Below, piece after piece: positions 1 through 64,000 of a stretch of 64,000 bases of DNA. The notes beneath the pieces were generated by a model that did no database searches, had not been told where the DNA came from, and saw nothing but the letters and a program-made list of their open reading frames with translations. A program made the position numbers and the translations under genes. The stretch's first letter is position 1, and each line of letters begins with the position of its first letter. Source of the stretch: Monocercomonoides exilis PA203 (taxonomy: Eukaryota > Protista > Preaxostyla). Location of the stretch: positions 1,054,001 through 1,118,000 of the forward strand of contig LSRY02000024.1 in assembly GCA_001643675.2 (NCBI GenBank), given 5' to 3'.

Positions 1-3000
1 AAAAACCTGACGATGAAGAATGTTGAGCTGGAAGGAGCAAGCGGATTGAGCATAACAAAGAGTTCAAGAAGAGAAAACAATGAAATTGAACAAAATATTG
101 TCATTGAGTGGAGTTTGTTTGAAGAAGTCACCCAGAACACAACAGATGATATTTCCATCATTCGGAACGAAATTGATGATAAGCCATTGAAAATTGTTAT
201 TAGAAACACAACGATGAAGGGATGTGGGGGAACGAGGTGTGGAAAGGGAGGAGGAATGTTTTGTGTGTTGAACGAGGGAGGAAGTTTTGACTGTTCGTTT
301 TGCACGATTTCCGAGTGCTTCTGCTCAACCACAGGAAGAGGCGGGTGGCTGTTTCTGGAATGCACCTCGACAGCCGAGCAGCCTCTGAATTTTGTGCTGT
401 CGAATATCACATTCAGAGACAACACCGCATTGAAGGGAAGAGATGCGTATGTTCAATGCCACTCAATTGAAACACAGATTGTTGAAGAGCAATTCCTTTT
501 GGATTTCAGAGCACCATTTGTGAAGGATCTTGCGGTGTGGGGTTGCACAACTGACTCGTTTGAAGGAGAAGAAGATCTATTGCTGAGGGTTGTAAAATAC
601 CAGAGTGAGACGATATTTGTGTCTTCAGTTGCAAACAATCACGGAGATAACAAGCAATGTGGAGAGTTTAACGCACCTTGTCGTTCATTGAATGCGGGTG
701 TTCAGCACATTATTCCTTCATCATACTCACAGCTACTGATCTCAGAGGAATCGGTAATCAATAGGGGATGTGATGCTCGTGATGTGATCATTCGCTCATT
801 AAAATCTCCTTCAGTTGCCTTGGTGTATCTGAACTCAACAATTGGTGATGATGAAGGCAGTCTTATCAGGACATCGGGAAACGTTAGGATTGAAAGATTG
901 AAATTCAGCGTTGGTCAGTTGTTTTCGTATTCAGGCAGTTCAATCATTCATGAAGCAAACGGACAACTTTCTCTTTCATTTGTTGATTTTTCTTCAATTG
1001 GAGAGTCAAATGGTATTGAAGCTGTTGTTCTGAATTCATCATTGCTGAGCATTGAAAGTGGAATTCTTCACATTGACAACTGCTCAGTGTCACTCCTTTC
1101 ATTCAAGAAGCCTTCATTTCTGTTGAGTGGAGATGAGATTTCGTTGACGAATGTGAAACTGGAAAAGATTGAATCAATAGCAAGTGTTTTTGAGCTTGGG
1201 CAATGTGGGGGTGTTGTGTTTAATGGAGCATGTGCAGATGGAGTGAAGCTGTCAGAAGGCTGTATCATTGGGATTAGCAGCTCAACCTCAGGAACAATTT
1301 CTATTGGAAGCACCTCATTCAAGAACTGCTCGAGGAATTCGGAAGGAGCTTCAGTTCTCTCTGCTTCTTCATCTTCTGCTGAAATCGTTCTTTCAAATTG
1401 TTCTTGTGAAAGCTGCAATTCTCTGTCTGACAAAGGAGGCATTATTGATGTTAATGAACTGAGGAATGTTTCAATGAACTTGTGCCAATTTTCAGGAATG
1501 GTTGCCAAAGAAAGTGAAAGCGGGAATGATAACGCATTTGAAGAAATATGTGAATGGAATGGATCGCTTGTCCATTCTGAAAACTCCGATTTACAGATGG
1601 TTGAAATTAAAATAGAGAATTCATCGAAAGGAGGAATATCGATAAAAGGAGGAAAGACTGTAATCGAGATGGGAATGCTGGCAAATAACAATCCTTTCAT
1701 TGAAAAATACCCTTCTCTTCGGCAGAATATTATTTGTTCAGATTCTGCCTCACTGACCATTTCGAGCTTGAAAGGTGGAGATGGAGTGAAGGATGACTCA
1801 TCAATGTGGATTTTGAATGATGGATGTGATTTGAGAGGGATAGCAGGAGAAAGGGCATCTCCTTTGTTCATTCCCAGACTGGAAGAAGTTTCTGTGAATG
1901 AAAGTGGAAGCAACATTGAATTGAAATTCAAGGGTTTACTTCTTCTTCCTTGTGATCTATCGTTCAGGCTTGAGTATAACACAGGGGATGTAGAATTGGT
2001 TGAGACATATGAATTTGAGGAAAGCAGTTTTGTGTCAGAAACAGAAGTGATAGGCACGATTCCTTCAGACAAGATAACAACGGTTGCGGATGAGACGGAG
2101 GTATCTGTGATGATTTTGTTTGGCGAGAAAGATGCACCATCTTCAACAGAATTATGTATTGTGAAAAATAGGAGTGACGGAGTCGCAAGCGAAGGAGTGG
2201 TGGCGAAAGAAAATAAGAAAACTGAATGGAGCTTGATTGCTTTTATTGCTGTTGCAGTTGTGCTTGTTGTTGTGGTTCTAACTTTTGTGGCAATTTGTGG
2301 GATTCGCGGAAGAAACGGGATTGCCAATGGAAAACGATGGAGCGAAACAGATACCGGAAATAAGAGCACAACAGCAGACTCTGAAGAGGAGAAAAACGAA
2401 GAAGAGCACGAGGGAGGCTTGGAGTTTATTGAAATGCCGAGTGAGCTCCAAGAAGGAGTGACAAGTGAGAGTCAGTTGCTGATTGAAGAAGAGTCAAGCC
2501 GGCTATTGAAAGCGGACGAAATAATGAATAGAAATGGAGTTCGGGCTGATAATTTAACAGCATTTTGCTCGGGCAACTTTGCCGAAGCCCAGACAGTTTT
2601 CCCAGTTTTGGTCGATCAGAAGGATGGCAACGCAGTGGTGGGTTTTTCTAATGGAGGTGGTACAGATTTGAAGAAAAAGAAAAAGAAAGAAAAGAAAAGA
2701 AAAGGCAGAAAAGAAAATCTAGAAAGCAAAGAAAATGATTTGGAGGCAACATACGATATTGAAGAAATTGAGAATAGAAAAGTGCAATTTAGCGAAATAA
2801 AGACGACATCAGAGAGATTTAGACGATCGAGCGAAGAAGAAATTCAAAAAGAAAAACTTGTTGAGAACAGTCACGTGTCTTGCAAGGAAACTAATTTGGG
2901 TTTTTCGGACTTTGGGGATGAGCAAAATGAGATGAAAGATTTTGCTGTGAATAATTCGAGCGTTTCATTTGAGGGCTCGGGAGAAATTGCGGATGCAGCC

Positions 3001-3249
3001 ATGGCAAATGAAGGTCCGATTGCTAAAGATTCGAAAACATCTGTGCTCCTAAATGAAGTGTTTGAAGCGCGTGGCAGTGGAGCCTCAACGGATTTTTACA
3101 ACGCTGAGGAAGGGATTGTTGATGGACGATTTGAAGATTGCGAGATAATCAATCAGGAAGAAAAGGTTCAAAAGAAAAAGAAGAAGAAGAAAAGGAAGCA
3201 AAAACACGAAAATATAGATGTAGTTGATCAAATGGTCGATGAAACCTAA
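1..3249 (+). CDS. Pmp-like Cys-rich type I membrane surface protein, copy 1 (5'-truncated by the window edge)
   Basis: The frame is open from base 1 (KNLT-MKNV, matching RIKNLTMKNV inside the paralogue at 51790-59247). It has GGG/CxxC beta-helix-like repeats, one TM helix (WSLIAFIAVAVVLVVVVLTFVAIC) and a charged tail with poly-Lys tracts. Confidence 0.85.
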   Translation, partial: KNLTMKNVELEGASGLSITKSSRRENNEIEQNIVIEWSLFEEVTQNTTDDISIIRNEIDDKPLKIVIRNTTMKGCGGTRCGKGGGMFCVLNEGGSFDCSFCTISECFCSTTGRGGWLFLECTSTAEQPLNFVLSNITFRDNTALKGRDAYVQCHSIETQIVEEQFLLDFRAPFVKDLAVWGCTTDSFEGEEDLLLRVVKYQSETIFVSSVANNHGDNKQCGEFNAPCRSLNAGVQHIIPSSYSQLLISEESVINRGCDARDVIIRSLKSPSVALVYLNSTIGDDEGSLIRTSGNVRIERLKFSVGQLFSYSGSSIIHEANGQLSLSFVDFSSIGESNGIEAVVLNSSLLSIESGILHIDNCSVSLLSFKKPSFLLSGDEISLTNVKLEKIESIASVFELGQCGGVVFNGACADGVKLSEGCIIGISSSTSGTISIGSTSFKNCSRNSEGASVLSASSSSAEIVLSNCSCESCNSLSDKGGIIDVNELRNVSMNLCQFSGMVAKESESGNDNAFEEICEWNGSLVHSENSDLQMVEIKIENSSKGGISIKGGKTVIEMGMLANNNPFIEKYPSLRQNIICSDSASLTISSLKGGDGVKDDSSMWILNDGCDLRGIAGERASPLFIPRLEEVSVNESGSNIELKFKGLLLLPCDLSFRLEYNTGDVELVETYEFEESSFVSETEVIGTIPSDKITTVADETEVSVMILFGEKDAPSSTELCIVKNRSDGVASEGVVAKENKKTEWSLIAFIAVAVVLVVVVLTFVAICGIRGRNGIANGKRWSETDTGNKSTTADSEEEKNEEEHEGGLEFIEMPSELQEGVTSESQLLIEEESSRLLKADEIMNRNGVRADNLTAFCSGNFAEAQTVFPVLVDQKDGNAVVGFSNGGGTDLKKKKKKEKKRKGRKENLESKENDLEATYDIEEIENRKVQFSEIKTTSERFRRSSEEEIQKEKLVENSHVSCKETNLGFSDFGDEQNEMKDFAVNNSSVSFEGSGEIADAAMANEGPIAKDSKTSVLLNEVFEARGSGASTDFYNAEEGIVDGRFEDCEIINQEEKVQKKKKKKKRKQKHENIDVVDQMVDET

Positions 3250-4010
3250 AAGTGTAATGAGAATCAAGCATTGATTGAACAAAAAAATTGTTTTTCCTTC
3301 AAATTCACTGAATTTTCGATACAAGTTTAATTGTTCAATTTTCAGTTAATACATCTATTCATTTCGATATTAATAAAAGAAACTGTTTCTATTTTGGAGG
3401 CAATGTGTATTTGATAGTTGCGTGCTCAATTTTTCAAAAAGAAACATTCCTATTTATGCTGCGAAAAGTTGTCTTTATCATGTATATTTTTGTACAAAAT
3501 AATTTCTCGTTTTTTCGTCAATGAACAATTCAAGGATCTTCCTGTATTTTTCCCTAACAAGATTGCTTTATTTTCCATTTCATTCTTGTTTTATCATTTA
3601 TTAAGCTTTTCCATTTGGGATTTATCATTTACGTTGGAAATGATTTGCTTCTCAAATAGATGGATTTTGTTCATCTGATCTTTGAAGATTATTTTTGACT
3701 TCAAAAGATAAATTTTGAATAAAGCTTGGACAAAGGGAACAATTTGAAAGTTTCAAATATATTCTATAACACTTTGTATAATCTGAAATTGAATATTTAT
3801 CTTCACATATCCTTTTAAATTCAATGGAAATGTTTGTTTCGTGAAAAAAAAAACAGTCACTTTGATTTTATTGAACAAATGCAATCTAATTCAAATCAAA
3901 ACCCTCCACAGAATTTTTCACATCGTATTTTGTTTGATAAAATTTAATTTTAATTGTTCTTTTTGTGAAAGTCTCATCAAAGAAAAAAATACTTTAATCG
4001 CATTGGAGTT

Positions 4011-7000
4011 TTAGGTCCGAAGCTGTTTATCAAAAGTCCAAGGATACTTTGTATGTGCAGATGTCATTTTAAATTGAACTGAAGCCCATGTGGCTTTGTT
4101 TGTGTGAAAATAACGGCAATGATTTTCGCGGTATAATCGTTGAGCAGATGAGAAAAATGGCTTCGAACAGAAAATATTATTCTAAGGAGACAGGGATCAA
4201 ATAAACACAAAGAACAGATGGAATGGGGAATAAATAAAAGAGAGCAAAAAAATTGTTATTGAAACATACGCATGAAAAAGAAAAAGGCGTAATTGTTGGA
4301 GTGATTGAGTATCTTCGCTTCAGTTGGACATCAAGTGGAACTTCGAAAAATGGAGGAGGGTTCTTCAGAAATTTCTGCTCCCCAAAAATGTTCCTCAGTT
4401 TTTTTGTTTTGCGATTAACTCGATGCTCAGGCAAATGGAATGAAGCAGAGTCTGGAGAATTCTGAAAAAATTCATTCACATTTTCACATGGATCAAAAAT
4501 CACATCAGAAACATTATGAGGTATTGAAGAAGTGCTTGCTGTAGAACAGAACTCTTTTGCATTGCCAGATGTTTTTTCGTTTCCATTCTCAATCCAAACA
4601 TAGTGACAATCACTCTCGCATTCTTGCTGCTCGATTCCTGCATAGAACAATCCAGAAAAAGAACTCTCGAAATCTGACAGCATTTGCGTTTCATATGTTC
4701 CAGATGAAAAAGGATGTGTTATCAACAACGGAGCAAAATCGATCTTTGAGCATGGAAAGTTCATCAACTGAAATTTTTTAATTGAATTTACAAACGAAGT
4801 TGGAAAAAAATTAGAGTTTGTAAACGCAGTTGGAGATGTAGATGTTGGGAAAAGTGGATTAGCAAATTGAATATTAGCTTCATACTGAGACCGTAAATCG
4901 TTCGAGACTGAGGAAGAAAGCAAAGCAGGGGAGTGTTCCTCATGAGTAGCTGAACGAGATAGCTTGCTGCTTGCGGGAGAGGGAAGTGGAGATGGTGAAG
5001 ATGAAAAGGAAAGCAATGAAATTTGAGGAGAGCAACGATCTGAATGAATGGATGGACAATGAGATGACGTTGCAGTGGTTAAGGAGCATGATTCAGAAGT
5101 GTCTTTATTACGATCCAACTTTGTCAGCGATTCCAATGGCGATGAAAGCAACAACGGTGATGACGCAGCTGTGGATAAGGGGAAAGTTCTAGTTGCATCA
5201 GAAAGTTGATGAATTCTGTCAATTCGAATGACAAACTTTTCATCCAGTTGAGTGAAATTATCTGGCTCTGCAAAATGTGTTGAAGATGACTTATTTTCAC
5301 CATCAGAAATACTCTGCAGCGCTTCTTCTTCTTCTTCTTCTTCTTTTCTGATCTTCCTTTCGTTTTGTGCCTTTTTCTTTGCTTTGACTCTGTTCCTCTG
5401 CTGCATCAGCAGCTCCAGTTGGGTCATTTCCCGTTCTTTGGCTTTGCGTGCGTATTTTTCTTGCTTTCGGTTCAGTCGATCTAAAAGCTCGATCATTTTC
5501 TCTTCGCCAATCTGATCTTCGCTTATCGTTTTGAGCAACGTCTTCAGCTCTTCAATCGTTTGAAACCGTTCGTTCGCAAAGAAATCGAGTTCTTCTCTTC
5601 TTTCGCTTTTCTTTGCTTCGTTTCCCTTTTTATTTAATTCAACGATATTTGAGTGAACATCTGTCCCTTTTTCCACTTCTTTTTGTTTCTCCACACTAAA
5701 ATTATGTGCTTCTGAAACATGATATTCTTCACCTTCTTCCATTTTTGTTCCATTTTCTTTCTTAAAAAAATCGGCATTTTTCCTTTCAAGCTTTTCTTTC
5801 AGCTTTTCTTCGGTTCTGCGCCACACTTCTTCCTCCTCTTTGTCCAGCATCTTTTCTTTGCGCACCCAAATCCCAAAAATACGATGAAATTCCTTTGCTT
5901 CTTTGATCTGATGCCGAATCATTCTCCTTCTTCTTTCAAATTGGCGTTGCTTTCTCGTCTTTTTTTCTGACGTTTTGTCTTCTGTCTCGTAAATGTTAGA
6001 GTCGTTTCTTTTATCGATATAATTATCACCTTCTGCTCCTCTCCTTCCTTCTTCAACATCTTCCTCGACTTCCTCTTCTCCTGTGTCTGCCTCCTCTTTC
6101 TCCCTTCTTTTCTCCATCTCGTCCTGCATCTTCCACTGAGATGTCATCAGCATCTGTGCACCAACAGCCGAGTTCGACTCTTTGACTCCATCAATCTCAA
6201 AATCAAAGTCAGATGAAAGCCCCGCTAACTTCTTGCCTGCTCTGTTCCAATGGACAATGTTGTGCTCAAGCAGCGGATCGAGCAGAGAAGATTCTGAAAA
6301 AGAAAGTGAAGCATCTGAAGATGAACAAGAAGCAAATGAGGAACATGAACGCTGTGGATAGGATGACGATTTCAGCGGAAGCTGATGAATAACAGAAGAG
6401 TCAGTTGAAGTAAATGTTGAAGTTTGGACTGATATTGGTGATGTTGTTGTTGCAAAGTCATCTGCAGATTGTTTAATAGCGTTTGTTTCGTCATAAACGG
6501 TGGACTGTTCAAAAGGTATTCGAATCGTTTTTGAAGGAATTTCCGAATGTGCTTGAACAGCTTCAGCATCGAACTCAATGATTTCTTCTTGTCTGTATTC
6601 TTTGTTCACAGTATTCATTGTATTCTCTTTACGATAGATTGCTGCATTTCCCTCTCCACTTGATTCTTTCTTGCTTTTCATTTTTGTTAGTGCAGAACCA
6701 AGAATGTTCAATAACTGTAGCAAAGTCATATCTACCAAGCGATCTTTTTCTATCAGAAGTTGTTTGTCATTAACAAGCGTGTGGCATTTGTTTGAAATTT
6801 TATTGGGAGTTCCAGCGTGATTGTGTTCATGTGAAAAATTATGAGAAGCTTGAAAAGCTTCCCTTTGGCTTGCTGAACGTTTCATTTTGTTAGTTGCAAA
6901 GTTCATGCGCATTGTATCGCTTTCAATCGTTTTTTCTTTCAAAAGATTGTATTTGATCTCGTGACCTTCCAACGAAGATGTTATGGTTATATCGGGAATT

Positions 7001-7461
7001 GTTCGGGCGTCCACTAAATCTTTCAAGTTTTTCTCTAAAACAAAAATTTCAGATAATAATTATAAAAATCTTTCCGCATACTTTCGGTATGCTCAGGGTA
7101 TCTAATCGCAAATTCTTTTGTGCTTGAAACGCACAAGCAAGTTTTCTCATTGTCTTTTCCCAAAGAAAAAGGAGAAGAAGATTCTGAATACAAACGTGTT
7201 TGATTTCCTACAAATAAACAATTTTTTGTGAATTTTCGGATGAAAGGCATAAAAATAATGAGGTTAACCAATATCAGTTCGTGCAGGCTGACTGTATGTG
7301 TTACAATCAGGCGCAGATGCAGCTAACGATCGAATCAGAGAATTTGAAAAAGACTTTGTTGAATTCTCTAATAATGTTAAATTCGAAATATAGTGACAAG
7401 AATTCGTCGCCAGATTGGTTTCGAGTACTTTTTGGCTTCTATTATCTTTTAATCCTTCCAT
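4011..7461 (-). CDS. Hypothetical protein with Glu/Lys-rich and Ser-rich low-complexity regions, 4 exons
   Basis: ATG at 7461. Inferred GT-AG introns 7208-7268, 7035-7081 and 4182-4269 join three track ORFs and a last exon (NNIFCSKPFF...DKQLRT*) in frame. No recognisable domain. Confidence 0.65.
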
Positions 7462-7644
7462 TTTGGATCATTTGTTATTCAATATTTTGTTATGGTCAAG
7501 TTTTCAAAAGACAACGACTCTATGTTTCACAATTTTTTGTGTAATTGTTCAAAACATTAGACAAAATAAAATTCAACATTTAAAAGTGAAATGAATGTTT
7601 GAGGAATGTTCAAAATTTTTTCTTTTAAAGCCTTTTCACTAAAA

Positions 7645-10600
7645 TTACTTCATCATTTTTAAAATGATAATTAATAGCAATAAAAGGAATATGAAATTCC
7701 CTCTTTTTGTCAAAAATCGGAAATCGAATGGATCAGAAGATAAAAATCCCGCAAAATTGGAGACAATGGGTATTGAAGCTGTGGCGATGGGAGTGAATGC
7801 TTTTCGGAATAAGTTGTTTAAGTTGTGGCAAACATATTTGTTGGCTTTAACCAATAAGCTGAATTCTAAAAGAACAAATCATTCATTGTTCAAAAATAAA
7901 TTTAAAATTAACAGGTCATAATAATAATAATAATAAAAGAGGAAAATCAGAGTTAAATAAAAGCTTCACATATGAATAACATCCAAAAGCACACCATCTG
8001 AACGAGGAGGGTCGTACAGTGTCATTTGGCGTGGTTGCGCAAACGGCATTCTCTGATAGGGTCCCTTTGTCTCCTCTGGCGATGCAGGAACTTCGTCTTC
8101 TTCAATGAACGCATTCCAGAACTTCTGCACACGCAGCACAAACCTCTGAAAAGGAGGATATTTTCGTGAGTCCTCTGCGAAATTGCTGTTATCATCTGTA
8201 TCGTCGTCGTCATCTGTGTCTTCTTTCTCTCCTTTCGGCTCGTCTTTTTTCTTGTCTTTTCTGCGCACGTCTTTGACGTTGTCTGCAATGTTGAAGAGAC
8301 TGCACGTGAACTGGCTCAATGAGCGTGACACTTCGGGTGAAAAGTCTCCGCACTTTTAATTTAATAAAATGTGAGTAATATTCAAATGGAAATGAAAGTT
8401 GAAATACAAAATATAACATTTTGTTTTGAATAGACATTGAGAAAAAAAAACAATCGTTTATTTAAAAAAGAAAAACAATATTTAGAATTAATTACAAACC
8501 ATATGAACAGAGTGAATGAAGTCACTAGCAAGCTGCACGTATTGCGGTGAAAGTAACGGTTGATATGAAACAGTCAGCGGAAGAGCACCAAGTTTGACAG
8601 ATTGAAGTGCATTGGATTTTCGAAGAGAAGATGATGAGGAAGAAGAAGACGAAGCCGATGAATTCGATGAAGTGGATAATGAAGAAGGATAAGAAGAAGA
8701 AGGCAACGATTGTGAATACAACAGAGAAGATGAATCTGAAAGCAAAGAAGTCGACATGCTCGACAGTAGCGCCGTCCGCATCGAGTTCAGCAGCTCTGCC
8801 TCCTGCGACTTCTGCCCAAGCAGAATGGAATAGCAGCTGAGCCGCCCCAGATGCGACATCAGCAGCAGCGTCATCGTCCGCTCCTCGCCATCTCTCGCTG
8901 TGTCCACCACAGCACGGAGGATGTTGTCTGCGTTGATCTGCGCAGCAAGTGCAGCTGCTGTGGAAGACGATGTGTGCCCCATCGATTGGCCTCCCAATCT
9001 CATCCCTTGTGGCTGCTGTTGCGAATAATAGAAGCTCTGTTGCATTAACTGCCCTCCTCCTCCTCCTCCATATCCTCCAAAGCCAAATCCAAACCCTTGC
9101 CCCATACCTCCTCCTCTCCTTCCACTCCATCCTCTCTTCCTCTCCTCTGCCTCTGCTACTTCTGCCTCTTCTTTTATGCACAGCTCTCTGATTGCTGTCT
9201 GGATCATATCGGCTGCCCGCCTCAAAATGCCTTCGTTTGCGCGGATCAGATGCATCACGGAGAAAACAATTGCAAATGCGTCCTTCAGCACAGCCGCAGA
9301 CAAGTAGCACTTCGACTTCAGCATGTGCGTGGAAATACTCAGAAAGATGGGGAAGATGTCGCGATAGAGAAAGTAGTAGTGAGAGATAAAAGCAAGCCAT
9401 GGTGTACATCCTGGAATGATGCTCTGGTTAGACAGGTTAGAAAGAGTGGATGTTGATGGAGATGATTGTAATTGAGGCGAAGAAGAAGACGGAGAGAGAG
9501 AAGAAGCAGATGCTGATTCTAATGGTGATGCTGAAGGTGATGCGGCAAGCATCCCTGCTGATCCTGGCATCTTCACACCCAACTTCTCCAGCTGCGCAGA
9601 AGAAGACGGAGAAGGCGCCAAGAAATATGTCGTGGGCGAGGCAAAGGGAGACATCGAAGGCGACACCAAAATCGGCTTCTTTTCTGTCTCTGTCAGCCGC
9701 ATCCGCTGCAAAAGCGCCCACGGCTCGATGATTGTGATCCACAGGTCGAACATCGTTGTGATGCTGTCTTCGTACTGCCTGCAGTCGTCTGAACTGTACC
9801 GATCGAACACAGGCTGTGTGGTGTTGGTGGCTGTTTGTGGGTTGAATTGATACGAAGAGAACTGGGCACATGCTTGGGCCGTGTCAAACAAGGCAGGGAG
9901 GAACGAGGGGAGGTCCTTCTTTGCGTTGTATGAGGAGATGTACATTTCTGGGTGCAGTCTAAGTCTGTCTCGGATGTCTGACGAGTAGAAGGCATCACGA
10001 CGCTCTTTGTACATCTGCGAGTACTGCATCGACGGCACTACACGGCACACTGCAAACAGGAGTGAGTAGTACAAATAGAGAAAGTAGCACTCGAAGACGA
10101 TGGTGGCAGCAGGTGACGTGGCCCAGCCTTTGAAGGTGTCGTCGAGCATGATGTAGTTGATGAAGAACTGAAGCAGAAGGAGGGAGTCGGGACTGGGGAG
10201 GATGTCAACAAAGGGCGATACGTACATGTTGAAGTAGAAGAAGAGGAAGTAAAAGATGTAGTTGCACGTCAGGCTGGTCGATGGTGCAAATGAGAGGCGA
10301 AGTGTTGGCTGAAAAAGTGAGGATGAAGATGGTGATGAAGTTGATTGTGCTGAAGAAGAAGTTGAAGTTGAGGAAGGAGCAGGAGAAGTGAGAGTGCGAT
10401 TGACTGTTCCTGCGAATGTCTGGACAGCAGGGAGAAAAGAAGGGTATGTCAGTTGTGTGTATCCAGCATAGCTTGAATGCAACGCTGGATGCGAAGAAAA
10501 AAGAGAGGCAGAGTTGAGCGAAGAGCCAGAGCCGGACGACATCAGCGACGAGGAAGAAGAACCTGAAGAAGCCAGTGTTCCAGAGGTTGATAACGATAGG

Positions 10601-11573
10601 TTTTGCACAGGAAGCGGAGGGAATTTAGCGACTTCGTTTGTCATAAGCTCTCCAAGAACAAGCCGCTGCCCTTCAGACAGCTGATGGTTGCTACGCTGCA
10701 TGAAAAATACATGATATTCCACAAACAGAATGTATGCTGGAGATTTTCCGAGCATCATGTCGCTTTTCGGAGAAATTCGGACAAATGGCTGTGGGTTTCG
10801 AAGGTCCATCAGAATTGTCTTCTTGGTAAGAGGCCTTCTTCTGCCTGAAGCCCGAGATTGTCCCGTCTCAGACATCCGACTTACATATCGCATAAAAGAC
10901 GCAATATAAAAATCCAAAGGAGGAAGCATCAAGACATTTGTTGACCCTGGAATTGTTTGCAGCATGCGTTGAAGCTTGGCGCAGTTTTCGGGCTTTGTCA
11001 AATCTGCTGGGCACTGTTGGTTTGATAAATACTGCTGAAAAGATTGTGGTGCAAGTGGTGCTATCAATGCCTCAACGCATGCGTTCCTCTTTTAAATAAT
11101 AAGCAAGGTTAAAATAAAAACAAATCAGTTTGAAAACCTTTTGATTGCTAAGATCAAATGGAAATCGAAGAAGCGGACTCTGATTGTACTTGAGAAGAAG
11201 TTGGAAAAAGCGAGAGTATGGAGAAAGCATTGCAATTAAGCGATCAGATCCAGGAGCTTGATTCGCAGCAACATTCAACCATGGTCTGCATTTCAAATAA
11301 AGTATTTTTTTAAAAGCAAAATAAATTGCAAGTTGCGAAAAACAATTTTTAAAAATGAAACTTAAAAAGGTATAATATTAATATTAATTCACACTCAAAA
11401 GGTTTATTATCTTCGAAAATGCTTCTAACAATGTACGAAAGCTGTTCATTTAAAATTCCTGTTTCTATCTCTGTTATTTTTTGAACCGGAATAGTGCCCA
11501 CATTTTGCGGTATAACAATCAAAGACTCAATCCAGTCAATGAAATTATTGAGTGTAGGCCCTCCAGTATGCAT
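7645..11573 (-). CDS. SMPD4: SMPD4 / neutral sphingomyelinase-3-like tail-anchored protein, 5 exons
   Basis: Inferred introns 11286-11394, 11089-11137, 8353-8499 and 7866-7994 keep frame. Motifs are collinear with the SMPD4 family as I recall it: LSPYSRFFQLLLK..LRFPF, LPPLDFYIASF, FDLWITIIEPW, PWLAFISHYYFLY, PPRSDEFSLLVK (formed across intron 4), and DFRFL followed by a C-terminal TM helix. Confidence 0.65.
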
Positions 11574-11633
11574 CAAAATTAATACTTAAAAAATGTTAAA
11601 CCTAAATTGTGGGTGTATCAAAAGAATTTTTAC
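11574..11633. promoter_or_regulatory. Putative 60-bp bidirectional promoter
   Basis: Only 60 nt lie between the divergent ATGs at 11573 (-) and 11634 (+). Confidence 0.5.
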
Positions 11634-12518
11634 ATGGAATTTGAGACCGATCTGTTTTATGTTACGTTTTTCGCTTTCATATTTTATTCATGTATAATTG
11701 GGATAAGCTATTGGATTTCAAAAAAATACATAAAAACGTTTCAAAAACTTGATAATGTTGATAAAATGAACTGGGTCGCAGAGTACGTATTTTATGTCCT
11801 TTGAAAACGGAATTTTCTTTCTAATTGTATTGTTTTAGTACAAGTGCAACCACTCATGCAATAGTTGCAACTCTCATGGCATTTTATATTTTAAAAAATT
11901 TCGGGAAACAAATGTGGATTGAAGGCTGTGGTCCATCTCCATGTGTAGTAAAGGTTGCAATGGCCCAGAGCCTTGGATATTTTATTGAAGACACTCTCTT
12001 GTTCCTTCCATTTTTAACTACACCAAAATCTGGTGGAATAACAATACTTTTACACCATCTTGTGTGTCTGCTGTACACCACATTCTTTATAGTGTGTCAA
12101 TATTTTTTCAAAAAAAAAAAATATTTATCATTATTTTCTTTCAAAGTTTACTGGATATGCACCTCTTCAAACTACAGGAATTTTGCTTACAGAATTCTCA
12201 ACTCCTTTTCTTCATATCAGATGGTATATGAAAAAATATAACATGGAAGAAAGTTTAGCATATGTCGTTAATGGTGCCATCTTGTGTATAACGTATTTCA
12301 CATTTCGAGTTCTTTGGACAAGCTTTCTTGTGATCCATATTGTGCTCTATCGGAGTCAAATCTATGATCTCAAAGTGCATGGATTGTTTTCTGTGGCTGT
12401 TGGGCAGTTAACGTATTGGATGTTATACATTCTTGATTTTGGATGGTGCATTGCGATTATAAGAGCGTTCTTTTATCGACTTGGAAAGTATCGGTCCTCT
12501 CATAAAAAGCAGAATTAG
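11634..12518 (+). CDS. TLC (TRAM/LAG1/CLN8) domain membrane protein, TLCD4/TMEM56-like, 3 exons
   Basis: Introns 11783-11838 and 12092-12146 join three ORFs. TLC motifs TTHAIV, GYFIED, LLHHL, TEFSTPFLHIRW and NG..LCITYFTFRV are present, with multiple TM helices. Confidence 0.85.
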
Positions 12519-13572
12519 AACAATCAATTCAATATGATTTCTTCAAATTTCTTAAATAAATTCGCAAATGGAATAAAGTTGTTCCAATTGAAAAAGGTAA
12601 TTACAAAAAATCCAAATTATAAGAAAAGAGTGTATTGAAGTCATCTTGAAGGAATTGAAAGGCTTATAAAGAGGATGTGATTATGAGGCTTGCAAATAAA
12701 AAGAAAAATATCATATTACCAATCCAAAGTTTAATGAACTTTTTCACTTCAATATTTCTATTTTGAAAAGTTGTTAAGAACTTATTCTTCATTTGTTAGA
12801 ATTCTTCTTATCACAGTGTTTAATGATAGTCTTTGAATAAAAATTAATTTATGAAGCCTTTTCACAAGTTTTAGTTTGAATTTTTTCAATACTCGATTTT
12901 TTCCCACATAAATCAAAATTGCTAAAAAGGATAATAAACAATATTCCATGTTTCTCTTTCTTCTCGTGAAAGTATCAAATTCTATGAGTGAAAAAAAATG
13001 TTATTTTCTCCTGCTCATTCTCTTTTTCACTTATACACACACTATTTTTTCTTTTTTTTTTTTCGAATAGTTGTCTTTTTTTTCTCCTGAGCACAAGTGA
13101 GGAATTTTTATAATGCAACTTAACCAGTTTTATCTATTGTACACAATTAAATACCGAGAAAAACATCAAAAAAGATTTTGGATTATTGAAATAGTCAAAT
13201 GTCTCAAATCATTTTTTTGTTGAAAAACTACTAATTTGAAACTGTTTTTTGGAAAATACATATAAATTTTCAACCTTTCAATTCAATACAGAATTTCACA
13301 TTTTCAATCTTAAACGGATGATTATTTTTGAAATCATTACATTTTTTTTTTTTTTATGTTAAAAATTTGATAGTTTTTCTTTTTTTATATAATTATTTTT
13401 CTACGATATTTAATTTTTATCATAATGATTTCTAAGATCAAAGTTCGATATGACTGAAAGATGGAAATGCAATTTAAAATCGTCGCACCTTTTATCATTC
13501 GAATTTAGTAAACTTATAATTCGAAATTAATAAAATTGAGAATTTTTTAATGAAAAATTTTTGAGATAAATT

Positions 13573-13778
13573 GGCAGATCCTTTTTGAAATCACACTTTC
13601 GTACGAGTTTTGATCAAAATTTTGTTTTCAATGGGATGTTGAAAAATATGAGTTGAAATAGTGAATACTTATTGTTAATGATATCGCTATTCCAAAAACA
13701 AATTTTGATACAAATCCCATTGATATCTAAATTTTGATCAAAACTCGAACGATAGTCTGACCTCAAAAAGGATCAGCC
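13573..13778. mobile_element. MITE-like element (206 bp) with ~65-bp imperfect TIRs, flanked by AATT
   Basis: The left end GGCAGATCCTTTTTGAAATCACACTTTCGTACGAGTTTTGATCAAAATTT matches the reverse complement of the right end, GGCTGATCCTTTTTGAGGTCAGACTATCGTTCGAGTTTTGATCAAAATTT. AATT lies on both sides. Confidence 0.7.
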
Positions 13779-14344
13779 AATTGGCCACTGGATGAGGATC
13801 GGAAAGTTTTTTAAATATTTCATGTTTTCAATATTCATAAAAAGGATGAGAAATTGAACCTGTCATATATTTTTTTGAATACAGATATCGCATAAAATAC
13901 CGGACAAGATCGATTTCTCAATAACTGCAAGAGGAATATTTCTAGCAATTTTTCTAAAAGTATTTCTCATCAATACAAACTCAATTGATAAACGAGACTT
14001 TCAAAATTGCTTCATATGTGCTCAGAGAAAATGATTATCGAAATTTTGGTAAAATAGGAGTTTGATTTTCTCTCCGAGATTTTAAAAATAATTTTCTCTG
14101 AGCACATATGAAGCAATTTTGAAAGTCTCGTTTATCAATTGAGTTTGTATTGATGAGAAATACTTTTAGAAAAATTGCTAGAAATATTCCTCTTGCAGTT
14201 ATTGAGAAATCGATCTTGTCCGGTATTTTATGCGATATCTGTATTCAAAAAAATATATGACAGGTTCAATTTCTCATCCTTTTTATGAATATTGAAAACA
14301 TGAAATATTTAAAAAACTTTCCGATCCTCATCCAGTGGCCAATT

Positions 14345-14550
14345 GGCTGATCCTTTTTGAGGTCAGACTATCGTTCGAGTTTTGATCAAAATTTAGATAT
14401 CAATGGGATTTGTATCAAAATTTGTTTTTGGAATAGCGATATCATTAACAATAAGTATTCACTATTTCAACTCATATTTTTCAACATCCCATTGAAAACA
14501 AAATTTTGATCAAAACTCGTACGAAAGTGTGATTTCAAAAAGGATCTGCC
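14345..14550. mobile_element. Mirror copy of the MITE in the right palindrome arm
   Basis: Reverse complement of 13573-13778. Confidence 0.7.
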
Positions 14551-15190
14551 AATTTATCTCAAAAATTTTTCATTAAAAAATTCTCAATTTTATTAATTTC
14601 GAATTATAAGTTTACTAAATTCGAATGATAAAAGGTGATTAAAGTTATGTATTCATCCATGTATTCAAAACAAATATTCTAACTGACATTTTGGATAGAA
14701 AAATAATAAAATAGAAAAGAATTTTAGCACATCGAAGAAAAAAAATCACATTGTTAATAAAAATTTGGAAATTATCCACCTCACGTAATGATAGTGATTG
14801 AAATAAAAATTGCATGTGAAAAAAAAGTTGTTTTTCAAATATTATGTGTTTGAATAACAAAAATGTTTAAATCGAATCTCTCTTTTGAAGTTTCTTAAAA
14901 GAATTACATTTGGAAAATTATTCTTAACTCCAAAAACATCAAAATGAAAATTTTTTAACTCAAAAAATTTGCTTTAATTTTTTGAATTTATAATTTCACT
15001 TTTGTGAAAAGTCCATTCTTGTTTGAGTGAAAGAAAAGAAAAATGTTTAACATAAAAAATATTCTTAAAAACTTTTTGATTCATGTTCTTATTTATTATA
15101 CTCAAAAATTTATTATTTCACATTATCAAAAGAAAAAAAAATTGTTTTTTAAAATAAATCATACAAAGAAAATATTGAAAACAACATTTG

Positions 15191-16111
15191 TTAGTTTGAA
15201 AAGGATAAGACCCCATCAAAATAATCTGAAATGAATTTTTGATTGGTGCTTAACTTTTCTTTTTCTTTAATTATAAAAGCATTTTCTATTATTTTTCTCT
15301 CAGCACTTAGAAGATTCAACCTATCTTGAAGAGAAGACATGACTTTTGATTCGCCGTGAAGCTTTGATAAAACATGATCATATTGTGATTTTGTCAGCGG
15401 AGAAGAAGAAGCATTTGAAGCATTGCCAACAGAAGCAACAACTAAAAGAAGCTGCATAACTTTATTCTTCAGTTGCTTTTGAGTTTCTTTTATTTTTTTT
15501 ATTTGTTCCAAGAGGCGTTGCGACATAATTCTAATTGATTTATATATCCATATTGCAATATATACCATATGAGTTTGCCTACGAGCAATTTCTCCAAGTG
15601 TCTCAGTTCTTTCTATGCATGCTTCTTCAAATAGTTTTGTTCTAATATTGCTTTGAAGTGGTATTGGTGAAGAATTTAAACTTTCTGGAAGGTGAAGCGC
15701 TTTTAATATAGTTGGTGAAAGATGAACATGATTTGAAGATTTTAGTATGGAAAAAAAATGATGAATAGGAGTATAGTCAATGGTGAAGCTTGACGGAATA
15801 ATCGATGAACGTAATGAAATTGGTTTTTTGGAGAATTCTTCTTGAAATGATTGAAGAATTTCTTTCAAAATAGAAAAATGAACGTCAACTGCTTTTTCCA
15901 CCTGTTCATAATTTTGTAAAGAATAACACATGCAAGAATTCTTTTGTGAAATGTCGTGACTTTCGTTTAGAAAACGAGAAACAGAAGAAAGAAGAATTGT
16001 TGTTGATTGAAGTTGAGACCAGTCGAAAGATGATATTTCTTCGTCACAACTTAAGGAATCACTTAGTGCTAGCATAGCAATTTCGAAAATTTCTGATATA
16101 CTTCGAAACAA
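15191..16111 (-). CDS. Hypothetical helical/coiled-coil protein (start uncertain; weak HAUS3-like resemblance)
   Basis: A 306-codon ORF in AT-rich DNA with heptad-like C-terminal half, divergent from the CHD gene. Confidence 0.6.
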   Translation of the reverse strand: MFRSISEIFEIAMLALSDSLSCDEEISSFDWSQLQSTTILLSSVSRFLNESHDISQKNSCMCYSLQNYEQVEKAVDVHFSILKEILQSFQEEFSKKPISLRSSIIPSSFTIDYTPIHHFFSILKSSNHVHLSPTILKALHLPESLNSSPIPLQSNIRTKLFEEACIERTETLGEIARRQTHMVYIAIWIYKSIRIMSQRLLEQIKKIKETQKQLKNKVMQLLLVVASVGNASNASSSPLTKSQYDHVLSKLHGESKVMSSLQDRLNLLSAERKIIENAFIIKEKEKLSTNQKFISDYFDGVLSFSN

Positions 16112-16284
16112 CTTAAATATCTTTTGCTTAATATAATAAGTTTAAGAGTTTTACATTTCCTGATCTGGGAGAAAAAATAATACAGTTATAGGTCGATCAT
16201 TGTTTTTTTTTATTTTTCAACTGAAAAAAGCATTTAAAATCTTTCTTTACACGTTCGTTGCATTTAAAATTTAAAAGCTCATCA

Positions 16285-19200
16285 ATGGAGAAAAGATCTT
16301 ATGAGCTGCCAAATGATCCAGTTGTCAATACAAAACATACCAAAGCAACGCAAATATCAAATAGTAATGTTATAAATTCAGATGTTAATGAAACTTCAGA
16401 CCTAGTTGCTCGAATTCATCTTCCAAAGCATCGTTTAGATCCATTGGCCCAATCGTCTTCTTTGAACTCTCTTGAAGAAAATAAAGAAAATAATTCTCGA
16501 CGCTCACTGAGGGTACCACATCCAAAATTAAAAGATAGCGAATATGTGGTGGATGAACTTGATCAAATCATTGAAGAACAAGAGAAAGTTGACGAGGATC
16601 TGAAGAAAGTCAGAAAGAAGCAATTAAAATCAAATGCTATTTCCCAAGAAAAGAAACGCGAAAAGGACAATACTGCTCAAATTTCTGTATTATCTCAAAC
16701 AAGAGAAAGACGTCAAATTAAACCGCCAAAGGAGTACGAAAGTTATGATGATTCGATCACTTCATATTCTGAAAGATCATTAAATTCTCGCTCATTATCT
16801 GATCAAACTGAAGCTGATGATTTACTAAAGGCAATGGACAAAGTTGATTCATTATTTAAAGATGATGGGGATATATCTTCAGGATTGATAGAGGTCATTT
16901 CTGATGATTATGATTCTATTCAGAACTCTGATGAAAATGAATCCGAAAGCGAAGTTAATCCACCACCATTTCCATTTAAACAGCAATCTCACACTTTGCA
17001 TGAACGTCCACTAGCTAAGAACAATTCGCGTGTCTTTCAGTTGAAACAAAATGGAGCAGCTATCACAGTGAAAAGAAATACGGATTCAAAAATGGAGATG
17101 GATGAGGATGCTGTTTCCTCGCGTAAATGGAATAAAACGCGCAAAAGACATGATGCCGACTCAGAAGCAGATCCTTTTGGATCCGAGAAGCGCAATGAGG
17201 AGGGAGAAGGAGAAGAGAGAAAGCAAGAGAATACTTTGGAAAGCACCGCAAAAGAAGCAACTGAAGAGGACACTAACAAGGAAAATTCAGAAGATACAGC
17301 GAATGATGCAAAGTCCTCGCAGCCAACTGGACGTGGAAGAGGAAATGGAAGAGGAAGAGGAAGAGGAAGAGGGAGGGGACGAGGAGGAGGTAGTGGTGGC
17401 GGCGGAGAAGAGAAAATTGGGGAGAAGGAAACAGAGAAAGAAGGAAAGAGAAATGAAGAGAATGAAGATGAATTTGTTGAGCCTGCAAAGAATAAAAAGA
17501 AAGAAGAAGATTTGCCTGTGAAGAAAAAGAGGAGTTTAAGAACTGCCACGAAAACAGATGATGCTTTTGGAAAAGACGAAGAAAGCAGAAAGAAACACGG
17601 AAGAGAAGAAGACGAAGAAGAAGAAGAAGACGATTATGAAGAAAAGAAGAAAGAATATGCAATTCACATTAATAATGACGATGACGATGATGATGACGAT
17701 GAAGAGAAAAAAGACAAAGAAATCAGAGAAAAAGGGAAGATGGAAGAAGACAAAGAGGTCAGTTTTGTCAGCCGAAGCATCCACGGAGACGAAAGCAGTC
17801 TCAGAGAAATGAGAAGAAGGAGCTTCATGGGCAATCGAAGGAACAACCAAAAGGCTACTCCAAGCCCAGCTCCCAGTCCCGGCCCCAATCCAAAAGCAAA
17901 AGCCAAAGCGAAATCGAAACAGAATTCCACACAAAATAAGAAAGAAAGCAAGGAAAACGGAGAAAATGAAGAAAGCGAAGAAAGCGATGTGTGTCTTGAG
18001 GACATCTTCGGGAAGGACTTCAAAAAGCAGAAGAGAAACCGCAAGCGGCGCAAACCCAGCCGCAAGAGTGATTCGAGCTCAGATGAGTCGTCTTCAGAGG
18101 ACTCGTCTGAAGACATCCCCACAAACGAAATGCCGGAATTCTCCCACATTTTGGCAATTCGAAGGGCAATTTTGCCGGCAATTCCAGCTTCTGCTACAAG
18201 TTTTGGGAAGATGGTGATTGAGTATGACAAGGAAGAGGAAGAGATGCGGATTTTGGATGTGGACGAGATGGAAGAGAGAATAAACAGGGAAATGAATGAA
18301 GAAGAGGAAGAGTATGCAAGAGAAGAGAAAGAGAAGGAAGAGGAGAAGAGAAGGATGGAGGAGGTAAACACGAAGAATAAAGAAAAAGAAGCAAATGAAA
18401 AGGGAGATGAATCTGTTGCAATGGAAATTGACGAAGAAGGCAATACAACAAGAGCAGACAAAGAAGTAACTGAAATCACAGAATCAACGCAAAGCGAAGG
18501 AAAAACAGAGGAAAAACCTTCATCTTCAGATTCTCAAAGGCAATCTGAAAGAAAGTCATATTCTTCCTCTTCTTCTTTTGCGTCCTATCGAAACATCAGA
18601 ATGAAGTGGAAGCATCCACATTATGTGTTCAATCCACGAAACGTGTTTCCGTTCAGAGATTCATTGGCTGCACTGTATTGGATGAAAGAACAGGAAAGGC
18701 TGCAAAGCACAAATGACACATCAGATACGAAAACAGCAACAAAATCAAAGAATTCAAAGACTTCTTCAACAATATCATCATCCTCTTCCTCCTCTGCTCT
18801 TCTCTCTTCTTTCCCACCTTTCCCCGACTTCGGAACAAAACTGCCTGTTCTTCGACTCCCCTCAGAAGAGCAGTGCAATGGGCCAACATCGCATCTTGAG
18901 TTTCTTGTGAAATGGAAGGACTCCTCGTACATTCATTCGCAGTGGGTGTCTTCCTCGTTTATGGAAAGAGACGACAGGTGGAAGAGCAAACTGACGCTGT
19001 TCAAGAGAAGAATAGCAGAGAAGATGGAAGAGAGGAGAGCGGAAAAGGAGAAGAGAAAGGGAAGGAAGAAGAGAGAGGAGAAAGAAGAAGATGACGATGA
19101 GAAAGAGAAAGAGAAAGAGAATAGTGAAATTGAGAAAGATGAAGAAAAAGACGAAGAGAAAGGAAAAAAGAAAAAAGGAAAAGAGACAAAAAGATCAGCC

Positions 19201-22200
19201 GAAAAATCGAAGAAAGGTAAAAAAAAGAAGAGAAGAGAAGGAGGCAACGAAGGAGATGAAGCGACAGATGAAGACAACAAAGAAGAAGGAGTAGGAGAAA
19301 GAGAAGAAGAAGAAGAAGAGCTCCGCCCTGTTCAGCCACTTGACCAGTCGATCATTGCGAGAGGAGAAGACAACGATGAGACAGAGACAGAAGCAGAAGA
19401 TGCGATGGAGACAGCCGAAGAGAAGAGGCAAAGAGCAGCAGAAGAGCAGAGGAGAAGAAGGGCAGAGCGGATGAGAGAGAAAGAGAGAGAAAGAGAAAGA
19501 CAGCAGAAGATGTACTTTGAGCAGAATTCGATGCGGGGCGGGCTTTTGAGGCTGAGAAGCAGCGGAGAAGAGGAATCAGAAGAAGATTCAGAAGAAAGCA
19601 ATGAAGGAGGAGAATACAATGGAAGATATAGAAAGATTAATGACAGCAGCGAAGAAGAAGACGAAGACGAGTATGATGCTGATGGCAACAAGAACAGAAA
19701 GTACAAAGCAAGAGAAGAGCAAGAGAATGAGTCAAATGAATCAAATGAAGAAGAAAGCGATGAAGATGGAGTGAATGAAACATCTGATTCAGACGCATCA
19801 TCGTCGATGGGAAAAGCCAAAAATGGACAGAGGAAGAAGAAGACAAGCACAAATACAGACGCAAAGAAGAAGAAGAAGAAGAAAGGAAATAAGAAATTAT
19901 CTCAGTCAGAAGAGATTGAAGCACTAACATCTCCCACCTCGTTCATGATGTCTTCCTCATCCGACGTTATTTCCTCTGATTTTGTGTCTTCCTCTTCTTT
20001 TGTGCCGTTTGCACCAGACAACTTGCAAGTCGAGAGAATTCTGTCTATTTCAACGACTTCTTCGTTGGAGGACTGTTTGGGCTTCACGAAGCAGCTGAGA
20101 CTGCCTCCTGTTCTGCTGATGAAGCATTTCCTGGTCGATGGATCAGAAGAGCAGAAGGCGATAGAAGAGAAAAGCAAGCCTTCACAGGGGAATTCAGGTG
20201 CTTCAGGTAACAAAGGCAAAGACTGTGAGAAAAAGAATGAAAATGATAAGAAATCAACATCATTGCCAACCTCCCTAACACTCTCCCCACTTGCTGCCTC
20301 GTATTACCTGAGCCCTCTTCTCTCTGCCATGCGCCACCCGCCAGGCAGCAAGCGCATCCCACGAGCAGTCATCGCTGCCTTCACCCCTTCTTCACTGTGC
20401 TCCATGCAGTGCCTCGTGAAGTGGCGCAATGTGCCCTTTGAGAACTGCACGTGGGAGTGGGTGTTGGACATACTCCCTTCGGCCATTCCACAGCTCGTTG
20501 ACTATTTGTACTGGAAGCACCAGAATCCGATCCCAATGTTCATTCAGGAAAAAAACAAGCACAAACCAGTTGTGTCATTTACTTCGGGGGGAAGCTACGG
20601 GGTTTATCCGTTCTCCTCCCACAAAAGCAGAATGAAAGCACTCAAACTGAAGCAGATGCGCGAGGCACAGCAAGGCACTGTCTCTTCTCCCACTCTTTCT
20701 CCTTTAAAAGCTTCATTTGACGATTCATCTGAGTCACCTGCACCTCAAATGGTATTCACTTCACCGCCGCAATCTCCTTCCTCACTCGACACGCCTATAG
20801 ACACACCAACTTCACATCTCCAGTCTCCTCTCTATGATCAAATACCTGCCTCTCCATCACCATCACCATCATTATCTCCTTCACCTTCTCCTTCACCTTC
20901 TCCTTCACCTTCTCCATCTGACTTCTCTGCTGTTGGCATTCCTGACTCTGATGCTTTGGTCTCTCCAGTCACAACACCTGCTCCTCTTTCTCCTCTTTCA
21001 GGATCAGCCTCTCCCTCTCCTTCCCCCTCACCCACATCCCCATCTTCATCACACATCACTTCATTCTCTCTCCCATCTCCTTCTCCTTCTCCTTCTCCCT
21101 CACCTTCTCCATCACCTTCTCTTCCTCTCTTCTTCAAGAACGACCACATTCTGCGCACATACCAGGAAGTTGGTGTCAAATGGCTTCTGTCTCATTGGAG
21201 AGAAGGCAAAAACTGTCTCCTTGCCGACGAGATGGGGCTGGGGAAGACGATCCAGGCAGTCGCCTTTCTAGAGCAGCTGACGAGGCAGGAGAAGATCATT
21301 GGCCCATTTCTCGTGATTGTGCCTTTGTCGACGATGGCGCAGTGGGAGAGGGAGTTTGAGGAGTGGAGCGACATGACGTGTCTGGTGTATCATGGCCCAG
21401 TGGTGTCGAGGGAGATCATCAGAGAGCTGCTGTGGAAGAAGGAGAAAGTGGTGAAAGGGAGCAAAGTGAAAGGGCTGGGCTTCCAAGTGCTGATCACGAC
21501 GTACGAGATGGTGATGCTCGACTTCCAGCAGTTCATTTCAGTGGACTGGCGGGAGATTGTGATCGATGAGGCGCACCGGCTGAAGAGCAAGCACTCACGC
21601 ACATTTCAGGATCTGAAGAAGATCAATGCAGAACACACGGTGCTGATGACAGGCACGCCACTACAGAATAACATGCAGGAGCTGTTCTCTTTGCTTCACA
21701 TACTCGACCAGGATGTGTTTGAGAATGAGGAGCTGTTTCTGAAGGAGTTCCGGAACGTGACGAAGAACAGGGAGAAGATGCGTGAATTGCACCAAGTGCT
21801 GACAGAGTACATGCTGCGGAGGATGAAGGAAGATGTGGAGGCGTCCATCCCCATCAAAGAGGAGACGATTGTGGATGTGGAGCTGACGCGGCTGCAGAAG
21901 CAGTACTACAAAGCTATCCATGAGAAGAACATGCGCTTTCTGGCAAGAGGAGCAACATCAAAGCAGAACGTGCCGCATCTTGTGAACATCATGATGGAGC
22001 TGCGAAAGTGCTGCAACCACCCCTTCCTCATCAAAGGAGCTGAAGAGTCGATTATGAAGCAGGCTAAAGCGAAGACGGAATCTGACCGCTTTGCGCTGCT
22101 GGTGATGTCTTCAGGGAAGTTTGTGCTGTTGGACAAGCTTCTTCCCAGGCTGAAGAAAGAAGGGCACAAAGTGCTCATCTTCTCGCAGATGACGCGGGTG

Positions 22201-25200
22201 CTCGATCTGATCGGGATGTATCTCAAGTGGCGAGGCTATTTGTACGAGAGGATCGACGGCAGAGTGCGCGGCGTGGATAGACAAGAGGCAATCGACCGGT
22301 TCTCTCAAAAGGGCGGGAAGCGGTTCATCTTCCTTCTCTGCACACGCGCAGGAGGTGTGGGGATTAACTTGACAGTGGCAGACACAGTCATCATCTTTGA
22401 CTCTGACTGGAACCCGCAGAACGACATTCAAGCACAGGCAAGATGTCACAGAATAGGACAGAAGAACAAAGTGGTTGTATATCGTCTGATCACCAGAAAC
22501 AGCTACGAAGAGCAGATGTTTGAGTCTGCGTCGAGGAAGCTGGGGCTGGACGATGCAGTGATGGGCGGGGTGCGGGCGAGGAGGAGAGGGCAGGAAGGAG
22601 AGGAAGGAGAAGAGGAAGAGAGAGGAGAGGCAGGTGAACAGAAGAAGAAAGAAGGAGAAGGAGAAGAAGGCGACGAGAATGTGATTGAGGTGTCGAGAGG
22701 AGTGAAACTGTCAGACAAGCAAGTTGACACGCTTCTGAAAAGAGGGGCGCTGAGCGCACTGAAAGACGACGACGATTCGTCTTCTGCATCTTTTGAGCGA
22801 TCGACAATTGATGAGATTCTGTCGAAGTCGCGAGTGCTGAAGTATTCTGGTGCTGACAGCAGGAGGGATATTTTGAGAGTGCACCAGAATGACATAAAGG
22901 GGATTGGGAATGAGAAGGAAGGAGGAGAAGAGAAGAATAAGGAGAAGAATGGCAATGAGATGAAGAAAAGTGTAAATGAGAGCATCAATATGAATGTGGA
23001 AAGAGCAAAGGAAAAGGAAAAGAAACAAGCAGACAACAATATTAAAATGGAATATGACACAAATGAAAGTGAAAGAAAAGATGAAGATAGAGCAATTAAT
23101 GGAGAAACAACCATTTCTGATGAAAGCAACATCAGAATGCAAAGTGATACAAATGAGATGGCAACATCAAATGATACAAACGAAATGATAAGTGATAAAA
23201 ACGAAGATGCTCAACAAAACGATAAAAAAAACACACCAACTGCAACATCTACAGACAATTCGACAACTCAACAATCAGCAGCAGCAAGTACAGTAGAAGC
23301 AATTAATACAACTTCATCATCATCATCTTCTTCTTCATTGTCACCTCAACCACAATCAACATCAACCACATCCAATTCAACTGATTCTTCAGTCTCACCG
23401 CCATCTCCATCATCATCATCATCGTCGTCATCATCACTCTCCTTATCTATCAGTGCTAATGACATTATAGCTGATGATGCTGGCGATGATCTGCGCTCAG
23501 CAATTGATGTGGAGACATTCGAAATCGAAGACAAGACAAAAGAGGCGCTGGTGAGCATAAACGACCCCCAGTTCTGGATGAAGCTGCTTCCTGTGGCACA
23601 AGTTCTGCTGCAGCACGAGATGATTGAAGATGGAGGGAGATGGAGGAGAGGGAGAAAGAGAGGGAGAGGAAGGGGAAGAGGAGGAGGAGGAAGAGGGATG
23701 GGAGAGGACAGATTGTATGGAGCGTGGAGAAGCATGCAGAGGAGCTATGCAGTCAGCGATGCTGCTGGCAATGAAACACCAACAAATGAAGGAAGCGAAG
23801 TGCCAACGCCACTTCAATCGCCTTCTGACAGTCAATCGACTGTTTCATCATCATCTGCACAACAACAGACAGCTTCTGCGGAATCCAATCAACAGTCCAT
23901 TTCATCTGCTAACACTTCATCAACAGACAATTCTTCAACTTCTTCTTCTTCTTCAAATGAACAATCATCTGAAATAAACCAATCAGGTGTCATTCTGATG
24001 CCCCATCCACTCTCTTCCTCTTCTCTTTCTCTTTCGCCTTCATCTTCATCTTCTTCCACATCAAGCAATATTGCGTCACCTCTTTCAGACACTTCATCAT
24101 CCTCTTCAACAGACAAAACACCAAAATCACCACAACCTCTCTTCAATCCACCTTCAGCCTATTCCACTCCATCTCCTTCTCCTTCCCCGTCATCTTCTGC
24201 CTCATCATCCCTTTTAACATCATCGCCTCCTCCTTCCTCCTCCTCAGCTGCCCTCCCCACCCCTTCTCCTTCTTTCCTCCTTTCCATCCCTTCTCTCTCC
24301 TACATTCCTTCATCTCGCCCTGATGAGCTGCAGATCCATCTGACTGATGAGCTGAAATCGAGCATTGCAGACATCGTGAGCCAGGCAGGGTTTGAGTGGG
24401 ACGGCGAAAAAGGCGAGTTCGAAGAGAATCCTGATTGGTATTTGGATATGCCATCTGTTGCCAATGACAACAAAAATGATGTTTTGATGGCAGACAAACA
24501 GGACGAAATGAATGGGGCGTCGCAGGCGAATGGGCAGTTCACAGAGCTGAAGATGAAGCAAAGGATGTTTCTTATCCAGCAGCGGAGGTCAGTGCGGATG
24601 AGGAGGAGAAGAGCAGCAGACAGCGACATGATCACAAACATGGATGCGCTGGATTTGAGTGAAAATGAAGAAGATGAAGATGGGGAGAGGGAAGATGGAG
24701 GAGGAGAAGACGAGAAGAGAGGAGAAGGAGACGAAGACGATGAAGACGGGACAGAAGATGCGAGGGATGATAAAGATGGCACATACATTGCGAGGAAGTC
24801 GAAGATGGATTTGAACTCAGATGATGCCATGGACGATGATGCAAGTGACTATTGCTATGACTTTGAGGATGTGCGGCTGGAGCGGAAGAGAGATGGAGAA
24901 TACGACGAAGAGCTGATTGAGAAAGAGGAGTTTGAGCAGTATGGATTCAGAATGAATGGAGAAGATGACTGGAAGGACGGAGAGTGGAACATGAAGGGAG
25001 AGGAAGACGAAGATTTTGAGGATATTTTTGAAGGGCTGAAGCTGAAGAATGATTCATCGAAGGGGAAAGTTGGGTTTGTGCTGATGGAAAGGATGTTGAT
25101 GAAGGCGCTGGCGAAAGGAGAGCAGTTCACATACATTTTGGATCTGATACAAGACGATGAAGGAGAGAAAGACAAAGAAAACAAAGGAGAAGAAGGGAAA

Positions 25201-28200
25201 GAAGAAGGAAAGGATGAAATTAAAGTTAAAGAAGAATTGATAGGCAAAATGGAAGAAGACAAAGATCAAGTTAAAATGGAAGAAGTTGAAATCAAAAATG
25301 AAAGAGAGACGATAAAAAGTGAAGTTAGCCAAATTGCTGCAACTGCCGATGCAGTTACAGATTCTGCACAAAAAACAACAGAAACATCAAATGAACAATC
25401 AACTGAAACTGTCAAAACAGAAGAGAATGCAACTTTGATGGACGCATCTTCATCAGCATCTACTTCTTCTGTTTCTTCATCAACAACAGAGGTTGTTCCT
25501 CTTACCACAGAAATCTCCGCACCTTCTGTCAGTTCATCAACAACATCAACATCTATTTCATCATCATCATCCATTCATCTTCCTTCTCTTTCTCCATCCG
25601 TCCTCCGCCTCACCCCTACCAATCGATGGAGCCGCTTCGACTGTATCAGAGCACATCAGGGGCTTATCACCTTTGGCGAGCGCTATCGTCTCATCCACTA
25701 TTATGTCTTCCCCGACCGCTTGTTCTGCGACACAAGAGAATTCCTGATGAACTATCTCTATTTGATGGAGTGCTTGAGCATGAAAATGGACGAAGCTGAC
25801 AGGAAAGCAAAGGAAATCAAGCAGATCAGAGCGAAAATAGCGAAATTGCAGACGCAATTGGCGGAGCAGAAGGAGAAGGTGAATGCACAGCTGGCATCAA
25901 ACGAACAGAAAGAGAAGATTTTCCCACCTGATCCATTCTCCACTTCGGCCGCAGCATCTCTCACTGCTCAATCGAGTAAAACAGGTTCAGATTCGACAAC
26001 AGCATCTTCATCGTCTTCATCTTCATCTTCTGCTTCTTCTTCTTCCACCTCTTCAACGCCATCCCAATCCACTGCTACTTCTTCTACCCCTTCTTCTTCC
26101 CCATCCCCATCCACTCCCTCCTCCTCCCTCTCTCCTTCGTCCATCGCCAATGTGCTTCTCAACACGATCACCGAGAAGGCCTTTGATGACATCACAAAGG
26201 AGATCAAGCGGCTGAAGGAGACACTCAAACGCATTCCTCCTGTCAGCCCTGTTCCCAACTGGCAGCAGCTGACACGCTCAGCACCTTATCCCTTCCCTGC
26301 CCTCTTCCACTACCTGGGCATCGACTACTTCAAGAAGAAAGCGACGAAGTTCTTCCACGCCTGGAACAAAGTGAGGACACTCACACGAATCATCACGGGA
26401 GACTTGGATCAGACGCTGGAGAGGAAGAGAGAAGAGAGGAGATGGAACTACAGGGAAAGCGACAAGGAGAAGGAGATGATCAGAAACGAGGCGAAAGTCT
26501 GTCTGTTTGATGCCCCACAGTTTGCAAAGTTGACAGCATCTGAGGCATATGACATGCTGCATCCAAATGACAATAAGTCAACAACAGCAACTTCATCTAA
26601 CGATAAAAATACCAATAACTCAAAGAATTTTTCTTCCTTCCCTTCTTCATTCTCCTCTGCGCTTCCTCTTTCCTCTGATCCCACACAATATGACCTCTCC
26701 TTCTATTCTCCTCCTCTCACTCAGCCTCTGCCTTTCATTGAGAAGTCCTTCCCGCGTGTTGCCCGGCTGCCGTCGTGGTGGAATCTCCAATGCGACAGAG
26801 AGCTTCTGTTGGGTTTGTGGCAAAGAGGAATAGCAGCTTTTGGTGGGCTGAGGAGCAATCCGATGTTGGTGTTTGAAGAATTGAGCAGTAAAGCGGAGGA
26901 AGAGAACGAGAACGAGAACGAGAACGAGAACGAGAGCAAGAACAAAAAGGAGAATGAGGAAGAGGGTAAAAAGGAGAAAGAAAAGGAAGGGGATGGAGTG
27001 GGAGTGGGAGTTGGAGTTGGTGATGATGCGAATGGAGAGGAAGAGGAAGGAGAAGAAAAAGAAGAAAAAGAAGAAAAGGAAGAAGTGGAAGCAGAAGGGG
27101 AAGATGAAGGAGGAAAAGGAGAAGCAGAGCATGGAGAAGAAAACGAAAGCATTCAACAGCCAAAACCGCAGCGACGCTTCAAGAAGCGAAAGAAGAAGAG
27201 GAGAAAGAGACAGCTGGACACCGGATATTGTCCGACTTCTTCAAATTCAGCGCGAAAGAAGCCGTTTGACCCGAAGAAGAGGACGCCGAAGCCGGCAGCT
27301 GCAAAGAATCTCAATGGGCAATGGCCGAATGCGCTGTTTCTGTCTATCCGGCTGAGAGTGCTGCTGAACAACTACATTCGGAGAGAGGCGGTGTTTATGA
27401 GGGATTTGGAGATGGTGGTGACGAAGGAGAAGCAGAGGGAGAGAGAGAAGGAGAAGGAGAAGGAGAGAGCTGCCATGAAAATGCTGGAAGAAAAAGAAAA
27501 AGAGAAAGAAAAAGAGAAGGAGAAAGAAGGAGAAATGGAAAAGGAAACAGAAACAGAAAAAGAAAAGAAATCAAATGAAGACACAGGAGACGAGGGCGCA
27601 AAGAAAGAAAGCAAAGATGTTGAAAATAAAGAGGAATCTAACACTTCTGCTTCATCAAAAGCAGCTCCTTCTCAACGTTTGCCTTCTTACAAGACGATTA
27701 TCACCACAAACGATCCATTTACCATTGGACGGTCACTCACATACCTCGAAGTGATACGAGCTATCAATCCATACCATTCAATTATAACGCCGACTTTCTC
27801 TTTTGCTTCACTTAGTGCATCCAATTCAGCTGGAATGGAAGGAATAAAAACAGAAAGTGATGATGCCCTCTCTTCACTGCTGCGCAGCCCAGAACTCGAG
27901 CTGTCTGCTGACGGGAACAGCGACATTCTCTCCGCTCTTCTGCAATCCAAACAGAACGAAGAGAAGAAGAAGAGCCAGAGACGAAAGTCGAGTGCACTAT
28001 CTTCTTCTGCACTGTCGCTGCTGCTGGCTGGAAGCAGCGAAGTTCAATCAGTACAGACACAGCTGGATGCAACGACGGCTTCTTCTCCATCTTCTGAACT
28101 GAGCTCTTTCTCGTTGGTTGTTTCATCACTTGCTTCTGGAGCAGATGGCTCTCTGTCTGCCTCTGCTTCTGGTGGCTCATCAGCATCGTCTTCTCTGTTG

Positions 28201-31200
28201 CCAGCACTATCCACACTCACTTCGTCTGAGATCTCCCATCTCATCGAGTTGACCAGCTCTCCATTTCGCTATCTGACAGACCCTGCCTTTGTGACGCCGT
28301 TAGTCGAAGATCAGTCGAAGGAGACTTGGCACAAAACAGAGCTGATCCGGTTCTACAATGTGTTAACTGGGTTCTTCCGCCCACCTCCTCTTCCGACAAA
28401 CGAAGAGGCGGTGCAGATGATGCGGACTCCAGAGAAGAAGAAAGAGCTTGACGAGATGATAGCAAAAGCGAAGAAGTACTGGGAGCAGTTCCGTCTGGAA
28501 GGGTTCTTTGGGAATAGAACGCTTGTGCAGCTGATGGATCTGGCAGAGAAAATGAAGAACAGAATAAAAGAGGTCAAAGAGCAGATGAACAAGGGATTTG
28601 TGGAGCTGCACCGCAAGAAGAAGAAGAACAAGACAAAGGGAGTGGATGAGAAAGGAAAAGGAAAAGAGAACGAGAAAGAGAACGAAAAAGAAAAAGATGC
28701 AAACGTGACACACAACGAAGAAGAGAACGAGGATGATGAAGAATCTGCAGAGAAAGAAGGAGAAGGAGAGGACGAAGAGAGAGAGAAAGAAGCCGGTGGT
28801 GCCGAAGCAGATGGAGAAGGAGACGATGCAGACGATGAAGGAAACAACAGCAATGGCGAAGAGAATGATGGGAGCAAAGAAAACTCCGGAAAAAGAAACC
28901 AAAAAAGGCACAGACGCAAAACAGACATGATCAAAGAGCTTTTGTCGACAGCGCTGCCTTCGACGTCTCCCACCCACAACTCCTCTTATCGCGCATTCAA
29001 AACATCCTCTTCTGATTCTCCGTTCACATCCACCGTGTTCGATCCAGACCTGTCGATCATCACACCCTTCCGCGCCCAGCTCTATCTGGATGCGCAGAAG
29101 GCGTTTGATCTCCTCCAAAGCAAAGTGTTCCCTCACTTGCGCGAAATCACCTCGTTCCCGATCATCGAATGGCGAGGAAGGATTCCCCGCTGGTGGAATA
29201 CTTACATCTACGACGAGTGGACACTGAAGGCAGTTCAAAAACACGGATTTCTGTGGCATCGTGCGTTCTGTGATCCCGAATTCCCGTTCTGCCGCGGGTT
29301 CCCTGAGGATGTGATGGAGGAGCTGAAGAGAATGCAGCCGGTGGACAAGAACGGAGTGGTGATGTTTGGAGAAGATGTGCTCTCGAAGAAAGAGAAGAGA
29401 AGAGTGGAAGCTTTGAATTTGCCGCATGTGAAGACGCTTGAAGAGATTGTGGAAGAGACGAAGTATGTGAAAAAGGGAAAGGAGAAGAAAGAAGGAGAAG
29501 CAGGAGAAGAGGAAGAAGGAGCATTTGGAGAAGGAAGAGGAGAAGGAGAAGGGGATGCTGAAGGATATGGCGAGGGAGAGAAGGAAGGAGATGAGGATGA
29601 AGGAGAGAAAGAAGAAGAAGAAAAGCAAAACGTTAAGACTGAGAATGATACTGGAACAGTTAAGGATGCAAGCGAAAAGAAAATAGAAAAAGAAAAAGAA
29701 AAAGAAAAAGAAAAAGAAAAAGAAAAAGAAAATGGAAAGACCAAAACGAAAGAGAAGGGAGAAACAAAAGGCAAATCAAGAAGCAAAGCAAACGCAGATA
29801 GAACACGCAACAGGAGGAAGGAGAAAAAGTTCAACATCGACGGAATTGTTGGGCTTCCACGAAGTGAAGTGCTATTCAATCGAATAGTGGTGATGATTCA
29901 GATGCTTCTGGAATGCGAAGATGTGCTGCTGCTTTCGATGGAAGAAGGCAAAAGCGACGAGAGAGTGGAGAGAGAAATGGCACGAAAAGCGAAGAAGGCA
30001 AAGGCAAAGGCGAAAGAGAACGAAAAGGAGAATGAAAAGGAGGCGGATGCACAAAGCGACGAACAAAAAGGAAAGAGTGATGAGGTTGACACTGAATCAA
30101 CTGCAAAGATGGAAGAAGACACGGTGAAAGTGAACGAAAGTGAAGAGATGATAAAAGACCAAGACAAATACATGGATAAAGAGCAAGAACAAAATAAAGA
30201 CACTCAAAAGGAATCTACACACAACTCAGAAGACGATAGCAGCAGCAGCAGCAGTGAATCTGAAAGCACAACCTGCGAATCCAAAGCCAATGTATCTTCT
30301 TCTTCTTCCTCCTCCTCCACATCTGAGACAGCGAAGCTTGCGAAGTACCGTTCGCGCTACAGAATATCTCCCGACGGCCGAGTGATCCGACTGGCGCGGT
30401 CGCGGCGGGTGAAGCCGTGCCGTTCAGACATGCTGGAGATGCTGTCGTACAACGTGGAGGTTGGCTGGGTGAAGAAAGTGCTGCTGACCAGCGCAGAGCA
30501 GAGGAGCACGGTGGCGTCGGTGTGGAAGGACGAAAGGGACAAGATCGGCGCCTTGCAGAAGCTGAAGAATATGAACGAAGGGATTGAGCACCTCACACCC
30601 AGCCAGGTGAAGACGGTGCTAAGGGAAAAGATTCAGAAGCTACAGGAGACTGCAATAAAGTCAGTGAATGCAAAGGCAGGCGACCCACATAGCTCTCACA
30701 GACCGTTTTCGATGAAACAGAACTACGATTCCACAAACCCTTATTTCATGGCACTGAGCTATGCTACTGGTGCACAGAAAGTGCTGCCAGCGTCGTATCC
30801 CACAAGCTCCACTTCGATGAACTCGCTTGCTTCTTCCATCTCACTTCTGTCAAAGACACATCAGCATTCGATGAAGCTCGGCTTTCCATCATCTCCGAAA
30901 AAGACAAAGGAGAAAGATCCAGATTATCATCCATCGTCTTATATCCCACCAATATCTTCTGCTTCTGCACAGTCTTTCCTTTCATTAGGCGCAGCGCAAA
31001 ACCAATCAGCATCGCCTTTTACTTCACTATCTTCTCTATCGCCTTCTTCAGCTTCAACTTCATCTTTCTCTTCGTATTCTTTTGATCCACGCAGCCCATC
31101 ATCATCTGCTGCTTCTTCGCTTCTTGCCTCGTACATGCAAACAACTTATTCCTCGCTTTATCCAGCTCCAACATCTTCCACCCCGTTCCCATCGCTCTTC

Positions 31201-31974
31201 TCAACAAATCAGCAAGATTCAATGGCCAACAAGTCAATTTTCAATCCCAATGCTTCCATTCAGCCAACTGCATTGCCTTATCATTCGACATCTGCACTGT
31301 CGTATATTCCTCCTTCGATTTTTCCTGCTCAGAAAGTAGACTTGTCGAAGGAGCAGGAGAATCCTTCTGTTATGTACAAAGGCCGCAAAGTCGTGATAAG
31401 CTTCAAGGGAGGAAGCGAAGGCAATAAAAAGAGTGAGAGCCAGCCAAATAGCATCCCAGATAATTCTCCTTCATCATCATCTTCTTCTTTTTCATTTTCT
31501 CAACAGAGTGCACACGTACCTATGAACAATCCTGAAACAGGATCTGCTCAACCTGCACAGCCTGCTATTAGCGAAATGGAATTAAATGTGACAGAAACTA
31601 CGAAACCAAAAAAATCAAGTCGGCAATCAAAGAAAAAGAGGAGTGTTTCTCCAGTCAGCAGCAATTTGCCTATTGATTCTGGCGATTCACCGTTTAATGA
31701 GTCAGATTCCGATACAGAGTCAGACGATTTCTTTATGGACGACGAAATCAAATTGCTTGAGCAGATAAATCAGACGCGTATGCAACAGGCAGTTCAAGAA
31801 CAGAACACTCAAGTTTTGAGCCAGCCAAACATGCCACTGCAAGCGCAGGCTGCTCCTTCTGTTGCGAGCAGCCCGCCTTCTGTGGGATCGCCAGTGGGAG
31901 ATGCTGATGGAGCGAGTGTTTCGTTGAGGAGAAGGACGAGAGTTGGCTCGATTCCAAAGAGATATTTGGATTAA
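16285..31974 (+). CDS. Chromodomain-helicase DNA-binding protein, CHD6/7/8/9 (Kismet) type, ~5229 aa in one ORF
   Basis: Two chromodomains ([32 protein letters not shown]) precede the SNF2 ATPase motifs [31 protein letters not shown] and [21 protein letters not shown]. Subfamily-III-like C-terminal motifs are [30 protein letters not shown] and [21 protein letters not shown]. First ATG is at 16285. Confidence 0.93.
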   Translation: [5229 protein letters not shown]

Positions 31975-32828
31975 AGATAATTGCCGAAAGAGTATTCTTG
32001 AGGTGTTCTAAATGTATATAGTTTATTTATAATGAAGAAATTGTTACTGATTGTGAATTGAAGATTATCTTTTTTTAACTGCTATGATAAAATGGTGGTT
32101 ATTACAATTAAAACTTGCAAACATCATTTCTCGTAGTGTTTATTTTTGTTTTATTTATTTAGGCTTTTTTTGATTTGGATTATTCAACATCCGAATTTTT
32201 TTGAATATTCATTTTCCACTTGAACAACTGTTCATCTGTGGTTTTCTTTTTTCGTCGATATATTCATTACAAAAGAAGAAAGAAAAAGAGAATGCAAGAA
32301 TTTTCTTGATCAATGACAATCGTTTATTTGTATCTGGCATCACTTTTTATTTTTTATGTTTTGCTTATTTTTTGAATTTGTTATCACTTCACTTAAACTC
32401 TGCAACATCTTACTCTTTTTTTATCTATTCCAAATGAATTTTTAATCCCCTCCATTTCACATTCATTTTTTCTGTTTCTTCAAAATATCGTTTTTGTGAA
32501 TTTATTGGCAAATAAAACTTAGCAGTTACAATTGACTTTCTTTGTTAATCGTAGCATTCACGCTTTTGCTAAAAAAACGTCAATAAATAATGAAAAAGTA
32601 TTTTGAGGTTCAACCTCTTTAAAAATGGTTTCATATTTTAAATACATATCTTCTTCAAATTATAATCACATTTTCTTTTCAAGAATGTGCTTTCAACATT
32701 CTCGAAGGACGTCTCTATCATTTAAGATTTAGCCGCAATTTAATTGGTCATTCTACTTCAATTTCTTTCTTCAGTTTTTATTGATAAATGAATTTCTAAT
32801 ACTTTTGTAGCCTGCTTCTTTTTTGATT

Positions 32829-34422
32829 TCAAGAAGCTCCTCTATAATTATTATGTCCATGCATTCCTCTTCCGTGCCCTCTTCCTCCTCTTCCTCCACC
32901 TCTTCCCCTGCCTCCTCTGCTGCCTCCTCTGCCACCTTTACCTCCTCCTCTACCTCCTCTTCCACCTCCTCTGCCTCTTCCTCTTTCTCCGCCTCCGCCT
33001 CCGCCTCTTCCCCAATGCATCCCCTGATATCCTCCTCTTCCCATCATCTTGTCTGGCCTTCCTCCTGATTTCTTGTTGCTCATTTGCTGTTCATACAATT
33101 TCTGAAACACATTTTTCTTCGGCTCTCCGCTTCTTCCGCCTTCATCTTCGTTCTCCTTCTCTTTCTCTGCTCTTATTTTGGATTTAATTTTGTCCACTTT
33201 CCCCAAATCGTATTCCTTGTCATAAGCATCACGTTCAGGCTCTTGGAATGTGAGTTCTGGTGGAAGTGACAGTTGTTGCCTGCTATTCACTTCGCTTGAA
33301 TAATCAATGCTTTCATCCATCAATGAAGAAGATGTTGCGTTGTCTTTCGCTGAATTTTTGCCTTTGGAATTAGTTTTTGTCTTTCTGTCATTTCTCATCC
33401 CTTCATCATCATCATCATCATCATCATCTTCTTCTTCTTCTTCTTCTTCTTCATTATCATCGTGTCTTCCTCCTTCATTCGAATCCCAACTCGATAAAGA
33501 TGGTACAAACGAAGTGTTTTCTGATAGTAACTGTGCATCCTTCCTTCCAAAAGTTGTTGCTTCTTTTCCTGTCTCCTTAATCTTTCCTTGTGGTTGACCC
33601 TGAAGCTTCTTTTTCTCTCTCTGCCGTGTTCTTCTGTGATCTACAACAAGAACAGCGGAATCTGCTTGATCCTCCTCTTCATTCGCATTAAATTTAGATT
33701 TGAGTGCTGATATTGAGGATTTGTGCAGTTCAGAAAGCGATTGAGAACTCGTCAAATTTGATGTGGCCATTTCGAGTTTTTGTTTAGCAGACAAATTGAT
33801 GTCATCTTTTGATTCATCGTCTTCGATGTTGTGTGTCTCTTCTGCTTCAATTTTCATTCTCTTTCTGTTCATTTGGATTTCTTCAGCAGAATCTGCTGCT
33901 CCAATTTCTTCTCTGTTTCGTTTAGTCTTTTTCGCTTTCATATCACTTATTATTTCTCCCTTTTCGATTGATTCTCTTTCTTTCTCTTTTTCATCTTGGC
34001 TCGTCTGCTTTGATCTTTTCTGTTCAACAGATGCAGTAGAAGAAGAAGAAGCAGAAGTAGATAACTCATCATTATCATCTGACTGCATCAATCCAGACAG
34101 TTCTTCCGTCAGTGACTGCTCGTATTTTTCATATTCCTTTTTCTTTTCCTCATCTTTCCCAAACGTGTCATATACCACTTTCTTCTCGCCCTTCAGCTGG
34201 TAAAACAGAACATACGCCTGGCTTTTCAGCACCTTGTCGAGTTTGATGCACCTCACTGCCTCGTCGTCTGCCTCATACCACATCCCGTTTGCTGCCTTTA
34301 CATAGCTCACGAAATGCCCTTTCTCTGCGCTGTGGCCTTGGTGCTCAATCACTCCATACAGATTGTATTGAGGTGATGAACGAGAAGAAGAAGAGGAAGA
34401 AGAGGAGGAGGAAGTTGTTGCA

Positions 34423-34463
<41 letters not shown>

Positions 34464-35399
34464 CTGTGATGTTCCATAAATTGTGGTTGACATATAAGGA
34501 TGCAGGTTGAGTGCCAAAGGAAAAGATATAAACTTTTCTATTTTTTTTTGCACATATCGTTTTTCTTGTTGCTCTTTATTTGTTGTTTTCTTTGAATTTG
34601 TCGAATAACCCGATTTCAATCCGATCTGTTTCTCCGATTTCTCCGAGGCCATACCATCATCTCCTTTTCCTCCTTCCTTTTCCCCACTTTCATTCTGCGG
34701 CTCACCTTTTAGTCCGATTTTTCCTTGAATTTTCTCCGAATCTGATTCGTTGAATGCATTTTCCTCCTTCTTCATCGGCTTCTTTGCCTTCTTTGCCTTC
34801 ATTTTGTTTGAGGCAGAAGAGGAAGGCGTGGATGAGGAGCCAGACAGCCCAAATATTTGCTTTGCACCTCCCCTCAATCTTCCATTTTCATCACTTTTGC
34901 ATCTTTTGAGATGAACAATAAGAATTCTTGGAGCTTCGCGTATTGACAGTTGCTTCTGCGCACAGCACAATTTCCCACAACTGACATTTGCGTGCAACAT
35001 AAAACAAAATCAAACGAATAATCGAAATATTTTCCACTGAGTCAGAAAAATAATAATTTAATTTCAAACTTTGAACATAAAAATTTATTGTCTTGTTCCA
35101 AAAAGTCTTTAAAAGTGAATCTATCAAAAGCTTCTTCAAGTGTGCGGCAATTTTCCTGTGCAAAATATTTTATAAACAATAATTTTAAAAAATAGAAAGT
35201 TTTCCAGTTTGAAAATTAAAATACAGAAAAATTATTTGTTAAATCAAAAATCAAAATTTTACGAATAAAAATTAATATTTTTTAGAAAAAAAGTCCAAAA
35301 TAAAATAAAATAAAATAAAATAAAATAAAATAAAATAAAATAAAAAAATAAAAAAATAAAAAAAAATAAATAAAAAAATAAAAAAAATAAATAAAAAAT

Positions 35400-35437
<38 letters not shown>

Positions 35438-36371
35438 TTCATACAATGTCTAGAGAAATACTCAAAAATGGATCAAAAGAGTTTGATACAACTCCGCATT
35501 CAGCACAAGAAACACAAGACATAAAATATCCACCAAAAATTTGATGGATAACTGTTGTTGACTCGATCCGAAGTGGAATTCTATGTTGAATGTTTGGTAA
35601 GCACCTTAAATGAGCACATTGAAGTACTCCTAATAAAAACTCAAAAACATCTTCATTTGATCCAAAGTGGAAATCAGAATTAATTTTTGATATATTTCTC
35701 ACAATTTTTGTGGGGCGTAAGCTCGAACCAACAGATTTAATCATACTTCGGAATAAATCCTCCATTTCACACAAAATGCAGAAGCTTTCCCTCGCACCTA
35801 TCGAAAAATGAAATGAACAAGAAATTTTTTCAATGTGAAAAATTGTACAAAATAATTGCAAACATTTTGAGGAATGATTCTTACTAAAAAGCCAATTTAC
35901 AAAAGGAGGAGTTGAAATTAGACATTGGAATGTTGCTGAAATATAGCAGGAATTTCCAAGGTTCACAAGTCCTCCACCCATGGGCAATGGATTATTCCAT
36001 TGAAAAAACGATTTTAACTTATTGCCTTCGAAAAGAACAACCGAAGGCTTAAGAAAAAGCCGATCAAATGGACTTTGTTGTTCCTGCGTCAATTGAAAAT
36101 GATTTGAGGAAATGCCCAAATCATTCCATTTGTATAAAGTCAATGGATGACTTTCAAATGAACATGGTTGAGATTCTTCGTAATTTGAGCCAATACTAGC
36201 AGATGAACGATCAGATTGAGTTGCCGGGATAAAAATGATCCTTTTTGTTTTACTATCAACTACATTAATACGAGCAACTTTATCAAAATACATTTGTTTG
36301 TAATAAGCCTCCAAATTCTCTCTTTTAGCTTTCAATTTTTTATTTTGATGATCAAATTTGATCAGAAACAA
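32829..36371 (-). CDS. USP36: Ubiquitin-specific protease, USP36/USP42 (nucleolar) type, 4 exons, start uncertain (first ATG 36293)
   Basis: Cys box GLVNLGNSCYISATFQCL, NEDVFEFL, Zn-finger CAEC/CSNC and His box HQGHSAEKGHFVSYVK...WYEADD. The C-terminal DAYDKEYDLGKVDKIK motif and RGG tail fit USP36. Inferred introns: 35798-35863, 35156-35444, 34981-35069. Confidence 0.82.
35297..35433. repeat. Intronic (TAAAA)n / A-rich and (TA)n microsatellites
   Basis: Directly visible in USP intron 2. Confidence 0.9.
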
Positions 36372-36783
36372 AAAATGAAGAAAATTTTCATCACTTTCAA
36401 AATAAATTTATTTAAAAATTCTAAATATTTCGTTAATAAGTGTTCTGTTTCACAAAATTCTCACTAAATGTAATGAATTCCCATCTTTCCCAAAGTTATT
36501 CATTATTCAATTCAATTTCAACAAAAATGCATCATCCCCAAGATGTCAATTTCCCTTTGTTATTCAAGTTTTGAATATTTTTGTTAAAAAAAAAAACAAA
36601 AATTGATAATGTTTATCACAATTCTTTCAAACAATAACTTTCCAAAACAATATCCTCTATTTCAAATTCACAGTCATTATAAATTACAAAAAATGATACA
36701 ACAAACAAACTCGATTGACAATGAAAAATAAAACAAATGATTAAACAGATATGCCAAACAAATATCAACCATTTAAAACAATT

Positions 36784-37909
36784 CTAAACAGAGAGAGAAT
36801 AATCAATCATGCACTCAATGTAGAAGTCCTTGTCAATAGTTCCATCTGGGTTCTTTGGTATTTGGTCAAGCACTTTTTTAAGTTCGTCATTAGAAGGAGT
36901 TGAACAAGGAAGATGCACCAATGCGTGTCTGAGATGAGATACTTCATATGGCTTCGATGGATCATCTGGATGTGGATTATCAAAGAAATTAAGTTGGTGA
37001 CGAAGACGTTCTCTTTCGCTGTCACTAATCTTCTTCTTTGGATGAAACGGTGAAATCTTAAAACCAAATCCTTGACTTTTCTTTTTTTCTGATCCAAAAT
37101 CGCTATGACCAAAACTGTCATGATGGCTTTCGTGTTCAGAGCCCCATCCTCCTGATCCAGGAGCAGGTCCCCATCCGTGAGAAGGTGGACCAGAAGGAGG
37201 TGCTCCCCAACCAGGTCCTGAAGGGCCAGACGGTGGAGCCCCCCAACCAGGTCCTGAAGGTCCAGATGGAGGCGCACCCCAACCTGGTCCAGACGGTCCA
37301 GATGGCGCAGATGGTGGAGCACCCCAGCCAAATGACGGTCCTCCAGTTGGAGGAGTCATTGTGAAGCTCATTCCAGGCATCCCCATAAAGCCTCCCATAG
37401 AAACCTGTGAACCTCCTCCTGGAGTTGGTCCAGCAGAAACGCTCATCCCAGGCATCCCCATAAAGCCTCCCATAGAAACTTGAGAGCCTCCTCCTGGAGT
37501 TGGTCCTGCTGACATTGAAAATCCTGGCATTGTTCCCATGAAACCTTTCATCGCTGCATCGGGAGTTGGAACGGTTCCCATTGTAAGATAATACATACAC
37601 GTTCCAACAAAGTCATCTTCTGCAATTTTCTTATCTTGAAGAGTCAACAATCTGTGCATCGTCTCCGCATCTTGATCTGATATTTCTTTTCCGCACTTTT
37701 TAATTGCCTTTGCAATGTGTTTGGGCTTTATCTCATCCCCAAGTCTCTTTTTGTACTTTCTTCTCAAAGTCTCTTCCCATTGTTGTGCAAACATTTGACA
37801 AATATCCAACTAAATGGATCTTAGCCATAACTTGAACATCAATTTTAAAAAATGGTGGTATGCTTTGTACTTCGCAATGGTTTTGGAGCGTATGCTCATA
37901 AAATATCAT
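36784..37909 (-). CDS. Calmodulin/centrin-like protein with two degenerate EF-hand lobes separated by a Gly/Pro/Met/Trp repeat linker
   Basis: The C-lobe ERERLRHQLNFFD...PSNDELKKVLDQIPKNPDGTIDKDFYIECM and N-lobe EIKPKHIAKAIKKCGKEISDQDAETM...IAEDDFV follow calmodulin lobe spacing. A short first exon is probable from ATG 37909, with an intron ending at 37810. Confidence 0.6.
37141..37510 (-). repeat. Coding tandem repeats: 36-bp units (PSGPSGPGWGAP) and two 75-bp units (SAGPTPGGGSQVSMGGFMGMPGMS)
   Basis: Visible in both DNA and protein. Confidence 0.9.
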
Positions 37910-38981
37910 GTGGTTCAGGCATCAACGAAAAAAACGTCCCACAATAATTACATTGATAAACATGTGTAAAAGCAGACCAAGATTTTTTTAAAAATTAATT
38001 CGTACAAGGAAAATTCTTGTGTATTTATATCTTTTGATTTAAGACATAAAGAAACACAAGGAGAAATAAAAATATAGTTTTCCAATATTAAAGTGGTAGA
38101 ATAATCTCTCGGAACTTTCATTTTATAAGTGACCGAATGGTAAACTGCCAAATAATCTTAAAGAGAAAATAAGTGTTGAAATTTTGAATGTGCATTCTTG
38201 GTTGTTGAAACATCCTTAATTGAAATAAATTATGTGTGGATTAGAATAATTATTTTGGATTTCCTTCAAAGTCCGAAATATTAATAATTTAAATGATTCA
38301 TATTTTGATATTTATGAGGTTGCTCAATTGATAAATGAATTTTCTTTGTCTGTGCTTCTGCAAGATTAAACAGATTACAAATTCGCGTGGAAGTTGCAAT
38401 TTTAATTTCTTGAGAAATAGAAGTTTGTTCAAATAGAAATGTTACCAAATGAAAAAGCTTATATTCAGAAACAAAGAATTTCGTTAATGTGGCTTTCTTT
38501 TCAGAAGTTTTTTATTTGGTAATGTAATTTGTTGGTTTGAAAGTTAATTTATATAAGTTCCATTTAATTATGAAATATCAACTACAAGTTTATGAAGAGA
38601 GATTTTTTTTGTGTGTAAACTGTCTAATGGATGTTATATCATTAAGGCTTAAAAATACAAAATAATAATTGAAAAAAGTCATGCTCACAAGATCAAAAAT
38701 GAAGTTATACAAAAGTTTTCTTTCTTTGGTTCTTTTCGTTTTCTTTTTTGAAAACAACAACCAAGTGATAACTTTGTTATTCCTTATTTTTCAATTCAAC
38801 AAAAAATATTTTTTTAATTTTTGTTTTATTTCGTTCATGTATTTTGAATGTTTTAAGCATTGATTTTTTTATTCTTTGATAAAATGCCTTTTAATAATAA
38901 ATCAAAAATAGAAACTTAAATAATCCAAATAATCAGAATAAATTCAGATATAATAAATGGCATATTTGATCAATTGTTTTT

Positions 38982-40553
38982 ATGATTCTTTGGAGCATAT
39001 TTTTAATCTCGGCATTTGCCGAAGAATTCGTAGATTTTGAACAAGAAATAGATGATTATAAAGCAAATGGTACAGATATAAATTCGGAGCAGATCATTTT
39101 CCATGATGAACCAGCTTTTGATTTTGATGAAAGATTTTATGATGATACTCTTCAAGAAATGGAAAGTGAATATAGTGACGACGAAGAAGCAGATGAAATG
39201 ATAGATGAGGTAGATTTTTATGAAATTGGAGGCGATTCTTTTGCGAATAACGAGGTTGATCTTGAAGAAGAAGAAGATATTGATGGTGCAAAGAGGCCCA
39301 AACCATCCCCAAAGCCTAAGCCAAAGCCAAAGCCATCTCCAAAGCCTAAGCCTAAGCCGACACCAAAACCAAAGCCGACACCAAAACCAAAGCCGACACC
39401 AAAACCAAAGCCGACACCAAAACCAAAGCCAACTCCCAAACCAAAGCCAACTCCAAAGCCAAAGCCAACTCCAAAGCCAAAGCCAAAGCCTACACCAAAA
39501 CCAAAGCCTCAACCTCCAAAGCCGAAGCCAAAACCGACACCAAAACCAAAGCCTCAACCTCCAAAGCCGAAGCCAAAGCCGACACCAAAACCAACTCCAA
39601 AACCAACTCCAAAACCAAAGCCAACTCCAAAGCCCACCCCAAAGCCCACCCCAAAGCCAACACCCAGGCCAAAGCCAACTCCAAAGCCAACTCCAAAACC
39701 AACTCCAAAACCAACCCCTAAACCAACCCCTAAACCAACCCCTAAACCAACCCCTAAACCAACGCCAGATGTTAATTACATTATTTATACAGTAAAATCG
39801 GGAGATACATTATCTGGTATTGCTAAAAGATACGGAACATCCGTTCAAACATTATGTTCTTTGAACAACATTAAAAATCCAAATTTGATATATGTTGGAC
39901 AGAAATTGAAAGTTCCAGGAAATGGCCCAAAACCTGAACCACCAAAGCCAAAGCCAAAGCCTCAGCCTCAGCCTCCCAAGCCTTCACCAAAGCCCGTTCC
40001 TGTTCCAGATCCAAAGCCAGAGCCAGACGTGCCTGTGGAAGGAGGAGTGACAGATGATCAGATGAAAAGATTAGGATGGAATCCAAGCACTTGCAGAATG
40101 AGCGATTTGAACAGCTGCTTGTCAAGATTCAGCATTAATACTCATCTGAGACTGTGCCACTTCTTGTCTCAATGCTCACACGAATCAGCATGCGGAAGAT
40201 ACACGAAAGAGCTGGCTTCCGGAAAGGCATACGAAGGAAGAAAATCTCTTGGCAACACGCAGCCAGGAGATGGGCCTAAATACAAGGGAGGTGGGTATAT
40301 TCAATTGACAGGAAGATACAATTATCAGGCCTTTGCCGACTTCATTGGTGATCAGAACGTAATGAATGGTGTTGACTATGTTGCTGAGCATTATCCATGG
40401 TCCTCTGCTGGATTTTGGTGGCACAAAAATAAGATGAACGCATTATGTGACAATAACCCATCTGTTGAGCAGGTTACAAAAAGAGTTAATGGTGGATATA
40501 ACGGATTGGAGTCAAGAAGAGGTTACTTCAATAAAGCTGTGAACATTTTTTAA
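38982..40553 (+). CDS. Secreted LysM + glycoside hydrolase family 19 (endolysin/chitinase-type) protein
   Basis: Signal peptide [13 protein letters not shown], acidic segment, Pro/Lys/Thr stalk, LysM ([17 protein letters not shown]...[14 protein letters not shown]) and GH19 motifs [40 protein letters not shown] and [15 protein letters not shown]. No intron. Confidence 0.93.
39295..39768 (+). repeat. Coding minisatellite encoding the ([10 protein letters not shown])n stalk
   Basis: 12-bp and 18-bp tandem units are directly visible. Confidence 0.92.
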
Positions 40554-41101
40554 AATAGAAATTCATCAATGAAATAAATTGTAAATAGGCCTTTTAGGAA
40601 ATATATATATATATATATACTTAGAGATTTCTCTACATCAATTTTATATATATATTTTTTTTAAGTTTATTTTCATTTATCCTTTTCTTATCTTTTTATT
40701 TTTGAAAACAAAGAGTTTTTAGAGATGAAAAAATTTTGTTTTTAAACAAATATTTTGATTGTTGCGAATTTAAATAAGAAATCAAAAATATATCTCTTTA
40801 AAATAAAAGAATGTTCCAAATATTAATTGAGAAAGACAACTTTCACGTTAAGTTTTGAAAAAATAGGCGAGATATTATCTGATTGACAGACGAGTTGAGC
40901 AAAAATTCAAAGAGGACATGAAAAGCACTCTTTTTTTAATTATTTTAAAATTATTGTTATTTAGCGAAACTTCGTCTGTCATGTTCAGTTTTGAAAATGT
41001 TAAAAATAAAAAAATAATGGGTGCGATCATGAGCTGATATTGTTCCGGTGAGATATTTATTTATAGAGTTCGCAAATGTTGATGAACCCTGTTGTTTGCA
41101 T

Positions 41102-44100
41102 TAAACCTCTGCGTCACCCCGAAATACAAAATTATTCGTCAGTCACTTCGTCACTTTTTTTTTTTTTTTTTTTTTTTTCTGGTTAAAAAATTGATTGATT
41201 GAGTGGCATAATAACATAAAAATGATTCGTGTTATTATTCTCGAAATATTCAAAAAATAATCTCTTGCATGACCCATCTTAAATTTGTCAAATTTCATCG
41301 TTTGACTTTCGAAAGAATAACACAATAAATTCTGTCAAATTTCGAAAGAGATTTATTGAAATGATTATTTCATCAAATATAGATTCAAGCAATATATGTA
41401 TATTTTCCGGATTCCAAATAGAACAATTACTGCTTTTGAAGGATTTATTTTGTTGAAAAGCATGGAGAAATCGTTCGTTATCCCCAAAAGGATATATTGC
41501 AATCAACACAAGTTATGGAATTGGAATTCTTCATAACTATCCATTTACTAACACGTCATCGTTCAGTAATGAAAGATTGATTTCTTCATTTTCTTCTTTC
41601 AAGCCAGTTCCTGCAAGTTGCATAACAGAATAATTGCCTTTTTGTTTTGCTTTTTTTTTTCAAAGGATATTTGAGAGAATGTGTGGAAGAAGAGTTTAAA
41701 TCAACAACACTGAGATTGTTTGAGAATTGGAGAAGAAGAAAAAAGAAGAGGAGGAAGAAGAGGTGGAAGAAGGGAAAGAAAGTGAAAAGCTATCTTCAAC
41801 ATATACCTGAGCAGCCTGAGCATCATTGAAGCTCTGAAATTATTTCTCCGAACCGATGAGCGGAGATACTTCGAGAAGAAATGTGGATCAACGAGATCAA
41901 TGGAAAGCGAGATAGCTGGTGTGGGAGAATAAGCTGCAACTAAAGAAAGATGTCGGATGGGATAATTGGACGAATTTTTTGAGGAAAGTGGAAATGGATC
42001 AGTTCAATGCTCTGTTGGACAAGTCTTGCGTGATTGTTGATCTGTCGGTGATGTGGCTGCAGTCGAAGAATATTGCAAAAGAAGAGAACGCACAGAGAAT
42101 CTCAGCAAAGAAAAACTCCGATACAAAAGAGACACTGATGAAACTGAAGGTTATGCTGCATGAGCTGGATAGTTCTTTGGCAATCGAAATGGAGCAGATT
42201 CTGTCACTAGAGGGGAAGCACAGGAGAGCAAGAACGTACTGTGAAGGCGCGCGTTCTGCCAGCAGCAGTTAGGTGAATCTGTTGCACACTCAGTTATGGT
42301 GATAAGACAGGGAAGGAAAATTGTTGCAGATGTTGTGTAGCTATCAATGGGAATCGAGAGAGGAAGTATCAACAGAGAAAGAGATATAACTTGGCGGAGA
42401 GAGAGAGGGAGATGCTGAAGGAGAGCTTTAATGTGGAAGATGGCAGAATATATACAAATGGCGAATGCTAAATGATGAATCGGTAACAACAGCAGCAGCC
42501 AAAACGGTAATGGCAGCGGTTACGGAAGAAGTTGATGAATTTGAGTGGTTTGCGACGATGGGAATGAGGAGAAAGATGAAAAGGAGAACGAGGAACAAAC
42601 GGAGGATATGGAGGAGCATGCGAGGAGCATGTGGAGAGGGATGCAGTGTGGATGTTACGATGGTGGAAGAGAGCCAATGCAAGGGACGATTGTGGGTTTC
42701 TCACTGATCATAGTAAATATGCAAAGGAATGCTGAGTTTGTATATCAGCCAAAATGAAACATGGGGAATATGTGGATTGTAGACTCCACACACCGCAAGC
42801 AACATCAGCAGCAACATTATCCTTTCTCTTCTCGGAAACAAACACAAACACAAGCACCAACGTGAATGCAGCAGTCACCAAGGCTACCCCATGCATGTCA
42901 GGGAGCATTGATAAACCCTGGGTTCTTCACACACGAAAATGGAATTGACAACCATTTCTTGACTTCATCATGTTCATCGTCACCATCATCCTCTTCTATT
43001 TTTTCTTACGCTTCCACTTCCTTCACCACCACTTCCTTCTCCTCCTCCTCTTCTTCTTCTTCTTCAAACGAAAATAATGCTCTTCGAATACTCCATTTTC
43101 TTCTCCTTTTTAAAATAGAATGATCGAACAACATAAAGTCCTATAAACGCTAATTTGCTTCTTCAACACACGCATTACAATTTTTCCTTCTCTCTGCATT
43201 TCTTTCTATGGAAACACCACCGCCTCCCGCTTCGCATACATCGCTCTCCTCCACTTCTTCTGCCTCTCCTTCTCAAACACTCCACTCACACTCCAATCTG
43301 TCCTTTCCTTCTTCTCTCTTTCGTCCACACCGTCTGTAAAAGTGGCTTCTCGAACATCCGAAAGCAGATTCCAGCCATCTTTCAGCTGAGTGCTGAAAAT
43401 ATGGAAGCGTTTATAATCATTTTTCATTGTTTTGTGCTTCTAAAGATAATTCTACATCTAGCGCTTGTCGAAATAGAGAAGAGAACAATGCACATGCTTT
43501 TGGAAGCAGCACCAGCTCGTTTGATGACCTCACCTTGTTGAATTCTGCAGGAACGTCGTATGCAATTAAGGAGATTGCGCTGCTTGAAGGCGAAAAAAGG
43601 GAAAATGCCCATCGGGAGAGAAATGGTTAGAACAAGAGAAGAGATAGGTGGAATTATGATTATTGACTGAAGAAAGGAAAATCATTTTCATTTTGAAAAA
43701 ATATGAGGTGTCACATTAAAAATTCGCATGTTTATTTTAAAAAAGAAATGAAAATGATCTGAAAAAAGATTCTTTCACAATATCACATTTTTAACAAACA
43801 GTTCTAAACTCAATTGATAAGATCTGACGTTTTTCCCCAACTGCTTTGCAATCCCTTGAAAATAATCGATTTCTTAAAAATTCGCTGAACAGAAATTGGA
43901 TTGGACCATTTAAAAATGTTGAAAATATATTGAAGATATCACTTTCTTAGAAAATATTGAGTAAGGATTATTTGAAACGTCATCAATCATGCATTTATCC
44001 ATTTCATTTTTTCAAAAGTTGAAAATACGACAACAAACAAAGTTTAATAAGCTCTTTTTTTCTTGACCGAACAAGTTTAATCAAGATTCTCTGATGCTGT

Positions 44101-44876
44101 AAATCAGTCGAAAATATCAATAGTTGAACACTGTAATAAATATTCTGCGAAATGCATTATTTTCTATACTTAAACATTAAAATAAACTCCGTTCACTGGC
44201 TGAAAAGAACTCGTGCGATTCGCATCATCATCGGTATGTCCCTCCTTCGCTTCACAAAAATTATTATTTGTTAACTGCACAATTATTATCTTTCTCTAAT
44301 GAATTCCTTCGTATTTGATGTTCATTTTTTCATGATAATGAATATCTTCTTTTAAACAAAACAATTTATCAAAATTTATTCTTTCTTGTAAGTCGAATAT
44401 CTTTTCACCATTGCTTACAGCTTTGAGCATTTCATTCAATTTTCAGAGCATGAATGAATTTGAAATTTCCACGATTATCTAATCAATGCTCAAAATATCT
44501 CTATTTATCGAATCCGAGAAACCAATATTTTGTTTTGCAATAAGAATTGACAAGTGACTTGACAGTGACGAAAGTGACAAATTTTTGGAAAGTGACGAAA
44601 GATCTGAAAAAGTGACGATCAAAAAAATCATTAACTGACTTGATCAAAAATCTTATCCAAAATTAAAAATTGATATCCAAGTTTGAAAAAAAACTTTTTT
44701 TTTCAAATTTAAAATAAATATTTTTTAAAAAGGACCACAAAACTTAATTTTCTGTATGGGCAAGCCAGCAGAAAAATAGAACTTTTGATTAAATCAAAGA
44801 GTGACAAAGTAATTATCAATTTGTCAGTCACTAAAGAAAAAAAGACTCGTCACTGGCAGGGTGACGAGGAGGTTTA
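41102..44876. mobile_element. Non-autonomous hAT-type DNA transposon (3775 bp) carrying gene-fragment cargo
   Basis: TIRs TAAACCTCTGCGTCACCC / TAAACCTCCTCGTCACCC match at 16/18. A perfect 8-bp TSD GTTTGCAT lies at 41094-41101 and 44877-44884 and fits the nTnnnnAn pattern of Ac-type hATs. GTCAC/GTGAC subterminal motifs cluster at both ends. No intact transposase ORF. Confidence 0.85.
41650..43640. pseudogene. Degenerate protein-coding fragments inside the hAT element
   Basis: GC-richer, codon-like segment with short broken ORFs on both strands (41919-42272 +, 42465-42707 +, 43206-43427 -), flanked by AT-rich element arms. Confidence 0.55.
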
Positions 44877-45129
44877 GTTTGCATATTTAACTTTTATATT
44901 TTCTTTTATAAATTATACGAAAACACAAAATTCTTCTTTTTAGTGGATGAATCGCAAATCCTTTCTAAAAAGTTTTCGCTTGGGTTCTGCGCTGGAGAAG
45001 AAATCAGTTTGCATCATGTGGATTTTCGATTAATCATAAAATTGATGGTTTGTACTGAGCGGATTATTTAAATGTTTGTTATTATCATTTTTTATTGTAT
45101 CAACAATACTTTTGAAACAAAGCATTGCA

Positions 45130-45880
45130 CTATAATGAATGGAAATAGAAAATCGAAGTATTGAATGGATTGATAGAAACAATATATGAATATGGATTTG
45201 TTTTTTTTTTCCCACAGAAGAATTGTTCGATAAAATACATAAAATGATTGAAGAAGAGAAAATGACGTTGGGGAATGTTATTCTGTTACTGAAGCGTATT
45301 GGGCTTTGCAAAGCGTTGAAAGGATTTTTTTATTTCTTTTTTTGATAATTCATTGATGCCAAAAGATTTGAGAAGATAATTACTGACGAAAATGAGAAGA
45401 AAGAAGAAAAGAATGAAAAACTTTTAGCTGATCTTTCGAATTCCTCGTTTTTCTATTCATTGGATTACCATCTAAATTATTTTCAATTGACATAATCTAC
45501 CTTATGAAAGCTGCATCGAACAAAGAGGAAAGCTATACAGTTCAGAAAGATGTGGAAGTTGCATTAACAGAATCGAAATGATTGGAGTTTATGTATGAAC
45601 ATTTCTGTTTCATTTTTGTAATGTTTGCTTTTTTTTCCTTATTTCTGACTAGGAAATGAAACAAGAAGAATATTTGAAGGAAATTGCGGAAATCATCAAA
45701 CATCAGCAGAAACACAGAAATCTTTCACGATTGGCCTATCAGTCTGCTTGGCAATATTTAATGAGCAGATTCTTCAATGATAATAGATTGGAAGGTTTAA
45801 TTGTGAATAATCTGCATTTTGGAAGAGAAGCACCAAGAGAATTGGAAGAACTGTCAAAGTGTGTGGATTGGAAGAGATGA
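45130..45880 (+). pseudogene. Pseudogene of an expanded lineage-specific helical protein family
   Basis: Broken frames read EELFDKIHKMIEEEKMTLGNVILLLKRIGLCKALK, KRFEKIITDENEKKEEKNEKLLADL, LMKAASNKEES, an intron, then EMKQEEYLKEIAEIIKHQQKHRNLSRLAYQSAW...CVDWKR*. I recognise this from memory as a high-copy Monocercomonoides family; not verified. Confidence 0.65.
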
Positions 45881-46322
45881 AAATAAGAATTGGGAAGAGC
45901 AAAATGAATTAATCAGCAGTAGTGGCTGAGAAGAAGAAGAAAGCAGCGGAAGCTGCAGAAATGAAAATTGAAGCAAGAGAAATGGCAGACAAAGAGAATG
46001 AAACAAGAAAAATGGAAGATGTTAATTGAATGGCTATATTTAATGAATTATGTTTATATGTTATATATTGTATATTTTATATAGAGTTACCTATTAAAAA
46101 TTTAAATGATTCTTATTTGAATTAACTTATTTTTTATTTGTTGCTTTTGGAATTATGTTGTAATTAGTTTTATATGTTTTGTCGTATTTTGATGAATTTT
46201 TTAACAATTCATTAAAATATGCAAATTTATATCTATATTAATGATTGACATTTTTGTATATACTGATTGATCAAATAATAAAAAATTATTGAACACCTTT
46301 TTAAACAATTTTTGTAAATATT

Positions 46323-46882
46323 ATGCCAACGAAAACAGAAAGCCAAAAGCAAATTAAAAAATTGTTTAAAATATTCAGATCTGAAAAAGAAACAGTTCAG
46401 TGGTAGATTGAGTGCAATGAGCTGGATAAAGATCGTTATTGCTGGAAATGTCAAAAAAACATGATAATGTACATTTACGAAAATGAAACAAGCCGCTTTC
46501 GTTGCAAGCACAAACAAATCAAAATTTCAAAAAATACAAATTTTGAGAGATTTAGATATAAAATTCGTGACATATGTTTTATGGCTCTTTGTTTTTGGGT
46601 TGGGATTTTGAAACACATTGCAGTTTTATATGCGGCAAATCAAGCACCTCTGTGATACACGTTTATGATTCTTTTCGGAAATGTATATCTAAATTTTATC
46701 AGGAAAATCCACGAATAACTGAAGGAAAAGGAACTGAAGTTGAAATAGACGAAGCAATATTTCCAAAAAGAAAATGCAATAGAGGAAGAACAAAAAGGCA
46801 AAATTGGATAATCGGAGGAATTGAAAGGCCCAAACAGAAAGGTCAAAAATCCAGACTTTTTTTGTTGCTTGTTATCAAAAGA
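46323..46882 (+). mobile_element. Merlin / IS1595(ISXO2)-type DDE transposase pseudogene, 3'-truncated
   Basis: From ATG 46323: MPTKTES...VQW*IECNELDKDRYCWKCQKNM...FRCKH...SKNTNFE (Zn ribbon, in-frame TAG at 46404). After a frameshift near 46620 it reads GKGTEVEIDEAIFPKRKCNRGRTKRQNWIIGGIER...LFLLLV, the signature around the first catalytic Asp. It ends at the palindrome junction. Confidence 0.88.
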
Positions 46883-47675
46883 TCTTCTTGTTTCATTTCC
46901 TAGTCAGAAATAAGGAAAAAAAAGCAAACATTACAAAAATGAAACAGAAATGTTCATACATAAACTCCAATCATTTCGATTCTGTTAATGCAACTTCCAC
47001 ATCTTTCTGAACTGTATAGCTTTCCTCTTTGTTCGATGCAGCTTTCATAAGGTAGATTATGTCAATTGAAAATAATTTAGATGGTAATCCAATGAATAGA
47101 AAAACGAGGAATTCGAAAGATCAGCTAAAAGTTTTTCATTCTTTTCTTCTTTCTTCTCATTTTCGTCAGTAATTATCTTCTCAAATCTTTTGGCATCAAT
47201 GAATTATCAAAAAAAGAAATAAAAAAATCCTTTCAACGCTTTGCAAAGCCCAATACGCTTCAGTAACAGAATAACATTCCCCAACGTCATTTTCTCTTCT
47301 TCAATCATTTTATGTATTTTATCGAACAATTCTTCTGTGGGAAAAAAAAAACAAATCCATATTCATATATTGTTTCTATCAATCCATTCAATACTTCGAT
47401 TTTCTATTTCCATTCATTATAGTGCAATGCTTTGTTTCAAAAGTATTGTTGATACAATAAAAAATGATAATAACAAACATTTAAATAATCCGCTCAGTAC
47501 AAACCATCAATTTTATGATTAATCGAAAATCCACATGATGCAAACTGATTTCTTCTCCAGCGCAGAACCCAAGCGAAAACTTTTTAGAAAGGATTTGCGA
47601 TTCATCCACTAAAAAGAAGAATTTTGTGTTTTCGTATAATTTATAAAAGAAAATATAAAAGTTAAATATGCAAAC

Positions 47676-50600
47676 TAAACCTCCTCGTCACCCTGCCAGT
47701 GACGAGTCTTTTTTTCTTTAGTGACTGACAAATTGATAATTACTTTGTCACTCTTTGATTTAATCAAAAGTTCTATTTTTCTGCTGGCTTGCCCATACAG
47801 AAAATTAAGTTTTGTGGTCCTTTTTAAAAAATATTTATTTTAAATTTGAAAAAAAAGTTTTTTTTCAAACTTGGATATCAATTTTTAATTTTGGATAAGA
47901 TTTTTGATCAAGTCAGTTAATGATTTTTTTGATCGTCACTTTTTCAGATCTTTCGTCACTTTCCAAAAATTTGTCACTTTCGTCACTGTCAAGTCACTTG
48001 TCAATTCTTATTGCAAAACAAAATATTGGTTTCTCGGATTCGATAAATAGAGATATTTTGAGCATTGATTAGATAATCGTGGAAATTTCAAATTCATTCA
48101 TGCTCTGAAAATTGAATGAAATGCTCAAAGCTGTAAGCAATGGTGAAAAGATATTCGACTTACAAGAAAGAATAAATTTTGATAAATTGTTTTGTTTAAA
48201 AGAAGATATTCATTATCATGAAAAAATGAACATCAAATACGAAGGAATTCATTAGAGAAAGATAATAATTGTGCAGTTAACAAATAATAATTTTTGTGAA
48301 GCGAAGGAGGGACATACCGATGATGATGCGAATCGCACGAGTTCTTTTCAGCCAGTGAACGGAGTTTATTTTAATGTTTAAGTATAGAAAATAATGCATT
48401 TCGCAGAATATTTATTACAGTGTTCAACTATTGATATTTTCGACTGATTTACAGCATCAGAGAATCTTGATTAAACTTGTTCGGTCAAGAAAAAAAGAGC
48501 TTATTAAACTTTGTTTGTTGTCGTATTTTCAACTTTTGAAAAAATGAAATGGATAAATGCATGATTGATGACGTTTCAAATAATCCTTACTCAATATTTT
48601 CTAAGAAAGTGATATCTTCAATATATTTTCAACATTTTTAAATGGTCCAATCCAATTTCTGTTCAGCGAATTTTTAAGAAATCGATTATTTTCAAGGGAT
48701 TGCAAAGCAGTTGGGGAAAAACGTCAGATCTTATCAATTGAGTTTAGAACTGTTTGTTAAAAATGTGATATTGTGAAAGAATCTTTTTCAGATCATTTTC
48801 ATTTCTTTTTTAAAATAAACATGCGAATTTTTAATGTGACACCTCATATTTTTTCAAAATGAAAATGATTTTCCTTTCTTCAGTCAATAATCATAATTCC
48901 ACCTATCTCTTCTCTTGTTCTAACCATTTCTCTCCCGATGGGCATTTTCCCTTTTTTCGCCTTCAAGCAGCGCAATCTCCTTAATTGCATACGACGTTCC
49001 TGCAGAATTCAACAAGGTGAGGTCATCAAACGAGCTGGTGCTGCTTCCAAAAGCATGTGCATTGTTCTCTTCTCTATTTCGACAAGCGCTAGATGTAGAA
49101 TTATCTTTAGAAGCACAAAACAATGAAAAATGATTATAAACGCTTCCATATTTTCAGCACTCAGCTGAAAGATGGCTGGAATCTGCTTTCGGATGTTCGA
49201 GAAGCCACTTTTACAGACGGTGTGGACGAAAGAGAGAAGAAGGAAAGGACAGATTGGAGTGTGAGTGGAGTGTTTGAGAAGGAGAGGCAGAAGAAGTGGA
49301 GGAGAGCGATGTATGCGAAGCGGGAGGCGGTGGTGTTTCCATAGAAAGAAATGCAGAGAGAAGGAAAAATTGTAATGCGTGTGTTGAAGAAGCAAATTAG
49401 CGTTTATAGGACTTTATGTTGTTCGATCATTCTATTTTAAAAAGGAGAAGAAAATGGAGTATTCGAAGAGCATTATTTTCGTTTGAAGAAGAAGAAGAAG
49501 AGGAGGAGGAGAAGGAAGTGGTGGTGAAGGAAGTGGAAGCGTAAGAAAAAATAGAAGAGGATGATGGTGACGATGAACATGATGAAGTCAAGAAATGGTT
49601 GTCAATTCCATTTTCGTGTGTGAAGAACCCAGGGTTTATCAATGCTCCCTGACATGCATGGGGTAGCCTTGGTGACTGCTGCATTCACGTTGGTGCTTGT
49701 GTTTGTGTTTGTTTCCGAGAAGAGAAAGGATAATGTTGCTGCTGATGTTGCTTGCGGTGTGTGGAGTCTACAATCCACATATTCCCCATGTTTCATTTTG
49801 GCTGATATACAAACTCAGCATTCCTTTGCATATTTACTATGATCAGTGAGAAACCCACAATCGTCCCTTGCATTGGCTCTCTTCCACCATCGTAACATCC
49901 ACACTGCATCCCTCTCCACATGCTCCTCGCATGCTCCTCCATATCCTCCGTTTGTTCCTCGTTCTCCTTTTCATCTTTCTCCTCATTCCCATCGTCGCAA
50001 ACCACTCAAATTCATCAACTTCTTCCGTAACCGCTGCCATTACCGTTTTGGCTGCTGCTGTTGTTACCGATTCATCATTTAGCATTCGCCATTTGTATAT
50101 ATTCTGCCATCTTCCACATTAAAGCTCTCCTTCAGCATCTCCCTCTCTCTCTCCGCCAAGTTATATCTCTTTCTCTGTTGATACTTCCTCTCTCGATTCC
50201 CATTGATAGCTACACAACATCTGCAACAATTTTCCTTCCCTGTCTTATCACCATAACTGAGTGTGCAACAGATTCACCTAACTGCTGCTGGCAGAACGCG
50301 CGCCTTCACAGTACGTTCTTGCTCTCCTGTGCTTCCCCTCTAGTGACAGAATCTGCTCCATTTCGATTGCCAAAGAACTATCCAGCTCATGCAGCATAAC
50401 CTTCAGTTTCATCAGTGTCTCTTTTGTATCGGAGTTTTTCTTTGCTGAGATTCTCTGTGCGTTCTCTTCTTTTGCAATATTCTTCGACTGCAGCCACATC
50501 ACCGACAGATCAACAATCACGCAAGACTTGTCCAACAGAGCATTGAACTGATCCATTTCCACTTTCCTCAAAAAATTCGTCCAATTATCCCATCCGACAT

Positions 50601-51442
50601 CTTTCTTTAGTTGCAGCTTATTCTCCCACACCAGCTATCTCGCTTTCCATTGATCTCGTTGATCCACATTTCTTCTCGAAGTATCTCCGCTCATCGGTTC
50701 GGAGAAATAATTTCAGAGCTTCAATGATGCTCAGGCTGCTCAGGTATATGTTGAAGATAGCTTTTCACTTTCTTTCCCTTCTTCCACCTCTTCTTCCTCC
50801 TCTTCTTTTTTCTTCTTCTCCAATTCTCAAACAATCTCAGTGTTGTTGATTTAAACTCTTCTTCCACACATTCTCTCAAATATCCTTTGAAAAAAAAAAG
50901 CAAAACAAAAAGGCAATTATTCTGTTATGCAACTTGCAGGAACTGGCTTGAAAGAAGAAAATGAAGAAATCAATCTTTCATTACTGAACGATGACGTGTT
51001 AGTAAATGGATAGTTATGAAGAATTCCAATTCCATAACTTGTGTTGATTGCAATATATCCTTTTGGGGATAACGAACGATTTCTCCATGCTTTTCAACAA
51101 AATAAATCCTTCAAAAGCAGTAATTGTTCTATTTGGAATCCGGAAAATATACATATATTGCTTGAATCTATATTTGATGAAATAATCATTTCAATAAATC
51201 TCTTTCGAAATTTGACAGAATTTATTGTGTTATTCTTTCGAAAGTCAAACGATGAAATTTGACAAATTTAAGATGGGTCATGCAAGAGATTATTTTTTGA
51301 ATATTTCGAGAATAATAACACGAATCATTTTTATGTTATTATGCCACTCAATCAATCAATTTTTTAACCAGAAAAAAAAAAAAAAAAAAGTGACGAAGTG
51401 ACTGACGAATAATTTTGTATTTCGGGGTGACGCAGAGGTTTA
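47676..51442. mobile_element. Mirror copy of the hAT-type element in the right palindrome arm
   Basis: Reverse complement of 41102-44876, with TSD ATGCAAAC at 47668-47675 and 51443-51450. Confidence 0.85.
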
Positions 51443-51678
51443 ATGCAAACAACAGGGTTCATCAACATTTGCGAACTCTATAAATAAATATCTCACCGGA
51501 ACAATATCAGCTCATGATCGCACCCATTATTTTTTTATTTTTAACATTTTCAAAACTGAACATGACAGACGAAGTTTCGCTAAATAACAATAATTTTAAA
51601 ATAATTAAAAAAAGAGTGCTTTTCATGTCCTCTTTGAATTTTTGCTCAACTCGTCTGTCAATCAGATAATATCTAGCC

Positions 51679-54600
51679 GAATAGATGTATTAACTGACAA
51701 TTGAACAATTAAACTTGTATCGAATATTCAGTGAATTTGAAGGGAAAAAAATATTTTTGTTCAATCAATGCTTGATTCTCATTACACATTTAGGTTTCAT
51801 CGACCATTTGATCAACTACATCTATATTTTCGTGTTTTTGCTTCCTTTTCTTCTTCTTCTTTTTCTTTTGAACCTTTTCTTCCTGATTGATTATCTCGCA
51901 ATCTTCAAATCGTCCATCAACAATCCCTTCCTCAGCGTTGTAAAAATCCGTTGAGACTTCACTGCCACGCGCTTCAAACACTTCATTTAGGAGCACAGAT
52001 GTTTTCGAATCTTTAGCAATCGGACCTTCATTTGCCATGGCTGCATCCGCAATTTCTCCCGAGCCCTCAAATGAAACGCTCGAATTATTCACAGCAAAAT
52101 CTTTCATCTCATTTTGCTCATCCCCAAAGTCCGAAAAACCCAAATTAGTTTCCTTGCAAGACACGTGACTGTTCTCAAAAAGTTTTTCTTTTTGAATTTC
52201 TTCTTCGCTCGATCGTCTAAATCTCTCTGATGTCGTCTTTATTTCGCTAAATTGCACTTTTCTATTCTCAATATCTTCAATATCGTATGTTGCCTCCAAA
52301 TCATTTTCTTTGCTTTCTAGATTTTCTTTTCTGCCTTTTCTTTTCTTTTCTTTCTTTTTCTTTTTCTTCAAATCTGTACCACCTCCATTAGAAAAACCCA
52401 CCACTGCGTTGCCATCCTTCTGATCGACCAAAACTGGTAAAACCGTCTGGGCTTCGGCAAAGTCGCCCGAGCAAAATGCTGTTAAAATATCAGCCCGAAC
52501 TCCATTTCTATTCATTATTTCGTCCGCTTTCAATAGCCGGCTTGACTCTTCTTCAATCAGCAACTGACTCTCACTTGTCACTCCTTCTTGGAGCTCACTC
52601 GGCATTTCAATGAACTCCAAGCCTCCTTCGTGTTCTTCTTCGCTTTTCTCCTCTTCAGAGTCTGCTGTTGTGCTCTTATTTCCGGAATCTGTTTCGCTCC
52701 ATCGTTTTCCATTGGAAATCCCGTTTCTTCCGCGAATCCCACAAATTGCCACAAAAGTTAGAACCACAACAACAAGCACAACTGCAACAGCAATAAAAGC
52801 AATCAAGCTCCATTCAGTTTTCTTATTTTCTTTCGCCACCACTCCTTCGCTTGCGACTCCGTCACTCCTATTTTTCACAATACATAATTCTGTTGAAGAT
52901 GGTGCATCTTTCTCGCCAAACAAAATCATCACAGATACCTCCGTCTCATCCGCAACCGTTGTTATCTTGTCTGAAGGAAGCGTGCCAATCACTTCTGTTT
53001 CTGACACAAAACTGTTTTCCTCAAATTCATATGTCTCAACAAACTCCACATCCCCTGTTTTATACACAAGCCTGAACGACAAATTGCAAGGCAGCAGCAG
53101 CTTCCCTTTGAACATAACCTCCCTTTCTTCTCCTTTCTCCCTTGTTTCAACACTCTCCAACACTGGAATGAAGAATGGAGATGCTCTTTCTCCTGCGATT
53201 CCACCAAGTGTGCATCCATCATTCAAAATCCAAAGCGAAGAATTGGGCATCACACCGTCTCCCCCTTTCAAGCTCGAAATGGTCAGTGAGGCAGAATCTG
53301 AACAAATAATATTCCTTCGAAGAGAAGGATATTTTTCAATGAAAGGATTGTTATCGAAAAATTCTCCTTTCTCAATCGTCACATTGCCTGACGACAAAGA
53401 CATGCCGCCTGACGAAGCATTCAATATCGAAACATCTTTCGTCATCAATGAAGTATTTGATAAATGGACAAGCGATCCATTCCATTCGCATATATCCGTG
53501 ATTGTATTCATATTGTCGTTTTTGCTTTCTTTTGCAACCATTCCTGAAAATTGGCACAAGTTCATAGAAGCATTCCTCAGTTCATTAACATTAATAATGC
53601 CTCCTTTGTCAGACAGAGAATTGCAGCTTTCACAAGAACAATTTGAAAGAACGATTTCAGCAGAAGATGAAGAAGCAGAGAGAACTGAAGCTCCTTCCGA
53701 ATTCCTCGAGCAGTTCTTGAATGAGGTGCTTCCAATAGAAATTGTTCCTGAGGTTGAGCTGCTAATCCCAATGATACAGCCTTCTGACAGCTTCACTCCA
53801 TCTGCACATGCTCCATTAAACACAACACCTCCACATTGCCCAAGCTCAAAAACATTTGCCATTGATTCAATCTGTTCTAGTTTCACATTCGTCAACGAAA
53901 TCTCATCTCCACTCAACAGAAATGAAGGCTTCTTGAATGAAAGGAGTGACACTGAGCAGTTGTCAACATGAAGAATTCCACTTTCAATGCTCAGCAATGT
54001 TGAATTGAGAACAATAGTTTCAATGCCATTTGACTCCTCAATTGAAGAAAAATCAACAAATGAAAGAGAAAGTTGTCCGTTTGCTTCATGAATGATTGAA
54101 CTGCCTGAATACGAAAACACCTTACCAATGTTGAATTTCAATCTTTCAATCCTAACGTTTCCCGATGTTCTGATAAGACTGCCCTCATCATCACCAATTG
54201 TTGAGTTCAGATACACCAAGGCAACTGAAGGAGATTTTAATGAGCGAATGATCACATCACGAGCATCACATTCCCTATTGATTACCGATTCCTCTGAGAT
54301 CAGTAGCTGTGAATACAGAGATGGAATGATGTGCTGGACTCCAAAACTCAATGAACGACAAGGTGCGTTAAACTCTCCACATTGCTTGCTGTCTGTGTGA
54401 TTGTCTGCAACTGAAGACACATATATCGTCTCACTCTGATATATCATAACCCTCAGCAGAAGATCTTCTTCATCCACAAACGAGTCTGTTGTGCAGCCCC
54501 ACATCGCCAGCTCTTTCACAAACGGCACTCTGAAATCCAGCAAGAACTGCTCATCAACTATTTGTGCATCAATTGAATGGCATCGAATATACACGTCTCT

Positions 54601-55038
54601 CCCTCTCAATGCAGAGTTGTCTCTGAATGTGATATTTGACAGCACAAAATTCAGAGGCTGCTCGGCTGTCGAGGTGCATTCCAGAAACAGCCACCCGCCT
54701 CTTCCTGTGCTCGAGCAGAAGCACTCGGAAATTGTGCAAAACGAACAGTCAAAACTTCCTCCCTCATTCAACACACAAAACATCCCTCCTCCCTTTCCAC
54801 ACCTCTTTCCGCCACATCCCTTCATCGTTGTGTTTCTAATAACAATTTTCAATGGCTTATCATCAATTTCGTTCCGAATGATGGGAATATCGTTGGTTAT
54901 GTTCTGGGTGACTTCTTCGAATAAACTCCACTCAATGACAATATTTTGTTCAATTTCATTGTTTTCTCTTCTTGAACTCTTTGTTATGCTCAATCCGCTT
55001 GCTCCTTCCAGCTCAACATTCTTCATCGTCAGGTTTTT
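51679..55038 (-). repeat. Inverted segmental duplication of window positions 1-3360
   Basis: Coordinate sum is constant at 55039 (13/55026, 3249/51790, 3360/51679). It includes 111 bp of 3' flank. Confidence 0.93.
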
Positions 55039-58000
55039 GATCCTCAAAATCGTTGCCGACAACACAGAAATAACATCCTGTGAAAAGCTCAACAATTGCA
55101 TTGTCACAAAGTCCAACACAACTGTCCCTCCTTCTGCTTTGATCAGCCCATAATTAATCATGTCCTCTCCGCTTTCTTTCATTTTTGTGAATGAGCAGTC
55201 TTTCACAGTCAGCAATCCCTCGCTTGAGCCAACATGCATCAAAACATTCACTCCACTTGCGAAAGATGATGTAATCGCAAAGTTAATCAGTTCGAAATGC
55301 GCCATACCCTGAATCTTCATTGCTGCTCCTTCTGCTCCTTCAAGCGATGAGACACATTCCAAAGAGCAAATGCTGCTGCTATCCTTCGATTTTATTGAAG
55401 CTCCACTCACATCAACACTTTTCCGAAGATATCCTTTTCCAATGATGCTGACATTCCTTTCATTTCCTTCTGACAATCTCATTAACGAATAGTCAATTGA
55501 CAAGCAAGGATAATCTGAGAATCCACAGGCGTGCATATCTTTTCCTTTGTCTCCAATATATATCTCTGAGCCAATCGCTTGCCAGAAATAAATCAGCGGA
55601 ATGACATTTGTTGTGTCATTTCCATCAAAGCCTCTCAGGGAATTCAATGAAATATCTGCCAGATGCCCAGAAACAAATGGAAGAGAAGTGTTTGTGATGC
55701 TCTTCGTCAAGTTGGAAGATTCAACAAACACATCATTTCCATATTTTGCAATATTTGGCTTGTCTGCATCAAAAACAGGGGACGAGATCACAAACGAAGA
55801 ATCGTCATCAATCAACTTCAGTGCCATCCCTCCCCCAAACCCATTCTTCTCTTCTCCAGCTGGTGCTGTGCATCCTGTGAATGTGCACGAAACAATATTC
55901 AATTGAGTATTCCCTTTCAACTTTGCATTGATAGCCCCTCCTCTGCTTCCATCACCAGCCACAGAACATCCATCAAAATCACATTCTTCAATATTTATTT
56001 CTCCATTTGAATTTTCATCATGACTGTTGTCAATGCTCACACAGCTTCCATTTCCAGCTGCCCTTTCGATTTCTGTAAAATTGCTGTTCGTCATGTTCAG
56101 CCAGGGAGTATTCATAAACTCAGCCTCTGTGCTGCTTCCTGACAAAGAGATCAATGGACTTCCACTCAAAGCGATTGATGAAGCTGAGAATTTGTCGATT
56201 ATCAGGATCCCTGACTCAACTGACAAGAATAAAAATGCCAATTCTGATGAAGGATCTTGAAGAGTTAAAGAACATTGAGACAAAGTCAGTGATGAAGAAG
56301 AAGAAGAAATGAAAGTTGAGCGCGATGAAAGAGAAGATGGAAGAGAGAAGATGAGTTTTGATAATTCTGTTTCAACACTTGCTGTTATCATTGCTGAGTT
56401 TAATGGTGAGCTGGCATCAGACACAGTCCAACCACTTTGATCATCATTTCCTTTGATTTCATGTTTCTGTTCTTCAAATGCCAATTCATCGCTCATCAAA
56501 ATCATTCCACTCACAACAACTTTCTTTGTTTCTGTTTGACGTGTGAGTGAGTGCTTCATTGTCAAACAAGGGAATTGGACGATTCCACAATGAGAATGAT
56601 CAGTTGCCTCAATGTTATTCACACATATTTCTGAAGGGCTGGGAAGGAGATAAATACACAGTGGGATGGCCACACTCGTATTTCCATTGTCATATCCTCG
56701 CACTTTGTCAACAGAATCTGATGATGAGGTTACACATGCAATTTTTCTTGAAGTTGCAGTTTCTTCCAGATTGGGCGATAAGACGAAGATGTCTCTTCCC
56801 CATTTGGCCGTGTTTGTGCCAAAGGAAGAAGAAATCAAGAAATCTGGATTTTCATTCAATAATCGAAGAAGAATTCCTCCCCCAAGACCATTGGATGACG
56901 AACAAAAGCAGCCATCAAAAGCCCCGTCTTTCACCTTCACTTCATTCTCATTCCCTGCACACAGCATCATCGATCCCCCATCAGCTGATGTTGTGCTTCC
57001 ACATCCTTCAAATGTGCACAAATTCAGATCGATATTTGCCTTGTCATTCGAAAACGACATCACAGCTGATCCGCTCGTTGTTCTTTCAATCCCATCAAAT
57101 GAACATTCTGAAAGTGCCAATGAGATTTCATTTGTCGAAGAAAGTGAAAACAACGAGGTTGTTGAGATTGTCTTTGCCCAGTTCACATGTTCCATCCGCA
57201 TCATTCCTCCCTGAACATTTATCATCTCAGTGGTGAACGCTGTTTCTGAAAAATACTCACTTCCAGTAGATATGTTCAACCTGCTAATATGCATCTCTCC
57301 TGTTCCAGTGATCTCAAACAGCCTTGACCAACGATTATTTGAATGAGACGAGTCATGCATAAGAATAAAGTCTCTGACAGACAAGATGCCTGTTGAGACT
57401 GAAAAAAGAGACAAACCAGATATCTCAAATTCAATTTGGATTGCTGTGCTCATATTGCTTTGACCATAAACAGAAAAAGTGTTGGCCCCACAATCAAAAC
57501 AATTTGTTTCGATTATCGTTCCTGAAAATACTTCCACATTGGGAACCAAGTCTGGAATTAGCTGAGTAAGACAACGACTGATCGTGCTGCATGCATGAGA
57601 TTCATCCAGCCCACATGCATAGGTATCTTTTGAATTAGGTTGCGTTTCATTCGAAGAAACAAATCTGACTCTTCCGAAATCGTTTCGAAGCCATTCGCTG
57701 CGATCAACAATTGAATATAAATTTGCACAAACTCTATTTGATGTTTGTCTCGTTGAATAGCAACTGGAATCTATATTGCTGGATGTTGAATCCTGAAGCA
57801 AAACATCGTGGCCATATTTAACGCATGTGTTATTGTGGAAAAAGCAAAAATAAAGCAATACTCCCTGATTATATTGACTTATTAATATTCCAACAGCACC
57901 TCCCCAACACATTGAATAACAATGACAAAATAAACAATTTGAAATGACAACTTTATCCAAAGGATTCCAATGAATAATTGCACCTCCTGTTCCAGTGAGT

Positions 58001-59247
58001 GAATCATTTGCTCGACAAATTCTGAAGAATGAGTTAATAATGCAATGTTTTTGTTTTTGAGTCATAATTTCAAAATAACTCAATGCTCCTCCATCATTGG
58101 CAGCAGAACAGTTATTAAATAAACAATCTTCTACCATTGGCTGAACATTTATTGATTCAAACTCAATCCCCCCTCCTCCGAAATCTGAAGTGCCAAATGC
58201 AGCACATTGATCAAATGAAGAATGGAGCACAATGCATTCAGCAATTTTTTGAGCATATATCCCTCCGCCTCTTGTTGATGAAGCACTGCATCTTGTGAAT
58301 GAAGAATTTTCAACAATCAGAATGGCATTTGCATTGTCATGAACATAAAGAGCTCCTCCATATGGGGATGTGCAATCAACCCATTCACACAATGAAAAGG
58401 ATTGACTTTCTGTTGTGTCTATTCGTTGTTTTCTTTCAAGTTCATTCGCCTCTCTTTTCCCAAAGTGTGAAGAAATATTTTTGCAAACAAACTCTTGTGA
58501 AGAAAAAGCTCCACTTGAAATCCCTCCTTCAAAGATATTCACACAAGAATAAATGAGGCAGTTCTCCATCGAACTTCGAAAACACGAATGCTCCATCAGA
58601 TAATCACTGCTTTTGAATGGCTTCACAGAAATGTTCCTGAAGGTGCAGTCATTGATCTGTTCGCTTTTGCTCTTCCCAGACAATAGGAAATTGTCTGAAG
58701 CTGAAACAGCTAGGTTCGAAATGACAGAATTTCTCAAAATGACTGAATTGGAACCATCAGATGAAAATACGAGACTGGATGAATAAATTCCATTTGCGTG
58801 GAGCATGCTCATGTTTGTGAGGCAGATTGACCCACTTTGTAAATGAAACGGAGATGCAGATTTTTGGCGTGAAATGCAGGAATCCATCATTATGCTTGAT
58901 TTGCCTGTAATAAGAACAAATGGCGAGGAAGAATATTCAAGTGCCACGTTTTTCAGTCCAACCGAAGAATTGAAAAATCCAAAAAATGTATTTATTGATG
59001 AAGATGCTCCGTTCTGCCACCTTTTTCCCCAAAGAGAGATATCTGGATTAAGTTCATTAGCTTTTGTGCTTTTTTCAAGAAAATGTTCGTCTTTTGTTCT
59101 GTTCCCATTCAAACAGGCTTGGAAATATTGAAAGCGAGAATCCGCGCTTGCTTCTTGGTTTTCAAGTGAAGAAGTCTGCGTGACACATTGCCCTTCAAAA
59201 ATATTGGCAAAGAGCAACCACGAAAAAAGAAGCCAATGCACGATCAT
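51790..59247 (-). CDS. Pmp-like Cys-rich type I membrane surface protein, copy 2 (2485 aa, single ORF)
   Basis: Signal peptide; repeated GGA(L/I/V) and GGG(I/M) with FxxC/FxxN motifs (GGALYV, GGGIYA, GGALSY, GGAIIH, GGAVGI, GGAINA); CGxxxxPC motifs; one TM helix and a charged tail. Confidence 0.9.
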   Translation of the reverse strand: MIVHWLLFSWLLFANIFEGQCVTQTSSLENQEASADSRFQYFQACLNGNRTKDEHFLEKSTKANELNPDISLWGKRWQNGASSSINTFFGFFNSSVGLKNVALEYSSSPFVLITGKSSIMMDSCISRQKSASPFHLQSGSICLTNMSMLHANGIYSSSLVFSSDGSNSVILRNSVISNLAVSASDNFLLSGKSKSEQINDCTFRNISVKPFKSSDYLMEHSCFRSSMENCLIYSCVNIFEGGISSGAFSSQEFVCKNISSHFGKREANELERKQRIDTTESQSFSLCEWVDCTSPYGGALYVHDNANAILIVENSSFTRCSASSTRGGGIYAQKIAECIVLHSSFDQCAAFGTSDFGGGGIEFESINVQPMVEDCLFNNCSAANDGGALSYFEIMTQKQKHCIINSFFRICRANDSLTGTGGAIIHWNPLDKVVISNCLFCHCYSMCWGGAVGILISQYNQGVLLYFCFFHNNTCVKYGHDVLLQDSTSSNIDSSCYSTRQTSNRVCANLYSIVDRSEWLRNDFGRVRFVSSNETQPNSKDTYACGLDESHACSTISRCLTQLIPDLVPNVEVFSGTIIETNCFDCGANTFSVYGQSNMSTAIQIEFEISGLSLFSVSTGILSVRDFILMHDSSHSNNRWSRLFEITGTGEMHISRLNISTGSEYFSETAFTTEMINVQGGMMRMEHVNWAKTISTTSLFSLSSTNEISLALSECSFDGIERTTSGSAVMSFSNDKANIDLNLCTFEGCGSTTSADGGSMMLCAGNENEVKVKDGAFDGCFCSSSNGLGGGILLRLLNENPDFLISSSFGTNTAKWGRDIFVLSPNLEETATSRKIACVTSSSDSVDKVRGYDNGNTSVAIPLCIYLLPSPSEICVNNIEATDHSHCGIVQFPCLTMKHSLTRQTETKKVVVSGMILMSDELAFEEQKHEIKGNDDQSGWTVSDASSPLNSAMITASVETELSKLIFSLPSSLSSRSTFISSSSSSLTLSQCSLTLQDPSSELAFLFLSVESGILIIDKFSASSIALSGSPLISLSGSSTEAEFMNTPWLNMTNSNFTEIERAAGNGSCVSIDNSHDENSNGEINIEECDFDGCSVAGDGSRGGAINAKLKGNTQLNIVSCTFTGCTAPAGEEKNGFGGGMALKLIDDDSSFVISSPVFDADKPNIAKYGNDVFVESSNLTKSITNTSLPFVSGHLADISLNSLRGFDGNDTTNVIPLIYFWQAIGSEIYIGDKGKDMHACGFSDYPCLSIDYSLMRLSEGNERNVSIIGKGYLRKSVDVSGASIKSKDSSSICSLECVSSLEGAEGAAMKIQGMAHFELINFAITSSFASGVNVLMHVGSSEGLLTVKDCSFTKMKESGEDMINYGLIKAEGGTVVLDFVTMQLLSFSQDVISVLSATILRIKNLTMKNVELEGASGLSITKSSRRENNEIEQNIVIEWSLFEEVTQNITNDIPIIRNEIDDKPLKIVIRNTTMKGCGGKRCGKGGGMFCVLNEGGSFDCSFCTISECFCSSTGRGGWLFLECTSTAEQPLNFVLSNITFRDNSALRGRDVYIRCHSIDAQIVDEQFLLDFRVPFVKELAMWGCTTDSFVDEEDLLLRVMIYQSETIYVSSVADNHTDSKQCGEFNAPCRSLSFGVQHIIPSLYSQLLISEESVINRECDARDVIIRSLKSPSVALVYLNSTIGDDEGSLIRTSGNVRIERLKFNIGKVFSYSGSSIIHEANGQLSLSFVDFSSIEESNGIETIVLNSTLLSIESGILHVDNCSVSLLSFKKPSFLLSGDEISLTNVKLEQIESMANVFELGQCGGVVFNGACADGVKLSEGCIIGISSSTSGTISIGSTSFKNCSRNSEGASVLSASSSSAEIVLSNCSCESCNSLSDKGGIINVNELRNASMNLCQFSGMVAKESKNDNMNTITDICEWNGSLVHLSNTSLMTKDVSILNASSGGMSLSSGNVTIEKGEFFDNNPFIEKYPSLRRNIICSDSASLTISSLKGGDGVMPNSSLWILNDGCTLGGIAGERASPFFIPVLESVETREKGEEREVMFKGKLLLPCNLSFRLVYKTGDVEFVETYEFEENSFVSETEVIGTLPSDKITTVADETEVSVMILFGEKDAPSSTELCIVKNRSDGVASEGVVAKENKKTEWSLIAFIAVAVVLVVVVLTFVAICGIRGRNGISNGKRWSETDSGNKSTTADSEEEKSEEEHEGGLEFIEMPSELQEGVTSESQLLIEEESSRLLKADEIMNRNGVRADILTAFCSGDFAEAQTVLPVLVDQKDGNAVVGFSNGGGTDLKKKKKKEKKRKGRKENLESKENDLEATYDIEDIENRKVQFSEIKTTSERFRRSSEEEIQKEKLFENSHVSCKETNLGFSDFGDEQNEMKDFAVNNSSVSFEGSGEIADAAMANEGPIAKDSKTSVLLNEVFEARGSEVSTDFYNAEEGIVDGRFEDCEIINQEEKVQKKKKKKKRKQKHENIDVVDQMVDET

Positions 59248-59993
59248 CCAGAATAAAACAAATAATTGAGAGCAAATAAAAAGTATTTTTCAGTTGATCA
59301 AAATGGATTTATCTTTTTTTCTGTTCACTTTTCGAGGCTTTGAAGCCTGTGTTGTTGATCACGTCAATGACACAAAAAGAAGGAGTGTTTTCAATAACAA
59401 ACAAAAAAACTAAAGAATTGATGTCTTTTCTTCAAGCCTGGTACCAGTTGGTTCATTTCATCCTTCATGTTTGAGTTTGCTCAATATTTTAGAGATTTGG
59501 TCTCACTTTGAAAAAAAATGCGTTTGAGATTTTTTGATGAAGAATTGAAGTTCAATTTTCGAAATGAAAAGTTATAATTTATATGTTTTTTTTGGTTGTT
59601 TTTTCTTGAATTTTCAAAGAAAAACACAAAAATTGAAAGTCATGAAAGAAATGAGAAGAAAAATAAAAAAGCCTAATTATTATATTTTCAATTGTGATTG
59701 TTTGCAATTCACTCAAGATCCAAAGACATGAAAACAAAAATGTCGTAAATGAAAAACGAGATAAATGCGATTTGTTGAAAAATCTCGTTCTCAACTCTTC
59801 CTTTTGGTGACTTTCTGTTTTCATTTACAACAAAAACACAAGCACACAACTGCTTGGTGCATTACAGATTGCTATACCAATCATTTTTGCAACTTTTCCA
59901 TCAAACAACATAACATTTTATACTTTTCCAACAAGCATGAAAGAGAAAAGAAAAGAAAGAAAGAAAAAAAAAAAAGAATAGAAAATAAGCAGC

Positions 59994-62900
59994 TTATTTT
60001 GCAGACTTCTTCCCCACAATCCTCGGGGAAGGCTTGTAGACAGAAGACGGCGGAGTTTCGCTGAACACAGCCGGCTCTCCTCTCTCGTCGCTGCGGCTGC
60101 GAGAACTCGAATGCGATGGGCGATACGACGATGACGGCGAAGAATAAGAAGGAGACTTGTAGCGGGGCGTCTGGTAGCTCGAGTGGGAGTTTGGCTTGAG
60201 ATAGTATCCGTTCGTGTCCTTTGTGGGCGAAGGGGAGGAGTAGGGGCTGCTCGACAGGTACGACGAGGACGAAGGAGAAGGAGAAGGAGAAGAAGGAGAG
60301 CGAGAAGAAGAATAAGAAGAAGGCGATGAGTAGAGAGAGGCAGAAGGCTGAGTGGGGAAGAAAGAGGAGGCATCGCGTGCTGATGAGCGGGTGGGGCGGC
60401 TGGTATCGCGGTAGCCGAAGCGGCGGAAATCAGTCACGTCTCTGCTGTTTGTGTGCTCGTCCTTCAGCTGCGATGGAACTTTTAGTCATAAAATGAATGG
60501 AAAAGAATATTGTTTGCAAAAAAGGAAAACAAAGAAAAGTGAGATTGATACAGAAAAATTACAAAAATAAAATAAAATAAACTTTTCAATAAACATTTCT
60601 GTAAGGCACACTTTTATCAGCACATTTCCCCACAAAGTCGACATTCACCCTGTTTTTCAATGCCTGGCATCTGGAACTGTATTTTTTTAAATAATGAAAA
60701 AGAATAGAAATGGAACATGAATATGACAATAATAATAACAACAAGAAAAAGAAGAAGCATCTCAAACGTGTAGTCTGCTCCGTCGCATCCGCAGAAAGTC
60801 TGTCCAGTTGGATTTGTGTTGAGCACAACTGCATCTGCATCGCCTTCGCCTGTGTCTCTTCTTCTCTGCCGCTCTTCCTTCTCTTCTCTCTTTTCCCTCT
60901 CTTCCCTCGCCCTCCTCTCTCTCCTCTCCTTCTCGCTCGCCTTCTCCTTCTCCCTCTCCATCGCCTCCTTCTCTGCCATCACCTCCTCTTCGCCTTCGAT
61001 CACCAGCTTCCCTTTCATCAGCGCCTTCATCTCTTTCTCTCCGAGTGTCACATCGTCCTCACACACATCTGGCGCATACCCACACACCCCTTCAATGCTG
61101 CTGTTCCAACACGCCCCGTCTGGCTTTCTGTGGATCGTTGTGGAGAAATCAATAGACAAGAAAAAGATAAAAGGAAGAAAGAAAAGACATGACAGAAATA
61201 TTCAAAACCCAATCACAGAAAAATGAAGTCGTATTAATAAATGTGCATGTCAAAATAAAGAGAAGAGCCAATGAAGAGTCAAATAAAGAAATCAATAAGA
61301 AAAACACAAAAGCAACAAAAGATGTTGCAAAAGAGACAAACATGCACATTTCTCCTGGTCTGCAGTCAATGTCATACGCACAGCTGATCTTCTTCTGTGT
61401 CTTTGAGCCCAACGAAGAAGAAGAATAAGAAGGAGAGGCAGAAGAAGACGAAGTGAGGGAAGAAAGCGCAGTGGAAGGCAGAGAATAAGGCGAAGGCGCT
61501 GCGAAAAGCGGCTGCTGCACGTTGAACTGCTGATTGCGCAGGGCAAACGAAGAGAACGAGGCTGTTTGTGGAGTCATTGAAGGAATGGCAGACACATCTG
61601 ACAGTTTTGGTGGTTGAGAAGAAGAAGAAGGAGAAGAAGAAGAAGAAGCAGAAAGAGGGAAGTTCTGTTCCATTCCCAGTGTCTGATGGAAGCCAGAGGA
61701 AGAGGAAGAGCGAAGAGGGTCAGTTGACTTCACCACTTTCTCTGAGTGTGTGTTGGTTGTTGATTTGTGGGTGGAGAAAGAAGGAGGAACAGAAGAAAAG
61801 AGCTTGGAAGGAGAAGAGAAGGAAGAAGCAGTTAAAGATGGAGAAGAAGAAGGAGAAGGAGAAGGAGAAGGAGAAGAGGATGATGAGGATGAAGGTTGTT
61901 CATAGAAAGGTGTGGAAAAGTGAGAAGGCGGAGAAAAAGGAGTGTAGAAGGAGGAAGGCGTTGATGGGTCTATTGGCGTTGATGTTGAGAAAGAAGGGAT
62001 GAAAGAAGAAGACGATGAAGTTGAAGGAGAAGAAGAGGGAGAAGAAGAAGATGAAGAAGAAGAAGGAGAAGGGAATTCAGGAATAGAGATTGGAGAGAGA
62101 GGCGGGAGTGGCTCATCGAACAGCGAGGAAGAAGGAGGCAAGTCAGAAGAAGCGAAAGAAGAAAACTGAGAAGGTGAAGAAAGCGGGCGAAGAGGCTGAG
62201 AAGCATCTGCCCCTGCCATTTTATGCACAGCCACATTCTCATTCACTTTCTGTTTTGTGTGTTGATTTCCAACAATTTCATCATTCCTCTTCTTCATCAT
62301 CATCTTCTGTTCTTCTTCTTCTTGTTGTTGGTGTTGTTGTTGTGAGCTGTTGTGTCTGAGAATGTCAGCTACGCTGCTGTCGTCGAAGGAGGGTGAGAGA
62401 GCATTCGCCATCAGAGGAAGAAGCGTGTGGCGTGGTAGAGGCGGATGAGACGAGCCAATGGCTGTATGCGGAGGTGCTGTTTGAACGAATTCTTTGCTTT
62501 GCTGCTTTGCCAGCTGCTTCTCAGCAGGTTCTTTGGATTTTTCGGCAGCTTCCTTTTTGAGGTGCTCTTTCAGCTTTTCTTCCTCCAGCAGCTCATCTGC
62601 TGACTCATATCTCGAAAACTCCTTCTTCTTTATGTCTGCTTTGCTTGGCTGTTTGTGCTCTTCATTGGAAGTATTTTCGTTTTGTATGGCTTCATCAACT
62701 TCTCTTTTTGGATATCTTCCATTTTCTTGCATGCTGTTAAATTTCTCTCTCGCTACACTTTCTGAATCAATTGTCATTGTATCGTTCGTTTCTTCTGCTT
62801 CTTTTTTCTTTCTTGCAGCTGATGATGATGCTGCATTGCCAACTTCATAGCGAGATTCTTTCACTTCAATCTTCTCTTCACCGTTGGCATTCATCTGCCC

Positions 62901-63909
62901 ATCTTCTCTTTCATCTTCTTTTGTCATGTCCTTTTTCGCATTCGCTCCACTATTTTTCAGTGAAGGCGGCATTGCAAATCCGTCTGGAAATGTGAAATGC
63001 CTTTCAATTTCGTTTTCTTTCTTTCCACTTGAAACCCCTTTTTCATTTTCATTCATGCCCAACGTTGGATATCTCGGTGCATGCCCAATTTTTGCTTTTT
63101 CTGCACTAAAAGCATCGTCAATATTTCTTTCCAACTGCAAATTTCTGTCTGCTTTCTTTAGGAATTCGTCAGCGCGTGCCTGGTCATAATTTTCTGTCTT
63201 TCCATGAGCTGACCTTGGAGAAACCAGTCCAAATTGCGAGTGCTGAACTGGCTGCATAAATGTGGCAGAAGGAGAAACGCGCGCTGGTAATGAAGAAGAA
63301 AGAATCGGAGATTGATATGGTGCATTTTCTTCAAAATCGTGCTGTGTTTCTGTTGAATAAAGAGGATGAGATGTTTCACGAGGTTGAGTTATCGCTTGAA
63401 GAAAACGCTGCTTCGAGACGTGATAAACATCATCTGTTGGAATTTGTTGCGATGAAGGCTCAGAAGAAAAAAATGTATTTGATGGAGTGTTTGCTGGGAT
63501 TTGTATATCTGGAATTCGTAATGAATCATCGTCAATTGTTTGTGAATTCTTTGGTTTGTCAGTGACAGAAGGTATTCTTGATTCATCATTTGGATTTGCG
63601 CGTAATTGTTGATTATTTGGTTGCGCATTAACCTTCACTTTTATTCGTTCATTCAAAATGCCTTGTTTTGAATTTTCGATTGAAGTTGTGAACTTCGATG
63701 ATAAACTTTTTCGTGGATTCTCTCCTGCATTAGACAAATCTATGCGAGTTCCATGCTGGATTTTTGAAATAAAAATGTATAAAAATAACGATTTCTATTC
63801 TGCAAACCTTATTCAATGTCAAACATGGATAAAATGCAATTAAAATACAAATGCAGGAAAATAAACGAAACAAAAAAATTGTTTTCATATGGCTGCATGA
63901 AGAGGCCAT
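59994..63909 (-). CDS. Putatively secreted low-complexity protein with a Kazal-like Cys module, 5 exons
   Basis: ATG 63909 and a hydrophobic first exon. Inferred introns 63756-63807, 61128-61341, 60677-60767 and 60479-60611 keep frame and build CAYDIDCRPGEMCIKPDGACWNSSIEGVCGYAPDVC...FCGCDGADYTSRCQALKNRVNVDFVGKC. Confidence 0.68.
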
Positions 63910-64000
63910 AAATTAAACCCAAGTAGCTTTTCGATTTATTAAAAACTCGTCATTGTTTTCTCAATAAAATATTGTGGGATATTTCTCCAAGCAATCAATT

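Follow-up and report, generated by a model that had tools for sequence, protein, structure and literature searches.

In plant RLK/RLP clusters such as Xa21 and Cf-4/Cf-9, the paralogues are mosaics that arose from gene conversion and unequal crossing-over. Trypanosome VSG and Borrelia vlsE are cases of programmed antigenic variation by mosaic formation. Entamoeba histolytica TMK proteins form a large single-pass family of receptor kinases and pseudokinases with variable cysteine-rich ectodomains. In Monocercomonoides exilis, a model eukaryote without mitochondria, the 'protein tyrosine kinase' family is the largest gene family of the genome, and the genome papers present it just as kinases (PMC6759080; PMC8767320). 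Unclassified repeats overlap the genes of this family (PMC8767320). The term 'gene conversion' is absent from Karnkowska et al. 2019 (PMC6759080), and full-text literature searches found no paper on conversion in the M. exilis TKL family or on its ectodomains.

We analysed a 64,000-nucleotide stretch of the M. exilis genome (the window; contig LSRY02000024.1, positions 1,054,001 to 1,118,000), which holds two related genes of this family, copy 1 and copy 2. The two are very probably young inverted duplicates whose ectodomains were overwritten in patches by non-allelic conversion from paralogues. Below we describe the pair, its mosaic structure and the origin of the exchanged sequence.

The duplicated pair and its family

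Copy 1 and copy 2 in the window are the 3' ends of an inverted segmental duplication of 10.4 kb, with arms at C19:1046991-1057372 and C19:1116031-1105667 on the same contig (Table 1). Homology between them breaks off abruptly at 3372/51667. The copy 1 ORF begins outside the window, ~4.2 kb upstream, in the locus L001, where further blocks of like kind occur; the ATG at window position 13 is an internal codon. Each protein is ~2,485 aa long and comprises a signal peptide, a cysteine-rich, predicted beta-helix ectodomain of ~2,200 aa, one transmembrane (TM) helix and an acidic tail. The products would be type-I membrane proteins, probably located at the cell surface. The neighbours of the locus, a CHD/SNF2 remodeller, a UCH protease and a LysM gene, are housekeeping surroundings, and the contig end lies at least 219 kb away.

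Table 1 Features of the duplicated pair, in window positions
Feature	Position	Strand	Remarks
Copy 1	1..3249	+	final 3.2 kb of ~2,484-codon gene; stop 3247-3249; single open frame entering from L001
Copy 2	51790..59247	-	complete ORF, 2,485 codons, signal-peptide-like N-terminus
Copy 2 duplication arm	51667..62031	-	partner C19:1046991-1057372 = window -7009 to 3372
Duplicated 3' flank, copy 1	3250..3372	+	duplication end = 3372
Block A, copy 1	421..735	+	77-90% to copy 2; best genome relative 88%
Block A, copy 2	54304..54618	-	91-97% to L002
Block B, copy 1 (type I)	1501..1690	+	100% to L002 and L003, 96% to L004
Block B, copy 2 (type II)	53349..53538	-	best other genome match 83% over 157 nt, 77% full length
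B/C anchor, copy 1	1691..1784	+	conserved NNPFIEKYPSL...SLKGGD; lies between the re-assorting B and C types
Block C, copy 1 (type 1)	1785..1985	+	3' part 99-100% to L002
Block C, copy 2 (type 2)	53054..53254	-	nearest relative L004, 91-98%, probable pseudogene
DNA homology endpoint	2123	+	all other family members stop here; downstream, similarity to copy 2 only
TM helix, copy 1	2227..2304	+	
TM helix, copy 2	52735..52812	-	
Cytoplasmic tail, copy 1	2305..3249	+	315 aa, acidic, E/K-rich, without kinase domain

A homologous ectodomain places both copies in the published M. exilis 'tyrosine kinase' (TKL) receptor-like family. The ectodomain gave 249 matches in a protein search; the 120 listed were all from M. 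exilis or the window's own, mostly 50-86% with E = 0. With ~250 listed MONOS_* proteins, which mostly carry PF07714, the ectodomain shares 68-80% protein identity. A DNA search of the genome itself yielded 703 family candidates, and most family loci are stop-free open frames of 2,400-4,000 aa. No kinase or other Pfam family was found in copy 1 or copy 2 at E ≤ 1, and a Pfam scan of the two copies and three neighbouring ORFs gave no match. The pair, lacking PF07714, thus represents kinase-less relatives with the common ectodomain. The tail of one family member, L002, aligns to PF07714 over no more than positions 160-257 of the 258-position profile (28.5 bits), which corresponds to a half-kinase. 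Other genes share 25-36% protein identity with the copy 1/copy 2 tail, mainly over the TM helix and the juxtamembrane part, and a recent donor for the tail was rejected at this level of identity.

The ectodomain is predicted to form a right-handed beta-helix. In the AF2 model, the mean pLDDT was 69.6 and residues 240-500 were mostly above 85; the top Foldseek matches were all beta-helix proteins (tailspikes, AlgE6 and fucoidan lyase), with E-values that are weak (1e-4 to 1e-2). Leads from a protein atlas were weak, all below 0.9, and give only hints: TIG, DUF1565/Chlam_PMP/beta-helix and a Preaxostyla cluster. The sequence-only reading of this DNA had spoken of a 'Pmp-like coat'. Its first term holds solely as a description of the predicted fold and has no counterpart in the profile searches, where Chlam_PMP (PF02415) was not among the matches listed for P0001/P0017 (E ≤ 1) or for the ORFs (E ≤ 0.01). 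The term 'coat' is misleading, as the related proteins resemble receptors and end in a half-kinase tail.

Blockwise divergence and third copies

Copy 1 position i pairs with copy 2 position 55039-i, with 0 indels over 1-3372 (copy 2: 55038-51667, minus strand). When binned by 60 nt, the two copies are 0.92-1.00 identical for the greater part of this length, with tracts such as 1210-1446 at 100%. Identity falls to 0.77-0.90 in block A (421-735), 0.48-0.70 in block B (1501-1690) and 0.50-0.83 in block C (1785-1985). From arm to arm, the upstream flank is 97.4% identical, the TM helix and tail 98.8%, and the ectodomain 87.6%. The divergence is hence not uniform along the sliding windows, with three sharp drops close to the intervals proposed by the sequence-only reading (430-660, 1513-1685 and 1786-1980). 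That reading had placed block A correctly but ended it too early, at 660, as the block extends to ~735. Its description of an indel-free alignment with near-identical TM helix, tail and 3' flank agrees with the constant offset and with the identity of TM helix and tail, and both peptides it quoted, together with the anchors ICEWNGSLVH and NNPFIEKYPSL...SLKGGDGV, occur as it stated.

Synonymous divergence separates the blocks from their surroundings. NG86 dS between the copies, 0.018 for the tail and 0.05 for positions 736-1500, rises to 0.66 in block A, 1.34 in block B and 1.53 in block C, or 30-80 times the tail value. The values of 1.3-1.5 equal or exceed the divergence across the whole family, and dN/dS within the blocks is 0.18-0.35. 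A block dS of 0.66-1.5 against 0.018 in the tail indicates that the blocks are old imported sequence and not the product of fast mutation; with dS saturated and dN/dS low, neither rapid point mutation nor positive selection was retained as their cause.

Third copies of the blocks are present in the genome. Copy 1 block B has 100% matches at C19:961890-962093 and C19:928368-928571, and a 96% match at C19:1268526-1268731. The relatives L002 and L003 lie 92-126 kb from copy 1 on the same contig, and L004 lies 211 kb away. L002 and L003 are both complete in length, and each possesses a TM helix and a half-kinase tail of its own. Comparison of the two over 9 kb shows 2 substitutions and 6 homopolymer indels of one base each, with frame breaks at differing sites. 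As these breaks affect homopolymer length only and are placed differently in the two genes, they follow the pattern of residual Nanopore error, and the idea that the pair are silent pseudogene donors was rejected. L004 lacks its 5' part and contains an in-frame TGA as well as a frameshift.

Block by block, the search for donors gave a graded picture. Blocks B and C of copy 1 have third copies at 99-100%, and the nearest relatives of copy 2 blocks A and C reach 91-97% and 91-98%, respectively. For copy 2 block B (best 83%) and copy 1 block A (best 88%), nothing close to identical is present in the assembly. Either these two states are ancestral to the lineage, or they came from donors since lost or overwritten, or absent from the assembly. 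Along the full 6.3-kb ectodomain, the similarity among copy 1, copy 2 and L002 interleaves in sliding windows.

The blockwise pattern is beyond chance, and tests of runs, of tracts and of topology (AU) all speak against one tree for the whole gene. Sites with quartet patterns for copy 1, copy 2, L002 and L004 fall into 92 runs, compared with 193 ± 8 in permutations, and the three possible groupings are backed by 156, 95 and 60 sites. At the 782 sites that differ between copy 1 and copy 2, the siding of L002 with one copy or the other forms 147 runs, compared with 319 ± 12. Identical tracts of 187-269 consecutive variable sites, at ~1354-1698, join copy 1 and L002 and stand at the permutation floor, as do shorter significant tracts that copy 2 shares with copy 1, with L002 and with L004. 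A clade of copy 1 and copy 2 was rejected by the AU test in block B (p ~5e-77) and block C (p 9e-6) and was not rejected in block A (p 0.24), for blocks delimited post hoc from the same data. In the block B family tree, copy 2 sits in the deep clade opposite to that of copy 1. Across the family, 120 of the 819 pairs stand at this floor where ~2.7 would be expected; the pairs are not independent.

Blocks B and C each occur as two types. Pairwise identity in the family is bimodal, ~0.75-0.79 within a type and ~0.58 between types, and all four B × C combinations are present (6, 5, 15 and 6 times), so that the membrane-proximal part of these proteins contains two-type cassettes that re-assort freely. 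The B/C anchor is the sole demonstrable exchange point among the block edges. Specially conserved DNA anchors at the block edges were considered and rejected, family conservation being fairly even (0.72-0.93 per 30-nt bin). The exchange with other family members proposed by the sequence-only reading is upheld by these data, namely third copies at up to 100%, the elevated block dS, the AU rejections in B and C and the re-assortment of cassettes. A further possibility, which we regard as very unlikely, is combinatorial diversification, in which two-type cassettes (B, C and probably others upstream) would be shuffled by frequent mitotic conversion, broken copies like L004 being among the templates. 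If so, a culture or gut population would contain many receptor variants, a commensal counterpart of mosaic VSG formation.

Probable ectopic gene conversion and its rivals

Ectopic gene conversion is well supported as the origin of the mosaics. A young 10.4-kb inverted segmental duplication yielded copy 1 and copy 2, after which ectodomain patches of ~50-350 nt would have been overwritten independently in each copy by non-allelic gene conversion. The main partner would be the L002/L003 pair, the others being the truncated L004 and more distant members. In blocks B and C, transfer most likely ran from an L002-type sequence to copy 1, with copy 2 retaining the older state. Homologous-recombination repair with an ectopic template would be the mechanism. 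The upstream flank, TM helix and tail would have stayed near-identical because no other DNA in the genome is similar enough to convert them.

It is also conceivable that the duplicates are old and that conversion from arm to arm keeps their tails and flanks alike, the blocks being regions that escaped homogenisation rather than imports. Inverted repeats 48 kb apart are able to convert each other, the two copies do share tracts of 100% identity, and copy 2 block B and copy 1 block A are without a close donor. Such a history leaves unexplained both the 99-100% identity that copy 1 shares with L002/L003 in blocks B and C and the position of copy 2 in the opposite deep clade in block B, and it has to accommodate block dS values at or above the divergence of the whole family. 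We consider it exceedingly improbable. Exchange with third copies is required in any case, so this reading amounts to a variant in timing of ectopic conversion rather than a true alternative.

The assembly itself was a further concern. It was built from Nanopore reads with Canu and went through two polishing steps, Nanopolish first and Pilon with 2x300 reads second, and the family offers hundreds of similar copies; consensus building or polishing could have pasted foreign segments into copies that are truly identical, or blocks could stem from other paralogues. The exact agreement of copy 1 block B with L002 and the homopolymer indels of L002/L003, which look like uncorrected Nanopore errors, would fit such an origin. 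Against it, both copies have intact ORFs of ~2,485 codons with 0 indels between them over 3.4 kb, and the 200-nt blocks fit well within single Nanopore reads. Copy 2 block B and copy 1 block A occur nowhere else in the assembly and so could not have been borrowed from another assembled locus. The mosaic signal is, moreover, present in 120 other family pairs of varied divergence.

Reads were checked on short k-mer contigs. These break wherever paralogues share >31 nt and thus give no linkage through identical stretches or across block boundaries. Within this limit, copy 1 block A recurs without a mismatch in DNA contigs of 2016 and of 2022 as well as in RNA-library contigs of 2024. A 2016 DNA contig covering 2073-2551 at 0 mismatches spans the copy 1 ectodomain/tail junction (2123), and a separate contig bears the six copy 2 tail variants. 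An apparent contig joint, 1437>1541, seen in one contig with 20 letters on its shorter side, was dismissed as paralogue noise. Assembly chimerism is unlikely, and we hold it highly improbable that it accounts for the blocks.

The sequence-only reading had gone further and, with VSG and vlsE in view, suggested a possibly undescribed surface-variation system. In a programmed system of that kind, a donor archive would serve to rewrite one or a few expressed receptor genes at high frequency, with cells differing in their ectodomains. The tracts are numerous and short, and their confinement to the ectodomain, with near-identical flank and tail on either side, would fit such a system; the constancy of the tail follows as simply from the missing homologous templates. 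L004, truncated, with a TGA and a frameshift, resembles a silent cassette, but it is the only clearly broken locus in a family whose members are mostly stop-free, and L002/L003 are full-length with TM helix and half-kinase tail and have frame breaks of homopolymer length. Blocks B and C do act as exchangeable two-type cassettes, yet the tract signal is general throughout the family. Some tracts are 100% identical and hence recent, whereas many nearest-relative identities of 91-97% point to old events.

Expression and setting bear on the same question. Sequences of the copy 1, copy 2 and L002 types all occur in RNA-library contigs, from a bulk culture in which DNA carry-over is possible, and the presence of three types argues against expression of a single copy at the population level. 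The locus lies amid housekeeping genes far from the contig end, and dN/dS is below 1. These findings do not support a programmed system, which we judge very unlikely. The observations point to no novel mechanism and are best read as ordinary gene conversion in the largest gene family.

Ectopic conversion in this pair has a natural clock, since flank and tail have diverged by ~1-2%, yet the ectodomains have been rewritten in at least a dozen patches. That so young a pair is already patch-rewritten indicates that, over evolutionary time, the receptor genes convert one another frequently. Unreliable gene trees, orthology assignments and copy numbers are to be expected in the family, and short-read polishing and read mapping within it are risky. 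In functional studies of the receptors, the ectodomain is best treated as a set of exchangeable modules.

Comparison with known systems

The chlamydial Pmp proteins (PF02415) share with copy 1 and copy 2 a predicted right-handed beta-helix and membership of a large paralogous family, and motifs of the GG[AGS][IVLM] type (11 times) and the F..[NC] type (21 times) occur in copy 2. In place of the autotransporter barrel, however, the M. exilis proteins have a single TM helix and a 315-aa cytoplasmic tail, and their host is a eukaryote. The Entamoeba histolytica TMK family, compared by description, likewise belongs to a gut protist and consists of large numbers of single-pass receptors with variable cysteine-rich ectodomains, but the ectodomains there are of the CXXC-repeat type.

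With VSG and vlsE, the M. exilis locus has in common the templated segmental replacement of ectodomain sequence from paralogues, including at least one pseudogene-like copy (L004). By contrast, no expression site and no mainly silent cassette archive were found in M. exilis, and the exchange proceeds on an evolutionary time scale across the whole family. Within the M. exilis TKL family, the pair shares the homologous ectodomain and the layout of signal peptide, ectodomain, TM helix and tail, and differs in that its tails carry neither a kinase nor a kinase remnant. The plant Xa21 and Cf-4/Cf-9 clusters differ in having leucine-rich repeats where M. exilis has a predicted beta-helix and in belonging to another lineage; in plants, a role in recognition is established. 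Like the genes described here, they are large single-pass receptor families with variable repeat ectodomains, in which kinase-bearing and kinase-less forms occur together.

An inverted duplication carrying two kinase-less receptor-like genes

Copy 1 and copy 2, two recently duplicated receptor-like paralogues, lie on the arms of an inverted segmental duplication, which also takes in 2.8 kb of flank on the upstream side and extends 123 nt past the stop codon. Their contig, C19, belongs to an 82.3-Mb assembly of 101 contigs; the window corresponds to C19:1054001-1118000. Once the DNA upstream of the window (L001) was joined to it, copy 1 formed a single open frame of ~2,484 codons, and the ATG at window position 13 is internal to this frame, not the gene start. 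Upstream, the duplication ends at window 62031, inside an 862-codon ORF without a Pfam match (window 61149-63737, reverse strand). Because this end cuts through the ORF, the arm of copy 1 contains only a partial copy of that neighbour (L001 2974-4419, forward strand). At the other side, a near-perfect 10.8-kb palindrome (window 40866-51678; arms 99-100% complementary) reaches 12 nt into the copy 2 arm: its outer end lies at 51678, and the arm ends at 51667. The palindrome, or a mobile element inside it, may have helped to create or delimit the inverted duplication.

The 48 kb separating the copies contain genes for a CHD/SNF2 remodeller, a UCH protease and a LysM protein. Tandem repeats of 12 and 18 nt lie within the LysM-domain ORF (window 39243-39814). 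A 564-nt inverted repeat (window 13486-14637; 99% complementary, 24-nt spacer, nested 86-nt repeats, local G+C 27-28%) may be a foldback or MITE-like element.

Features of the locus and its partner loci (window coordinates unless prefixed by C19)
Feature	Coordinates	Strand	Details
Copy 1	1-3372	+	pairs with copy 2, position i with 55039-i, zero indels
Copy 2, part aligned to copy 1	55038-51667	-	constant-offset alignment
Copy 2 ORF	51790-59247	-	2,485 codons
10.4-kb segmental duplication	C19:1046991-1057372 and C19:1116031-1105667	inverted	holds both copies
Block A (copy 1)	421-735	+	bin identity 0.77-0.90
Block B (copy 1)	1501-1685	+	bin identity 0.48-0.70
Block C (copy 1)	1785-1980	+	bin identity 0.50-0.83
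Giant CHD-type chromatin remodeller	16258-31974	+	single 5,238-codon frame; SNF2-related, Helicase_C and weak chromo matches
LysM-domain ORF	38982-40553		domain match
L002	C19:959000-968999		forms a young duplication of ≥9 kb with L003
L003	C19:925500-935499		about 33 kb from L002, 99.9% identical
L004	C19:1265500-1275499	reverse	family copy, 5'-truncated

The N terminus of copy 2 carries a hydrophobic stretch resembling a signal peptide; its ectodomain has 38 sequons for N-glycosylation and 84 cysteines. AlphaFold modelling of the C-terminal 706 residues of the ectodomain, based on an alignment of 29 family members, gave an all-beta structure (mean pLDDT 69.6; residues 240-500 mostly >85). 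Its leading Foldseek matches in the PDB are all right-handed parallel beta-helices (phage tailspikes, AlgE6 epimerase, fucoidan lyase), with weak scores (E 1e-4 to 1e-2, TM 0.2-0.38). The sequence-only reading had called the proteins Pmp-like; this holds for the fold and the recurring GGxI-type motifs, but not for family membership, as neither copy had a Pfam match, even with the cut-off raised to E ≤ 1.

Protein searches identified MONOS_* proteins of Monocercomonoides exilis as relatives. Judged by sequence, these make up the 'protein tyrosine kinase' (TKL) family known from publications; no gene family of M. exilis is larger, and a 2019 count gave 332 genes (PMC6759080); unclassified repeats overlap TKL-family genes (2021; PMC8767320). 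Most relatives contain PF07714, and L002, the nearest paralogue, has the kinase C-terminal lobe only (profile positions 160-257 of 258; 28.5 bits). DNA homology of copy 1 and copy 2 to all other members ends at ~window 2123, just before the transmembrane (TM) helix. Their 315-aa tail is E- and K-rich, lacks a kinase and shows only 25-36% protein identity to other genes, mostly in the TM and juxtamembrane part; one tail-like gene on contig C15 (2,912 codons) likewise lacks a kinase. Since they share the family ectodomain and their tail is without a kinase, both copies are kinase-less members of the family. A family locus on C15 (L049, C15:1172000-1176200, reverse strand) and other full-length tail matches are genes of about 2,900 codons with kinase-less tails, 25-34% identical in protein to the tail of copy 1 and copy 2 along its whole length (a single BLASTP comparison gave 33% over 181 aa). 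These comparisons suggest that such kinase-less tails form a class of their own in the family. A full-text search found no literature pairing Monocercomonoides with gene conversion in the TKL family or describing its ectodomains, and the term 'gene conversion' is absent from the 2019 genome paper (PMC6759080).

Divergent blocks and their third copies

Scored in 60-nt bins, copy 1 and copy 2 are 0.92-1.00 identical outside three places, blocks A, B and C; divergence is confined to discrete blocks and is not uniform. The TM helix (2227-2304) and tail are 98.8% identical. The indel-free alignment, the near-identical TM helix and tail and the three blocks had all been described from the sequence alone, and all are real; the peptides and anchors quoted there are present as written, and block A extends somewhat further 3'. 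Further blocks of this kind lie upstream of the window, in the L001 part of copy 1.

Synonymous divergence between the copies (Nei-Gojobori) is 0.018 in the TM helix and tail and 0.05 at 736-1500, against 0.66 in block A, 1.34 in block B and 1.53 in block C; dN/dS within the blocks is 0.18-0.35. In a duplication diverged by 1-2%, dS is saturated only in blocks of 200-300 nt, and therefore the blocks did not arise by selection on new point mutations. This saturation within a young duplicate excludes fast mutation or such selection as their origin.

The third copies settle the matter: at the level of sequence comparison, the blocks are imported. Block B of copy 1 has 100% matches in the paralogues L002 and L003, which lie 92 and 126 kb upstream on C19; L004, located 211 kb downstream, matches it at 96%. 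L002 is 99-100% identical to copy 1 over most of 712-1149, 1354-1698 and 1885-2093; it matches copy 2 at 100% over 1120-1269 and at 91-97% over 424-623. L004 is 91-98% identical to copy 2 at 1825-2034. Near-100% third copies thus exist for copy 1 block B (L002, L003) and part of copy 1 block C (L002), but not for copy 2 block B or copy 1 block A, for which the whole assembly contains nothing above 83% and 88%, respectively. Along the 6.3-kb ectodomain, the copies differ at 782 sites; L002 agrees with copy 1 at 492 of them and with copy 2 at 235, and differs from both at 55; its sided sites form 147 runs (319 ± 12 under permutation).

In the simplest history, the ancestor of the pair would have carried the block B state of copy 2 and the block A state of copy 1. 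Each copy would later have been overwritten at different places, mostly by L002-type sequence, and we infer that copy 1 was the recipient in blocks B and C. Alternatively, the donors of the two donorless blocks may have been lost, overwritten or left unassembled.

Over 9 kb, L002 and L003 differ by two substitutions and six single-base homopolymer indels (T6/T5, A4/A3 and similar), and their frames break at different places. Short-read mapping is ambiguous for such similar copies, so correction by polishing probably failed. Because the differences are in homopolymer length, at different places and in copies that polishing could probably not correct, we take the breaks to be residual Nanopore errors and regard both loci as intact genes whose tail holds a half-kinase; their gene models are probably split artificially. 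L004 has an in-frame TGA, loses its frame before the TM helix and combines a copy 1-type block B with a copy 2-type block C. It is a probable pseudogene, itself recombinant and still taking part in exchange.

Recombination tests and family-wide block types

In the quartet of copy 1, copy 2, L002 and L004, all three groupings are backed, by 156, 95 and 60 sites, which cluster in 92 runs (193 ± 8 expected). A GENECONV-style tract test with permutation, run on condensed variable sites, reached the permutation floor for copy 1/L002, copy 1/copy 2, copy 2/L002 and copy 2/L004. In the block B tree, copy 1 groups with L002 and L004, and copy 2 falls in the opposite deep clade. With block limits chosen after data inspection and the sister hypothesis taken from the flanks, the AU test rejects a copy 1 + copy 2 clade in block B (p about 5e-77) and block C (p 9e-6), and does not reject it in block A (0.24) or the middle segment (0.06). 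The proposed gene conversion with other family members is well supported by the run, tract and AU tests together with the third-copy identities.

When 41 members were aligned over the final 1.9 kb of the ectodomain, 120 of 819 pairs reached the permutation floor, compared with about 2.7 expected, the pairs not being independent. Blocks B and C are dimorphic family-wide, with bimodal pairwise identity (about 0.75-0.79 within and 0.58 between types). Copy 1 and L002 are B-I/C-1, copy 2 is B-II/C-2, L004 is B-I/C-2, and B-II/C-1 occurs in many other members; the four combinations were seen 6, 5, 15 and 6 times. The conserved 94-nt anchor between the blocks has therefore repeatedly been an exchange point. 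The idea of cassettes between anchors has its real content in blocks B and C, whose types re-assort across this anchor. Block A, like the middle segment, is unimodal.

Assembly artefact, expression and programmed variation

A chimera introduced by polishing could also yield mosaic copies. The read evidence consists of short k-mer contigs that break wherever paralogues share >31 nt. The genome-unique block A of copy 1 is matched without mismatch by DNA contigs from 2016 (597-734) and 2022 (522-624) and by RNA-library contigs from 2024 (391-485, 597-691). Another 2016 contig (2073-2551, 0 mismatches) runs from the copy 1 ectodomain into the tail. The six tail variants of copy 2 occur on a separate 2022 contig, two of them also on an RNA contig, and the L002 type appears in an RNA contig (1131-1574, five differences). 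Both ORFs are intact, the copies show zero indels, and two block versions (copy 2 B, copy 1 A) occur nowhere else in the assembly, which makes a polishing chimera unlikely. The RNA contigs point to transcription of at least three of these paralogues in bulk culture, although these RNA libraries may carry DNA.

The sequence-only reading had further raised a surface-variation system of the VSG or vlsE kind. Judged from one consensus assembly, such a high-rate somatic process is very improbable. The closest partners have their full length, long open frames prevail among the family loci, and several paralogue types occur in the RNA libraries. The copies flank the CHD/SNF2, UCH and LysM genes, with the contig end 219 kb or more away. 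Many tracts share 91-97% identity with the relative nearest to them, which marks these conversion events as old, and dN/dS is below 1. The constancy of tail and flank needs no special mechanism, because the genome contains no other homologous template for them. The proposal is thus unsupported, and none of the defining features of a VSG- or vlsE-like system was found at the locus or across the family data examined. The locus is instead a new instance of a known process, gene conversion within a multigene family, to which it adds two dimorphic cassettes re-assorting across the family, a dated young duplicate pair showing the speed of ectodomain rewriting, and a kinase-less tail variant.
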